Source: Yuukianura sp. NJ FZ-2021 (lineage: Eukaryota). From it: a stretch of 64,000 nucleotides of DNA. Within the stretch, counting starts at the first letter, position 1; every line of letters starts with the position of its first letter. The stretch is from the NCBI GenBank assembly GCA_046563655.1, contig CM102285.1, forward strand, positions 434,001 to 498,000. The letters run 5' to 3'. Shown here in pieces: positions 1-64,000 of the stretch. A program made the position numbers and the translations under genes. The notes beneath the pieces are model-generated. The model saw only the letters and a list, made by a program, of their open reading frames with translations, was not told the DNA's origin and did not search any database.

Positions 1-32
1 TCCCGGGTTTCAAAATTTTGAAATTTTGATAG

Positions 33-290
33 AATCAAGCAGCGTCAATCAACATAGCAATTTGTTGGCTCCGGAGTTCCTTGACCCTGCTGTTCCTCGT
101 GTCACTCAAAACGATTGTTCTAGCAATTGCATTCCTCTGTGAGGAAATGGAAGCTGATTGGGTCACTTTCGGAATCGGAGTGACCGAAATCCTTTTTCGG
201 ACGTTCGGTTCTTACTGGGTGCCAAAATTCATTAATTTTCTCAAATGTCAGTATCAGTTTGACTCAAGATGTCACGTAATGAGAATTTAA
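33..290 (+). CDS. 3' exon of an unknown hydrophobic (membrane) protein, copy A; gene begins before the window
   Basis: AG acceptor at 31-32, then open frame NQAASINIAICWLRSSLTLLFLVSLK...CHVMRI*; near-identical to 1393-1650. Confidence 0.5.
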   Translation, partial: NQAASINIAICWLRSSLTLLFLVSLKTIVLAIAFLCEEMEADWVTFGIGVTEILFRTFGSYWVPKFINFLKCQYQFDSRCHVMRI

Positions 291-460
291 GTTTAGCTAA
301 ATCTAATAAGCTTAATCTATTTAGATTGATTAATCTAACTTTAATAATTAACAAAGACTGGTATACTTTTTTACGTCAGGAAAACTAAAAACACGAAAAA
401 TTGAGTTAAAAATGTTTCAAAACATATTTTTTAAGTAAAATCTCGCAAAAACGTTGCTGT

Positions 461-530
461 GGAAACCAGCGACTTGGTTAGCATCCGCTATTCAAAACAG
501 GGTCAGGCCAGTTCGAAACCTGGTTGGAGC
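461..530 (+). repeat. Degenerate tRNA-like element (second copy ~1813-1885)
   Basis: A-box-like GCGACTTGGTTAGC, B-box GTTCGAAACC, followed by a T-run; stems poorly paired. Confidence 0.4.
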
Positions 531-633
531 AAAATACTTTTTTGAAGAAAAAGTTAAATTTTAGGTTTTTAAAAAAAAGTTAAATAAGTTTTAATCGGTT
601 TTAGTCAATGTTAGGACGCTGAATTTCTAAAAA

Positions 634-921
634 ATGCCGCTCAACAGACGCAGGTCGAGCTCCGTGATGCTGGAAAGTCAAATCCTGGAGAGAATTGGTG
701 AATGTGAGCACTGTTTCCCTCTGTACTCCTACTATGCTGACAGCATAAGTGACACTGGACGGAGTACTACGACTGACGACCAAGTGGATCACGTCGCTCG
801 CATGTTTGGGTTGCCATCGCTACCGACACGAAAACAGCTTATAGCCAAAAGGAAAGCAGAAGCACAGTGGGGCAGAATCAAAAATAACAGGCCACGGTTG
901 TTAGGGGAAACGTTGAGTTAA
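634..921 (+). pseudogene. Truncated duplicate of the 1990-2553 ORF
   Basis: Nearly identical to the 1990 ORF up to ...AKRKAE (862), then reads into transposon sequence. Confidence 0.7.
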
Positions 922-1072
922 TTTTTGTAATTACATTAAAAGTGAATGTCAAAATCAGGATTTACGCGGATCGAAATCCCGAAAAATCCCGGTAACCCAC
1001 TGCTAATCTAAAAGTTGGAATAAAAACTAGACACCGTCATGTACCAAGTCCGACTGCCACTTCGTGCCACTT
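863..1072. mobile_element. One end of a Transib-like MITE (same family as 36454-36886)
   Basis: Starts CACAGTGGGGC; aligns by eye to the reverse complement of ~36675-36886 (e.g. TAAAAACTAGACA..TACCAAGTCCGACTGCCACTT). Confidence 0.8.
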
Positions 1073-1080
1073 TGGCACTT

Positions 1081-1650
1081 GTCGTACAATGTCACCGAAG
1101 ACGCAGAGGAAGACGTTGACGCAGTGTCGGAGCAACTACGACATATGAGTAAAAGTTTCAAAACTTTGGAATCCAGAATTTTGAAATCCAAAATATGAAA
1201 TCTAAATTTCGAAATTCTTGTTCCACAGAACTTCCATTTTACTCTTTCGTGATGATTTGCGTGGTCGTCTTTACGCTGAATCTGTTCCAAATTTTTATGG
1301 GATTTTCTCTCCAAGTCGCCACATTTGGGCGGGTAATTTTTTGTTTTTCGCTTTTCAAAATTTCCGGGTTCAAAATTTTGAAATTTTGATAGAATCAAGC
1401 AGCGTCAATCAACATAGCAATTTGTTGGCTCCGGAGTTCCTTGACCTTGCTATTTCTCGTGTCACTCAAAACAATTGTTTTAGCAATTGCATTCCTCTGT
1501 GAGGAAATGGAACCTGATTGGATCACGTTCGGAATCGGAGTAACCGAAATCCTTTTTCGGACGTTCGGTTCTTACTGGGTGCCAAAATTCATTAATTTTC
1601 TCAAATGTCAGTATCAGTTTGACTCAAGATGTCACGTGATGAGAATTTAA
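1081..1650 (+). CDS. Partial copy B of the unknown membrane-protein gene (exons ~1081-1149, ~1230-1332, 1393-1650)
   Basis: GT-AG introns; hydrophobic segments LPFYSFVMICVVVFTLNLFQIFMGF and LTLLFLVSLKTIVLAIAFL; no 5' end seen. Confidence 0.45.
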
Positions 1651-1989
1651 GTTTAGTTAAAGCTAAATCTAATTAGATTAATTAATCTAACTTGAATAAT
1701 TAACAAAGACTGTTATAATTTTTTACGTCAAGAAAACTAAAAACACGAAAAATTGAATTAAAAACGTTAAAAATTTTTTTTTTGAAGTAAAATCTAGTAA
1801 AAACGTTGATTTGGAAACCAACGACATGGTTAGCCTCCGCACTTCTAAACAGGGTGAGGCCAGTTCGAAACCTAGTTGGAGCAAAATACTTTTTTTTTGA
1901 AGAAAAAGATAAATTTTATAGCTTGTTAAGTGTTCTGACCAGCTTTACTCAGTGCAAGCGATGCTGAGCTAGACGCTGATTTTCAAAAA

Positions 1990-2553
1990 ATGCCGCTCAA
2001 CAGACGCAGGTCGTGTTCAGTCATGCTGGAAAGTCAAGTCCTGGAGAGAATTGGTGAATGTGAGCACTGTTTCCCTCTGTACTCCTACTATGCTGACAGC
2101 ATAAGTGACACTGGACGGAGTACTACGACTGACGACCAAGTGGACCACGTCGCTCGCATGTTCGGGTTGCCATCGCTACCGACACGAAAACAGCTTATAG
2201 CCAAAAGGAAAGCAGAAGGCATGACCTCTCTGGAAATCCATGAAAGCCAGGAACATCGGAAGTACAAAGCATATGTGAATGACTTTGCAGCCACAATGGC
2301 CGCTTGTCGTCACCATTCCAGCGAAGGTGTTTGCTACCTTGGTCTGGTCAGTCTTGTCCGAGGAATAATCAAGTTCTGGAAGTTGTGCGTTGCGCTGTAT
2401 TTCCGTGCGAGGTCAAAGGTCAGCCCGTCGTCAACAGTTGAACGATCAACTGCTACTGATGGAAATTATTCCACAGACACCGCGGAATCAACACACAAAG
2501 TTCGGACTCGTCGAAGAGGCAGGCGGAAGCATGTTGTGGTCCAAGTCGTCTAA
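1990..2553 (+). CDS. Hypothetical protein, 187 aa
   Basis: ATG-initiated ORF with higher GC than its flanks; no recognised family. Confidence 0.5.
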   Translation: MPLNRRRSCSVMLESQVLERIGECEHCFPLYSYYADSISDTGRSTTTDDQVDHVARMFGLPSLPTRKQLIAKRKAEGMTSLEIHESQEHRKYKAYVNDFAATMAACRHHSSEGVCYLGLVSLVRGIIKFWKLCVALYFRARSKVSPSSTVERSTATDGNYSTDTAESTHKVRTRRRGRRKHVVVQVV

Positions 2554-2632
2554 CAGCTGATTGGCACAAATTGAGAAACTTTTTCAAAATTTTTACTGAA
2601 ATGATCAAAAAATGGACAGATTTACTTCACAG

Positions 2633-3731
2633 TTAAGAATTTTCAAGAAACTTGGTAATAAACTGGGCATGACTTGCGTAAAGTTTAAGGTCGGGAACAA
2701 TATCTATCCATCGAACTGCTCTCGCATCACTTCCCGCCTTGAGGTTTTGTGGACTTAGAAACTGTTCTAGCTCCGGTGAGCAGTTGATGTTGACACAACA
2801 AGTTTCCATCCAAGCATTGTCCGTGTTGCGTGGATCGTCAACGTAGCCTTGGTATAAAACTGTTTTATGAACTCCCTCTGCAGTAAACATCTGAGACAGC
2901 AGTTGCGACACTCGAGTGGCCACTTCAGTTGACATGCGCTCTGAATCCAGTACTTCTTCCATAAACTCTCGTTTTAACGCTGCCTCAATGTCTTCACCAG
3001 GATCCACCATTCCTGCAAAAACAACGATTTTTTGAAAATCAGAACGACAAAGAAACGTTCTCCAAAATTGTTCTAAAAATGATGTGACCTTGACCTTACC
3101 GCCAGGAATGGCCCAGTCACCAGTATCGCGACGCTGGATTCCAATAAATTGGTATTGGTAGGAGGAAAGCAGTGAATCCGAACTGTTGTCGTTGCTGGAC
3201 TCCGGTTTTTTCCTAGAAGGCGAAATACAACGATTCATAAACGTTTTTCTCTCATTGCAAGTGTTGGGAGCATCTATTGGAAGTAGTACTGGAAGTATCT
3301 ATTGGAAGTATGTAAATGACAAGTAGATGGATTGTGTTAGATGTTACGAGTTACCTTGTAATCAAACAGTCGACAGCATGGTTGCAAGCCCACTTGCCCA
3401 AGTACCCTCTTCCAGAAATGCCTGTCCGACCAGCAGGATTAAGTGGATATCCGGTGTCACTGATTTGGTAAATTCCTTCGTAACTAACACGATTGACTGG
3501 ACCGTCTACTTGGTTCCAATTAAATGAAGCATCGTCGGATCCAATTTCTTTGTCAGCCCATGGCGGTGCGTTGAGGACACTTTTGGCAGTGAAGTTAGTT
3601 GGACTGTATTCTGGAAATGGTATTGACCATGGAGCCTTTTCTTCCGGAACTGGACTTCGTCTGACCTGAGGCGGGTCATTCCGATCGTAAACAGCCTTCA
3701 AGTTCTTCCGCAAAGACAGCAGAGACTTCAT
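2633..3731 (-). CDS. NUDT9: ADP-ribose pyrophosphatase, NUDT9 family (3 exons)
   Basis: Motifs PLNPAGRTGISGRG, WAIPGGMVDPGE..REFMEE, YQGYVDDPRNTDNAWMET, AGSDA, LYASH. Confidence 0.95.
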
Positions 3732-3759
3732 CCTGTCTACCTAACCTAACCTAACCATT

Positions 3760-5183
3760 CAGGGCGATCGAAAAATTTAGCGGGTCCCCGCCCCTGTTCC
3801 CCCCTCACTTTTTGAAATTCCCGCGAAAATCTGGGAGTTGTTCCGAGTTGTGCGCAACGAAGTCAAAAACTTAGAAAGTAAAACATATTTTTTATTTACA
3901 TGAGATAATTATATAATCAAAATAACTAATTAACTAAAATTGAAAGTGATCAGTCATCACTGATGATTTTTCACTGATCACTGTAAGTTTTTTAGTGACC
4001 ACTAAAAACTTTTAGTTATCTCTTCAGTGTTAACTAAAAATTTCCAGTGACTACAAATTATTCAGTAACCACTAAAATTGTCAGTGGTCACTGATGATTA
4101 TTTAGTGACCAAAATGTTTTCAGTAATAAGTGACGGAAGCAATTTTTTATTGATTACTGATGATTTCTCAGCATCCACCAAGAACCTTCCAGCAAAAACT
4201 GGTCGTTTTTCAGTGACCACCAACAACTTTTCATTGATCACTGGTGTTTTTTCAGTGACCACCAACTTTTCAGTGAACACTGACTATTTTTCAGTAACCA
4301 CCCAAAAGTTTAAACTCATTTTCATTTTTCCTTAGAACAGTTAACCCGATTCTGTAGCACGAGGCACGAATGACGTTTTAAACTTATCCTTACACAAGTG
4401 CTGTCCTAACTGAAGGGTCCAACTTATGTTTACAATTATGTTTATGTTTAAAAAAGATAACCATAAACTTAAACATAAGGTTACGCAGAGTTTTCCTAAG
4501 TGTCTATTAATTAATTAGACTGAAAACTATTGGTTACAAGAATAAAAAATTGTTAATCGTTGATCTAATGTTACTGAAAAATCGTGAGTCATCACTGAAA
4601 AATCACCAGTGGTCACTGAAAAGTTGGTGGTCACTGAAAAAACACCAGTGATCAATGAAAAGTTGTTGGTGGTCACTGAAAAATTATCAGTTTTAGTAGT
4701 CACTGAAAAATTATCAGTTTTGGTAGTCACTGAAAAACGACCAGTTTTTGCTGGAAGGTTTTTGGTGGATGCTGAGAAATCATCAGTAATCAATAAAAAT
4801 TTGCTTCCGTCACTTATTACTGAAAACATTTTGGTCACTAAATAATCATCAGTGACCATTGACAATTTTAGTGGTTACTGAATAATTTGTAGTCACTGAA
4901 AATTTTTATTTAACACTGAAGAGATAACTAAAAGTTTTTAGTGGTCACTAAAAAACTTACAGTGATCAGTGAAAAATCATCAGTGATGACTGATCACTTT
5001 CAATTTTAGTTAATTAGTTATTTTGATTATATAATTATCTCATGTAAATAAAAAATATGTTTTACTTTCTAAGTTTTTGACTTCGTTGCGCACAACTCGG
5101 CACAACTCCCAGATTTTCGCGGGAATTTCAAAAAGTGAGGGGGGAACAGGGGCGGGGACCCGCTAAATTTTTCGATCGCCCTG
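3760..5183. mobile_element. Foldback-like element with ~500-bp near-perfect inverted arms
   Basis: 3760-~4280 is the reverse complement of ~4610-5183 (ends CAGGGCGATCGAAAAATTTAGCGGG); arms contain CAGTGACC/GGTCACTG subrepeats; no TSD seen. Confidence 0.85.
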
Positions 5184-5961
5184 TAGAAAAAATCAGATTT
5201 AAGGCCAAGTTACTTCAATCTTGCTATCTCAATCGCAATTAAATCAAACTCAATTAATTGAACCATGATTAATTCATTTGACTAGACATGCCTGGATGTT
5301 GGTTTGATAGAATTCAACTAATAACTTTCCAGTGTTTGATTCATTGTTTCCGAAAATCGGTTTAACATACCTGACCCTGGTATCCGTATCTTATAAGTTA
5401 TTTGGAGAAGTACAACAAGCAAAACCCACCGATTAATTAAAGTGCTCCGAAGCATTCGCTTATTAGTTGATTAATCAATAACTGGATACTGCTGAAAATC
5501 AATTCATGGATGATGACACTGACTCTGACCCTGACCGGTTACGTAGACAGAATTTACATTCCTGTCAATCTCAGCTGTTCCATTGGGGCAAACAGAAACA
5601 AAAGGGAAAGCGTCCCCGCGTCTCTATTGCTCTGCCTTTCCTTTCAAAAAATATTTGGATGACGTAAGGCTTAGCGACTCATTTGTACTCCTGTCACTAC
5701 ATACAAAATAGTGTAGCCACTCTTGCCATTTTTTTAGTTACAATAAGTGGCTACATTTTAGTGGCAACGTATGTTGCCTCTGCAATCTAATCCATTCTTA
5801 AAGTTGCCGTAAAGTGTAGCCGTACTTTGGCATCGTTGTAACCCCAAGCTGGCTACAAGTGGAGAACTGACCCTTACTGCAACCATTCTTGTTTGTGGAC
5901 TGTCAGTTTTTTCTGGAAAGACACAAACACAAAGGAAATTAAATTAAGTGAGTTAATTGAT

Positions 5962-8096
5962 GGGTGTATCAAGACAGCACCTCTTCACCGTCAAACCAGC
6001 ACCTCAATTTCAGCACCGTCAAGACAGCACCTCATTTCAGCACCTCAGCTCTGTGTTAAAGGATACCCCACCGTCAAGACAGCACCTCAGCACCTCAATA
6101 ATTTTTTTAAAAAGTGAGGTGTTTGGGTGCTGACTTGACGCATCCCCCCCGGTGCATCAAGTCAGCACCTCACTTCTAGCACCTCACTCCCAATGTTAAA
6201 CGGTGCACCATAAAAAATTCAATTTCAAATCTCGGATTTTTTTCCCAATTTTTTTTCCAGAAGAACTTTATTGACCCAGGTTAGGTTAGGTTCTTTTAGA
6301 AAAAAATGGACCCTCATTTCGAAAAAATATTTTGGTTTTTTGGTAGAATTTTGATTTAGTGGGAAAATTCTGAACATTTTTGAGGAGACACTACATCGAC
6401 CCCTCATAACGAAAAGCAAAAAAAAAATTCACCGAAAATCAAAAAATCTACCTCAAAAAAAATTTTTTCAACATTTTGAATGAAAAAATTTTGATTTCCG
6501 GTCAATTTTTTTTCCTTTTTGTTATGAGGGGTCACAAAAACTTTCAGAATTTTCAAATTTTCCCACTGAGTCAAAATTTTTCCAATATTATATTTTATTT
6601 CTGGTGAAGATAAAATTTTCGTTTTTTTTTCGTATCATGGGTTAGTGTGGTAAGGTGTTGCTGGATGCTTAAACGTCCAGTAGCTTAATCGCAACTTCCT
6701 GTGGATATCCACTGGACGAAATGTGCCCCAAATGGTCGTAACTCTTAGTGGATGGAAGAAATCAAAAATTTAACGCGAAATTTTTAAAAAAATCCAAATT
6801 TAGAACTACAAAATAATAATAACAAAAAGTTTTTCATTCACCCCTAAATTAATTATATATTGAAAACTTGCTTAAAAACGTACTTCGTTTGTCCACCGTA
6901 TTTTTATTTTTGTCAGTTTTTTTATATTACATTTATTCAAACCCGCGGGTAAAGCTCCTTAGGATTCATCCATTTCGTCCGATTCTTCCACTGGATATCC
7001 AGCCGTGGATGAACTGTCGAAAAAGTGGATATCCACCAACACTGGTTCGTTGGCCTTAATGCACATTGGCAATTGATCCAGGTTTTGACCCCCTAGGAGG
7101 GGTCACAAACTCATGGTCCATATACCATAGTTGATCAACTCAATGAGAGGAACAACTTTTGTTAGGGCAATTTTCCCGATTTTATATTGAAAAGGTCAAT
7201 TAACTTGACCTTTGACCCAGCAAAAGGTCATAAAACCGGATGATATTCCATAGTGACTAGGTCCGAGTCGTGCCATGGTTGGTGGTAAAAATCCGATTGA
7301 AATTGTTCCACTAATTGCCGAGATAATTTTACTCATATTTTTCAGACAGACGGACATTAATCTTATTATAAAAACGGTTGTAAATCGGTGTACCTAAGTA
7401 GCGAAGAATGGCCCCACTTTCCAGCCAGGCGGAGTGGTGGTGGGTTTTACTTCCCCACAGCAGGATGTTGAAATGAAAGATATTGACCTTTGATCCGGAT
7501 GGAGGTCACTTGGGGTCATGTGATGTAAATATAAGTAGTTGGTCTCAATGAGACGAAGAACTTTTGTAGAGGTCATTTTCTGTGTTTCCTGGGATGAAAC
7601 CGGTTGACCTTGACCTTTGACCCGGAACGCATTGACCTACCCGGATGATATTCAATAGTGAACGTCTCCGGGTCACTAGGTGTCCACCGGTGAAAACAGA
7701 TCTCGGAAATGTTGAACCGTTTCCGAGATAATTGCCGTGTACGGCCGGCCAGACAGACGGACAATGTCGACGCATAAAGTAGCTCAGCTACTTAATACGC
7801 TTCAAGATACCGCCCAATAGTAAAACTAACCGGAATTGAATTTTTTATGATGCAACCTTTAACACTGAGAGTGAGGTGCTAGAAGTGAGGTGCTGACTTG
7901 ATGCACCGGGGGGGATGCGTCAAGTCAGCACCCAAACACCTCACTTTTTTAAAAAATTATTGAGGTGCTGAGGTGCTGTCTTGACGGTGGGGTATCCTTT
8001 AACACAGAGCTGAGGTGCTGAAATGAGGTGCTGTCTTGACGGTGCTGAAATTGAGGTGCTGGTTTGACGGTGATGAGGTGTTGTCTTGATGCACCC
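5962..8096. mobile_element. Non-autonomous Mutator-like (MULE) element
   Basis: ~230-bp TIRs starting GGGTG with CAGCACCTCA subrepeats; perfect 9-bp TSD TTAATTGAT (5953-5961 and 8097-8105). Confidence 0.9.
7395..7794 (+). mobile_element. Probable Helentron-associated (HINE/DINE-like) element nested in the MULE; related fragment at ~7075-7360
   Basis: 5' TAAGTAGC inverted with 3' GCTACTTA; terminal hairpin AAGTAGC-TCA-GCTACTT; CAGACAGACGGAC motif; TGACCTTTGACC core motifs. Confidence 0.5.
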
Positions 8097-8174
8097 TTAA
8101 TTGATTTGGTTTCGATTAATTCACATCGAGATTTGTGTTTTGATAAGTGTAGTGACTGCAACTGAGCCGCAGCG

Positions 8175-11100
8175 ATGCCGGCTGTCCTCAAGTACATCGA
8201 TGTGGACAATTTCAAGTCCTACAAAGGGTACCAACGTATTGGCCCTTTGAAGCCGTTTATGGCTGTCGTCGGACCAAATGGATCAGGTAACCTCTGGTGC
8301 TTAAATTCATGACTTGGATGGTCCGATTAATTGGTTTATTTGAATTATAGGAAAATCGAACTTCATGGATGCCATTAGTTTCGTTATGGGAGAGAAGACG
8401 TCGTCACTTCGAGTGAAGCGCCTGAGTGACTTGATTCATGGAGCATCAGTGGGTCATCCAGTATCTAGAAGTGCTTCAGTCGTTGCTGTCGTTGAACTGG
8501 ATGATGGAACGGAGAAAAAGTTTTCTCGAATTGTCCAGAACTTGTCTTCAGAGTACCGTATCGACGGAGAAGTACGCTTATTCGTTAACATAGTCATTAA
8601 TCATGATAAAGCAGTGCATAATTTTCATGTTCACTTGTGTCTCTAGGTTGTTGGACAACAGCAGTATGCCACTCAGCTGGAGACGCTCGGTATCAACGTC
8701 AAGGCTAAGAACTTCCTTGTCTTCCAAGGAGCCGTTGAGAACATAGCCATGAAAAGCCCTAAAGAACGTACAGCTCTTTTTGAGGAAATCAGTGGGTAAG
8801 GATAGCACCTGATAAGGTCAATAATCATAATTACGCGCTGAAATACTTGTAATTACTTACCGAAATACTTACTCCCGTAGATGATTGTAATTACTTACTG
8901 GAATGTTTATAATTATGTAATTACTTAGCGAAATACTTATAATTACTTAATCACGTGTATTATTCTCTAGATCCGGTGCTCTGAGAGATGCTTATGAGAA
9001 GGCAAAGGCAGAGATGCTGCAAGCAGAAAGTGACACGCAGTTTACTTACTTGAAGAAGAAGGGAATCGCTGCTGAGAGAAAAGAAGCGAAGATGGAGAAG
9101 GAAGAGGCCGAGAAGTATCAAAAACTCAAAAGCGATTATGTAAGTAGCTGCTGCGGCAGAGTAGAGTACTTAGGTTAATGAGTTAGAGGTTAGTAAGGTT
9201 ATTTTTAAGTTAACGTTAGTTTAATTAGTAAAGATAACATGTTGGTTATGTTCTGAACAGCGTTTGAAGGAAGTTGAGCTGAACTTGTTCAAACTGTATC
9301 ACATTGAACAAGAAATCGGACGAATGGAGGAAGACGTAAAGAAAAAGCAAAAGGAATTGGGGAAATTGGAGAAAGGGAAGACCGAACTGGATAACGAACT
9401 ACGTGAAAAGAAAAGAGAACTAGGAACACTCAATAAACGATTAGCAGAACAAGAAAATCAGGCTCGCGAGAAGGTAAGTAATCGATTACTTTTGAACGTT
9501 AGTTCAATTCAATTCATTAAAGTAAATCAGCTGATTCCTTAATTCTGATGATTAGGAGAGAGCTCTCAACGCAAAGAGACCAGAATTCATCAAGGCCAAA
9601 GAAAACGTGTCTCACATCAAGAAAAAAGTGGAAACTTCTAACAAGTCTTTGGAGCAAGCTAAAAAAGTTAGACTAATTGACTTAAGTTAAAGTTGATTAA
9701 TCGAATTAAACTAATTAACTTTATGTATTAATTGAAATTTTGTTGTAATTTTAGGCAAAAGAAGCTCACGACAACGATATCCAAGTGCTTCGTGACCAAA
9801 TCAAGCAAATTGAGCAGGTTCAGAAGGAGCACCTCGAAAAAACAAAATCAGAATCGCTGAACCAGGGGCAGGTCATCGTTCTACAAGAAAAGCAGGTTAG
9901 TCACCTACTGTTTCCAAAGTTACCGTAAAACTTCTAATAAGCGCCCGGGCATTTATTCAAATTCAAAATCTCAACTTACCCCCGAGCATTTTTATCTTAT
10001 GTCTGGGTCAAACGCCACGGAGTTTATGGGACATTCGTGTTTATTAGAAGTTTTACGGTATTTTCTACTAAATATGGTAGTTTTTTTTAACAGAGTTGTT
10101 TTTGTTTTCTTTTAGCTTCAAGAGTACTGGAAATTGAAGTCGAAAGTGCAGGAGATCTCGCGAATTGAAAGTGAAAAGTTGAACGAGTTGAACCGACTGC
10201 AGAAAGATGACCAGGAGACTTTGGACAACTTGCAGCGTCAAAAGACGGAACAGGACAACCGACAACGTCAGCTCACTCATGAACTGGCAGAATCCACCAA
10301 AAGAGTAGAAAAACTCAAAGAACATATTAGAGTCAACGAGGCTTCTTTGGACGAACAGCGACGTATCCGTGACGAACTCAAGTCCGAAGTTGGATCTTCC
10401 AAAGGTACATTTACAATTCACGGTATTACGATTTACGTTTTTACATTTACATTTTTACGTTATATTTACAGGAAAAGTTCACCATTTGCAGCAACGGTTG
10501 GATGAATTGAACATGAAATTGGGTGATGCTCGTGTGGACAAGCATGAAGATGCTCGCAGAAAGAAGAAACAGGAAATCGTTGAAACTTTTCAAGAACATT
10601 TTCCGGGAGTCGTAAGTTTTTTCTTGAAAATCGTAGAAAAAACGTTTTTTTTTTTGATTTTCGAGAAACTTTTTTCTTTTGAAAAGTGTTTTTCAAGTTT
10701 TGTTTTTGTTTTTTAGTATGACCGGATGATCAACATGTGTAATCCGAGACACACAAAGTACAAAGTGGCCGTGACGAAGGTGATGGGGAAGTACATGGAG
10801 GCAATTGTGGTTGACTCTGAGAAAACTGCTCGCAGTTGTATCCAGTACTTGAAGGAACAGATGCTGGAGCCAGAAACGTTTCTTCCTCTGGATAACATTG
10901 ATGTCAAGCCACTAAAAGAACGTTTACGGTAACGTAATTTCAACGTCATGATAAATTAGCATTGATAATTTTAAGCTTAACTCTGGTTTTAATCTTGTTT
11001 CTGATTGGTGCAGAGCAATTCGTGACCCGCCGAATGTCCATTTGCTCTATGATATTCTGGACTTCAAGCCAGCACAGATTGAAAAGGCAGTTAAATTCTG

Positions 11101-14100
11101 TACCAGCAATGCCCTCGTGTGTGAGACGCAGGAAGATGCAAACAGAGTTGCGTATGACTTGGAACCTGGACAGAGATACGATGTATGCAACTTTTGAAAT
11201 TTTGAAAAATGATTTTGGAAATTTCAAAGTTCCAAAATTTTGACTAGATAGAAGTTGAGATTTTTGTGAGTTATCTGATAATTTTGTTGTGATTTCCAGG
11301 CTGTTGCTCTCGATGGAACCTTCTTCACTCGTTCGGGAATCATGTCCGGTGGAACCATGGACTTGCTGAAGGTTAGTCACTTTTGATTGTAATGCCGGCA
11401 GCAGAAGTTAACTAAAATACTGGCAGCATAACTTAACTGGAATGCTGGCAGCATAACTTACTGTTAGTCTTCTGGTAACGTCAACTAAACATTGGATTGG
11501 TTGGTTGGTTGTAGAAAGCTCAACGGTGGGACGACAAGAACTTGACTCAACTAAAACAGGAAAAGGACAAAGTGAGCGAGGAGTTGAGAGAAGCCATGAA
11601 GAAATCCCGTAAGGAATCTGAACTGAACACAGTGGAGCAGCAAATCAGCGGTCTAGAAACGAGGAACAAGTATGCCAAAACTGACTCTGACTCCACTTTA
11701 CGTCAAATTGATGAAGTCAAGAATCGCCTCAGCACTCATCGCAAGGATTTGGACAACATCACCGTAACGCAACTTATTAAAAAAACTTTTTGTTTACTTG
11801 AAATTATTATATTATAATTTTTGATTTTTAGAACCAAATTACGAGGAGGGAGGCAGACATTGGTCAGCGTGACGAAGAAATTCAAACGGCGAAGACGCAT
11901 CTCAACGGAATTGAGGATAAATGTTTTGCTTCCTTCTGTGAACGAATTAATGTTGCCAATATTCGGCAGTATGAAGAGGGAGAACTAAGGTAAGAGCTTA
12001 ATTATTATAAAAACACATTTAATTATAATTAAATAAGTAATGTATTATAATTTATTTATATTGATATTTATACAAAACTTGTTGTGTTTTTGTTTAGGAC
12101 GCAGCAGGAGCGGGAACTGAAGCAAGTCGAGTTTCAAAATCAAATTGAACAAATCAATGCCCAAGTTGACTTTGAGGAATCACGAACAGCCAGTGGTAAG
12201 GCAAAAGTGAAACCATCAACGATTAGCATTAATTGTGTTTAATATATAATTTTATATTAATATAATAATAATATTTTATTTACTTTAGTTGAAGCGAATG
12301 TTGCTCGATGGGAGAAGACTGTTTCGGAGACGGAAGAGGCGTTGAAAAACAAGCAGCAGAAAGAAACTGACACGAAGAAGGAAGTTGAGAAACTGCTCGC
12401 AGAACATGACGAATTCAAAGGAATCATCGCTGCAACCAAGAGAGAAATTGAGAAAAAAGTTTGTGAAAAACGAATTTTTGGAACTTATTTTTCGAAAATT
12501 TTTGAAAAAATGTGTACTTAGGATGAGGAAATTGGAAAGTCTCGTCGTGAAGTTGGGACGAAGGCGAAGGATATTCAGCAAGTCCAGAAAGTTTTGAGTG
12601 GCTTGGAAATGAAACAGGAAGCAAGAAAAGTTGAGAAACACAACTTACTCAAGTTTTGCAAGGTAATACTCGCAAGCATATTATGTAATTTATGCAAAGT
12701 TATGCAATGATGTTATGTAATTATGTTTATGTAAGTTATGTTTGATTTTTTTACAGATCAATGATGTTACGATTCCGCTAAGAAGAGGAAACATGGATGA
12801 TTTGGATACGTCGGAAGGTGACTCGCTCCAAGTGGAAGTTTCGAGCAACGTGTCCAGCCAAGTTATTTACAGTCAAGAGGCAAAGTAAGTTCTGAAAAAT
12901 TGAAATATTGGCAAGTATTTTACTTTTATTGAAATATTGCCAAGTATTTATTTGACTTTTTGAGAAGTTTGACCTTTGACCTTTGTGTATTGTTTGATAG
13001 ACTGCAGATTAACTATGAATCTCTGTCGGAGGAATTAATGGATTTGGAGGCAGATGAAGTTAAGAAAATAGAAGACAAGTTGGTTGCAAAGCTCAGAGAA
13101 ATGAATACAGCTCTACTCAAAATCCAAGCACCCAATATGAAAGTTCGTTTTTTGAAATTCAAAATTTTGAATATATTTTACTAAAACTGGATTTTGAAAA
13201 CACGTTTAGGCAACTCAAAAACTGGAGAGTGCTCGAGAGAAGTTGCTGGAGACGAATGAGGAATTTGACAGTGCTCGGAAGAGAGCGAAGACGGCTAAAA
13301 TGGCTTTTGAGAAAATCAAGAACGAGAGACATTCCAAGTTTATGAAATGCTACGACTACGTGGCCAACAGTATTGACGGAATCTACAAGGTAAGTCGACC
13401 TTTGACCTGGAGGGGTCATGTCAAGCTCGCAATGTGTTGCAAAGAATGACAGTGCATAAAAAAAATAAAGAACCAAGTGGGACTCGAACTCACATTTCTT
13501 CAATCCGGGAACCGGGAAGGGCTCTAACTACTGAGCTATCAGGTTCCAATCACATAGCATGGAATCGGCACTGTCGTCCCATACTCCACGGATGGACATG
13601 TATGGAGGGACAGTGCCTTTCAATTTCCAATACCATCCTGTGTGATTGGAACCTGATAGCTCAATGGTCAGAACTCTTCCCAGATTGAAGAGATGTGGTT
13701 CGAGTCGATCTGGGTTCTTTATATTTTTTTCTGTACAAACCTCGGAAACGTCGACAGCTAAAAACATGAAGTCATTGTGTTTTGGTTTCAGTCCTTGGCA
13801 CAGAATCAGTCTGCTCAAGCGATTCTTGGTCCAGAGAATCCGGAGGAGCCGTACCTCGACGGAATTAGCTACAACTGCGTGGCTCCAGGAAAAAGATTTC
13901 AAGCGATGAGCAACTTATCGGGAGGAGAGAAAACTGTAGCTGCACTCGCACTTTTGTTTGCAATTCACAGGTACAAAATTTCAATTTTCTAAAAACTGAA
14001 ATTTGAAACAGTTTTTTCAAAATTTGCTTTTGCATAGTTACCAACCTGCTCCGTTTTTCGTTTTGGACGAAATTGACGCTGCTCTGGACAACACTAACAT

Positions 14101-14383
14101 CGGAAAAGTGGCACGATTCATCCAGCTGAAGACGGGAGACTTGCAGATCATCGTGATCTCACTCAAAGAAGAGTTTTACAGCTATGCTGATGCTCTGGTC
14201 GGAATCGCTCCCGATGTTTCCGTAAGTTATGCTAACAAAACCTAATGTTAAGTGTAAATTGGTAGGTTATTAGACTAATTTTTCGCAAAACTAAGCCTAA
14301 CATTTGATCTTTTTTGATTTTAGCCTGGTGACTGCGTTGTGAGCAAAGTCTACTCACTGAATCTGGAGGGCTACACCATCTGA
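8175..14383 (+). CDS. SMC1: Cohesin subunit SMC1 (multi-exon)
   Basis: NFKSYKG, Walker [30 protein letters not shown], hinge [26 protein letters not shown], Walker [25 protein letters not shown]. Confidence 0.97.
9923..10058. mobile_element. Tc1/pogo-like MITE in an SMC1 intron
   Basis: 18-bp TIR CCGTAAAACTTCTAATAA flanked by TA on both sides. Confidence 0.8.
13452..13736. mobile_element. Palindromic element with two outward-facing tRNA-like arms, in an SMC1 intron
   Basis: 13470-13554 (-) and 13641-13717 (+) each read TGTGATTGGAACCTGATAGCTCA..GTTCGAGTC..GGTTC plus a T-run; the core is also self-complementary. Confidence 0.75.
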
Positions 14384-15005
14384 ACGTTCAAATTTTCCCA
14401 TTGGAGTATGGAGTTTAAGTTTACAAAAATTTAAAATTTTAACCTAAATGCAGAAACGGAAAGGCTAGTTAATTGTAAGCTACGTAAGTCAAGTTTTTGT
14501 AAAGTTTTAGTTAACATGTTTGGTAAAAGTAAGTTTAGTTTTTGGAAAAAGTGTTTGCTAGAAGAATTAGAGTTGAGCAGAGGTCAGTTGAAGCAGGAAA
14601 TTTCAAAATTTCTGTCAGTTCTACTTCGTTTCGAGATTTCTGGCTTTGTAAAAAGTTTTAAAATTCAGTTGTCTGTACAAGAAATGAGTAAAGTGTAACT
14701 TTTTAAAAATTGTCAGCTGATCGGACAATTTTTTTTTTTGAAATTACTCGGAAACAGAATTAGTAACACTCAGGAATATTTTAATTTTTAAACTTATTAT
14801 AGAAATTAGATATGATTAAATAATATTTCATAAAATTCAAAACAGCTATAAAGTAAGGTGAGTTCTAAAAATTAGGTGGGTAAGGGATGATGTGTGACAT
14901 GCTGTGAGAACTTTTTTAAACTTTTTTTTTTAGTTTTTGAAATTTCGAAAAAGGAAAAAACAAGAAAACGAAATCTGAAATTCATTTTTAAAAAGCTGAA
15001 TGAAT

Positions 15006-18000
15006 TTATCCTCCACGTCCTCCGCGTCCACGACCGGCTCCAGCAGGGCGTCTTACAGGGGCTCTCCCACGTCCACTGCGAACTGCAGTCTAAAAATAAC
15101 ATAATTTTAAATTAATTGTATTATATATTAATTGTAATTAATTATAAGTTAAGTTTAAATGTTTAAAAGTTCAGTTTTGACATACCTGTCCACGGACAGC
15201 TCCTCGTGCTGCACTCCCATGTGGAATTCCAGCCCCCCGGGGCGTGACCCCACGCTGACCTCGACCTGCAGGAGGTCCTCTTGCACGCATGGCAGCAGCA
15301 GCGGCTTGTCGGGTCGGACTTTTCGGCTGATTTGCAGATACAGCAACAGTCGCAGCGCTGGCGACCTTCAAAGTAGCAGTATCAATCGGTTCCATCTTAA
15401 TCTTAACTTTGTCCATCGTTGCAGCGTCTCCAGTGCTCTCGCTTTTGATTTTAACGTTTTCACCATTCTGCTTCTCTTCAGGTTTTTCAGCGTCGGAAAC
15501 TTTAATCGCTGCGGATTGTTCAGCATTTTGCTTTTCTGCCTCGGCATCGTCAGTTTCAGCTTTCTCAGCCGCAGCCTTCGCTTTCTCAGCTTCTTCGGCA
15601 GCGATTCTAACTTTTTCAGCTTCCTCAGCAGCGATTTTAGCTTTCTCAGTTTCCTCAGCAGCGATTTTAGCTTTCTCAGCTTCCTCAGCAGCGATTCTTG
15701 CTTTCTCGGCTTCCTCTGCAGCGATTTTAGCCTTTTCAGTTTCTTCGGCAGCAACTTTTGCTTTTTCGGTTTTTTCAGCAGCGATCTTAGATTCTTCAGT
15801 CTGCTGTTCCGCAAGTTTCGCTTTTTCAGCGTTCTCTTCAATCGCTGCAGCTTTTACTTCCGCTTTTTCAGCGTTCTCCTCAATCGCTGTAGCTTTTACT
15901 TCGGCTTCTGCATCTTTCGGTTTCTCAGTTTCTTGAGCCTGTTTCGTCTTCTCGGCTTCTTCGTTCTTCAAATCAGCGATTTTGTCACTTGCAGCATCTT
16001 TCTTTCCAGCATCTGTGACTTTGTCTCCAGCATCTTCTTTCTCATGCGTAATCTTCAACTGGTCATCAGCTGGAGTTTCTTCATCAATCGTTTCATTCAA
16101 CAGCGATTCATTCAATCCTTCTGCATCTCCAGATGCATTAAACGAAACATCCTCAGCATCAGCAAAACTCTCTTCTTGCTCTTCCTCTACTCCTTCCATT
16201 TCTCCTTCATCTTCCTCATTGTACTCTCCATTCATCTCAACATCTTCATCTTCTTGATATTCAGCATCTTCAGCCTCCTCCGACTGCCCAACTTCAGTTA
16301 TTCCTTCGTCATCAAGTACAGTCACTTCCTCATCTTATAAAAACAGAAACAACAGTTAAAGTATCCAGTACAGCAGGCTTAAGAATACTTGAAAGTATAC
16401 AGCTCATTTACACAAGAATACTTGCAAGTATCCACCTCTCATTTACATAAAAACGTCAAACCAACCTTTAGTTTCATCCGTTTTCTCTGCATTTTGTTTC
16501 TCTTTTGCCAATTTCTCTTCTTCGGCCTTCAAAACTGCTGCTTTTTTGGCTTCTTGCAAGCCAATCTATTTGAAAATCAAATCACAAACATTTTTGTAAA
16601 AGTTTCCGAAGCAAAAAAAAATTTCTGTTTCAAAATTTCAAATTTTTTTTTCTCTGACACTTACCATTTTCTTCAAATGGGAGACGTACATGCCAAAGTG
16701 TGACTTGCTCATGCAGTGCGTGTCCACTTCCTTCTCTTGCGTCATGTACGTTCGACAAACCTTACAACAAAACCCCGTCGTTGCAATTACTGCTTCTTTT
16801 CCTAAAAAATACAAAATTTTGAACACCTTTTTAAAAACTTTTTCCAAATTTCAAAATTTTGTTGTTTGTGTTTTGTCTAAATTTCATACCAACAATGACC
16901 GTGCCATCATGATCTTCTGGAATGACAATTTCGCCTTCCGGCGCTTCTTGTTCACCTTCGTCCAGCATGTCCTTGATGTGACTTGGTGTTGGGACCTTCC
17001 AGTCCAAGTTCCGAATTGTCAAGAAGTTGGCTGGTTTGTCATCTTGGTTCATCTCTAGGTTGATCGTAAACAGTTCCTCTTGTGTTATAGATTCATGCAC
17101 ACTCGTATCCTTGCCAGCATTCTTCAAATCTGAAATTCTACGTAAATGGTTCAAGCTGAAGAGGTGATTAAGCCAGTCCATCCGATGGACAAAGTTGGAG
17201 TCACAGTGGCGACAAACTGGGTGCAGAAACTCCTTCAAAATCTGAAAAAAAGTCAACACTTTCAAAAACTTTCAAACTTTTTCAAAATTTTTTGAATTGT
17301 GCTTTACTCGATGTCCCAAGCTGATCTTATGCGTTCCCCAGTTGACTGTGTAAGTACAGTCACACATCTTGCAGTGATTTCCAGTTTTATTGGAATTTCC
17401 ACTACTTTTTCCCGCCCGTCGCTGACGGTCCAGCTCAATTCCAATTTCTTCTTCGGACAACTAAAACCGAAAACCAAAATTTCTAAAAAAGTTTCAAAAT
17501 TTTGAAAATCACAAGCTTCAATTTCCTACCTTGGACTCAAGCATCAGCATCTCTGCCCTCTTTTGAAATCTCTCTTCAACGATCTTCACCAAAGCCGTGT
17601 GAGCTCGTCCGCTCAAGTGAGATTCAAAAGACTAAAATATAAAATAAAATATTATCGATATAAAATATTAAAATATGCAAATAAGTAACCATGTAAAAAT
17701 ATACTTAAAATATGTAAAAACTTACCGCTCCGTCGTTCATGCTCTTCTGACACACTTTGCAGACGAGCAGTGCGGAAGGAAAGTCGTCATACTTGGACTT
17801 TCGTTTCTTTTCCTCTTCCACCTTAACTTCCTGCTCAATCACCACCACGTCATCGTCAGGCTTAATCGCTGCAGCGTCTTTTTGTTCAGCGTCAACCGTC
17901 ACTGCTTTAGTGGGACTTCCCTTTTCAGCGTCTTTTGCCTCTGGTTTATCCACCTTCTTCGGAGTTGATGTCACCGGTTTCTTGGGAGAAGTTGCTGCAG

Positions 18001-20717
18001 CAGCATTAGCTTTCGCTTCAGCGTCTCTCTTACGCTTGTCTCGTCGTCGCTGATTTCCTGTTGGTCGTTTCACACCTCCGGGTGGCGCTGATTTCAAATT
18101 TCCTGAATTCGGAGTCGTTCCTGATCCTGATCCGGCCGTTCCTGATCCTGATCCTGAGGAAGGAGTTTTGCCCTGCGGCGAATCCGTTTTCATCTTCTTC
18201 CGATCTCCAAAGTCAGCACGATCCGACACTCTAAGTACATCAAACAAGTATTAAACACAAAAAAAACAAACAAACAAACAAACAACAACAAAAACAAAAA
18301 CAAAATTTCGATTTTGAGTAACCTTTAACTAAAATATTAAAATTTAAACCTAGTAATAACCTAATCTAACGAAACTTATAAAATTGTGCAGCACATTTAA
18401 CGTTTTGAGAGCAAAACGTTTGAGAAACGACGAAGATGAACGAGAACAACAGCCGACATCTTGAGATAAAAAAAGACAGTAACTGCCGAACGAAAGCTTA
18501 ACGTTGTGGATTCCTTAAAACTAAGATTTTTTTTTTCTAGTTTTCGCTAATTAATTTTTTTCGCTTTTTTATTTTAAATTTAGTACCTTTTCTTTGCCAC
18601 AGCATTTGGTGGATTAATGTTGATTGGCTTTCTGTAGACAGCATTTCTAGCCACGCCTTTCGGAGGGCTAGGTGCTCGACGGCGGACGCCGGAAGACGAC
18701 GGGGGAGAGCGGCGTCCTCGCGAAGAGGAAGAGACTCTCATGCCACCGCCGCGGCGTGATTCAAACCCTCTCCCACCGCGCTCGTTGCTTCTTCCTGGTG
18801 AGCGGTGGGACCCGGTGGGTTGGCGAGAGGAGCCACCATACTGCTGTTGCCCACCATGTCCACTTCCAATCATATGCTACGGAACAGAAGTTCAGTTCAG
18901 TTGCAGGAACTCATGTCACTCAATGTCTCCGTCCAAAGACGGGCATACTGAGGAGTAGGACAGAGTCCGACAAAATATTATCGAAGTTTAGAAGACTACT
19001 GGCCACTACTATCGTACAAAAACCGTAGAAAACGAATCCATAACGTCGTTGACAAGCATCGAATCAGGAAGGCGAAAAATTAAAACAAAAGTGTTTCTGT
19101 TCCGAGCATGAGTAGAGGAATCTGCCAAGTCACATGACTTCCAATGGTGGACCAACGTAATAACGTTTTGACATCGACATCCGACAAAATCAATTGTTAC
19201 AGATGCAACTCATGACTGAGAGGTGACATCATGACATCAGTTTCCGATTCGGTTGGATATTGACAAGAGAAGACTTCAACTTCTGATTGGTCAGTGGATT
19301 AGTCGCGTCACATGACATGACATTGACCAAATTCCAGCATCAAGAGTTAGCAGTTCTCTTTGTAGTAGTAAGAAAATCGGATCATGACTGTACAGAAGAT
19401 GACAAAAGCAAGGAAATGTTGTTGTCCAAGAGTGGAGATCGATTGAGAGAACATGGTTTGATGGATATGATGAGATGCAGAGTCTTGATACTTGCAGTAT
19501 TTGCCAGCATTCCCAAGTGTTACTTCCAGTATTTACCAATATTGCCCATCACTTGCAATATTGCTCAGAATGGTAGGGATAAAGAAAAAATGAAAGTGAA
19601 GTTGAAGTTATCGTACCTGATCGAAGACGTTTGGATTGAGAGTTGCCGGGAGACTTCCGACGATCATCTGCACTGGAGCTTGACGTTGAACAGAAAATGG
19701 ATTGGCCACATATCCCATCACGTTCTGAAAATAATCAAAAAGCTCAATCAATGAAAATTTTTTAAAATTTTAAAATTTTGACTTTTTGTGAAAGATGATC
19801 AGCTGATTTGTGTGCTTATCAACTTACATTCCCTGCACCCTGCGGAACCATCATGAGAACTGGTTGTCCGGAAGGTGGAGATGCTACTGCCAACTGTCCT
19901 GATCTGTACGATGCTCCCTGCACATTCCGACTGCTCGAACCGCCCCCTCCTCCTTGACTTACACCCCATGCTGGACGATACATTTCTTCTTCTACAAAAA
20001 CAAACGTTACAGAAACGAAATTACAAAAATCAAATGTACTACAAAAAGTACTGATTCTAGTACTGGAATCTTCGACGTTTCACTTACGATGTGCCAGATA
20101 GTTGACCGTTTGCTTGGGGTTGCTTGACGACCGTTGTTGAACAGCCGCCGTACTTGATTTCCACACGTTCGATTCCTGCATGGCACTTGGAAATCCTGAC
20201 GATTGTCTACCCCTTGAGGACATTGCATCTCCGTATCTTCCTGTTTCAGACACGAACGATGCTCCTCCGTCACTGTTTCTACTGTAGCCCATTTGCCTAG
20301 AACTGGATGACACCGATGATGGAGCTCCAGCTGAACCACCATAGCCTCTACCACGCGAAAAATCTTCCCTTTCATATCCATCTCTCCGAATCTGCTGCTG
20401 ATGACCTCCATATCGATCACTTTCGGCGTACGGATCGTAAGGTTGATGACGAGACGAACTTCGTTGAGGTTCACCTACTCAAACAAAGAAGGAACTTTAG
20501 CTCAAGTAAATGATGATTAAGTTAACCAGCAGTGTTATTTGGATACCGATAAGGTATCGATACACGATACCGGTTTGATAGCGAATCGGAAATGCATGAC
20601 TGAATTTAATATTGGTTCTGATCGAAATCCGGATTCCGGATTCATAGAACAAGACGTAACTTTTTTACCTAAACAAGAAGAAAAACACTTACCTCCTCCG
20701 TAATGACGGTACGACAT
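15006..20717 (-). CDS. Pep: Matrin/U1-type multi-zinc-finger protein, Pep (protein on ecdysone puffs)/CIZ1-like
   Basis: CKVC..FESHLSGRAH; CKMCD..HKISLGH..LKEFLHPVCRHC..HLFSLNH; GFCCKVC..HCMSKSH; RS/RG-rich N-terminus, acidic block, RGG tail; 5' exon structure approximate. Confidence 0.75.
15560..15900 (-). repeat. Coding minisatellite, mainly 30-bp units (KAKIAAEEAE)
   Basis: GCAGCGATTTTAGCTTTCTCAGCTTCCTCA repeated on +. Confidence 0.85.
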
Positions 20718-20827
20718 TATTGATTATCAATGGACTGATTTGTTTCAATTAATTGAATGAACTTACAGTAGGCGTTAATCAATTACTTTTAAACAGATTC
20801 ACCAAGTGTAAGGAAAGGATGAATAAT

Positions 20828-21155
20828 AGGCAGTTTCAAATAAAAGATTATAATCCTCGGCGGATTAACCCGGCTTGGATTATAATCGATTAATTTGAGT
20901 GTATCCGATTTTTTCGGCCGATTGTCAGCTGATGTGGAAGGGCGGGAATTGAAAATTTCAAAAATAACAACAGTGGGTGGTGATGGTCGGGTGGAGGGAG
21001 CAGATTAATCCAAGAGAATCGTGGTTTTTGTGGATTCTTTTTTGGCCGATTATAATCCAAAAAGTGGCGCACTGCGCCTGCGCACCACCTCAGATTAATC
21101 TGACCTGGCAGATTAATCTGAAAAGCGATTATAATCGCTTTATTTGAAACTGCCT
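20828..21155. mobile_element. MITE just upstream of the Pep-like start codon
   Basis: TIR AGGCAGTTTCAAATAAA..GATTATAATC; flanks read as a 3-bp AAT TSD (or TA if the element is 20829-21154). Confidence 0.8.
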
Positions 21156-22442
21156 AATCTTCTTATGTCACACATCCCCTTTGTACTGAGCATTTTTCGG
21201 TGTAGTTGGTTGAGGAAAGCTATAACGACCTTATTGTAACCACTTGATGTACCCGCCTACCCATTGTTTGTGGCTGCAATAGGTAGTTACACTGCGAAGC
21301 AAATGATGTTGCCACCAAATTTTAGGTTAAAAAGTGGCTACTCAGGTGTAAACACTTATGCTAGCCACTAAAAATAGCTAAAGTCGATCAATGCGCGGCT
21401 ACAATTATAGTCGTTAATCCTTACTTCCACGGTGTACTCGATATACCGAGAAAACTAGCTCACTAATCCTCGGAAAACTCTGAAATCTGCAAAAGTGGTT
21501 GAAGTTCGGCAGTCACACAACTTTGTCACATGCAGTGTTTTTGAAGGATTTACTGATCGAGGATCAAATACTACTTTCATTATTAGTAATTAATAGATGT
21601 AGTTTGTTCAAAGTCGTTACTTTTAGTTTTAGTGGCTAGGTTTTAGTAAAACAAATACTTTGTGAGAAGTGAAAAAATCGAGCATCTCAACTTCATTTTT
21701 GAATTTCACATGAACGCCCCAATGAAACCTACCAAAACGTGATCGCACCATTCGTGGCATTATTTTGGTGGAAGCCCGAGGCGGCAGAAGCTTTTGGGAA
21801 GAAATTTCGAGAATTGGATTTGAAATGTCGGAAAAAGTGAAAAATCCGTGCAGTTCACCTTGAAGTGCTTCCAAAAAATTTTCGAAGTTGGATTTACGGT
21901 TATCTGAAAATTCGTGTTTCTTGGAAAAACAAATTGTTTCTTTGAAACGATTTTATTTTTATGTTAAATCAAATTATGTTAGTGATTAGGTTATGGGCGA
22001 GGCTAGGGTATGTCAAATTTTGAAACAAATTTTGAAAAATTTGAATCATAAAAGTACTGGTTTTTGATGTTCCACTTTCAAAAATGCTTAATCCTGACTT
22101 ACCCAACCGGTTTTAGAAAAAAAAAACTTTTTTTTTGTGGTGGAGAACGAGATGCTGCTGAACGGTATTCTTACATTTACAATGCTTAAACCGAGATTAA
22201 TTAATAAAAGTTATCAAAACGGTGTTTTTGGTGTTTGTGTGTTTCAAAAAGTTAGTTAAGCAGTTGCTAATGCTTCGTCTAAGTAGAAACAAACTTAAAA
22301 CTTGGATTGTTAAAATAACATTATGGATTTACTTGCGTCTTGGTGCACAAAGTTCATTTTGAATCCCGATTTTCAACCACTTTTGGAACAATTGAGACTT
22401 CAAAATGCAAAATTTCATCCAACTGAAACCACAAAACTCCTT

Positions 22443-25400
22443 ATGGACGACAACGATTCGTAATATACTTTGCATATGTTTAATTTTCTGTATCTGTTTT
22501 GAAATTTTGAAACTGTTTTTGAAATTTGAAATTTTGAAACAGTTTCTATGAAGAACCAGAAGAGGACGAAGAAGATGAAACTTTGGAAGGTGCAACTGCA
22601 AAAGAATTAGCACAGGATTTGTTTAAGAAACTGTCCAAATTGGTACTTAAAAACTTAAAACTTTAAAAAAATTAAGTTTTAATTATTTAGTTAACTGCAA
22701 CGACAATGTAGTTAACTTTTTAAACCCTAACTTTTTTTTAATACAGTTTCAATACACTTCAGCTCTGGACAAATTTTTACTCTTCCTTGGTCTGCTTTTT
22801 ACTGTGATTCATGCCGCAAGTTTTCCAATTTTGGCAATGTATATGTTCCAAAAGCTAAAAAATTTTAACTTACTAAAAAATTGTTTTTTTATCTTTAAAA
22901 CGGAAATTCAGCTAAATTGTCAATTTTGTTTTAAATAGTCTTTTTGGAAAAATTTCAAACGCTTACATCGCTGAGCAGGAGCTTTTGGTGAGTCCACATA
23001 GTTGTCTAGAAAAAACAAAAACTTTGAAAATAAAATTTAAAATTTTGAAAATATTAGGAAATTAGAAACAGTGTGAACTCTTCATATCCAGGAGATAAAC
23101 ACATCGGAGACATTGGGCAAAAGACGTTGTCTTTTCTTTCAAAAACCACCAAAATTAATCCTGGTGTGAACGCGTCTATAATTCCTCAAGCAGAGACGGT
23201 CAAAGGTGGCGGTTTTTTTGGAAATTTAAATTTGTACAACATTACGGGACGCGAAACGTCCGCCGATTTCGCGAATTACGTTACCGATTTTTCTCTATAC
23301 TATGTGTACATTGGAATCGCTGTTTTTGTTGCCGGATTTTTTCAAGTTAGTTTCTATACTTTTACGATTTTGGACATTATAATGAATATTTTGTATTGTG
23401 TAATATTATATTTCATAATATTACATCAAGGTGGATAAATAAAGAAATACTTTTTCTTTAACAGGTTAGGCAATCACTCGAGTTTTAAGTTTTTTGCAAA
23501 GATTTTTCAAAACAGAATTCACCTAGTTTCAATCGCGGTTGGTATGGTAAACGGAATTTAAAAATTCATAGTGATGGCTTTTGAATTGGCAAATTTAGAG
23601 TAGAAAAGGAGTAAAAGGTACAAAAAATTGCTTGACTCGAGATTTTCCGAAAACAGGACTTATTGCCTAACCTGTTAAAGGAAAACTATTTTGTTGCTAT
23701 AGCAACCTTGATATCACATAATATATTGTGTTTTTAACTTAGACCATCATTTGGGAGTGGGTTGCCGAAAATCAGTTGTACAGAGTTCGTCAAAAATTTA
23801 TCTATCAGCTGCAGAGACAAGAAATGACTTGGTTCAGTCGTCATTCAGCGGGAAACCTTGTTTTAAAAATTGCAGAGTAAGTTTTTAAAAAAAAACTTAA
23901 CCAAACTGTTCAAAAAATTTTTTGTTCGAAGTTTGTTCAAAAATTTTCTGGAATTTTACAGTGACTGTGAGCGTTTTCGCGATGGAGTTGGACAAAAATT
24001 TGTATTGGTGGTAGAGTACATCGTTGTTGCTATTTTTGGAGCGGCAATTGGATTTCTCGTAAATGCAAAGTTAACTATGGTGTTGTTAGCGTCTACTCCA
24101 TTTATACTCACCAAAATCATTCTGATTTGGAATGTAAGTTTTCAAAATTTTGAAATAAAATTTCCAGCTCATTTTGAAATTTTTCTATATATGCAGAAAA
24201 TTGCTCAATCCACGACGGAAGCACACAAAGCGAATAACAAAGCGGGAAAAATTTCTGCTGAGGTTTTAAACGACGTTCGAACGGTGACTGCCTTTTCGGC
24301 TGAAAAGCGGGAAGTTGAGCGCTACAAAGACGCAGTTCTGCGCAGTTCGAAAGCTGCGGAATCTCTAGACGTCATTTCTGGACTGAGCATTGGTGGAATG
24401 TACTTTCTGATCTACGCATTCTACGCAGTCGCACTCTGGTATTCGGTCAATCTGCTTGACCAAGGTGCCATTACTCCAGGAGAAATTTACACGGTTTTCT
24501 TCAGTCTCACGATATCGGTTTTTGCAGTTTTTTCGGTTTTACCGAACGTCGATATCATCGCCACTTCTTATGCTTCTTTCAAACTACTCGGAACGGTACT
24601 CAACTCTGTTCCTGACATTGACCCTTACAGTAACGCAGGTAACATAGTTTGTTGGCATTAGAGCACATGGCATTAGAGTCAAAAAACGAGAATGAAAAAA
24701 AAATGAACCGAGTGGGATTCGAACCCACATCGCTTCTATCAGGGAAGCACTCTAACCCTTGAGCTATCAGGCTCATATTGTATAACCTGTTTTATACAAT
24801 CCTCATCCTGTGGAGATTGAAATAGGACTGTTCCCATACACCACGATATAATAAAATACATAAAATATAATTTATATTATTTGTTTTTGCTATATATTTA
24901 ACGTTGTTGAATTGTTTGGGGCACTGTGATACTTTCAGGCTTACACCCTCGTGACTTTTCCGGAAAAATTTGTTTCAGCAACGTAACTTTTGCGTATCCA
25001 GGGAAAGACCAGAAACCGGTTTTCAGTGACTTTAACCTTGAAATTCCAGGCAGAGGACTCATCGGTGAGCATTTGACCTTTGACCCGTTCATTTTCAAAA
25101 TTTTAATTTTGGTCTTGTTTTTTTTTTCAAAATCGAATAGGAATTTTTGGTGCGGGTTGTTTTGAAAAAAGTACTTTGGTGAGGCTGATGCTTCGACTGT
25201 ACGATTCACAGTCTGGTGAAGTGAAGTTTGACAAAAACGATATTGCATCACTGGTACGAACTCAAACTTAAACAGTTTTATATATTATTGTTGATTATTT
25301 ATAATTATTATGCAAATTAATTTATCCTACAGAATGTACGATGGGTCCGAGAACAAATTTCCATTGTGGATCAAAATACAGTAAGCAAATTTTGAAAAGA

Positions 25401-27243
25401 TTTGATTTTTTTTGGAAGTTTGAAATTCGTATTTTGTAGACTCTGTACAACACTTCCATTTTTGACAACATTCGATCCTTTAACAAAGATGTTACAATGC
25501 ACGATGTCATTCAAGCGGCCAAGATGGCTCTTGTACATGACGAAATCACACTCCGTCCAGGCGTAAGACAACTATTTTGTATAAAACTTATAAATTATAA
25601 GTTATAATGTATGTACAATCAGTTATTTTATACTGTAATACTACAAATATTTACTTAATTAGTCGTTTTATATTATAATACAATGTAGTTCAATGAATTA
25701 CAATGTAATTCTTAGGGGTACATGGCAAGGGGGGTGTTGCCTGGTGAGAAGCTGTTCCCGAAACAACTTAGGTAAAGTCAATTTAGGTGGTCGGGGAGGT
25801 GGTAGGTGGTCTGAAAAGTGGTAGGTGCATGGTTGGGAAATTGAATTTTAGCCTGGAAACTGATATCAGTTTTAAATTCAATCAATGTAAATTTTGACGT
25901 TGTGTTAATTTGTTTCAGAATCAAAATTTTTATTGCGAAATTCATAATTTCAAATCCCAAAATCCTGATTCTGCATGAAGTAATGTCCACACTGCCTACC
26001 TACATTACCGAACAAATTTTGGAAAATTTAGCACTACACAGACGTACTCGTTCCACAATCGTTCTGGACAACAGAGTTGCTGTTCTGCGCAAAACCGACA
26101 AAATTTTTGTACTGAAAGTAAGAAAATAATCAAATGTATTAAATGTAATAAAATATTTAAATATAATATATAATATACAAAATATTAATGAAATGTTGGT
26201 TTTACATAGAAAGGAGAAGTAGTAGAGGAAGGTAGTGATGGAGAACCAGTCTTGTACTGTCTTCCGTCTTCCAGTCTTCACGTCTTCCGAAGAGAAACAG
26301 CTGATTTGTCTTCCAGTCTTCCGTCTTCCGTCTTCCAGAGAATATTTTGTCTTCCGGTCTTCCGTCTTCCGTCTTCCAGAGGATATTTTGTCTTCCGGTC
26401 TTCCATCTTCCGTCTTCCAGACGATGTTTTGTCTTCCGGTCTTCCGGCTTCCGTCTTCCAGAGAATATTTTGTCTTCCGGTCTTCCGGCTTCCGTCTTCC
26501 AGTTTTTGTCTTCCGGTCTTCCGGCTTCCGTCTTCCAGAGAACTTTTTGTCTTCCGGTCTTCCGTCTTCCGTCTTCCAGAGAATTTTCCGTCTTCCAGTC
26601 TTCCAGAGGGTGTTTTGTCATATAGTCTTCCGACTTCCATAGGCTGTTTTGTCTTCCACTCTTCCGTCTTCCAGAGAATATTTTGTCTTCCGGTCTTCCA
26701 TCTTCCGTCTTCCAGAGGATATTTTGTCTTCCGGTCTTCCATCTTCCGTCTTCCAGAGGATATTTTGTCTTCCGGTCTTCCATCTTCCGTCTTCCACAGA
26801 ACTTTTCGTCTTCCGGTCTTCCGGCTTCCGTCTTCCAGAGAAATTTTCGTCTTCCAGTCTTGCGGCTTCCGTCTTCCAGAGAATTTTTCGTCTTCCAATC
26901 TTCCGGCTTCCGTCTTCCAGAGAATTTTTCGTCTTCCAGTCTTCCGTCTTCAAATCTTCCGGAAGTCGGAAGAATGAAGCCGGAAGACGTCTTCCATGGA
27001 AGAATCTTCCGGAAGACAGTACATCACTGTGGAGAACTTGAGCAAAAGAAGGGCGAGTACTACCGAATGTTGGTCAAAGAAGGCTTGGTTCGAGAAGGGC
27101 CGGCGATTCCCGCTTTTTATTCAATCGCTTGTCCGATATTCGATCCGATACCGGACGAACCACCTCCCGGTACTCCTGCGCAGGAAGTTCCATCTATTGC
27201 GCATCTTCTAAGTGTAGTGCCCAAGGAATCAAAAGTAATAAAA

Positions 27244-27287
<44 letters not shown>

Positions 27288-30200
27288 TAATAATAATAAT
27301 ATTAATAATAAAATTAATAACAATAATTCCAAGAAACTCCTGTCCTTTGCTCTGTTCGGATGTCTGTTCAGTGGATTAGTCATACCTGCTCTGGCGTTGT
27401 TCCTCGGACAAATTCTTGACGTATGATAAAAAAAAACCTGAAATTTTGTAATTTCGAATTTTTTCAAAATTTGAAATTTTGAAAAGTAGGTTTAACTACA
27501 ACTGTCTCTTTATATCTAGCTGTTTGTTGGAGCCAAGGAGAAGCTGATATCGTCCGGTATTTTCTGGGTGGAAGTTCTTGCCGGACTTTCGGTATTTGCC
27601 GGACTGGCGTACTGTATCAGAACGGTATTTATCGGAATGTTTTCCGAAAAACTCGGTTCGAGTTTGCGCGTTGCCACGTATGAATCTATTGTGCGCCAAC
27701 CAATCAGCTGGTTCGACTGCAACGACAACTCTCCCGGAGAACTCTATGCCCGAATAGGGTCCGACATACCGATGATTCGGTCGGTAAGTTTGGAAAATTT
27801 TTGAAAATTTCAATTTTTTCAAATTTTAATTTTCTTTTTTTGAAAAGGCCGCGGGTTCAAGGTTGGGCATTGCTATAAGTGCTGTCGTGACGATGCTTGT
27901 AGCACTTGGAGTTGCGGCATTTTTTAGCTGGGAAGTGGCGTTAGTGGCGTCTTTCACAATTCCGATTCTGGTCACGTGCTTTTTCCTGATTCGTTGGATT
28001 TTGAAAAAATCACATTTCAAATTAACCGCTGTACGCAGAAGACTAGTCGACGTAAGATACTTTAATTTCTAACTTCGAAATTTTAGTTTGGAAATTTTTT
28101 TTGAAAAGTTTTGAACTTTGAAATTTATGTTTCACCAGCTGACTAATTGCATAGCTACTGGAATTGAAAATATACATGCTTCTTCTCAAGCCTACACAAT
28201 TTGCCGCCAAACAGAGTTTACTCTGTATCCAGGCCTACAGTAAGTATAAAGTTGTTAAGTTATGTATCATATTAAAATATAATTAATTATATTAATTAAT
28301 TCGTTTAATTAATTATATTTAATTATTTATTTGTTATTACAGTGAAGGTTACCGCAGAGCTGGCTGGTATGCTCTGGTGTATGCAACTTCAGAATGTCTC
28401 GTCTTTTTTACATTTGCAGCAGCATTTAGACTCGGCGCAGAACTCATTCGAAATGGAACTCTCCCAATTTCCCATGTATTTACGTAAGTCATGTGTGCAT
28501 ATTACACATTCTGTAATATTTGTAATATAATACATATTTTACGTAAAATTTGTCATATTTGTAATAGTACCAGAATGCTTCACATTCTTGCTGGGACTTC
28601 GCACCAGACCTATTAGCCGTATAGTTTTTTTCCAAAAAATTTAACAAGAGTTTCTACTTGAGTCTAAATTTTTATTTTTTTAGGATTTTCTTTGTGCTGA
28701 CTTTTGGAAGTTTGACTTTGCCTCAAGTGACTAGTTTCCTGCCAGAGCTTTTTAAAGCTCGGTTGGCTTGTGGTGCCATTTTCAATTTGGTTGACCTCAA
28801 ATCACAAGTTGACCCATACGATGAAGGAGGCAGTAAGCAAGAGGTCAAGGGGAAAATAGAATTTAAAAAAGTCTCTTTCAAGTACGCCTCTGTACCAGAC
28901 GTCAAAGTCCTCGAAATGGTCAATTTCCAAGTTCCAGCAGGAAGTGTAGTGGCAATTGGTAAAAACGAGCAACTAAATTTTTCATAAAAAAAAAAAACTC
29001 AAGTAAAATTTTTGATTTTGAAATTTCATTTCTTTTTAAACTTACACAGTTGGACCACCATCAAGCGGCAAGTCTACGCTTTTCTTTTTACTCCAACGAT
29101 TTTACGAAGTCAGAAAGGGAAAAATTGTAAGGAAACCTTTTGCTTTGAGTTTTACTTTTACTTTCATTTACGGGTTTACGTTTTTACGTCTTTTACGTTT
29201 TTTTACGTTTTACTTTGCAGTTGATAGATGACATTGACATCAAAGACTTCAATTTGAGTCATCTTAGGAAGAATATTGGCTATGTTCCGCAAGAACCTAA
29301 CTTATTTGACGTTTCCATAAGAAAAAACATAGCCTATGGTTGCCATGACGACAGCATCAATGAGACTGACCTGGAAATTCTCATTAACGAAGCTGTGCAA
29401 AGTGCTAACGCAAAATTCATTGCCGAAGAATTACCGGAAGTTAGTCATAGTTTCACTTTTAAAAAAAAATTTTTCCAAAAAAAAATTGAGAATCAAATTT
29501 GAAAATTTCAGCAACTCGGTACAAGGTGTGGTGAAAACGGGAAAAATTTGAATCCTGCACAACGGTATGCCATTGCTGTCGCAAGAGCAATCATCAGGTA
29601 ACCGAAATTCGTCAGCATTTTGAAGAAAGAAAAAATTGATAACCTAACATTTTAGTAAAATATCAAAATTTTAAAAATATTTTTGTTAGCACTAAATTTT
29701 TCTTGGGATTATTTCAGAAAACCGCCAATTTTGTTGCTTGACGACCCCACCCGGACGTTAGATGCAGACCAAGAGCAGGTATTGGAATTAAACAAAAAAT
29801 CTAAATTTTAAGAACTTTGTTCGAAATGCGTTTGTAGTTCTAAAATTTAGGATTTGTAAAATCTATACTAGGCATTGCTTGACACGATGACAAAAGTAGT
29901 CCGAGGGCGCACAACTCTAATAGTTACCAACTCCTATGCTACAATTCGGAGGTGTGACTATGCCTTAGTCATGGAAAAGGGCAAAGTCAATGACTTTGGC
30001 AAAACACGAGATTTGTTAATGTACAAGGAATCTGTACTTTCTAAATTTTTGGAAGAACAGGGAGTCATAATCAACTACCCAGAGCAGCAAAATTATGAAC
30101 AACAATTTGTACCGGCTCCGGAAAATTTTGAACCACAATTTGTACCGGTTCCGCAAAACTCTGGGCAAGAATTTATAGCGATTCCGGAAAATTCAGATCC

Positions 30201-30378
30201 ACAATTTGTGCCGAGTTCGGAAAATCTCGAATCAGAATTTGTACCGATTCCGGAAAACTCTGGACAAGAATTTATACCGATTCCGGAAAACTCAGATGCA
30301 CAATTTGTGCCGAGTTCGGAAAATCTTGAATCAGAATTTATAACGATTCAGAGAAACTCTGGGGCTCAAAATTTCTGA
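22443..30378 (+). CDS. Full-length ABCB/P-glycoprotein-like protein (TMD-NBD-TMD-NBD) with degenerate ATPase motifs; one exon interrupted by a transposon
   Basis: LFQYTSALD, LQRQEMTWF, VRTVTAFSAEKREVERY, FSNVTFAYP, IVRQPISWFD, IGYVPQEPNLFDVSIRKNIAYG; the exons checked join in frame except at the 26247-27029 insertion. Confidence 0.88.
23427..23710. mobile_element. CAAGG-family MITE (MULE-like) in an ABCB intron
   Basis: ~50-bp imperfect TIRs ending TAACAGGTTAGGCAAT; flanks ATATTACAT / ATATCACAT (8 of 9 match). Confidence 0.75.
24705..24774 (-). mobile_element. tRNA-derived repeat copy (intronic)
   Basis: On -: CCTGATAGCTCAAGGGTTAGAGT..GGGTTCGAATCCCACTCGGTTC plus a T-run. Confidence 0.75.
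26247..27029. mobile_element. Non-autonomous hAT-like element filled with (GTCTTCC)n repeats, inserted in an ABCB exon
   Basis: TIRs CAGTCTTGTACTGTCTTCCG / CAGTGATGTACTGTCTTCCG (18 of 20 match); perfect 8-bp TSD TGGAGAAC at 26239-26246 and 27030-27037. Confidence 0.9.
27235..27333 (+). repeat. (AAT)n microsatellite filling a 99-bp ABCB intron
   Basis: GT at 27235, AG at 27332-27333, phase-0 join KESK|KLLSF. Confidence 0.8.
30085..30375 (+). repeat. Coding 33-bp tandem repeats forming the ABCB C-terminal tail
   Basis: 11-aa units such as QFVPAPENFEP and QEFIPIPENSD, with a 99-bp higher-order period. Confidence 0.8.
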
Positions 30379-30537
30379 AATGCCAAGATCGTACGAAATT
30401 AACTAATGATCGTTCAGGTAGCCTTATCAAAGTATTTCTGTGTATAAACGTAATCTATTTTCATATTATTTTTTAAATTATTTTGATTGTTCAATATTTT
30501 TTTGTTCATACTAAAAAAAAACTAACTCGACTTAAGT

Positions 30538-32806
30538 TCAGTTGAAATTTTTGTTGGACGTGAATCGACTGATCATTTCGTAAGCAACTTTGGGTTGATC
30601 GTATATTACAATATGCCCAGCATTTCGTATGACAAGAAACGTCAAATTTTTTGCTCTCTTCACATACCCAACCACGTTTTTGCCCAACCTCCAAATAGTT
30701 TTGTGTGCTTGTGCATAGACTTTGGCCCCACTCCACCGCATTTTGTTCAACATCAACTCTGATGTCACTGTTGATACGGATATGTCAAGGTTACCGCTGT
30801 ACAGCAGCACTTGATACGTTTGACGTCTTGCGTCAAGGATCTGAGTCAACTTGAGCACTGCGTTTGCGTAGTAGTCAGCTAGAAATCGCTGACCCACGGC
30901 GGCCGCTAAGTAGTCATATTTGTGGGATCCCACGTGAAGTGCTTGACGTAGATAACTTTGACGTACGAATTTGACGTAGCGTTGTCCACGCGGCGTTCGG
31001 GCTCTCAGGACGTTGGCGATAGAGCGTACTCCAGTTGCATTTGTAAAGTACGTCCTTCCTCCATCTCTTTCAATCAAATCGATCAGAATCTAAGTAATTC
31101 ATTAGAAAATTACAAGTAATTCATGTAGTTCATGTGTGAATTTGGCAATTACGCATAATAATAGCTAATAATAATAACAAAAAATAGCTGGAGACAAAGT
31201 ACAAGAGTTAAAAAAAACAAAGGACCGAGTGGGATTCGAACCCACATCTCTTCAATCCGGGAAGCACTTTGACCTCTGAGCTATCAGGCTCAAGTCTACT
31301 AATTCGGGAGTGGGTGTGAGACTGTTCCCAAACGTCACACAAACTAGCTGAATTACATGAATTACCGACTACTAAATTAATACTTACTATCGTATGTAAG
31401 TAATTTGCCAAGTATTTCGTAATTATAATTACAGTATAATTACTGTACTTACGGAATCAGCTTTTTCAAAGTTTTTTTCTTTGATGGCTTTTCTAGCTTC
31501 TTCCTCTTTTGTGTAAAAGTGCTTGAGCTCCCTGTCATCTATGAGACCAAAACTGTAGAGTTGTGCGCCGTACCGCAGTTGACTCACGGGATCTATAAAT
31601 CCATTTCCAATTGCCAATCCTTTCAAATTTATCCGAATTTTCGGATTTTTTCGGTTTTCTTTGTGAATTTTGAGTGCAAGTGCCGGAATAAACTTTCCTG
31701 TGAATTGATTTAAGTAATAAACAGATTAGTTATTTAAAACATTAATGTAGCTGGTGAAATAGTCAAAATTGATTTGATCAAAAGATCGAAACGTGAAAAT
31801 GTCAACAGATACAAATATTAGTAGGTTTTTGGCTAGGCTATAGTTGTTTTTCTTTGACCTTTTCACATTTTGATCTTTTTACTTTTTGACCAAATTGCTT
31901 TTGACCATATTACATATAACCGATATTTGACATTATTGCTACCTACCAGCATATGATTCGCCTGCCAGGTAAAAGTCGTTTTTAGCATAAGTGCGGAACA
32001 ATGTAAAAAATTGTGTGAGGGCAACGTAGAGGTCGCTGGCAGCAACTTCGCTTGTGTTGGCATAAGCCGGGTTATCAGCAAAACTAAACCCTACAAAATT
32101 TTTGGAAAATTTGAAAATAAAATTTGGAAATAGAAATGAAATTTTGAAAATTTTTGTTTCACCTGTTCCAACTGGACTATCAAAGTATATGACAGAGTGT
32201 GTGTTGGTCCAAGCGTAGCGGCGCAGGATTACTTTGTTTTTACGAATTTTAAATGGTCCATTTTCGACAAAAACACCATACAAACCTGAACTCCCCGGTC
32301 CACCTAAATAAGTTATGTTATTTTAATATATTTATATATATTTTTATTATTTATATTACTTATTCATATAAAATGTAAATTCTACGCTACTTGTTAGGAT
32401 ACCTTGTACCCATGTCATGAAAGGCGCATTTTCTCGATTGTTCTGAAACAAATTTTATTCAAAATTTCAAAAAATTGGTAACATAAAAAGAATTTTGTGT
32501 TTCGGTGCCAAAATTTTCAAAATTTTTGAAACTTACTACGGCTGGGAAGAACCAAAAGAATAAGTTTGCGTTGTACTTTGGATTGACTGTTAAGTATCCA
32601 CTGTAACTCTCCACTTTAGTAAAATTTTTAACACGGGCCAATCGTATGGCTTCCTCAAATTTCCCGCTTCTGATGTACGGTGTAAGATATAGAGCGTCAC
32701 CATTGGCTTGAGTCGTGGGAAATTTTTTAAATTCAATTTCAGCACTATTTTTAAAAAGTTGGAAAATGAAAAATAAGGAAAGCTTCTTGGAAAGTAGAAA
32801 TTGCAT
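30538..32806 (-). CDS. Serine carboxypeptidase S10, venom SCP/CPVL-like
   Basis: SYSGYLTVN..NLFFWFFPA, QGGPGSS, ENGPF, DSPVGTG, AGESYAG (Ser), GNLD (Asp), AGHIVIYDQP (His). Confidence 0.92.
31222..31291 (-). mobile_element. tRNA-derived repeat copy (intronic)
   Basis: On -: CCTGATAGCTCAGAGG..CTTCCCGGATTGAAG..GGGTTCGAATCCCACTCGGTCC plus a T-run. Confidence 0.75.
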
Positions 32807-33164
32807 AGTTTCTGTCTTTTGTTTTATTAGTAGAGCAAATGAAGCAGACAAAGAAAAAACTTTCTCCTGAATTTTTATCCGACTTATTATAATTTATTAC
32901 ACATTTATTATAATTACTATTATAATTGCAAGATGTGAAAATTCACACCTAGAATTAACACACTAATTCTAATATCCACAGCGTTTACATTTATATGACG
33001 TTAGTGACATTAATTTGTAATGAATTTCAGAAAAATATTTTTTGAAAAATAAAATTTCATTAAAAAAGAGGAAAATTCAAAACTTTTGACTTAAGGTGTG
33101 CGAACACCCTGGAAACGGGGGGTCAAAATGCGGCTGTAACTCATCAAATGGAAAATGGTCTGGA

Positions 33165-33412
33165 TCAGCGTAGGAAGGTCGTACATTGACCAACAATATA
33201 TCAAACTTTAGGAAAAGACTTGATCTAGTACCCTGTCGGAGAAAATTACACAATTTTAGTTCTATCTATGTAAATATGGAGGTGGAATGTTTGAGTCAAT
33301 TTTTTTCACAGTTAGAACTAAAATTGTGTAATTTTCTCCGACAGGGTACTAGATCAAGTCTTTTCCTAAAGTTTGATATATTGTGGGTCATTGTACGACC
33401 TTCCTACGCTGA
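33165..33412. repeat. Inverted repeat with 100-bp arms and a 48-bp loop, probably the core of a DNA transposon
   Basis: 33165-33264 is the near-perfect reverse complement of 33313-33412. Confidence 0.85.
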
Positions 33413-33899
33413 GCCACGCCATTTTTCAATTTCAATGTCACTGTCTCGGAAAAGTTATTTTAAAACCCAGACGACGGCAACCGAACTTGTGTCAGTAGTT
33501 TGTTTGTTTCAAAGTGCATACTTTTTTTGATCATCTTTCCACTGATCCTTTTTCACCACTCACTTAAGGGTGTTTCTTTTTGTCGATGTCTGCATGTTTT
33601 ACTAACTGCACAAGCTCCGTTATCGTGGTTACTAAATTTAACGATTATTGTTTATTAGACGCATAACACACGTCCTTAAACGTTTCAAAAAACTTAAAAA
33701 GTGTGAAAAACTGGAGTTGTGTAGCTATGACAACAGTATTCACGAAAAACTGTTTGTAAGCGAATGAACAAATTAAGTACTTAGAAAAATGCGTGAAGGA
33801 GACAGAGACGTTTGCATTTTCGAAAAATTATTGAAAATTTTGGTTTTTGAAATTTATTAATTTTTTATTTTTATTATTCATTTCTATTAATTTTGGACA

Positions 33900-35439
33900 A
33901 TGGAGAAGAATAGTTTGATGAGTTTGAGCGAAATCAAGCCCAAAAACAGTCAGAACTCGATTGACCCTCTGCTGGGTCAAAAGGTCAATGACCAAGCAGT
34001 CAATAGCCAAAAGATCAACGACCAAAAGGTCAACGACCTCGAGAGTGCCGGGAGTTCTGAAACAAGACAATCTCTGCTCCGAAGATCAGAAGTAGTCAGT
34101 GACGTGTCAAAATTTTTTGGTCCTGTGAATTCCCGCCGAAAAAAAAGTTTGGCATCAAATCCACTTGCAGAGTTGACCGAAAAGTTTCATCACTCGCGAA
34201 ATCTCAGAAAACCGCTGCCACCAATTGAAGCTTACCAAAAAACTCTACAATTTCAGTAATACTAAAAAGTGTTTAAAAAACTCAAAATTTTGAACTTCTT
34301 TTTCAAATTTTAGTCATTTTGTGTTTGTTTTCAGGGTGGATGCACCTGGGCGTGTGATTGTCCGCCTGGAGCGGTTCATGGGCAGTTCCAAGATTCGACC
34401 GAACGACTCCCGGTATATGAAACAATTGCGCGGGAAGTTGGAAGCTGACGAAACGGTAAAGTGGGTTCAGCGCAGATCAGCCCGTAAAAGCAAGGAGTAT
34501 GACCGGTATCGAAAACTGGTCATAGATGGCCGCTGTGACCCGCCCGAGGGCATGGAAGACCTGTCACACCATCCTGTCTTCCGGTAAAATTTGTTGACCT
34601 TTGACCTCTCTCAGCAAATGTAGGTGACCTTTGACCCCTCCGGCATGACCTTTGACCTTTGACCTAGCGCAAATCGAATGATGGACAGACTGGCCAATAT
34701 GGACGTGATTTTAAACCAGGAGTTTCACGTCAAACCGCCACCAATTCGAGCTGTCGAGCCGTTCGAAGAATACGCTCAAACAGGATTTCTATTCGGATCG
34801 CATCCAGGTCCTGGCAATTCAGAAAAAATTTTTAAAAACTAACTTTGATTCTAAAAAAAATCTCTTTCAGGTCACTACTTAAAGGTCAAAGATCAAAGCA
34901 AAAGTGATTTCCATGAGAAAGAGGAGGAGGCTGAGCTAATGTTCCATTCGCCTCAATTTGACGCTGAAGGGAAGGTGCTTCCGCCAGAAAAAGTTCCAAG
35001 TTTGAGAAAAAGTATTTTGAAGCGAGTGGGAATCGATCCCCCAACACGTTCTCCTTCACCCGAAGCAGTAACCAGTGAGCCAGAACAGAAATTAGAGGAG
35101 GAGCCGCCGAGGGAACCGACTAAAGCGGAACGTGTTCGTGCCGATATTGAGGCAGCCAAGAAACGATACGGTATCAATCCAGACGATATTGAAAAAATGT
35201 GGAAGGCTTACGACTCTCCTCTCATTCAAATGATTGACAACACCGAGGTTTGTAAAAACTAAAAATTTTATTTTAAAAAAAAAAGTTTTATAATTTTGAA
35301 TTTTTTTTTATAACAGGCCGACAGTATTGTTGAAGTGTCAAACAACGTTGTGGGTGCAGTTCAACGTGAAGGCCGATTCGCTGAAGTGTTTGTCAACAAA
35401 ACTATTCAACCGCTGCTCTCCTTGTCACATACTATGTAA
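33900..35439 (+). CDS. Hypothetical multi-exon hydrophilic protein
   Basis: Successive GT-AG-flanked open frames (33900, 34336, 34668, 34871, 35317) ending LSHTM*; no recognised domain. Confidence 0.6.
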
Positions 35440-35571
35440 ATTCAAATTCAACATTTTTTCCCGCCAAAATTTAATTAATAAAAACTAACTTCGTAACTTC
35501 TTTTTCTAAAAGTTAAAAATTTTATTGTTCTTTATTTTCCCTTATTTTTCATACTCCTCCTTATTGTTATT

Positions 35572-36095
35572 ATTATTTAGAAAGAGTGATTTTCCTACTA
35601 AACTTTTAGCTTTTTGGAATTTGGAATTATGTTATTTAAAAAGAGTGATTTTCCTACTAAACTTTTAACTTTTTGGAATTTGGAATTATGTTATTTAAAA
35701 ACAGTGATTTTCCTACTAAACTTTTAACTTTTTGGAATTTGTAATTATGTTATTTAAAAACAGTGATTTTCCTACTAAACTTTTAACTTTTTGGAATTTG
35801 GAATTATGTTATTTAAAAAGAATGATTTTCCTACTAAACTTTTAACTTTTTGGAATTTGGAATTATGTTATTTAAAAAGAATGATTTTCCTACTAAACTT
35901 TTAACTTTTTGGAATTTGGAATTATGTTATTTAAAAAGAGTGATTTTCCTACTAAACTTTTAACTTTTTGGAATTTGGAATTATGTTATTTAAAAAGAGT
36001 GATTTTCCTACTAAACTTTTAGCTTTTTGGAATTTGGAATTATGTTATTTAGAAAGAGTGATTTTCCTACTAAACTTTTAACTTTTTGGAATTTG
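35572..36095. repeat. 59-bp minisatellite, about 9 copies
   Basis: Unit GTGATTTTCCTACTAAACTTTTAACTTTTTGGAATTTGGAATTATGTTATTTAAAAAGA. Confidence 0.95.
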
Positions 36096-36231
36096 TTCCT
36101 ACTTTTTATCTACCTTTTTAAGTTAGTATTAGTTCCATGCTAAGGTAGTAGTATTACGAACCTTATTGCCAAAATAAAATTTCAAAATTTGCATCCACTT
36201 TACTAATTTTTTTGTGAAAACTTTTTTTAAT

Positions 36232-39200
36232 TTACCAAACGTAAGGTCTGTGACAATGTGCATCACCTTGGAACCGTTTCCCGCCAATTTTTCGGCATCC
36301 CACGACCGTGTCTGATTCACCACAGCATGAAGGTTTCTCCATTTCGTCAGTGTGGCATTGCCATGGCAACCCACAGTCGCATTCCTCTCCATCGTCAACG
36401 AAACCTGCCATAAAAAAGGAAAAACGACAAGAGTAAGGCATAGGTTCCGTGCGCACAGTGGGGCCGATTGCTTCAAACAACGACAAGCGTTTCGGAGGAA
36501 ACAAATTGATTGTTAGAAAACACACAATTGTGGAGACAAAACAGTCGCAAAATTATCGACATAGCAACCGAAAGTACAGCGCGATTTCAGTTTTTATGAT
36601 TGCCGAACTGGTTTTCCCCTCATAGACGCAATTTTTCACCAACTTCAAAAATCAGTTAAAAATACTAAATTGGTAAAGTGGCACCAAGTGGCAGTCGGAC
36701 TTGGTACGTGATGCTGTCTAGTTTTTATTAAGATATTCAGGTTATCTGTAGGTAATGGAGATTTTTGGAGGATTTGATTTTTGTAAATCCTGATTTTGGC
36801 ATTCATTTTTAATGTAATTTCTAAAAATCAACTTAACGTTTCCATTGACAACCGTGGCGCCGGTTTGAAGCAACGGCCCCACTGTGGTGCGTTAAGCTGT
36901 CGTATCCACACCCTCAGTCAAAATTTTAGAGATTCCTGACGATTAGGAGTCCGTCACCAAGTCAAAATTTTAGAGATTCCTGAGAATTAGGAGTCCGTCA
37001 CCAAGTCAAAATTTTAGAGATTCCTGAGAATTAGAAGTCCGTCCCCAAGTCAAAATTTTAGAGATTCCTGAGAATTAGAAGTTTGTCACCCAGTCAGAAT
37101 GCTTACCATTTCCGCATCTAACAGTGCTTTTCCCACCGGATATGAGGCATGCCGTGTTTGGTGTGGTGAGAAACGCAGTGATGTCTAGTTTTGCACATGG
37201 CGAGTATCGCATAGAGTTTGGGCGCATGCCCATGTCAATTCTCTGGAAAGAGTTCATAACAGTGGGGTTGAAGATGTTTGGTGTGTCGACAACATCAACT
37301 TTGCACCGTGGATTTGAAATGTCATCTTCCCGCGCTCCAAATAAATGGCCCAAAACGTGCATTGTAGACCGGTAAATGTCGAATTCTGCAACTTTATGCG
37401 CATGCTCAAACCCGCTAATTACTCCAACGTTGTGACTTCTCGAACAAATTCCACCTACGAAAGAAAAAAAAAGGAAATTTTGAGTTTTGTATCGTTAATT
37501 TTCAAATGTGTTCAAATTTTAAAATTTTTCCTACGATTGTGTTCTAATTTTTAAAATTTTCCCGAAATTATGTTTAAATTCTTAAGTTTTTCCCGGGATT
37601 TTATTCAAATTTTTAAATTTTTCCCGGGATTTTTGGTTTTGAACTTACCTAAAGTTGAGTAGGATAATTTTGGTGCCAAATTGTGATACACATAAGCCAA
37701 GATGGCACAGCACTTTTTCCCGCCAAATAATTTCGCCAATTGGGCGCGTAAATTTTCATAAGCTCCATTTGGATTGGCTGTTAAGGTTTCGCTTAAGATA
37801 GGTTTTGCGGCTGTGCCGTTAGCGTTTGTTGTTGCTACAGAACTTGAATTTCCCGCGTCTCTTTTGCGTCTCCCGTTTCCTGATTGCGGCTGCGTAGATC
37901 CTGCGTTGGTCGCAGCTGCCTGAGCATCAAGCTTAACTTCGTCAGTCACAATTAAACTTTTGACTGAAATTTGAATATTGTCTGGAGAGTTGTCTCCGTT
38001 GAAATCCGTTCCTGCGAAAATGAACTGCGCAAATGCAAGAATTTTCTGCAGCGCAGCCACGCCCACTCCCACTCCTCCTCCATGCCCGAACTTTTCAGCA
38101 AAGTTAGGCTGAATCCATACACAAATTTCGCAAACAGTGAAATCGTTCCTACAAAATTAAAAAAAAATGAATACAGGGTGCAACGTAAAACCGAACGCTC
38201 GAAAAATAATTTCTTTGTTCCAGAAAAATTCCAAAATATTGTTTTTTGAAAACACCATCACACCTTCTAACTTTCTACAGGAGGCATTTTGGAAATAGCC
38301 AGGATTAGGATAACAAATTCACTACAGTGCATTTTCCTTTTTTATGGAAATTTAAAAAATTCCAAAGTATTGATTTTTAAAAACACCATCACACCTTCTA
38401 ACTTTCTACAGAAGGATTTTTGGAAAAAGTCAGGATTAAGCTAACAAATTCACTACAGTGTATTTTCCTTTTTTATGGAAATTTAAAAAATTCCAAAGTA
38501 TTGATTTTTAAAAATACCATCACACCTTCTAACTTTCTACAGAAGGATTTTTGGAAAAAGTCAGGATTAGGCTGACAAATTCACTAAAGTGCATTTTCCT
38601 TTTTTATGGAAATTTAAAAAATTCCAAAGTATTGATTTTTAAAAACACCATCACACCTTCTAACTTTCTACAGAAGGATTTTTGGAAAAAGTCAGGATTA
38701 GGCTGACAAATTCACTAAAGTGCATTTTCCTTTTTTATGGAAATTTAAAAAATTCCAAAGTATTGATTTTTAAAAACACCATCACACCTTCTAACTTTCT
38801 ACAGAAGGATTTTTGGAAAAAGTCAGGATTAGGCTGACAAATTCACTAAAGTGCATTTTCCTTTTTTATGGAAATTTAAAAAATTCCAAAGTATTGATTT
38901 TTAAAAACACCATCACACCTTCTAACTTTCTACAGAAGGACTTTTGGAAAAGTGACGATTGGGTTAAGAAGATCAGTTCAATGTGTTTTCCTCATTTATG
39001 AGACAAACGAATATCGTTATGTATAGCAAGCGGTCAATGAAATTTGAAACTATTTGAAATTTTAAGTTTTTTTTAAACACTTACTTGCGCATGTCAAACA
39101 AGTTCGAAGGTGCAGCTCCGCTTTTGAGTTTAGTTTTCCAAGAAATATCGTGTAATCCTGAGGCCATGTTTTCCCGCATTTTGCTGTCGAATGAAGGTGC

Positions 39201-40163
39201 GTCATTGGGCGGTTGGTTCTGCGCAGACTCAGTTTCGTGTCGGACATATTCAAACACAAATGCGTTGGTTCCAGCCTCTTTTGCGTAATTGGTTATTGCA
39301 GGATTGTACAATCCCAGGTTTTCTATTGGCTCAACGTAAAACACAACGTGATGGTGTGGCAATGGATCGAAAATGCGAATATGGCCAAAGAAGGATCTAA
39401 AATTTTGAAAATTTCAAGTTCAAAACTCTATTTACTTTTTTGAAATTTTGAAATTACCCATTGACGATGAAACCTTGCACGAGAGAGTTGAATTCTCCGA
39501 TTACAAACCCTGTAACCGATTGACTATTTTCGAAATGCGGCTTCGGATCGACGTTGGTTCCAAGTATTTCCAATTTTGTGCCCTTTTCAAAAACAAAATT
39601 TCAAAATTTTCAAAAAGTGAAGTTTTTTTTTTCAAAATTTTGATACAACTTAAAAATAAGCTTGTTTTACTGGGAGGAAAACAGAGTCAATGGATTTGCC
39701 TTTGTCTCGGAATAAACAGACAGTCACTGTTGGATCAGATGGAACTAAGAACAAAAATGGTTAATCCAAACAGGTAATTAGCTTAAGAAATTAAAGTAGT
39801 CCAAGTAATTCAAGTAGTTCATTTAGTTCAGTAATTAAAGTAATTACTTTGCTCAAACTCAATGACCGCAAGTGACAGTTGCACTTTGCAGCCACTTCCG
39901 AATGAAAACTCAGGTTCCTCTTTTTTCCATGAAAAATTTGCTAAAACAGGAAAAGATTTGTAGTCCGCTTGAACTTCCGAACTTACACTCACAAATTCAA
40001 ATTCAAAATCTCGGTTTCTTTCAAATTTTCGAACTTTTGGGATCGCCACTAAATCTCCAGGTAAATCAGAAAAAGGCTGTTGTGCAAAAACGTTTATGTC
40101 AAACGCCAAATTCAAAACCAAAATTGTAACACCCAACTTGCTCAGAATGTTCAGCTTTAACAT
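36232..40163 (-). CDS. ADAM10/17-like protein with degenerate zinc motif and truncated disintegrin domain
   Basis: Signal-like N-terminus, prodomain-like FYVEP, FNGDNSPDNIQ, HVLGHLFGARED, RYSPCA, CGNGFVDDGEECDCG; apparent stop after PYVW. Confidence 0.75.
36454..36886. mobile_element. Transib-like MITE in an intron of the ADAM-like gene
   Basis: TIR CACAGTGGGGCCG(A)TTGCTTCAAAC; perfect GC-rich 5-bp TSD GTGCG (36449-36453 and 36887-36891). Confidence 0.9.
36914..37095. repeat. 44-bp minisatellite, about 4 copies
   Basis: GTCAAAATTTTAGAGATTCCTGA at 36917, 36961, 37005 and 37049. Confidence 0.9.
38225..38953. repeat. 131-bp tandem repeat, about 5.5 copies (intronic)
   Basis: ACCATCACACCTTCTAACTTTCTACAG recurs every 131 bp from ~38254 to ~38909. 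Confidence 0.95.
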
Positions 40164-40801
40164 GTTTAACACGTTAAAACTAACTTTAACTAACGACAAA
40201 AGTTAACTTTTAGCAATTAGTTTACGCTGTTCGTCTTTTCTTAGCTTTTGTTTTTGTAAACACTAAATTTCTCATTGTGTTAAATGTTACTTCTCAGAAA
40301 AACTTTAACTTTTTTTTTTCTTTCTCTTTCATTTCATTATGAAAATAAATCTAATTGTTAACCGTTGCTGATCAAGTTTTTATTAAATTAATTAATTAGT
40401 TTTATTTAATTAAGTAATTTTCCAGAAGTGATTAAGAATTAGTTTACTACAGTAATTTTATTTTACATGTTTTGGCACATAAATTCAAATTTGGCATTAC
40501 ACATATTACGTAATCCTTTGTAATATTTAACTTAGGGGTTCACTAATCCTAGGAATTTGTAAGATACAATTATTTTATGTTTTTAGGCAGTTTATGCCAT
40601 ATACCCCTCTGTCCAGTCTCTTCAGTGGAATAGTTAGAGTGTCCAGGGTTGTCACAGTTACCGTCAAGGAATGGCGTATCGTCAGTACCGGTTTGGAGTC
40701 GAAGTCTGTCAAAGTACCGGTTTGGTGCTTAAGTCAGTCAGGAATGTCGGAATTTCAAATAGCTTAATTCGAAATTTCAAGGTTCTGAGTATTTTGAAAT
40801 T

Positions 40802-43800
40802 TTAAAGCAGTAGTTCGCATTCTACTCGATGGTGGAAGCACCATTCAGGTCGAATCGCTTCAGCTGAAATTCCACGCTGAATCAGCCGATCTCTGTGGGC
40901 GTCCAATCGCGGAGCAGCTTCACGCCACGACTGCGTCGGATTGGTCCAAAGGCGTTCCGCCAACGCAGCACCTCGTGGCCACAGTTTCGGTTCCAAAGTC
41001 ATTTCGTCTGTTTCAGTCGACCACATCGTTCCGGTACCGCCAAGAACCTAAAAAACCGCCAAGATTCAAATTTTCAAAAAAAAAAAAATTCCCTGCAGCT
41101 ACGTCGACGTTGTCTAAATTCATGGAAATATTTTTTTCGTTAATATTTTCAAGAAAGAACTAGAAAAAAAACTTGGCTGGAGTGGGATTCGAAACCACAC
41201 CGTACCATCCCGGGGTGATCGCACTCACCATTGACCTGGTATACTCTTTCTCTTAAATCGTGCCTGAACCACCCTATATCCCTCCGCTGACTTATTTTGT
41301 GATTTTGTAAGTTCCAAACTGGCGCTAAATTCAAAAATTTGAATAAGTACCTGCGCAAACGCAGCCGTTTCGTTGTTGTGATGCGTCGCAGCAATGTTCA
41401 TAGGGTCGTTATCATAAATTGTCTTCCACGTTTTATAGTCTCCGCCACAAGATGGGAGGACTGGCTGTTGGTGGAAGTTGGGCGGTCCGAGGCCAATTGG
41501 CGGCAAAAGTCCGGAATTGAAACCACAGTCGAATTGCCAAGCATCAGCATTTGAAAAGATGAGTTTGTAGCCGCGGTTGATCACTTTGGCCAAAGTGGGT
41601 TCTCTGGCGGGACTTTTGATTTGAATGACATACATGTCCGGGTCAAGTACAACTTCGGAGTCACGCAGTATCGTCAGTTTGGAGTCCCAGATGACCGGAG
41701 TTGGTTTTGGCTGTCCGGGCATTACCCCATCGTACAGAGTTTGCAGGGCGCGTGACTGGTATTCCATCCAGAGACGCTGAAAAGTGACGTCATTCGGGAT
41801 CTGTGAAGTGGCTTTGAGCACTTCGTTGACGGCTTCTGACGAATTCCAGCACTGGAAGTTCACATCGTCAGCCCCCATGTGGAAAAAGTCAGAAGAAGCG
41901 AAATTCTCCAAGGCGTCACGGTATATACGACCGAGAATCTAAATTTTCGAATTTTAGAATTTTAGAAAAAAAAAGTTTAACTTTCAAAATTTTAAATTTG
42001 GAAGGGCTTACGATGTAGGTTTCGTTGTTGAGTGGATTGAGTTGACCGCAAGGGGGCTCTGCACAGAACTCCCGCCAAGGCTCTTTGTTCAAACAAACCG
42101 CCAACTCTCCCTTGCCTTCCCGCTCACCTAAAATTTTAAAAATATCTCAACTTACCCCAATTCAAAACTAAATCTTACCACACAACTACCTGAGTAATGC
42201 AAAAACCATCCAACAATATGAAACTGTTATACGATATTATTACATATTAATATTATATATTAACATTATATTAAATTATGACTAATTATAAGTGTTATCT
42301 AGTTTATGTGCGATATAATGCTACCCCCAGTCTCAACTTACCCCATTGCCAGCCATTTCCTGCGCGTGCAGGACCGCCAATTTCCGGTACAACGCGAATA
42401 CCTCGAACCTACAAAAAGAAATTTCAGTTACATACGTTGCATTACTCAAAGTACTATATTGGTGACGTTGTAGTAACGTTGGTAACCATTGGGTAACCCT
42501 TAGTAACCACTGTAACTATGGTTACGAGTAATAACTTTTACCTGTGCATACTCCACAATTTCCTTGATTTCATTGGGGTAGTAAATTTTGGTGGGAGAGT
42601 ATGCTCCGTACAAGGCCATTTTTGGTGCTCTTCTTGAATAGAACGGAAAAGAATGAGCGTCACTAATATGCCAGTGCAGTGAATTCAGTTTGTTGTACGA
42701 CATAGCATCAATCGTGCGTTTGATCATCTTAGTTGAAATGAAGTTATGTCCAGTATCTAAAATTTTGAAAAAAAAGTCAAAATTTTGAAAAATTTGAAAA
42801 TTTTTCAACTTTTAAAGAATTTACCGATCATAAGACCACGGTATGGAAACGCCGGTTCGTCTTCGATGTAACCGTGTCTGATTGTGATGAGACAGTCGCA
42901 CGTATCTTCGTAGTTGATCAGCTGACTCAAGCTTTCCAAAGCATGTCGTGCACCGTAGTATGTCCGGGCGTTAATCTGAGCGGAAAAATTCAAAATTTCG
43001 AAAAAGTTCAAAATTTTGAGAAAAAAAAATCTCACGAAAAGTTAGTGATTAGTACACCGTGACCTCACCTTGACCTCGACAACGCCACTATCGGAAGTGT
43101 TGATTGCAAGAGTATAAGTTTCGTTAGTGTTGAGCGTAAGTCGATCTTCAGCAGTTTCGATACGCATAGATACCATGACCGTAGTTCGCTCAATGTCCGC
43201 TGCATATTTTTTGTCGAACGGATTCGGCTGCTGCTTTCCACTCGCCTCTTTGTAGTTCGGATGCATTCGGAGCAGTTCGGTTTGAAAATTTTTTCCCGCT
43301 TGCTGTAACATGTCACGCACTCGGGCTGATGGCGGATGCGCCCAGTTGATAAACAATCTACAAAAAATCATCAATTCTCAGAAAATCGTTCAAAGAATTT
43401 TTTTTGTTTCAACTTTTTTTTTTGAAATTTTGAAAACTTTGGTGCAATGTATCTGTTGAAAGTAATTTACATAATTTTGAAAGTGGTTTGTGGTTAGAAA
43501 CTGGTTTGGTCGTAAATTACAGCAGGACAGCCCGGAGTCAAAACCAGCTTTTCATGGAGACGTGGAAACTGAGGTTATTGACCTCCGGCGGCTGCGTGAA
43601 GATGGATGTGATTGACCTCTGAAGAAATTGGAGGTCATTGACCTTTGGGTTTTTTTCTGCTTACCTTTGTGGTTTGAACGAGACGAGGTCATCAGCGAGG
43701 TCAACGACCCCAGTGGGTCTTGGCCATAGCGACCGATGTTCTCCGCATAACAGGCGACATTTGGCCAGCGACTGCGTCGTCGGAGAGTCTTCGGGATTCT

Positions 43801-43933
43801 TGTCTCTTGAACAAGTTTCGTTCAAACAAGAATAAGAGTACGGAGTTGGAAGTTGGTAAAAAAGTTCATCGCAGGACACAGTGGCCAAGGTCAAGAACGC
43901 TGTCAAGGCCAAAGTGGACCAAAAAGTGCCCAT
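40802..43933 (-). CDS. GH20 beta-N-acetylhexosaminidase, arthropod chitooligosaccharidolytic/fdl-like, with altered catalytic motif
   Basis: Signal peptide, LWPRPTG, FPYRGLMIDTGHNF, KLNSLHWHISDAHSFP, EPPCGQLNP, HMGADDV, LWPRGAALAERLWTNP. Confidence 0.92.
41174..41225 (-). mobile_element. Partial tRNA-derived repeat copy (intronic)
   Basis: GAGTGGGATTCGAAACCACA..ATCCCGG on +, preceded by an A-run as in the other copies. Confidence 0.55.
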
Positions 43934-45055
43934 TCTAAAAAAAAAAACTTAAACTTTTTTCAAAATTGTTATTTTTCGAATTTCCAAATCGTAGTTTCCA
44001 AAATTAGGATTTCTGAGGAATTCCAAACTTTCTCTCTTGAGAAGCTTCTCAAGCTGAAGAATTCCAGAAAAACGCTCAGTTTTACTTTGAGAAAGAAGAA
44101 GCAAAAATGCACTTTAAAAAAATTTTTTTTTTTTCGAGATTCCCGAATCTTCGATTTCCAAACTGAGGATTTCCGAATTTTCTTTTTTTAGAAGTTTCTC
44201 AAGTTGAAGAATTCCAAAAAAAAAAATGCCCAGTTATTAAATGAAACTGCTTTGTAAAATTGAAATCTGGAAATCTTGAAATTGTCGTTAGGACTACTTG
44301 AAAAGTTTTTGAAAATTTTGAAAAGCTGGTTGTAATTACTTGTAAAATTTCGTTGGTGAGATCGATGAGCGTCTGTGTGAGTATAACCACTACGGAGATG
44401 GTGATGGAACTGATTGCAGAAGTTGAATTGCCGGGAGAAGATGTTGTTTGGAATGGAAGATGAACATGATAGGTCGATGTTCCATGCCATTGGACATTGG
44501 ATGTTGATGGGATGGACCATGATATGTAGAATGGATATGATCTTAGCTGATCTTTCACTTGATGTCATCTTCATCTTCAGCATAAGATGCAAGATTCATA
44601 AGATCAAGGAGAGGTTAAATGACCGGGATCAAGGAGAACCACTCTCCAATTTATACCCAAATAAGCCTCATTCAAAATATTGTACATATTTTTTTTCATT
44701 TCTCCAACAAAATATTATAAGTTATTGAAAAAGTCGAATGTCAACGACCTTTGGGCTTCACTTGTGGCATAGTTGCGTGCGTAACCCAAGTAGAAAATTT
44801 GGCAAAATGATTTTTTGTTGTAAATTCTAATCTTGATAGAATTTTAGGGTTGCTATACTGTATGTGTAAAATAATTTGGACTTTTAAAAGTTCATTGATT
44901 GCCAGTTAACCGTAAAACGGCATCCAGACATGGCAATTTGTTTTTTCAAAACAAATTTATTTATTACGTGTTAAGTGATCAACTGATCAACTAAAATCTC
45001 AAAGCTGACAAATTTTGGCAACTTGTACTATTTCTGAAGTTGATTTTTGGCACCT

Positions 45056-47403
45056 TTAAAAAAGTGTGCTTCCAATGACTGCATTCAAAATCTTCGCCAC
45101 AACTTCAACTTGTGGAGCATCCTTTAGAGCTATATATTAAAATATAGTTAAAATTAAGTTCATATTAAATGAAATACTTGAAAACTGTTTAAAAAACTTT
45201 ACATGGTTTCAGTGTAGAAAGGCCTGTCCAATCCCAACATCCATTGTTGGTTCTAAATGGAAATAGATCAACTGCAAACGCAGCAGCTCTTGGAAAAAGG
45301 ACAATGATGTTATTGGCGTCGGCTGCTTGAAAATATCCGCCTTCCGCACCCCACACTTCTCCAATTAAGCTATGAAAAAAACGTAAAAAAAAGAGGATTT
45401 TTTGGCAAGTTTTTACCAAGGTTGCTATAGCAACCAATTCCATTTTCTACAACAGGTTATCCAATAACTCAGCGTTTTCCAAAAATTTGCTTCAATCAAC
45501 ACTTGGCACGAATTCCATTTGGATAACATACAAACAATTAGCGTACAACCGAGTATTTGATATTTTCAAACAAATAAAACTTCAAGTTATTGGACAACCT
45601 GGTGTAGAAAAAACACTTAATTTGTTTACAACGGTTAGTGCATGGGAAATTAAATTGAAACAAATTTAGTTACTTTGAATAGGAGGTCTGTGCGCATCCA
45701 TGGAAAGCCACATGCAATTTGCACGTAGATGTCGCTGCCTGACATGCCGCTGGAACGTAGATGCCACCGCTGCCGTTCATAAAGTCATCACTGGGATTAC
45801 CAGTAGAAGTGAAAGGACTTTGGTAAAATGTAGACAGTGTGCCAGTGGTAGGTGCAGAGGAAGTCGTGACAATGTATGCCGAACCGTAGAAATGTGAAAA
45901 CATGTCAAAAACTCCTTCGTAGTTACAATTGGCGAGGCCATCAAAAGCAAAGTTCGCAATTGGAACGGCACATGCTGGTCCATAGTTGTCTGTTGGCTGT
46001 TCAAATAGTTGATCAATGCAATTCAATTACAGTTCTCAACGAATTCCTTCAACATTACCCACACCTTTTCCCAAGGTTTGTAAACCAGAAAATAGTATTT
46101 TGCTCAACATGTTAGGCATTAACTCGAATTTTTTAACTTTTGTTAAAAAACTTGGATCACCCTGCCCTTCTTGCCTATGGCAATGATTTATACGTTATCA
46201 TTAGACATGAGAAAAATATTTAAGTAAATATTTTGGAGTTTTTGACAAAAAATATTTAATATTTAAATATTTTGCAAGTTTTTGGTAAATATTTTTCTCA
46301 TGTTAGGGGATGTTAGTCATGGGATTGGAGGAAAAAATTGTTGGGGGCGAGATTTGCCGAAAACAGTACTTATTGCCTAACCTGTTAAAGGAAATCTATT
46401 TTGTTGCTATAAGAACTTTGCCTTTTCCAATTATTGTATTAGGCAATACAAATTCACTTACCGTGCAGTGAGTTGCGTAGAGTGTGTTGCTGTATTTGAC
46501 ATCAGACCCAAAATACCTGCCCATGTCAGCGACGTAGTCACTGTACTTCAAAGCTACCAAAAAAATTTACTTTTTTTAGAGAAACACGTCCTATTTACAT
46601 ACTATAGAACATTAAAATGTTTTTCATACAAGGCGGGTTGATGGGATCAAGCAAACCCTGAAACACATATGTCTTTGAACCATTGAGGTTTGAAATGGGA
46701 TCAATTAACCCTTGATTTGACAGAGTTCTGGCTTGTTGTTCCAGGAATTCCGCAGTTCGCCCGGTTGGAAGTGGTGGCAACTCTTTTACTGCATTGATCA
46801 CATACAATGAAAGAACGGTGCGGTTAGTAACGTTGTATAATGCGCCAAACGGTCCTGAAATTTAAAAAAGACAATCTTTGTTGGTAACCAGGAATACTTT
46901 GTGAGAAATATTTTACAAGACAGCTTTATGCGCTACAAGATTCGGGGAACACTTTGGACGATGCATCGGCTTGGATTACTATCCAAGACGATGCATCGCT
47001 AACACTAAATTGAGCAAAAGAGATTCAACAACGTCTGTGACAAATATTTAGCGGAAGTCAGCTAACATCACCAATAAAACAGTAGATTTAAAATTGAAAA
47101 TTATATCATGTTATTCATATATAAACTATATAAATTATGTTAAAATATATAAATTATATATTCTATATAAATATTCCTTGGTCAAAGTCACTTACCACCA
47201 GCATAAGCACCACTGCCCATGATCTTAGAAGAGTACATATAATGCATCATGGATGTCATGAAACCTCCACTAGATAGACCAGAAGTTGTAATCGTAGTTG
47301 TATCAATTTGGCCATGCGAGACATTTGCAAGGTCTACTATGTTATATGGAAAAGTAGCTGCAGAGAACTGCAACAGAGACAAAAGTATCGTTAACCTTGG
47401 CAT
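45056..47403 (-). CDS. Secreted poly(3-hydroxybutyrate)/PHA depolymerase-like hydrolase, 6 exons
   Basis: Exons 47403-47196, 46854-46630, 46553-46462, 45996-45674, 45369-45203, 45129-45056 join in frame; SGLSSGG, QGLLD, ATH, YVPAAC, CKLHVAFHGC, ADANNIIVLFP, NGCWDW. Confidence 0.9.
45417..45612. mobile_element. CAAGG-family MITE, right TIR truncated
   Basis: Starts CAAGGTTGCTATAGCAAC; inner inverted match CAGGTTATCCAATAACT / AGTTATTGGACAACCTG. Confidence 0.6.
46072..46420. mobile_element. CAAGG-family MITE in a depolymerase intron
   Basis: Right end TATTGCCTAACCTGTTAAAGGAAA..TTGTTGCTATA is shared with 23661-23710; flanking duplication CCTTTTCC. Confidence 0.75.
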
Positions 47404-48968
47404 GACTCGGCTTTAAAATGTATCGGTTTTAACGAAAAGCTTTTTTTAGCAGTGAAAAGTGTTTCGATATGAAAGTTTTAAAACTAAAACGGAAAGCCCA
47501 ATTCTATTATTTTTTGAAATCAAGGCACAGGATTGAAGAGTGACCGCATTTTCCCATTTGATGCTGTATATTTATAATAAACTTTAGTATAGCGTTTCTT
47601 ACCAGTACGTGCTCAACGTGAGAAGAATGTTGGGGCAGTAATTATTCAAAATTTAGACAGGCTGCAGCGGAGTTTGGACTTAATTTCTATATAAAATTCG
47701 CATACTTGTTTCAACGATAGTGCAAACTGCAAGGTTAAATTGCAGACAACTGGCGGGAACTTTTATAACCTTTAGCGCTTGCCCTTAGCAGCAGAATAAT
47801 TATTACAATATGTTTGGTTAGCGACTAAAAATAGCTGAAGCTGTGGCAGTCAGATGGCGAGTGGCGACAGTCAGTTGATCTGTACGTGACGACGCAACAT
47901 AATTTTGTGAAAAGTAGCTTTAGAACGTGAGAGCATTTGATATTACGATTTATTTAGTAACTGCACTCCAGACAAAACTGAATTTATAATCATAGTGGCT
48001 ACTTGAAGTTTTTTTTGCATTGGCACATTTGATTTTTATTCGAGAAAAATTTAATACAATTATTTAATAACTTAAGTAATAAGTATAGTTTTTTTTTTGC
48101 CTGTAAGGACTCCTTTAACGATTTGGTACAGCGTCATTCTCAAGCTATGTATGTTAAAAATTAAAATCGATTTGTTCGAATAAAACTGATGACACTGAAA
48201 GCATAATTTCTTTCAACTGTTTCTGACATTACTCTCAAAGCATGGTTTTTCGTTTTCAAGCAAAGAAAGCAAAAAAACAGCAAAAAGCAATGCATTGACT
48301 TAAAAAAAAAGCTTTTCACGAAATACCAATCGTTTTTTTAAATTATTCAAGAATTCAAATAACCATGGTTACAAAGCGGGTTCTCCCGTTTAGTCCAACC
48401 AACAAATGATCTCGGTGATAGCGACGTTGATGTAAGGTTTGACCCTCGTTGATGTACCCACACAATGTAGCCACTTGTGTGGGTACAATAGGTGGCCGTA
48501 CTTCGGTGGCAACGTTTGTTGCTGATCTAAAGCTAAACAAGCCTAAGTTAAAGTAATACACAAGTGTCCGATTGTCGTGGCCATTCATTATCGCCACTTT
48601 GCGGGTACAGCGACGCTCGTGAATCCTTACTCCAACCAGTTTCCGTTCATTGTTCTTTCTTTTGTGTCTTCGTTTTCTTGATTCATTCCGCATTTCGCTA
48701 ATGAATTAGTTGTTGTCGCTCATTTTATCTTTTTCGTTTTTCTTTCTTTGTCTAGTTAATAATTACATTTGCAGGCTTTGGTAAGGAATCCTTTTCAGAT
48801 TTTCATAGAGCACGGACTTATTTGTTGCGAAGTTGAAGAATTTAAGAGTCGATCTTTTCGCATCAGCGCTACTCGCTATACATTGAATTTATTTGGATCC
48901 TCTTGATTTGTTTGTGTTGTTCCAGGTTCGATTCGATTGTCTTTGATTTCCCAATTGATAGTTGAAAG

Positions 48969-51900
48969 ATGGACGATAGAACAGATGAAGATATGGTTGA
49001 AGATCGCGAACCAGATGAGACCATGCGGTTCTTCACGGATCAGAAATCTAAGAAACTATCGGCAGTAAACAGTGCCAAGGATTTTGAAGCTGGAGGGGAC
49101 GGCTTAGATGCTTTGTCGACGAGTAAGGCAGAATCGGAGGACATGGCAGAAGGAACCTGCTTGACCCTGCGAGTACTACAGACAGTATTCACTTGTGGAA
49201 AGAAAAAAGGGCTCTGGGAACCCTCTCAAGGGAACGTCTTCAAGTCACATGAAGTTGAAGAGACCAAGTACCCTAGGATCCTTAGAATTCTGGAGTTCTG
49301 GAACCTACTGGACATCATCTTTGTGGTCACTTGCTACTTATCGATCTACTTATTCTTCTTGTCTGTTGGATTTGTGATGAAGAGTAAACTACTTTGGGGC
49401 GTCATCCATATCAACAATGCTCTTTACACCACTGGCCTGTTTGCTCAGTGGCTCCGAGTCCTAATTAGTTCCAAGTATGCCAAGACTAACCAAGGATACA
49501 CGAAGACCGACGTCGTCATGGCCTTAGTCACCGTCTTTCCACTGGATCTCATCTTACTTGTCATCTACAGCTTGAACAAGAAGGAAGTGGACACACCGCT
49601 TGACAGTCTCATCATTTCCTTCTCCAGAATCAACTACTTGTTCCGAGTCTACTACATCTCTAAGTTCTTCTGTAAGCACTATAACACTAATTAGTCGATT
49701 AAAGATCGATTAACGACTAACTTAACATTAGCAGCTGACTATAACCGTTGTATGTGCTTATGTTTAGCAACATGGGACAATCAGCTGGTGATCGGCGACT
49801 ATCTCATGTTCATCATCCGGACAACCCTGTACACGTTATCCCTGATCCACGTCTTTGGCTGTATTTGGCACTTGGTCGCCTGCAAGGTAAGTAGTCACGA
49901 ACGATCAGCTGATCAAGTGATGATTAATTGCGAAGATAATTAATTAACTTATTAATTGTACCTAGAGCTTTACTGGCAAGCATTTCTTGATGACTCAAGA
50001 TGAGGCAACGAGAGACGTCTGTGAAACAAATAGCTGGATTCAAATCCTCCTTCGTGAAAATCGAGCTCCCCTGCTGGATCATCCTAATCTCAACGTTCTA
50101 ATTACACATTACTTGGTGTCCATATACTGGGCAACTACTGTAGCCTTTGGACTGGGGTAATGATTATCAATAGAGCTATCGAAATTCGATACTTTATAGT
50201 TTATCGAGTGTTATAGTGATCTTTATCGCTTATCGAGTTTTTTTTTTTGTTGAACAGCTTGGGAGACATCAAGGTTCACCTAACTTCTGACTTGGAGATT
50301 ATGGTTACCGCTATGACACAAATAGCTGCCTGGATCTTTACACTTGCAATTGTAAATGGAACTTTGACTTCACTACTCGTAGAGGGAGACACTGAACGGG
50401 AAAGTTACTTGACTAGACGATTCGCCATCAAAAATTATTTGGTAAAGAAAATCCTTTACTACTCAAATTACAAAAGAGATATTAAAAATATTTGAATATT
50501 ATATTATAATATTTGTATTACATATTATATAAAAATTGTCGTTGTTGTGTTTGTAGGACTTTAGTGCCATCAGGAAACAAATTGTGGCAGACGTTGCCAA
50601 CTTCTACGACTACTTGTGGCAACGTCGCAAAGGAATTATGAACTTGGAGCTGATTGACGAGATGCCAAGGACCATGCGCGCCGAAGTGTTTTACGACGTC
50701 AACAAATTCGTTTTTGATCAAGTGAGACAATAATTGTGACTATTTGGAAATCTACGGTAATCTTATAATTTTTTTTTATTTTGCTTATACAGCTTCCTTT
50801 GTTTCATGATATGGACCAAGCTTTCATGATGAATTTGGCAGTTTACGTTGAACACACTTTTCACCTGAATGGGGAAATTTTGTACAAGAAAAACGATACT
50901 GGAGACAGAATGCGTTACGTTCTCAAAGGATTTCTGGAGGTAAGTTCAAATTCAAAAACTTCCAAAATTCATAAATTAGCATGAAAGACCTCAAAAATGG
51001 TTTGTTTTTGACAGATTCTATGTGATGATGAGTCCAGAGTAATCGCAAACATTCGAAGTGGATCAGCAATTGGAGAAATCCACTTGATCCATCCGTACCC
51101 ACATGTTGCCACCGTGAGATGTGGATCTGACTGTGACATTCTGGTTCTGCGCAAGTCCAGTTTCAAGCAACTCATGAACTCTTATCCAGAACACTGGGAA
51201 ACCTTCAGAGAACGAATGCAAAAACGATTTGACGATTCTGAACTTCTGCTTTCTCTCTGCGACAAGCACAATCAGTATCCTCGAGCTTTCAGTAAAGTTG
51301 ATGCCAAGTTGAGGCCGTTTGGCCATGACCCGGTCACTGGCCTGCCCAAACGCCCTGGATCCGATCCTGACGTTGATCCAGTCGAGAAGGTCACGCCGCT
51401 TGTTCCTGTCGCTGAGGGGTCACGAACTTTTAGAAACATTGGTAAAAATTTTGAAGGAAAAGCAACATTTCTGTAAAAATTTCGAATTTTGGATGTATTT
51501 TATGATTTTTTTTTAGATGATTTTGACGGAGTTTCACTTCAAGATGAGGCGATTCAGAAGATGTCCATGATTCGATCAAAAGAAACCGAAAAGTAAGTTG
51601 AAATTGGTTGAACTTGAAAGTTCAAATTTCGAAAGTATGAAATTTTGAAATTGTGTTTCAGAGCTGGGAAGACCGATAAGCGTCAACGAACGCTAGAAGA
51701 GGAGGCGTTCAAAGCACTGGAAACGGACGTCATGAGGGCTGGATCGCTTGCGAAGGATTTAGAGATTCCACGGCCTCCACTTTTCGTCACAGCCCCAACA
51801 ACTTTTTCAACAAAATCCATCAGTTCGGACACCCCTGACTTATTGAAGCTCCCGATTCTAAATCGGCTGAGCTCCAACGTGATGCTGCTGGTGTTTCAAA

Positions 51901-54900
51901 TCTTTGTTGTCGTCATGGCAATGGCTACAATGTGGTACTACTTGTACGCCGTCGCATTCCGATCTCGGGGAACCGTCATAGCCACAATCGCTTTCCATGT
52001 CACAGACATCATCTTCGCTGTCAACTTTTGGGTCGAGATGACCCAAATCGTCATCATGCCACAAAGTAAAAAATTTCCAGAACACATTTTTTAAAATTTT
52101 TCAGAATTTGAAAATGAAACTTAGACTTCTGCTCTGTCTCTTTACAGAAACGCTGGAAAACAGAAAGGAAATTTTGATCTACCGACTCAAGAAACCGGCA
52201 ACATATTTCGAATTTTGTGCGTTTCTGCCGTGGGAATACTTGATGACTCCACTGTGCGCTGGAACGATGTTCAATTTCAGCGATCCTCGAAAAGAGTTCA
52301 TGTTCACTTGTTTCAAACTGAATCGCTGCTTGGAGCTTATCTTTGTCTCGAAAGTCGTCAAAGAGCTGGAAGCAATGCAGTTCATGAGCGTCATGAAAAT
52401 GTTTCTGGCCAAGTTTTTTGTCGCGACGATCTTCAGCATCCATCTCTTCGCTGTCATTTTCCGACTCGTGATGGAATATGTCTACGGATGGTAAGAAATT
52501 TTTTTTTAAATTTGAAATGTTTCGAAAATATGAAAATGTTTATGAAATTTTTTTGTTTTAGGAAAGCTGCTCAGGAGTATGACTATGAAATCCCGTTTTA
52601 CTGGGCGTCTCAAGTGTCAACGGCGACAGGATTCGGTGACATGCTGTACACCGTTGATCTGGAAGTTGTCAATCTCATTTTCTCATGTATCGGTGGAACC
52701 ATTGTCGTTACTTACTACGGAGCCAAAAATGGAGCGCTTTTGGCCAACTATGCTCGACGAAGGTGAAATTTTGAAAATTTTGGGAAGTTTTTTTTTCAAG
52801 AATTTTTAAATTTTGAAAATCCTTTCAGGGTTTGCTTCAAACAGACTTACTACTGCGTCAAAACGTTCATGCGTCAACGCAAGTTTCCTAAGCCACTGGC
52901 CACTCGTGTGCTGGACTACTACAGCCTCCAATGGCGAGCTCACGAGGGAACGCTCATTCCGACGGACCAGTCAGTGATCTGGGATGCTCCGGAGTCCATT
53001 GTCCAGCATGTCACGATGGAGCAAGCACAGAAGTTCTTCGCCAGGGTTCCACTTGTCCAGGTTTGAGAGACAAAGAACGAGAGTGTAAAAAAAAGTTTGG
53101 GCCGAGTGGGATTCGAACCCACATCTCTTGTATCCGGGAAACACTCTAAACCTTTGAGCTATCAGTCCCGAGCGTAGAAAGTTTTGAGGGATAGGCGGCT
53201 ATCCGACGGAATATTTATGAAATTTGGATTTGTAATTTAAAAAAAAATGTTTTTTTTTCAGCATTCTGGACTCCAGACGCAGCAGCGATTTGCAAAAGCG
53301 CTGAAGCAGTACTATGTTCCACCAGGCGAAACGCTTTTGTACCCGTATGACAAACGGCGGGAACTTTTCTTTTTAGTTCGAGGTTTTTGTAAAGTGATGA
53401 AAGATGGAGACACCGTGGGAACGCTGAGTGCTGGAAACTACTACGGACTTCCCGGCCTTCTGTTCGGTGTGAACAAAGAATTTGAAATTGTGTCAGAAAC
53501 TTACTGTCTTTTCTTCTGCTTGCTGTTCGACGATTACGTCAAACTTGCCAGGAGCAATCACTGCATTTTGCGGGAGTACAAAATATTTCGGGTATTTTTA
53601 AAATTTTACTGTCAAAGTTCAAAATTCAACTCACATCGAATTGTAGAAGTTTACAAATTGACTGATTTCGCGATTATCTTTGAATTTTCCTTTTTTTGAA
53701 GTTTTGTTTTAATTTTGAATAGGGCGAAGCTGCATTTCGAAAATTTCGTCGTCGCAAGCCCGGGGCTTCTGAAATTTTGGGAGGTGAAGAATTACCACGG
53801 TACTACGAAAAGTTGGTCCAAGGTGAACAGGAGAACAGAAGTGCGGGAATTGACGAAAACGATGAAAAAATGCGCGTAGCAGAGGTCAAAATGGAAATTC
53901 AAGCTGAAAATGAAGTTGATGGATGTTGGGGTCACTTGAGATGGGTCAAGTAAGTTAACATGACAAGGTGACATCTTTTACAGCTCAGTTCTGTGAGGTC
54001 ACGGGCTGACATGGCTTGAGATACAAAGAATGACAGTGCACAACAAAAATAATGCACCAAGTGGGATTCGAACTCACGTCTCTGTATTCCGGGAAGAGCT
54101 CTAACCATTGAGCTATCAGGCTCTACTCGGACACATGATGGAATTGGAATGCTACCATTATTTACAGGCATTGTCTTTCCATGCACCTCCATTCTTGTGA
54201 CCTTTGACCTCTGCCACAGTTGGAAGTAACAAAGGTCAAAGGTCGACTTTTAAATTTAATTATAAATTTTATAAATTATAAGTATTATTTTTGTTTTAAA
54301 TTTTATTACTTTTTCTTAGGTACCTTATGTTTTTTCCGATATTTGATCCTCTTGGAAAGTTCATTCGGATTTGGACAACTTTTCGGACGGGTGTGGCCGT
54401 GATTGCGACGATTTTCTACACAGCCCAAGCCTGCTTTGCGTTCCATCCTGGATGGTGCTTCCTGACGACGCTCGTTCTGGATATCATCGCTTGGACGGAC
54501 ATGTGAGTCGAAAAACAAGCTAAATTTTTTTTTTTTTTTTTTTTTCGAAATTTTGAAAGTTTGTATCGAAATTTTGAAATTTAAAGGTACATCATGTATC
54601 ACGTTGGTTATTATGGAGACGAAGGTCAGCTAATCAGCGAACCAATCATGACAGCCAAACACTACATCCAAGGTTCCTTCTTTCTTGATTGGATCGCTTC
54701 CTGTCCCATTGACTACTTCCTGTTACCAATCGCTGCAAATGGACTGAATCTATTTGGACCACTTCCGGTCAAATCATACGCTGGAAATATCTGGATCCAG
54801 CGTGTCGCTTTATGTCGCCTTCCAAGATGTCTCCAGATCTACCGTATCTTCCTTGCTGGCGGAGTCATTGAGAAGTTTATCTTCAACAGTCTGACGTTCA

Positions 54901-57900
54901 TTACGCTTGTGGATGTGGTTCCACTGATGTTCCTGTTTATGCATGTCACCACTTGTATACTGGCGCTGATGAGCTGCAATTGGGCCACTGAGGTCAACCC
55001 ACAGTGTCCAGAAACTAGTCTTTTTCTACACTTCAAACCGCTCAATCGCTACAAGTTCGCTGGAAATACTTCCAAGCATCTGGAAGCACCGAAGTACTAC
55101 GACATCTGTAAGTCTGAAAAAATCACTTTTTTTATTCAAGACTTATGACCTAAGACCTCAAGACCTTACTCAAGACCTAACCTTGAACTTTGACCTTTAG
55201 TTGACCCGTTCACACTTTATGTGACTGGACTGTATTGGACGATGCAAACAGCACTGAGCGTTGGGTTTGGCGATTTCATGCTGTTTGATGAGCGACATTA
55301 TTTCCCTACTTCTAGCAGAATGTTTGCAGTTTGTGTCATCATTTTAGGTATTTTGAAATTTGTCATTTTAAAAAATGAAATTCTGAAAATGTAACTTGAA
55401 ATTTTCAATTTTATGATTTTTTTTTAAAATTGAGGTACTGCTATCAGTGTGTACCTGGGAGCAAAGCTAACAGCTTGCATGGTTGGAGAGGATTCAAGAC
55501 GAATTGCGATTCGAGAGCAGATGAAAGTCGTTTTCGATTTTTTGGGACAGTATGCCGTTCGGAAACCGATCCAAAGGTTTGAAAATCAAAATTTCGAAAA
55601 AGGAAAAAAAAACATATTTTTTTTTTGCAGAGAATGTTAACAAACGTTTTGTTTTTGTGCAGACGTGTTCGTGAAGTGTACTTCAGTGCATGGGACAAAA
55701 CCAAGGGAATTTCACCTTCCGAGCTTTTTGTTGCTCTTCATCCAACTTTGAAGGCTGATGTGACCAAACAACTTTACGAGGTTCATCTACGAAAGGTGAC
55801 ACATTTTCAAAATTTGTCGGAGTTTTGTTAGAATTTTGAAACTTTTTGGAAAATTTTGAAACTTTTTATTAAAAAAATTCAGGCACCACTACTCAAAGAC
55901 GTTGACGAAGCAGGAATTCGAATGCTGGCGTCGAAGTTAGTGGAAGTGTTTTACCCCGAGGGGGAATTTATTATGAAATTAGGTGACCTCAACGACGATA
56001 TCTTCCTCATTTCTACTGGAGTTGTGATATGCTTTGGTGTTGGAGGTCAAGTGCTCAACTACTTAGCACCTGGCAGCATCATCGGTGAAATCTCTGCATT
56101 GTTTGAAGTTCAGCGCCTTTTCAGTGCCATCGCAGCGACGGATGCTGACGTTTTCGTGTTTCGGAGAGAAGATTTCATGGAGTGAGTCAAAAATTCAAGC
56201 TACTTTTTCAAAATTCAAACATTCAATTTAAAAAAAGATGATGTCATGTCATTTTTTTTTTTTTAGATTTTTGAACATGTACCCGAATCTTCGGAAGGCT
56301 TTAGAAAATGCTTGTCTGGTTCACTACAAGGAGACGATGGAAGGTGCTGCGGCAGCATCAGGAGTGGAAGTAGTACTGCCAGTAGTTGAGGAAATTGGGA
56401 ATTCTGATGTTGCTATGCAGCTGAATACTCCCAGAGTAGAGTCCATCCCAACTGAAAACTTGGACTACGCAGACACCAACCCAGACAGATCTTACAAAGA
56501 TCCACTTCGAGTGATACTGAAAACAAAAGCGGAAGTGAAAGATGAGAAGATTGATGTAGATGAAGGGAGTGACAGAAACAGCAAATGGTGGTCGTTCTTG
56601 CTAACGTTTGGCAGAATTCCGAGAGATGAAATGGGGTTGATCCATGTCCATCAAGAGTAAGTCAAACGTCAAAAAAGTTTGAATTTTTTGCCACTTTTTC
56701 AGGAGAAAATGACCTGAGTTTTGTTTAATCCTGATTGTTTTGTGTTTTCAGAAAGAACAAGTGTAACCTTTTAGACTTTGTAGTCAACCCGACATGTCCT
56801 CTGTGTTCAAAAGCAAGTTTCGTTTGCATTTGGCTCCTCTTTACTTCGTTTTCTTGTGCACTTGCGTCGTATGATTTGGCATTCCGAGTGGACGGTCCAG
56901 AACTGAACACACAGGCGAAGAAAGACAACGCAATTGTCATGGGACTCAAGATTTTTGTGGAGATTTTCTTCCTGATTCGATTCATTGGCAACTTCCATCT
57001 CGGTTTTGTAGATGACGAAGGAGTCATGATTACCGAAAATAGACAAATCATTCGCAAGTAAGCAAAAACATAGCAACAATTTGTTATAATTTTAGTCTTT
57101 TTTAGTCTCATAGTATTTTATAGTCTTTTTTTAGTATTTTATGGTCTATATAATTTTAGTATGTTTTCTTAGATATGCTACTCGACTGGACGGATTAGTT
57201 GTGGATCTGATAAGCCTACCGTATTGGCTCATAACGATGTATGTCTATCCTCCGCTATCTCCAATCTTCAACGGATTGCAACTGTTTCGAATGGTAAGAA
57301 AATGAATATGACCTTGAGAACCTTTGACCTTGACCTTTGTCCTTGAGTGACCTTTGACCTTGACTTTGAATGTTTTCGCAGGTTTTGTTTTGGCGATACA
57401 TCAACGAAACTGAAACGGAATTGCGGATGCAAGCTTCGATGATAAAAATTGTGAAAATCAGCATCGTTTTGTGCTTCATCTTTCATTTTTGTGCGTGTTT
57501 TTGGTACATGATAGCCTGCAGTGGCATGACCTGTCAACCGGACTCTTGGATGGCCCGAGCTTTGGAAAGAATCAAACTGGACTTGAAACGTAATGGAAAC
57601 GTTTTGAAATTTATGATTTTTTGAAATGTTTAGTTGTGTCGTGTTAATTTACGTTTAAGTTGAGTTATGTTCATCGGTAATGGAAATTTTTGGATTCTGT
57701 TTAGCTTCGGACCCTGAACCGTCAATTTCTCTTGTATCACGGTACTTCATGTCGGTGTTCTACGTAACAACGGCCATCACTTTCACAGGACTGAACTACA
57801 TCGAACCAGCTCAAGTCAAAGAAATTGTTGTGACGATCATATTCATATTCACAACTGTGTTTGTCATCGGTATTCTCATTGGAGAGATTTCACAGTGTCT

Positions 57901-58951
57901 CGCATCCCAAGTCGCTGGGAAGATGCATTATGAACACCAACTTTCAGTGATCCAGGTAAAAAGCAAGCTGCAGTTGAAACTATCAATTACTAACTGAATT
58001 AGTTCGGATTAATTGAAACTGTGATTAATTTAGGAACACTTCATGGCTCTTGGTCTGCGTCGACCAAAACTCAAAGAAGTTGGAAGTTACTACAAACTGC
58101 TTTGGCAAAAGTGTAGAGGCTATCCTTACTCCCAAATTTTTGCTGACATTCCGTACCCTCTACAAGCTGATATTGCTTATGCCATCTATGGAGCAAACGT
58201 CAAAAATGTAAGTTACAATTAAAATTGTTAATTGATTAATTGAATTACTAATTGAAGATTAACTTTTGTTGATTTCAGTCACGATTGTTAGGAAAAGTGG
58301 ACGACACGATCATTCGTCAACTCTGTGCAAGAGTGAGACACGAAGTGTATCTGCCGGGATGTCGTGTAGTCCGAACCGGAGATGTGTGCGATGCAATGTA
58401 CTTTATCAAACGTGGAGAAATCGTTATTCTGGATGAAAATCAAAATTTGGAACTCTGTGTTGAAATTCTTTATGAAAATGAATGTTTTGGAGAGGTAAGT
58501 GGATTACCTTTTTTGGAAAATCAAAAATTTGTGTTTTTGATTTCGGTTTTCCATTTTTTAGGTCAAACTGCTGCTACCGAAGGAACAATATCGTTTTTCC
58601 TACGTCGCTCGACTGGAGAGTGAAGTTGGAATTTTACGACGAGAGGACTTGGATGATGTGATGAGCAACTACCCGATTCTGCAGGGAGACTTGATGGACA
58701 AAGCCAAGAAAATCAAGAACCACCGGACAACTCTACGTGAAGAAGAGAGTCGTCGGAAGAGAATTGAACTAGGAATTGAGGATATGCCGGACCAACCGGA
58801 GCAGGACGGACATGATGACCTTGGAGACGAACCGGTAGCTATGGAATTCACAAGAACAGGGGCAGGTCAACGGTTATCGGCCTCAGTTGTACCGGTCAAA
58901 GATACTGGAGGAATAACTGATCCACAGGATCCAACGAAAAAACAAAAGTGA
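48969..58951 (+). CDS. Four-repeat (pseudotetrameric) cyclic-nucleotide-binding-domain channel, CNGK-like
   Basis: Four TM-pore-C-linker-CNBD modules in one frame; pores YWATTVAFGLGLGD, YWASQVSTATGFGD, YWTMQTALSVGFGD, FYVTTAITFTGLNY; CNBDs at ~50793, 53262, 55883 and 58279. Confidence 0.85.
53099..53170 (-). mobile_element. tRNA-derived repeat copy (intronic)
   Basis: On -: GGGACTGATAGCTCAAAGGTTTAGAGT..GGGTTCGAATCCCACTCGGCCCA plus a T-run. Confidence 0.75.
54053..54123 (-). mobile_element. tRNA-derived repeat copy (intronic)
   Basis: On -: GAGCCTGATAGCTCAATGGTTAGAGC..GAGTTCGAATCCCACTTGGTGC. Confidence 0.75.
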
Positions 58952-59581
58952 ACTAAACAAGCTAATTCTTACATGTTAACGTAACGTTTACACAAAACAT
59001 TATGCCAGATTAATTACTCAATTAATTAGTAATTGGATTAGAAAATTTGTTGATTAGTGTTGTAAATTATCATGTACATTCCAAACTGTGTTACTTACTA
59101 CGATTAATTGCTAATTGTAAAAAATTAAATGCAAATTAAAACAGGATCATGCGCCATCTCTGCTCATATTGCACAGTTTTCTCTCTTTTTGCAAATTTTT
59201 TGCGACATCTTTTGCTTTGCAATTTTTTTCTCCCTTTCGATCGGATCTTCCATCATCTTCACAATTTGCAAGAAACGCAACGTCTTTGTCCAGCATAAGC
59301 AGTCAGTAGCAGCACTAGCAGCAGGTAACACCTTAATTGCTTAATTGATAATTGCTTTAGCCTTTGTCATATTAGTTTTGCGGTTTAGTTAACAATGAAT
59401 TTTAAGATTAGTTAAAAAAGTAATAAACAAATCTTATTTGTCCCTTTTCCAGATTCCAGTTATTAAGTCCATTCACCTCGTTAACAGTCTTAGCGGCTTA
59501 CCGGAATCAAAATACTTTGACGTTCTTTTGTTCTTTGTGCCGTTCTTTTGACGACATTTTGTCCGCCATATTGCTGAGAAG

Positions 59582-60968
59582 ATGGCAAAGTTCGACGCAG
59601 ATATAAAGCCTGGCTTTGTAAGAAACTTATTGTACAACGACAATCGTTATGCTCATTAATTAGTTGGGTAGTTAGTAAAAGTAATCTGAGACTTCTTGTT
59701 AATTAATTAAGGTTCGGCTGGAAGATGTGTGGGAACCGGATCTAGCGAGACAAGTATTCAGCTTCGACGAGTTCATAAGAGAGCTGCCACGGTTCAAAGA
59801 AAGAGGAGCACCGGACCTGGTCGCCATATTTGAGTTCAGAGGTCCCCGTAACCTCAAATACGACAATCAAGTGGCTGTCAGTATACACAGACAAGTACTG
59901 GCAGAAGCTTCGCCAGTTACTGCTGGGTGGCTGAAAAACATTCAGGCCGGGTCATGTCTAGTACAGTTCATTGAATGTGAAGAGTACGACTGTGTCAACC
60001 AGTTCATCAAATTCCTAGTTTTTCTGTACACCAGGACTTTAAACTCTGCAGAACTAATTCCGGTATTTGGATTCAACCTTCAGTTTCAAGTAAGTGAGAA
60101 TACTAGCGCATTTAACTTAATTTGGATAACTCAGTTAGTGTTTATCAAGGTGCCAATGCTGGAAGCAGATCTGAAGGGAGCATTGAACACGTTGAACATA
60201 CTTCAGCTACTGGACCGTCACTCCATGACCAACGGCCCGCTGGAACGGCTTTACCGCAAGTGGATCAAGGAAACAGCTGATCCTATTTGGAACAACCTCA
60301 TCAGAGCACCTTACTTTGTGCACATGAAGGCAGCTACGTTGGAAGAAATCATTACGATCATCGCGTCCAAGGTTGACATAAATGTCAGCAAGCTTAAGAT
60401 TGGGGTGTACCTCTGGGCTTCGGCGGAGCTTCAACGACGTGGTATTGCCTTTTCAACTGACGCAGTATTTGAAGTCATTCCGCACATGGTCAAGTATGTA
60501 CTGGGTTGGTCGAAGGGAATGTTTGCTGATCGTATTGTTATCACAACGACTGAATTGTATCGAGTTCCGTTCATTCCCGCTCAAAGTGTACTTCAAGTCC
60601 AACCTCTCATTCCCCCTCAAAGTGCATTCCAACTCCAGTCGATCAGTTCCGCTCAAAGTGGATTTCAACTCCAAGCGATCAGTTCCGCTCAAAGTGAAGT
60701 AGAAGTTCAACCGATCAGTTCCGCTCAAGGTGAAGTAGAAGTTCAACCGATCAATTCCGCTCAAAATGAACTTCAACTCTTACCGATCAATTCCGCTCAA
60801 AGTGAATGTCAACTCCAGCCGATCACTTCCGCTCAAAGCGGATTGGAACTCCAACCGATCAGTTCCGCTCAAAGTGGATTTCGATTCCGACCACTGACTT
60901 TACGTGACATCTTCACTACTCAACGTCCTTGTAACACTAGGGTAGCCATTAATCTACGGCTTTTGTAA
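59582..60968 (+). CDS. Divergent BTB/POZ(-BACK)-like protein with a C-terminal 13-aa repeat
   Basis: MAKFDADIKPGF spliced to VRLEDVW; PDLV..IHRQVLAEASPV..FIKFLVFLYT resembles a BTB core; possible 60-bp in-frame intron at 60090-60149. Confidence 0.55.
60575..60890 (+). repeat. Coding 39-bp tandem repeats (QPISSAQSxxxLQ-type)
   Basis: CCGATCAGTTCCGCTCAAAGTG recurring about 8 times. Confidence 0.85.
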
Positions 60969-61093
60969 CTTTAAATTAAGTAACTTGACACTTAAATTTT
61001 GTAATTTTTAAAGTTGTGAACAATTATTGTGCAATTAACTAACTTACCGGTATGAACTGACCTTTACAGAGAATTAAGCCAACACCTTGTAAG

Positions 61094-61321
61094 CAAGGTT
61101 TCTATAGCAACGGAATAGTTGTTGCTTCATAAGGTTAAGCAATACCTCGGTTTTTATATTTTTCCTTCCAAAATTGCAAAAATGAAAAAACATCACGGCA
61201 AGACATTCACTCTGATTCACTCTGGGTGAAACGTGGGTGAAAAAAAAGTTTGGAGCGAGATTTTTGGAAAACAAGACTTATTGCTTAACCTTATGAAGCA
61301 ACCGTTGCTATAGAAACCTTG
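61094..61321. mobile_element. CAAGG-family MITE (MULE-like), best-preserved copy
   Basis: TIR CAAGGTTTCTATAGCAACGG; perfect 9-bp TSD CCTTGTAAG. Confidence 0.88.
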
Positions 61322-61660
61322 CCTTGTAAGCATGTTCAGATTATTTTTAATTTTTAATACAGTGTACTCTACTTGCAGAAAAGCCTTATTTATTGAACAT
61401 TTCGAAATATTTCAAACATTTCAAAATTTCGAAATGCTTCCGAATTTTTTAATTTTGACTTAAACTTTAAACTCAGCATTAACTTTGTGGTTTGTCTTTA
61501 GCCCCTTACGGACACCATGCATGGAGTATGTAATTTTTTAGTAGTAAAAATTTAATTTTGAGATACTTAGCCGCTCGTTTCTTGACGATTGCTGACTTTG
61601 AGTGATAAGCATTTTTCAGATCTTTAACTATTGAAATGTGTGTTCCTTATTAGTGCTTGC

Positions 61661-63000
61661 TTATTTCAAAGAAGCGGTGAATGACGCTGCTCCAGCCAGG
61701 ATTTGATCCAGTTGCGCTGGAAAAGTACTGGCCAGCCACTTCTTGGCTTTAGCTGCCACCAGTTCCCAAGATTCCTTCAAATCTCCCAGCTTTTGATCCA
61801 AGTAGGCCAATGCCAATGCTGTTCCAAATGGGTAATTCCACCACAAGAAAGCCAAAAGTGGAGTTGGGATTTTTTCTCATTTGGAAGCGAGCGTCCTCCT
61901 AAACCAAAAGCCACTCCACTCACCTCCAACCCACCCCACTCACCACCAACCCACTCCACTCACACAAATGTTTTTTCACACTTTCCGCACTTATGCAAGT
62001 GTTTGTTTACATTCAAGTTTTTAAGTTTTAACTTAAATTCTGATTTAAAATTGTTTTAAAACTAACCTATATGGAATGCTGAAAGGGAACGGGAAACTAA
62101 TTTTGCGCCGCACCCTAATGCTACTGCAGCAGCGCACCCTCAAAGGCGCGCCCCACTGCCTAGCTCGGGTTTGGGCAGAGGTGTCCACTCCAGCTCCAAA
62201 TTCCAAAATTCACCTTTTTCAAAAAATTTTTTTTCCATGATGCACTCTATTTGGGAACACGAAACCTATGCCATTCGATTCAGCACACTCGCGGTGTCCA
62301 AATAAGTGAAGTTTCGTATTCCCAATTAGAGTGCATCCAGTTGGGGTGAGCTTTGGAAATCCACCGACCTCCCGTTTGTTTGTTTACATTTTTTTATTTT
62401 TTGACAGAAAAGTGTCACTTTAAACTTAATTTAAAACCCTTTTAATTAGTTTTAATAAAATTAAAAAACATACAGCGCACTTCCAAAACGGTCAGTTAAT
62501 TGTTTTTTAAATTTTTTATTTGATTTTGTAATGTCGATGCGCATGGGTTTGGCTTTCTTGTGGTGGAATTACCCAAATGCCGTGGAGTCCCAACCTTTGA
62601 CACGAGATTCTAAAAAACACAAGAAACAAGGTACGGTAAAACTAGATTGTAAAATTTTAAATAATCCAAGTACTAGTGAAATTTTGTTTGTTCCGTTTTC
62701 CAGGGTTTTCGAGTAAGATTTAAAAGTTCGTACCGGTTTCGAGATCGGTCAAGTTGCAACCAATGGCTGACGCAAAAATGGAACTCAATGGAAATGACCC
62801 GTTGAAAGACTGCGTAGCTACAAGTTTGTGCAGTATGTCATCAGGATTTGAGGAATGAGATGTCGTGTCCATCATGGACCTGATTTGGTCCCGAAGCCAG
62901 GGTGGTTGGACATCTTCGAAGAGACCAAAACACACGGCACTCCCGTCAAGACCCTCGTGGCTGTAGTATCCATTTGTGGTTCTAGGAGAGTCATGTCAGA
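61661..63000 (-). pseudogene. VWA5A-like C-terminal fragment, last exon interrupted by a MITE
   Basis: LHKLVATQSFNGSF..; WDSTAF/GTALALAYLDQK..WELVAAKAKKWL; there is no room for VIT/vWA domains before the neighbouring copy's stop at 63754. Confidence 0.6.
61830..62574. mobile_element. MITE with a 4-bp TSD (Sola-like) inside a coding exon
   Basis: 27-bp TIR GGGTAATTCCACCACAAGAAAGCCAAA; AAAT on both flanks; removal restores S-T-A-F-G-T-A-L-A. Confidence 0.85.
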
Positions 63001-63753
63001 GTAACCGCCGCCATACGTCTTTAGACCTTTTAATAGTTATAAAGAAAAATGTTTTAGACAATTTTTAAACAAAAATTAAAAAATTTTCACAATTTTTACA
63101 ATTTTTTTTTCAAATTTTCTTCGGTTGTATTTTTTTTTTTAGATTTAAATCCGACTCACCAGATATGCCCCTGAGGACGGTATTCGAATAACGAGCTGCT
63201 GAATGTGCTCCAAACAAGACGGTCTTTGGGGCTATACCTCCTGGAACAAAAAAAGCAACTTGAATAACTGGTTCCGTGCAAAAACAATTTGGTGAAAAAG
63301 TCAAAGTGAGAAGATCAAGCGCATATGAACACCCAGCCTAGCCAAACCTTATTTCAGTTGACCTTTTCACTTTTTGACCTTTGTACTTTTTGATATTTTC
63401 ACTTTTTGAGTAATAGCTGCTCAACTTTGAAACGCTGATTGGCCTTGACCTTGAACCTTGGCCTTTTACAAGTTCGAGGTTCAAGGTCAAACTCAAACAC
63501 TAAAATTTTTTTTCTTTTTTAACATTTCATCAAAGCAAACGTACTAAACACACCAAGTAACGAAAATCAGCGCCAGTTATTTAATTGTTCAAATAAATAA
63601 ATTTTAACAATCTGATTTTTAAAATTTTCTAAACCGAAGTCTAACTGGAGTAAAAATGTGTATTATCATGTTGCAAGCATAGGAAAGACATTTTCAGGCA
63701 AGAAAAGCGTCTACAGTTCATTTCTACTTGGGAGATCGGTGAATCGCTGAATA

Positions 63754-63950
63754 TCATTTCAATTTTGAACAGAACTCGTTTGCTCCAGCGATAACGTCTG
63801 CACCAACCAAATTCTCTTCCAGCCACATCCGGCCTACCGTTGCAGCCAAATTCCAGTAGTATTTCAAATGCGGAAACTTCTTTTCGAAGTACGCAAGTGC
63901 CAGCGCAGTCGCAAAAGCCATTGGATCCCATCCCGCTTTCATCCATACTG
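63754..63950 (-). CDS. Last exon of a VWA5A-like gene that continues beyond the window
   Basis: FATALALAYFEKKFPHLKYYWNLAATVGRMWL, paralogous to 61661-61829. Confidence 0.65.
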
Positions 63951-64000
63951 CATTTCAAAAATCCAATTTTACAACATTTTTGAAATTTTTTTCAGAAATT

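Follow-up and report, generated by a model that had tools for sequence, protein, structure and literature searches.

The gene on the minus strand at 45056..47403 of the window (the whole 64-kb stretch of DNA analysed here) raises the question of whether an animal genome carries its own secreted PHB depolymerase and, if so, how the animal came by it and what substrate it serves. In general terms, such enzymes have already been described. Zeidler et al. (2026, Nat Ecol Evol; PMC13642032) report 195 of them from 66 animal species, with springtails as the headline example, in work published in August 2026. Folsomia candida is given there as having up to 14 homologues, two of which were assayed and found to degrade PHB. 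Together with one sponge and two annelid enzymes, these two convert PHB and PHB/PHV to monomers, and all animal enzymes assayed so far are active on PHB by the same account (PMC13642032). The preliminary description of this locus had cautioned that homologs in some invertebrates might be known, which was right, and an animal PHB depolymerase can no longer be presented as a novelty because the survey covers 66 species with springtails among them (PMC13642032).

The window holds one further intact copy of this described family, from another springtail-like genome. What is fresh is limited to the divergent subclade to which the gene belongs, where a fungus-gnat protein is its nearest named relative. 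This subclade bears on how PHA depolymerases have diversified in hexapods, and on the debated gene traffic between soil arthropods and the Sciaridae. More broadly, polyester-digesting enzymes of animals open a route for microbial carbon into soil and sediment food webs, and they are also relevant to the breakdown of PHA bioplastics. We consider it likely, from the sequence features set out below, that the locus encodes a secreted, single-domain type 2 PHB depolymerase and is an ordinary nuclear gene of a springtail-like animal, a divergent paralogue that was probably inherited and patchily kept.

The coding region comprises six exons and five introns, beginning with an ATG at 47403 and ending with a TAA stop whose last nucleotide is 45056, so the limits that had been proposed for the gene prove exact. 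Splicing yields an open reading frame of 1089 nt (362 amino acids plus the stop) in which the frame is kept over all six exons, and each of the five introns is bounded by GT and AG. As had been claimed, the exons thus join in frame, reading on the minus strand from 47403 to 45056, to give a protein with a signal-peptide-like start. Exon 1 (47196..47403; all features of the gene are on the minus strand) carries the start codon, the signal-peptide-like residues 1-16 and the GLSSG lipase box at residues 42-46, with the codon of the nucleophile Ser44 at 47272-47274. Exon 2 (46630..46854) contains a variable region and the catalytic Asp139 (codon 46646-46648), and the catalytic His173 (codon 46468-46470) lies in exon 3 (46462..46553). 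The central region is encoded by exon 4 (45674..45996), at whose end stands the HGC element, with the codons of His274 at 45700-45702 and of the oxyanion-hole Cys276 at 45694-45696. Exon 5 (45203..45369) supplies the NGCWDW motif, the codons of Cys327, Trp328 and Trp330 falling within 45228-45239. Exon 6 (45056..45129) provides a C-terminal helix region and the stop codon at 45056-45058, and its product aligns with the C-terminal segment of a Bradysia odoriphaga protein (P0004) and of bacterial and eukaryotic homologues. A pattern scan also picked out a candidate promoter element, TATAAA, at 47571..47576 (minus strand, 173 nt 5' of the ATG) and a candidate polyadenylation signal, AATAAA, at 44960..44965 (minus strand, starting 91 nt past the stop). 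When the joined product was searched by tblastn against the 64-kb window, the six exon pieces alone were recovered and no second copy was found.

All the motifs named in the preliminary description are present in the order that it gave: GLSSG (residues 42-46), QGLLD (135-139), ATH (171-173), HGC (274-276) and NGCWDW (325-330). The lipase box therefore lies N-terminal to the oxyanion-hole HGC, which is the type 2 order. Asp139, His173, the His-Gly-Cys element and the Cys-Trp-Asp-Trp element occupy columns that are invariant among ten eukaryotic homologues, and the column of Ser44 is conserved in nine of the ten. In alignments to the PHB depolymerase of Penicillium funiculosum, Ser44, Asp139, His173 and Cys276 correspond to S19, D101, H135 and C230 of the 2D80 chain. 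The first cysteine pair, invariant in all ten of these homologues, is absent from the window protein. At the N-terminus, a hydropathy scan points to a putative secretion signal: Arg3 precedes a hydrophobic core (residues 4-13) that gives way to Ser-Ala-Ala at 14-16, and the 9-residue Kyte-Doolittle means over residues 3-14 are 1.9-2.1.

The product matches the extracellular PHB depolymerase family far beyond chance. The pieces encoded by exons 1, 2, 4 and 5 match the NCBIfam model NF050059 (type 2 short-chain PHA depolymerase) colinearly, at profile positions 5-42 (32.8 bits, E = 4.6e-8), 67-104 (18.5 bits, E = 1e-3), 142-234 (65.5 bits, E = 4.9e-18) and 237-283 (37 bits, E = 2.3e-9), respectively. 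For each of these pieces NF050059 is the top family, ranking above the type 1, medium-chain and general esterase models. The scores sum to 153.8 bits, as against a curated cut-off of 280 that applies to whole proteins, in a piecewise scan of exons 1-5 where exon 3 gave no score; the Solemya and Cyprideis homologues reach 327 bits. The Pfam scan of the six exon pieces returned no meaningful family, its best result being BD-FAE at 14.7 bits, under the cut-off. None of the six matches PF10503 (Esterase_PHB), and of six homologues only the Solemya protein P0027 does so (17.9 bits against a cut-off of 23), with no match in P0004, P0045, P0006, P0051 or P0035.

Solved structures give a concordant picture. 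The structure of the P. funiculosum PHB depolymerase (2D80/2D81) was reportedly described by Hisano et al. in 2006. Exon 4 matches 2D80/2D81 at E = 5.6e-9 with Cys276 aligned to C230 of the chain, and exon 5 matches chain residues 243-289 at E ~1e-3. Exon 1 falls in its expected place on 2D80 (residues 8-45 of the chain, a segment that takes in the GLSSG serine) with an E-value of 0.26 that is not significant alone, and exon 2, searched against the solved structures, finds no PHA depolymerase and only a chance-level match (E = 0.34). A profile built from ten eukaryotic homologues (eight with organism names and two without) matches 2D80 over chain residues 3-314 at E = 2.3e-77, and its next-best solved relatives are feruloyl and acetylxylan esterases. 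Against that eukaryotic profile, in a local search, the joined window protein scores 249 bits, compared with a median of 334 for full-length homologues, and ranks 102 of 105. One profile search used an alignment without P0009, a fragment, and without the short pieces from exons 2 and 3, the latter having been misplaced in other alignments. The earlier claim on motif order, that it agrees with the P. funiculosum enzyme and with the type 2 catalytic domains of bacteria, is upheld by both the profile and the 2D80 alignments, and from the colinear match to 2D80 we infer a circularly permuted alpha/beta-hydrolase fold.

The genomic setting is that of an animal. The exons flanking the gene are eukaryotic (NUDIX, ABC, S10, reprolysin and cNMP-binding), and one neighbouring GH20 exon shares 82% identity with Folsomia candida, compared with 39% with Thrips. 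The host is most likely a springtail related to Folsomia, an assignment drawn from that one exon. Coding GC3 is 0.40, within the range of the neighbours (0.385-0.53). Because of the eukaryotic flanking genes, the F. candida-like neighbour and this GC3 value, contamination is unlikely, and the earlier view of an animal-encoded, intron-containing gene free of contamination stands on its five GT-AG introns, its eukaryotic neighbours and its host-like composition. A search of ESM Atlas with the neighbouring ABC exon returned 'Eukaryota' only and was taxonomically uninformative.

Introns 3 and 4 carry inverted repeats, and stretches of both introns are found again elsewhere in the window. Intron 3 holds a perfect inverted repeat with 18-nt arms (46205-46303), and intron 4 holds one with 36-nt arms that are 83% complementary (45443..45611). 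Parts of both introns recur at 23445-23713, adjoining the ABC-transporter exons: a stretch of intron 3 (46332-46420) matches 23622-23710 at 88% identity over 89 nt, and 45414-45486, which overlaps the left arm of the intron 4 repeat, resembles 23642-23713 at 77% identity over 73 nt. The preliminary description spoke of host MITEs. This is borne out in part, with inverted repeats in introns 3 and 4 and recurring intron stretches as putative mobile elements.

Two candidate readings were rejected, namely bacterial contamination (by the presence of introns, the eukaryotic genes alongside and a composition like that of the host) and a pseudogene (by the intact frame and the intact catalytic residues). 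We hold it to be extremely improbable that the copy is silent or decaying, or that it is an assembly artefact or contaminant. What speaks for these readings is that no RNA run on record contains this stretch. Against them, the 362-codon frame is open, five canonical introns are present and all the catalytic residues are kept. They are further opposed by the position of the gene between eukaryotic genes on one 64-kb stretch, by the intron repeats that it shares with them and by four DNA runs of one sample that contain 39-98% of the sampled words. Since those runs may be the source data themselves, they do not count as independent support.

The relatives of the protein bear on its origin. Nine of the 30 top matches that were looked up carry organism names, and all nine are eukaryotes (seven animals and two protists). 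One protist match, 'Eukaryota sp. TZLM1-RC', may belong to the Provora discussed in the Zeidler et al. survey. The closest named relative is the B. odoriphaga protein at 50% identity, compared with 27-35% for the other homologues and about 30-32% over the whole domain for bacterial type 2 depolymerases. No F. candida protein appears among the database matches to exon 4, and therefore that database probably holds no close annotated F. candida orthologue. A search of ESM Atlas with the B. odoriphaga protein gave family-level clusters only, mostly bacterial, and was taxonomically uninformative.

Two maximum-likelihood trees were built. The first used 72 of 116 candidate rows, including 40 of 83 unnamed matches of 300-450 amino acids and leaving out P0173. 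Two bacterial rows (L031 and L038) were removed as wrongly extracted open frames with a branch length of 6. A more careful tree of 34 rows combined 10 named bacteria with 10 named eukaryotes, 13 unnamed matches and the window protein. Both trees have a mostly Burkholderiales bacterial sample and no labelled fungal sequence, and in both the window gene sits among animal and protist sequences, apart from the sampled bacteria. The careful tree sets the 10 named bacteria apart as a clade (98/92) and joins the window and Bradysia proteins as sisters (100/100) inside a group that contains all eight named animal sequences. The support for joining this pair with the animals is 81/92, and the stem branch of the pair is long, at 1.4-1.7 changes per site.

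These trees, together with the exon structure, weigh against the suggestion that the gene was acquired by old horizontal transfer, and patchy retention, which had been offered beside it, becomes the better reading. The boundaries of exon 4 coincide with those inferred for the near-clade fragments P0009, P0034 and P0053 and for the duplicated unit of an Artemia gene model. Because these boundaries are common to the window gene and the Artemia model, which belongs to the main animal clade, common descent is favoured over a separate bacterial import, with which the shared boundaries are hard to square. Even so, when the window/Bradysia pair was held with the bacterial clade, an AU test (lnL difference 8.35, p 0.184) did not reject the grouping.

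Transfer into hexapods could have run from a bacterium or fungus to a springtail ancestor, or from a springtail lineage to the Sciaridae, and we regard either course as very unlikely. The bacterial-adjacent placement that the AU test leaves standing speaks for the former. For the latter, a sciarid fly protein is the closest named relative (50% identity, with all others at 27-35%), and the only insects among species A to O of Supplementary Table 2 are two Bradysia species (PMC13642032). There is also a precedent, since a mite-to-Sciaridae transfer of terpene synthases is argued in PMC11665903, which cites in addition a hypothesis of springtail or mite origin for some B. coprophila P450 genes. 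Against transfer stand the placement of the pair among animal sequences in the maximum-likelihood trees, the exon 4 boundaries and the host-like base composition. Moreover, old orthologues under constraint could likewise show 50% identity between springtail and fly, and the B. odoriphaga contig might be misassigned. We conclude that the family has probably come down in animals by vertical descent, with patchy retention in microbe and detritus feeders, and that the window gene is probably not a recent bacterial import.

Whether the divergent members still act on PHB is a separate matter. The springtail and fungus-gnat subclade might have shifted to other (poly)esters and in practice have ceased to be a PHB depolymerase, with candidate substrates including cutin- or suberin-like polyesters, other microbial polyesters and, in the walls of plants and fungi, feruloyl or acetyl esters. 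We think such a shift unlikely, but several observations would suit it. The stem branch is long, the NF050059 and eukaryotic-profile scores are low, the cysteine pair present in every one of the ten homologues is lost and, among solved structures, the family profile comes next closest to feruloyl and acetylxylan esterases. The multiplicity of F. candida paralogues reported in PMC13642032 would also leave room for functional divergence. Conversely, the window protein keeps its triad intact, as it does CWDW and HGC, the oxyanion motif; NF050059 is the best family for all scoring pieces and the animal enzymes covered by the published assays all degraded PHB (PMC13642032).

A bolder conjecture, which we put forward as doubtful, is that the window gene and the B. 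odoriphaga protein HA402_004907 form a fast-evolving springtail and sciarid subclade of PHA depolymerases, perhaps unsampled by the survey, that reflects transfer between soil arthropods, a new polyester substrate or both. No other named species falls in this subclade among the sequences compared. If true, it would amount to another gene transfer into the Sciaridae, like that proposed for terpene synthases, or to a paralogue with a new polyester substrate.

Under the preferred reading of an inherited PHB depolymerase, a mechanism can be proposed from the conserved residues and from the relatives assayed in PMC13642032. The signal peptide would be cleaved near Ala16 and the enzyme released, plausibly into the gut lumen. 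There, Ser44 of GLSSG, activated by His173 and Asp139, would attack the ester bond of denatured PHB or PHBV from lysed bacteria, with the backbone of Cys276 (in HGC) contributing to the oxyanion hole and Trp330 of CWDW lining the substrate crevice. The resulting 3-hydroxybutyrate monomers and oligomers would then be absorbed by the animal. The digestion of microbial storage polyester, which the preliminary description had suggested as the role of the enzyme, would fit the conclusion of Zeidler et al. for detritus feeders (PMC13642032).

Among known systems, the PF10503, type 1 and feruloyl esterase groups are distant relatives, alpha/beta hydrolases that have the HGC and CW(D/N)W elements in common with the window protein. 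A type 1 model matches the exon 1 piece weakly, the order of elements in PF10503-type enzymes is permuted relative to the window protein and animal homologues fall under the PF10503 threshold. Bacterial type 2 dPHAscl depolymerases (NF050059; for example those of Massilia, Variovorax, Acidovorax and Polyangia) share the catalytic domain and the motif order. However, many of them (405-579 amino acids) continue through a linker into a C-terminal substrate-binding domain, whereas the window protein consists of the catalytic domain only, and their genes are intronless and form a separate clade, whereas the window gene bears introns. The P. funiculosum enzyme is likewise a single domain without a separate substrate-binding domain and its elements follow one another as in the window protein (GLSSG, Asp, His, HGC, CWDW), with exons 1, 4 and 5 colinear. 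It differs in being fungal and in reaching about 38-40% identity over the best-aligned exon only, and the exon 2 region of the window gene is too divergent for a match by itself.

The closest named relative, HA402_004907 (P0004), is a hypothetical protein of 234 amino acids from a partial model. It is 58% identical to exon 4 and 50% identical over 216 amino acids, with the same C-terminal architecture, but its source is a dipteran (fungus gnat) assembly, its model is without the N-terminal half that carries the Ser and Asp, and the three B. odoriphaga entries in the portion of Supplementary Table 2 of PMC13642032 covered by the analysis do not include it. The top named matches Owenia, the ostracods and the sea urchin S. 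purpuratus represent taxa that also figure in PMC13642032. From the published animal enzymes the window gene differs in species, in its 27-35% identity to the homologues retrieved and in being without the invariant cysteine pair. Like them (PMC13642032), its product is probably a secreted, single-domain type 2 enzyme with the lipase box before the oxyanion residue and with the triad and oxyanion cysteine kept, and it is a nuclear gene with introns in what would be an animal that feeds on detritus or microbes.

The coding region of the putative polyhydroxyalkanoate depolymerase (PHAD) gene lies on the minus strand from 47403 to 45056. Its six open segments (exons 1 to 6 of the gene model, at 47403-47196, 46854-46630, 46553-46462, 45996-45674, 45369-45203 and 45129-45056) are separated by five GT...AG introns and join in a single frame of 1089 nt, which encodes 362 amino acids followed by TAA. 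The preliminary description had proposed a six-exon, in-frame gene with exactly this span, and a tblastn search with the joined product returned the same six pieces and no second PHAD copy in the 64-kb window. The motif order claimed for the protein was also located in the joined product, with GLSSG starting at residue 42, QGLLD at 135, ATH at 171, HGC at 274 and NGCWDW at 325, and the codons for Ser44, Asp139, His173, Cys276 and Trp330 could be placed. Judged by hydropathy only, residues 1-16 (Arg3, a hydrophobic core and then Ser-Ala-Ala) look like a secretion signal. Pattern matching additionally yields two candidate signals, a TATAAA 173 nt ahead of the ATG and an AATAAA that starts 91 nt past the stop codon.

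A Pfam scan of the separate exon pieces found no family. Among NCBIfam profiles, the pieces from exon 1 (profile positions 5-42, E = 4.6e-8), exon 2 (67-104, E = 1e-3), exon 4 (142-234, E = 4.9e-18) and exon 5 (237-283, E = 2.3e-9) match NF050059 ('extracellular catalytic domain type 2 short-chain-length polyhydroxyalkanoate depolymerase') best, and these matches are colinear. The sole meaningful match among solved structures is the PHB depolymerase of Penicillium funiculosum (2D80/2D81), which is recognized by exon 4 (E = 5.6e-9) and exon 5 (E about 1e-3); exon 1 aligns where expected, with E = 0.26, and exon 2 alone found nothing among solved structures. A profile made from ten homologues of eukaryotes, eight of them named by organism and two unnamed, matches 2D80 with E = 2.3e-77 over chain residues 3-314. 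Adding the window protein to this ten-homologue alignment places its Ser, Asp, His, HGC and CWDW in conserved columns, and the catalytic columns correspond to S19, D101, H135 and C230 of the 2D80 chain, or S39, D121, H155 and C250 when the precursor is numbered. The colinear profile matches, the alignment to 2D80/2D81 and the catalytic columns support the proposed assignment to the PHB depolymerase family.

The proposal that the gene is encoded by an animal also gains support from its surroundings. The flanking exons in the 64-kb window are eukaryotic and represent NUDIX, ABC-transporter, serine carboxypeptidase, reprolysin, GH20 and cyclic-nucleotide-binding families. One GH20 exon, located 3 kb from the PHAD gene, is 89% identical to a metagenome protein and 82% identical to a chitooligosaccharidolytic beta-N-acetylglucosaminidase of Folsomia candida, whereas the next named match, from Thrips, reaches 39%. 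Because of this difference, the window most likely derives from a springtail that is a fairly near relative of Folsomia, with this one GH20 exon as the only taxon marker. The GC3 of the PHAD coding sequence (0.40) falls within the range of its neighbours (0.385-0.53), and the introns are AT-rich (15-31% GC). Parts of introns 3 and 4 resemble the region at 23445-23713, which adjoins the ABC-transporter exons (88% over 89 nt and 77% over 73 nt), and the common sequence is probably a dispersed host repeat. Given the introns, the eukaryotic neighbours and the host-range GC3, contamination can hardly be the source of the gene.

The PHAD gene has several secreted hydrolase genes as neighbours within 15 kb. 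GH20 beta-hexosaminidase exons are situated directly downstream at 41225-43377 (-), and serine carboxypeptidase S10 exons, a reprolysin-like metalloprotease exon and a NUDIX hydrolase occur at 30538-32893 (-), 37075-38156 (-) and 2633-3740 (-), respectively. The region at 48966-58951 (+) carries cyclic-nucleotide-binding exons (e.g. 51012-51476 and 58273-58623) together with channel-like hydrophobic segments, and resembles at least two tandem CNG/HCN-like channel genes. Two regions have open frames on both strands. At 15159-16340, several frames are open, the minus strand encoding a 387-residue Glu/Lys/Ala-rich repeat, and the stretch may be either a coding repeat of low complexity or an artefact of composition. 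At 26000-27250, tandem repeats with long open frames encode a peptide repeat of the Gly-Arg-Arg-Lys...Glu-Asp type; this region is inside the ABC-transporter exon span and may be intronic.

Searching 1.84 billion representatives with a profile produced 1870 matches at E <= 1e-3 and only 9 at E <= 1e-30. Organism names were available for nine of the 30 top matches looked up, and each of these comes from a eukaryote, namely Artemia, Solemya, Owenia (two), Cyprideis, Darwinula, Strongylocentrotus and the protists Trimastix and 'Eukaryota sp. TZLM1-RC'. Among named proteins, the one nearest to the window protein is an incomplete model (HA402_004907, P0004) from Bradysia odoriphaga, a fungus gnat. 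It shares 58% identity with exon 4 and 50% over 216 residues, and it is truncated such that the half of the enzyme bearing Ser and Asp is missing. All other retrieved homologues are 27-35% identical to the window protein. No Folsomia candida protein appears among the matches to exon 4, from which we infer that this PHAD copy probably lacks a close annotated orthologue in that species.

The window protein is divergent by other measures as well. Against the local ten-homologue eukaryotic profile it scores 249 bits, ranking 102nd of 105 full-length sequences (median 334 bits). Its scoring exon pieces, scanned separately rather than as a whole protein, sum to about 154 bits against NF050059, whose cut-off is 280, and the Solemya and Cyprideis homologues score 327 bits. 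The first cysteine pair, invariant in all ten compared homologues, is missing. Because of these low profile scores and the missing cysteines, there is room for the possibility that the enzyme might act on a shifted substrate.

Two trees, one quick (72 rows) and one careful (34 rows), bear on the origin of the gene. Both contain a well-supported split (98/92 for the careful tree) with the named bacteria on one side and, opposite them, the pair formed by the window protein and its Bradysia relative (100/100). Within the careful tree, this pair is inside a 13-row group with all eight named animal sequences (81/92). However, the tree alone is not decisive, since the stem of the pair is long (1.4-1.7 changes per site) and a tree constrained to have the pair beside the bacteria is not rejected in an AU test (lnL difference 8.35, p 0.184).

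Further evidence comes from exon boundaries. Among the four near-clade fragment ORFs, the homology of three (P0009, P0034 and P0053) ends exactly at residue 282, the final whole residue of exon 4, and that of P0009 and P0053 begins exactly at residue 176, its first. An Artemia gene model contains a duplicated 103-residue unit (100/103 identity) that starts at the first residue of window exon 4 and ends two residues short of the exon end. The Artemia franciscana models P0022 and P0172 present this tandem unit with single-exon boundaries, and either the exon was truly duplicated or the assembly or annotation is at fault. Exon 4 boundaries in common with a gene from a crustacean in the main animal clade, as deduced from protein models rather than genomic DNA, are difficult to square with an independent import from bacteria. 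Given these boundaries and the position on the non-bacterial side of the trees, the horizontal transfer offered as one origin in the preliminary description is not favoured. The sister relation of the springtail and Bradysia proteins also brings to mind another possible kind of transfer, from soil arthropods into Sciaridae, which has been proposed before (PMC11665903).

The possible novelty of an animal PHB depolymerase does not hold, since springtail PHADs were published in 2026 (Zeidler et al., Nat Ecol Evol; PMC13642032). That survey reports 195 PHADs of domain type 2 in 66 species of animals that have a gut, spread over nine phyla, with a completely conserved triad and oxyanion hole, signal peptides on about 75% of the enzymes predicted, and as many as 14 homologues in F. 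candida. PHB and PHB/PHV are degraded by recombinant enzymes of one sponge, of two annelids and by two of the F. candida homologues. Its authors favour descent from protist ancestors with subsequent loss, and note only 43.8% bootstrap for the uniting node. For species A to O, its Supplementary Table 2 includes F. candida (14 entries), Allacma, Orchesella, B. coprophila (4) and B. odoriphaga (3), and HA402_004907 is not among these three B. odoriphaga entries, so the survey may have missed the subclade to which the window protein belongs. The discovery itself is already published, and the window gene is a new and somewhat aberrant member of this known kind. The nearest characterised enzyme to animal PHADs is that of P. 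funiculosum (PMC13642032). Many bacterial relatives add a linker and a binding domain, whereas the window protein stops at the end of the catalytic domain.
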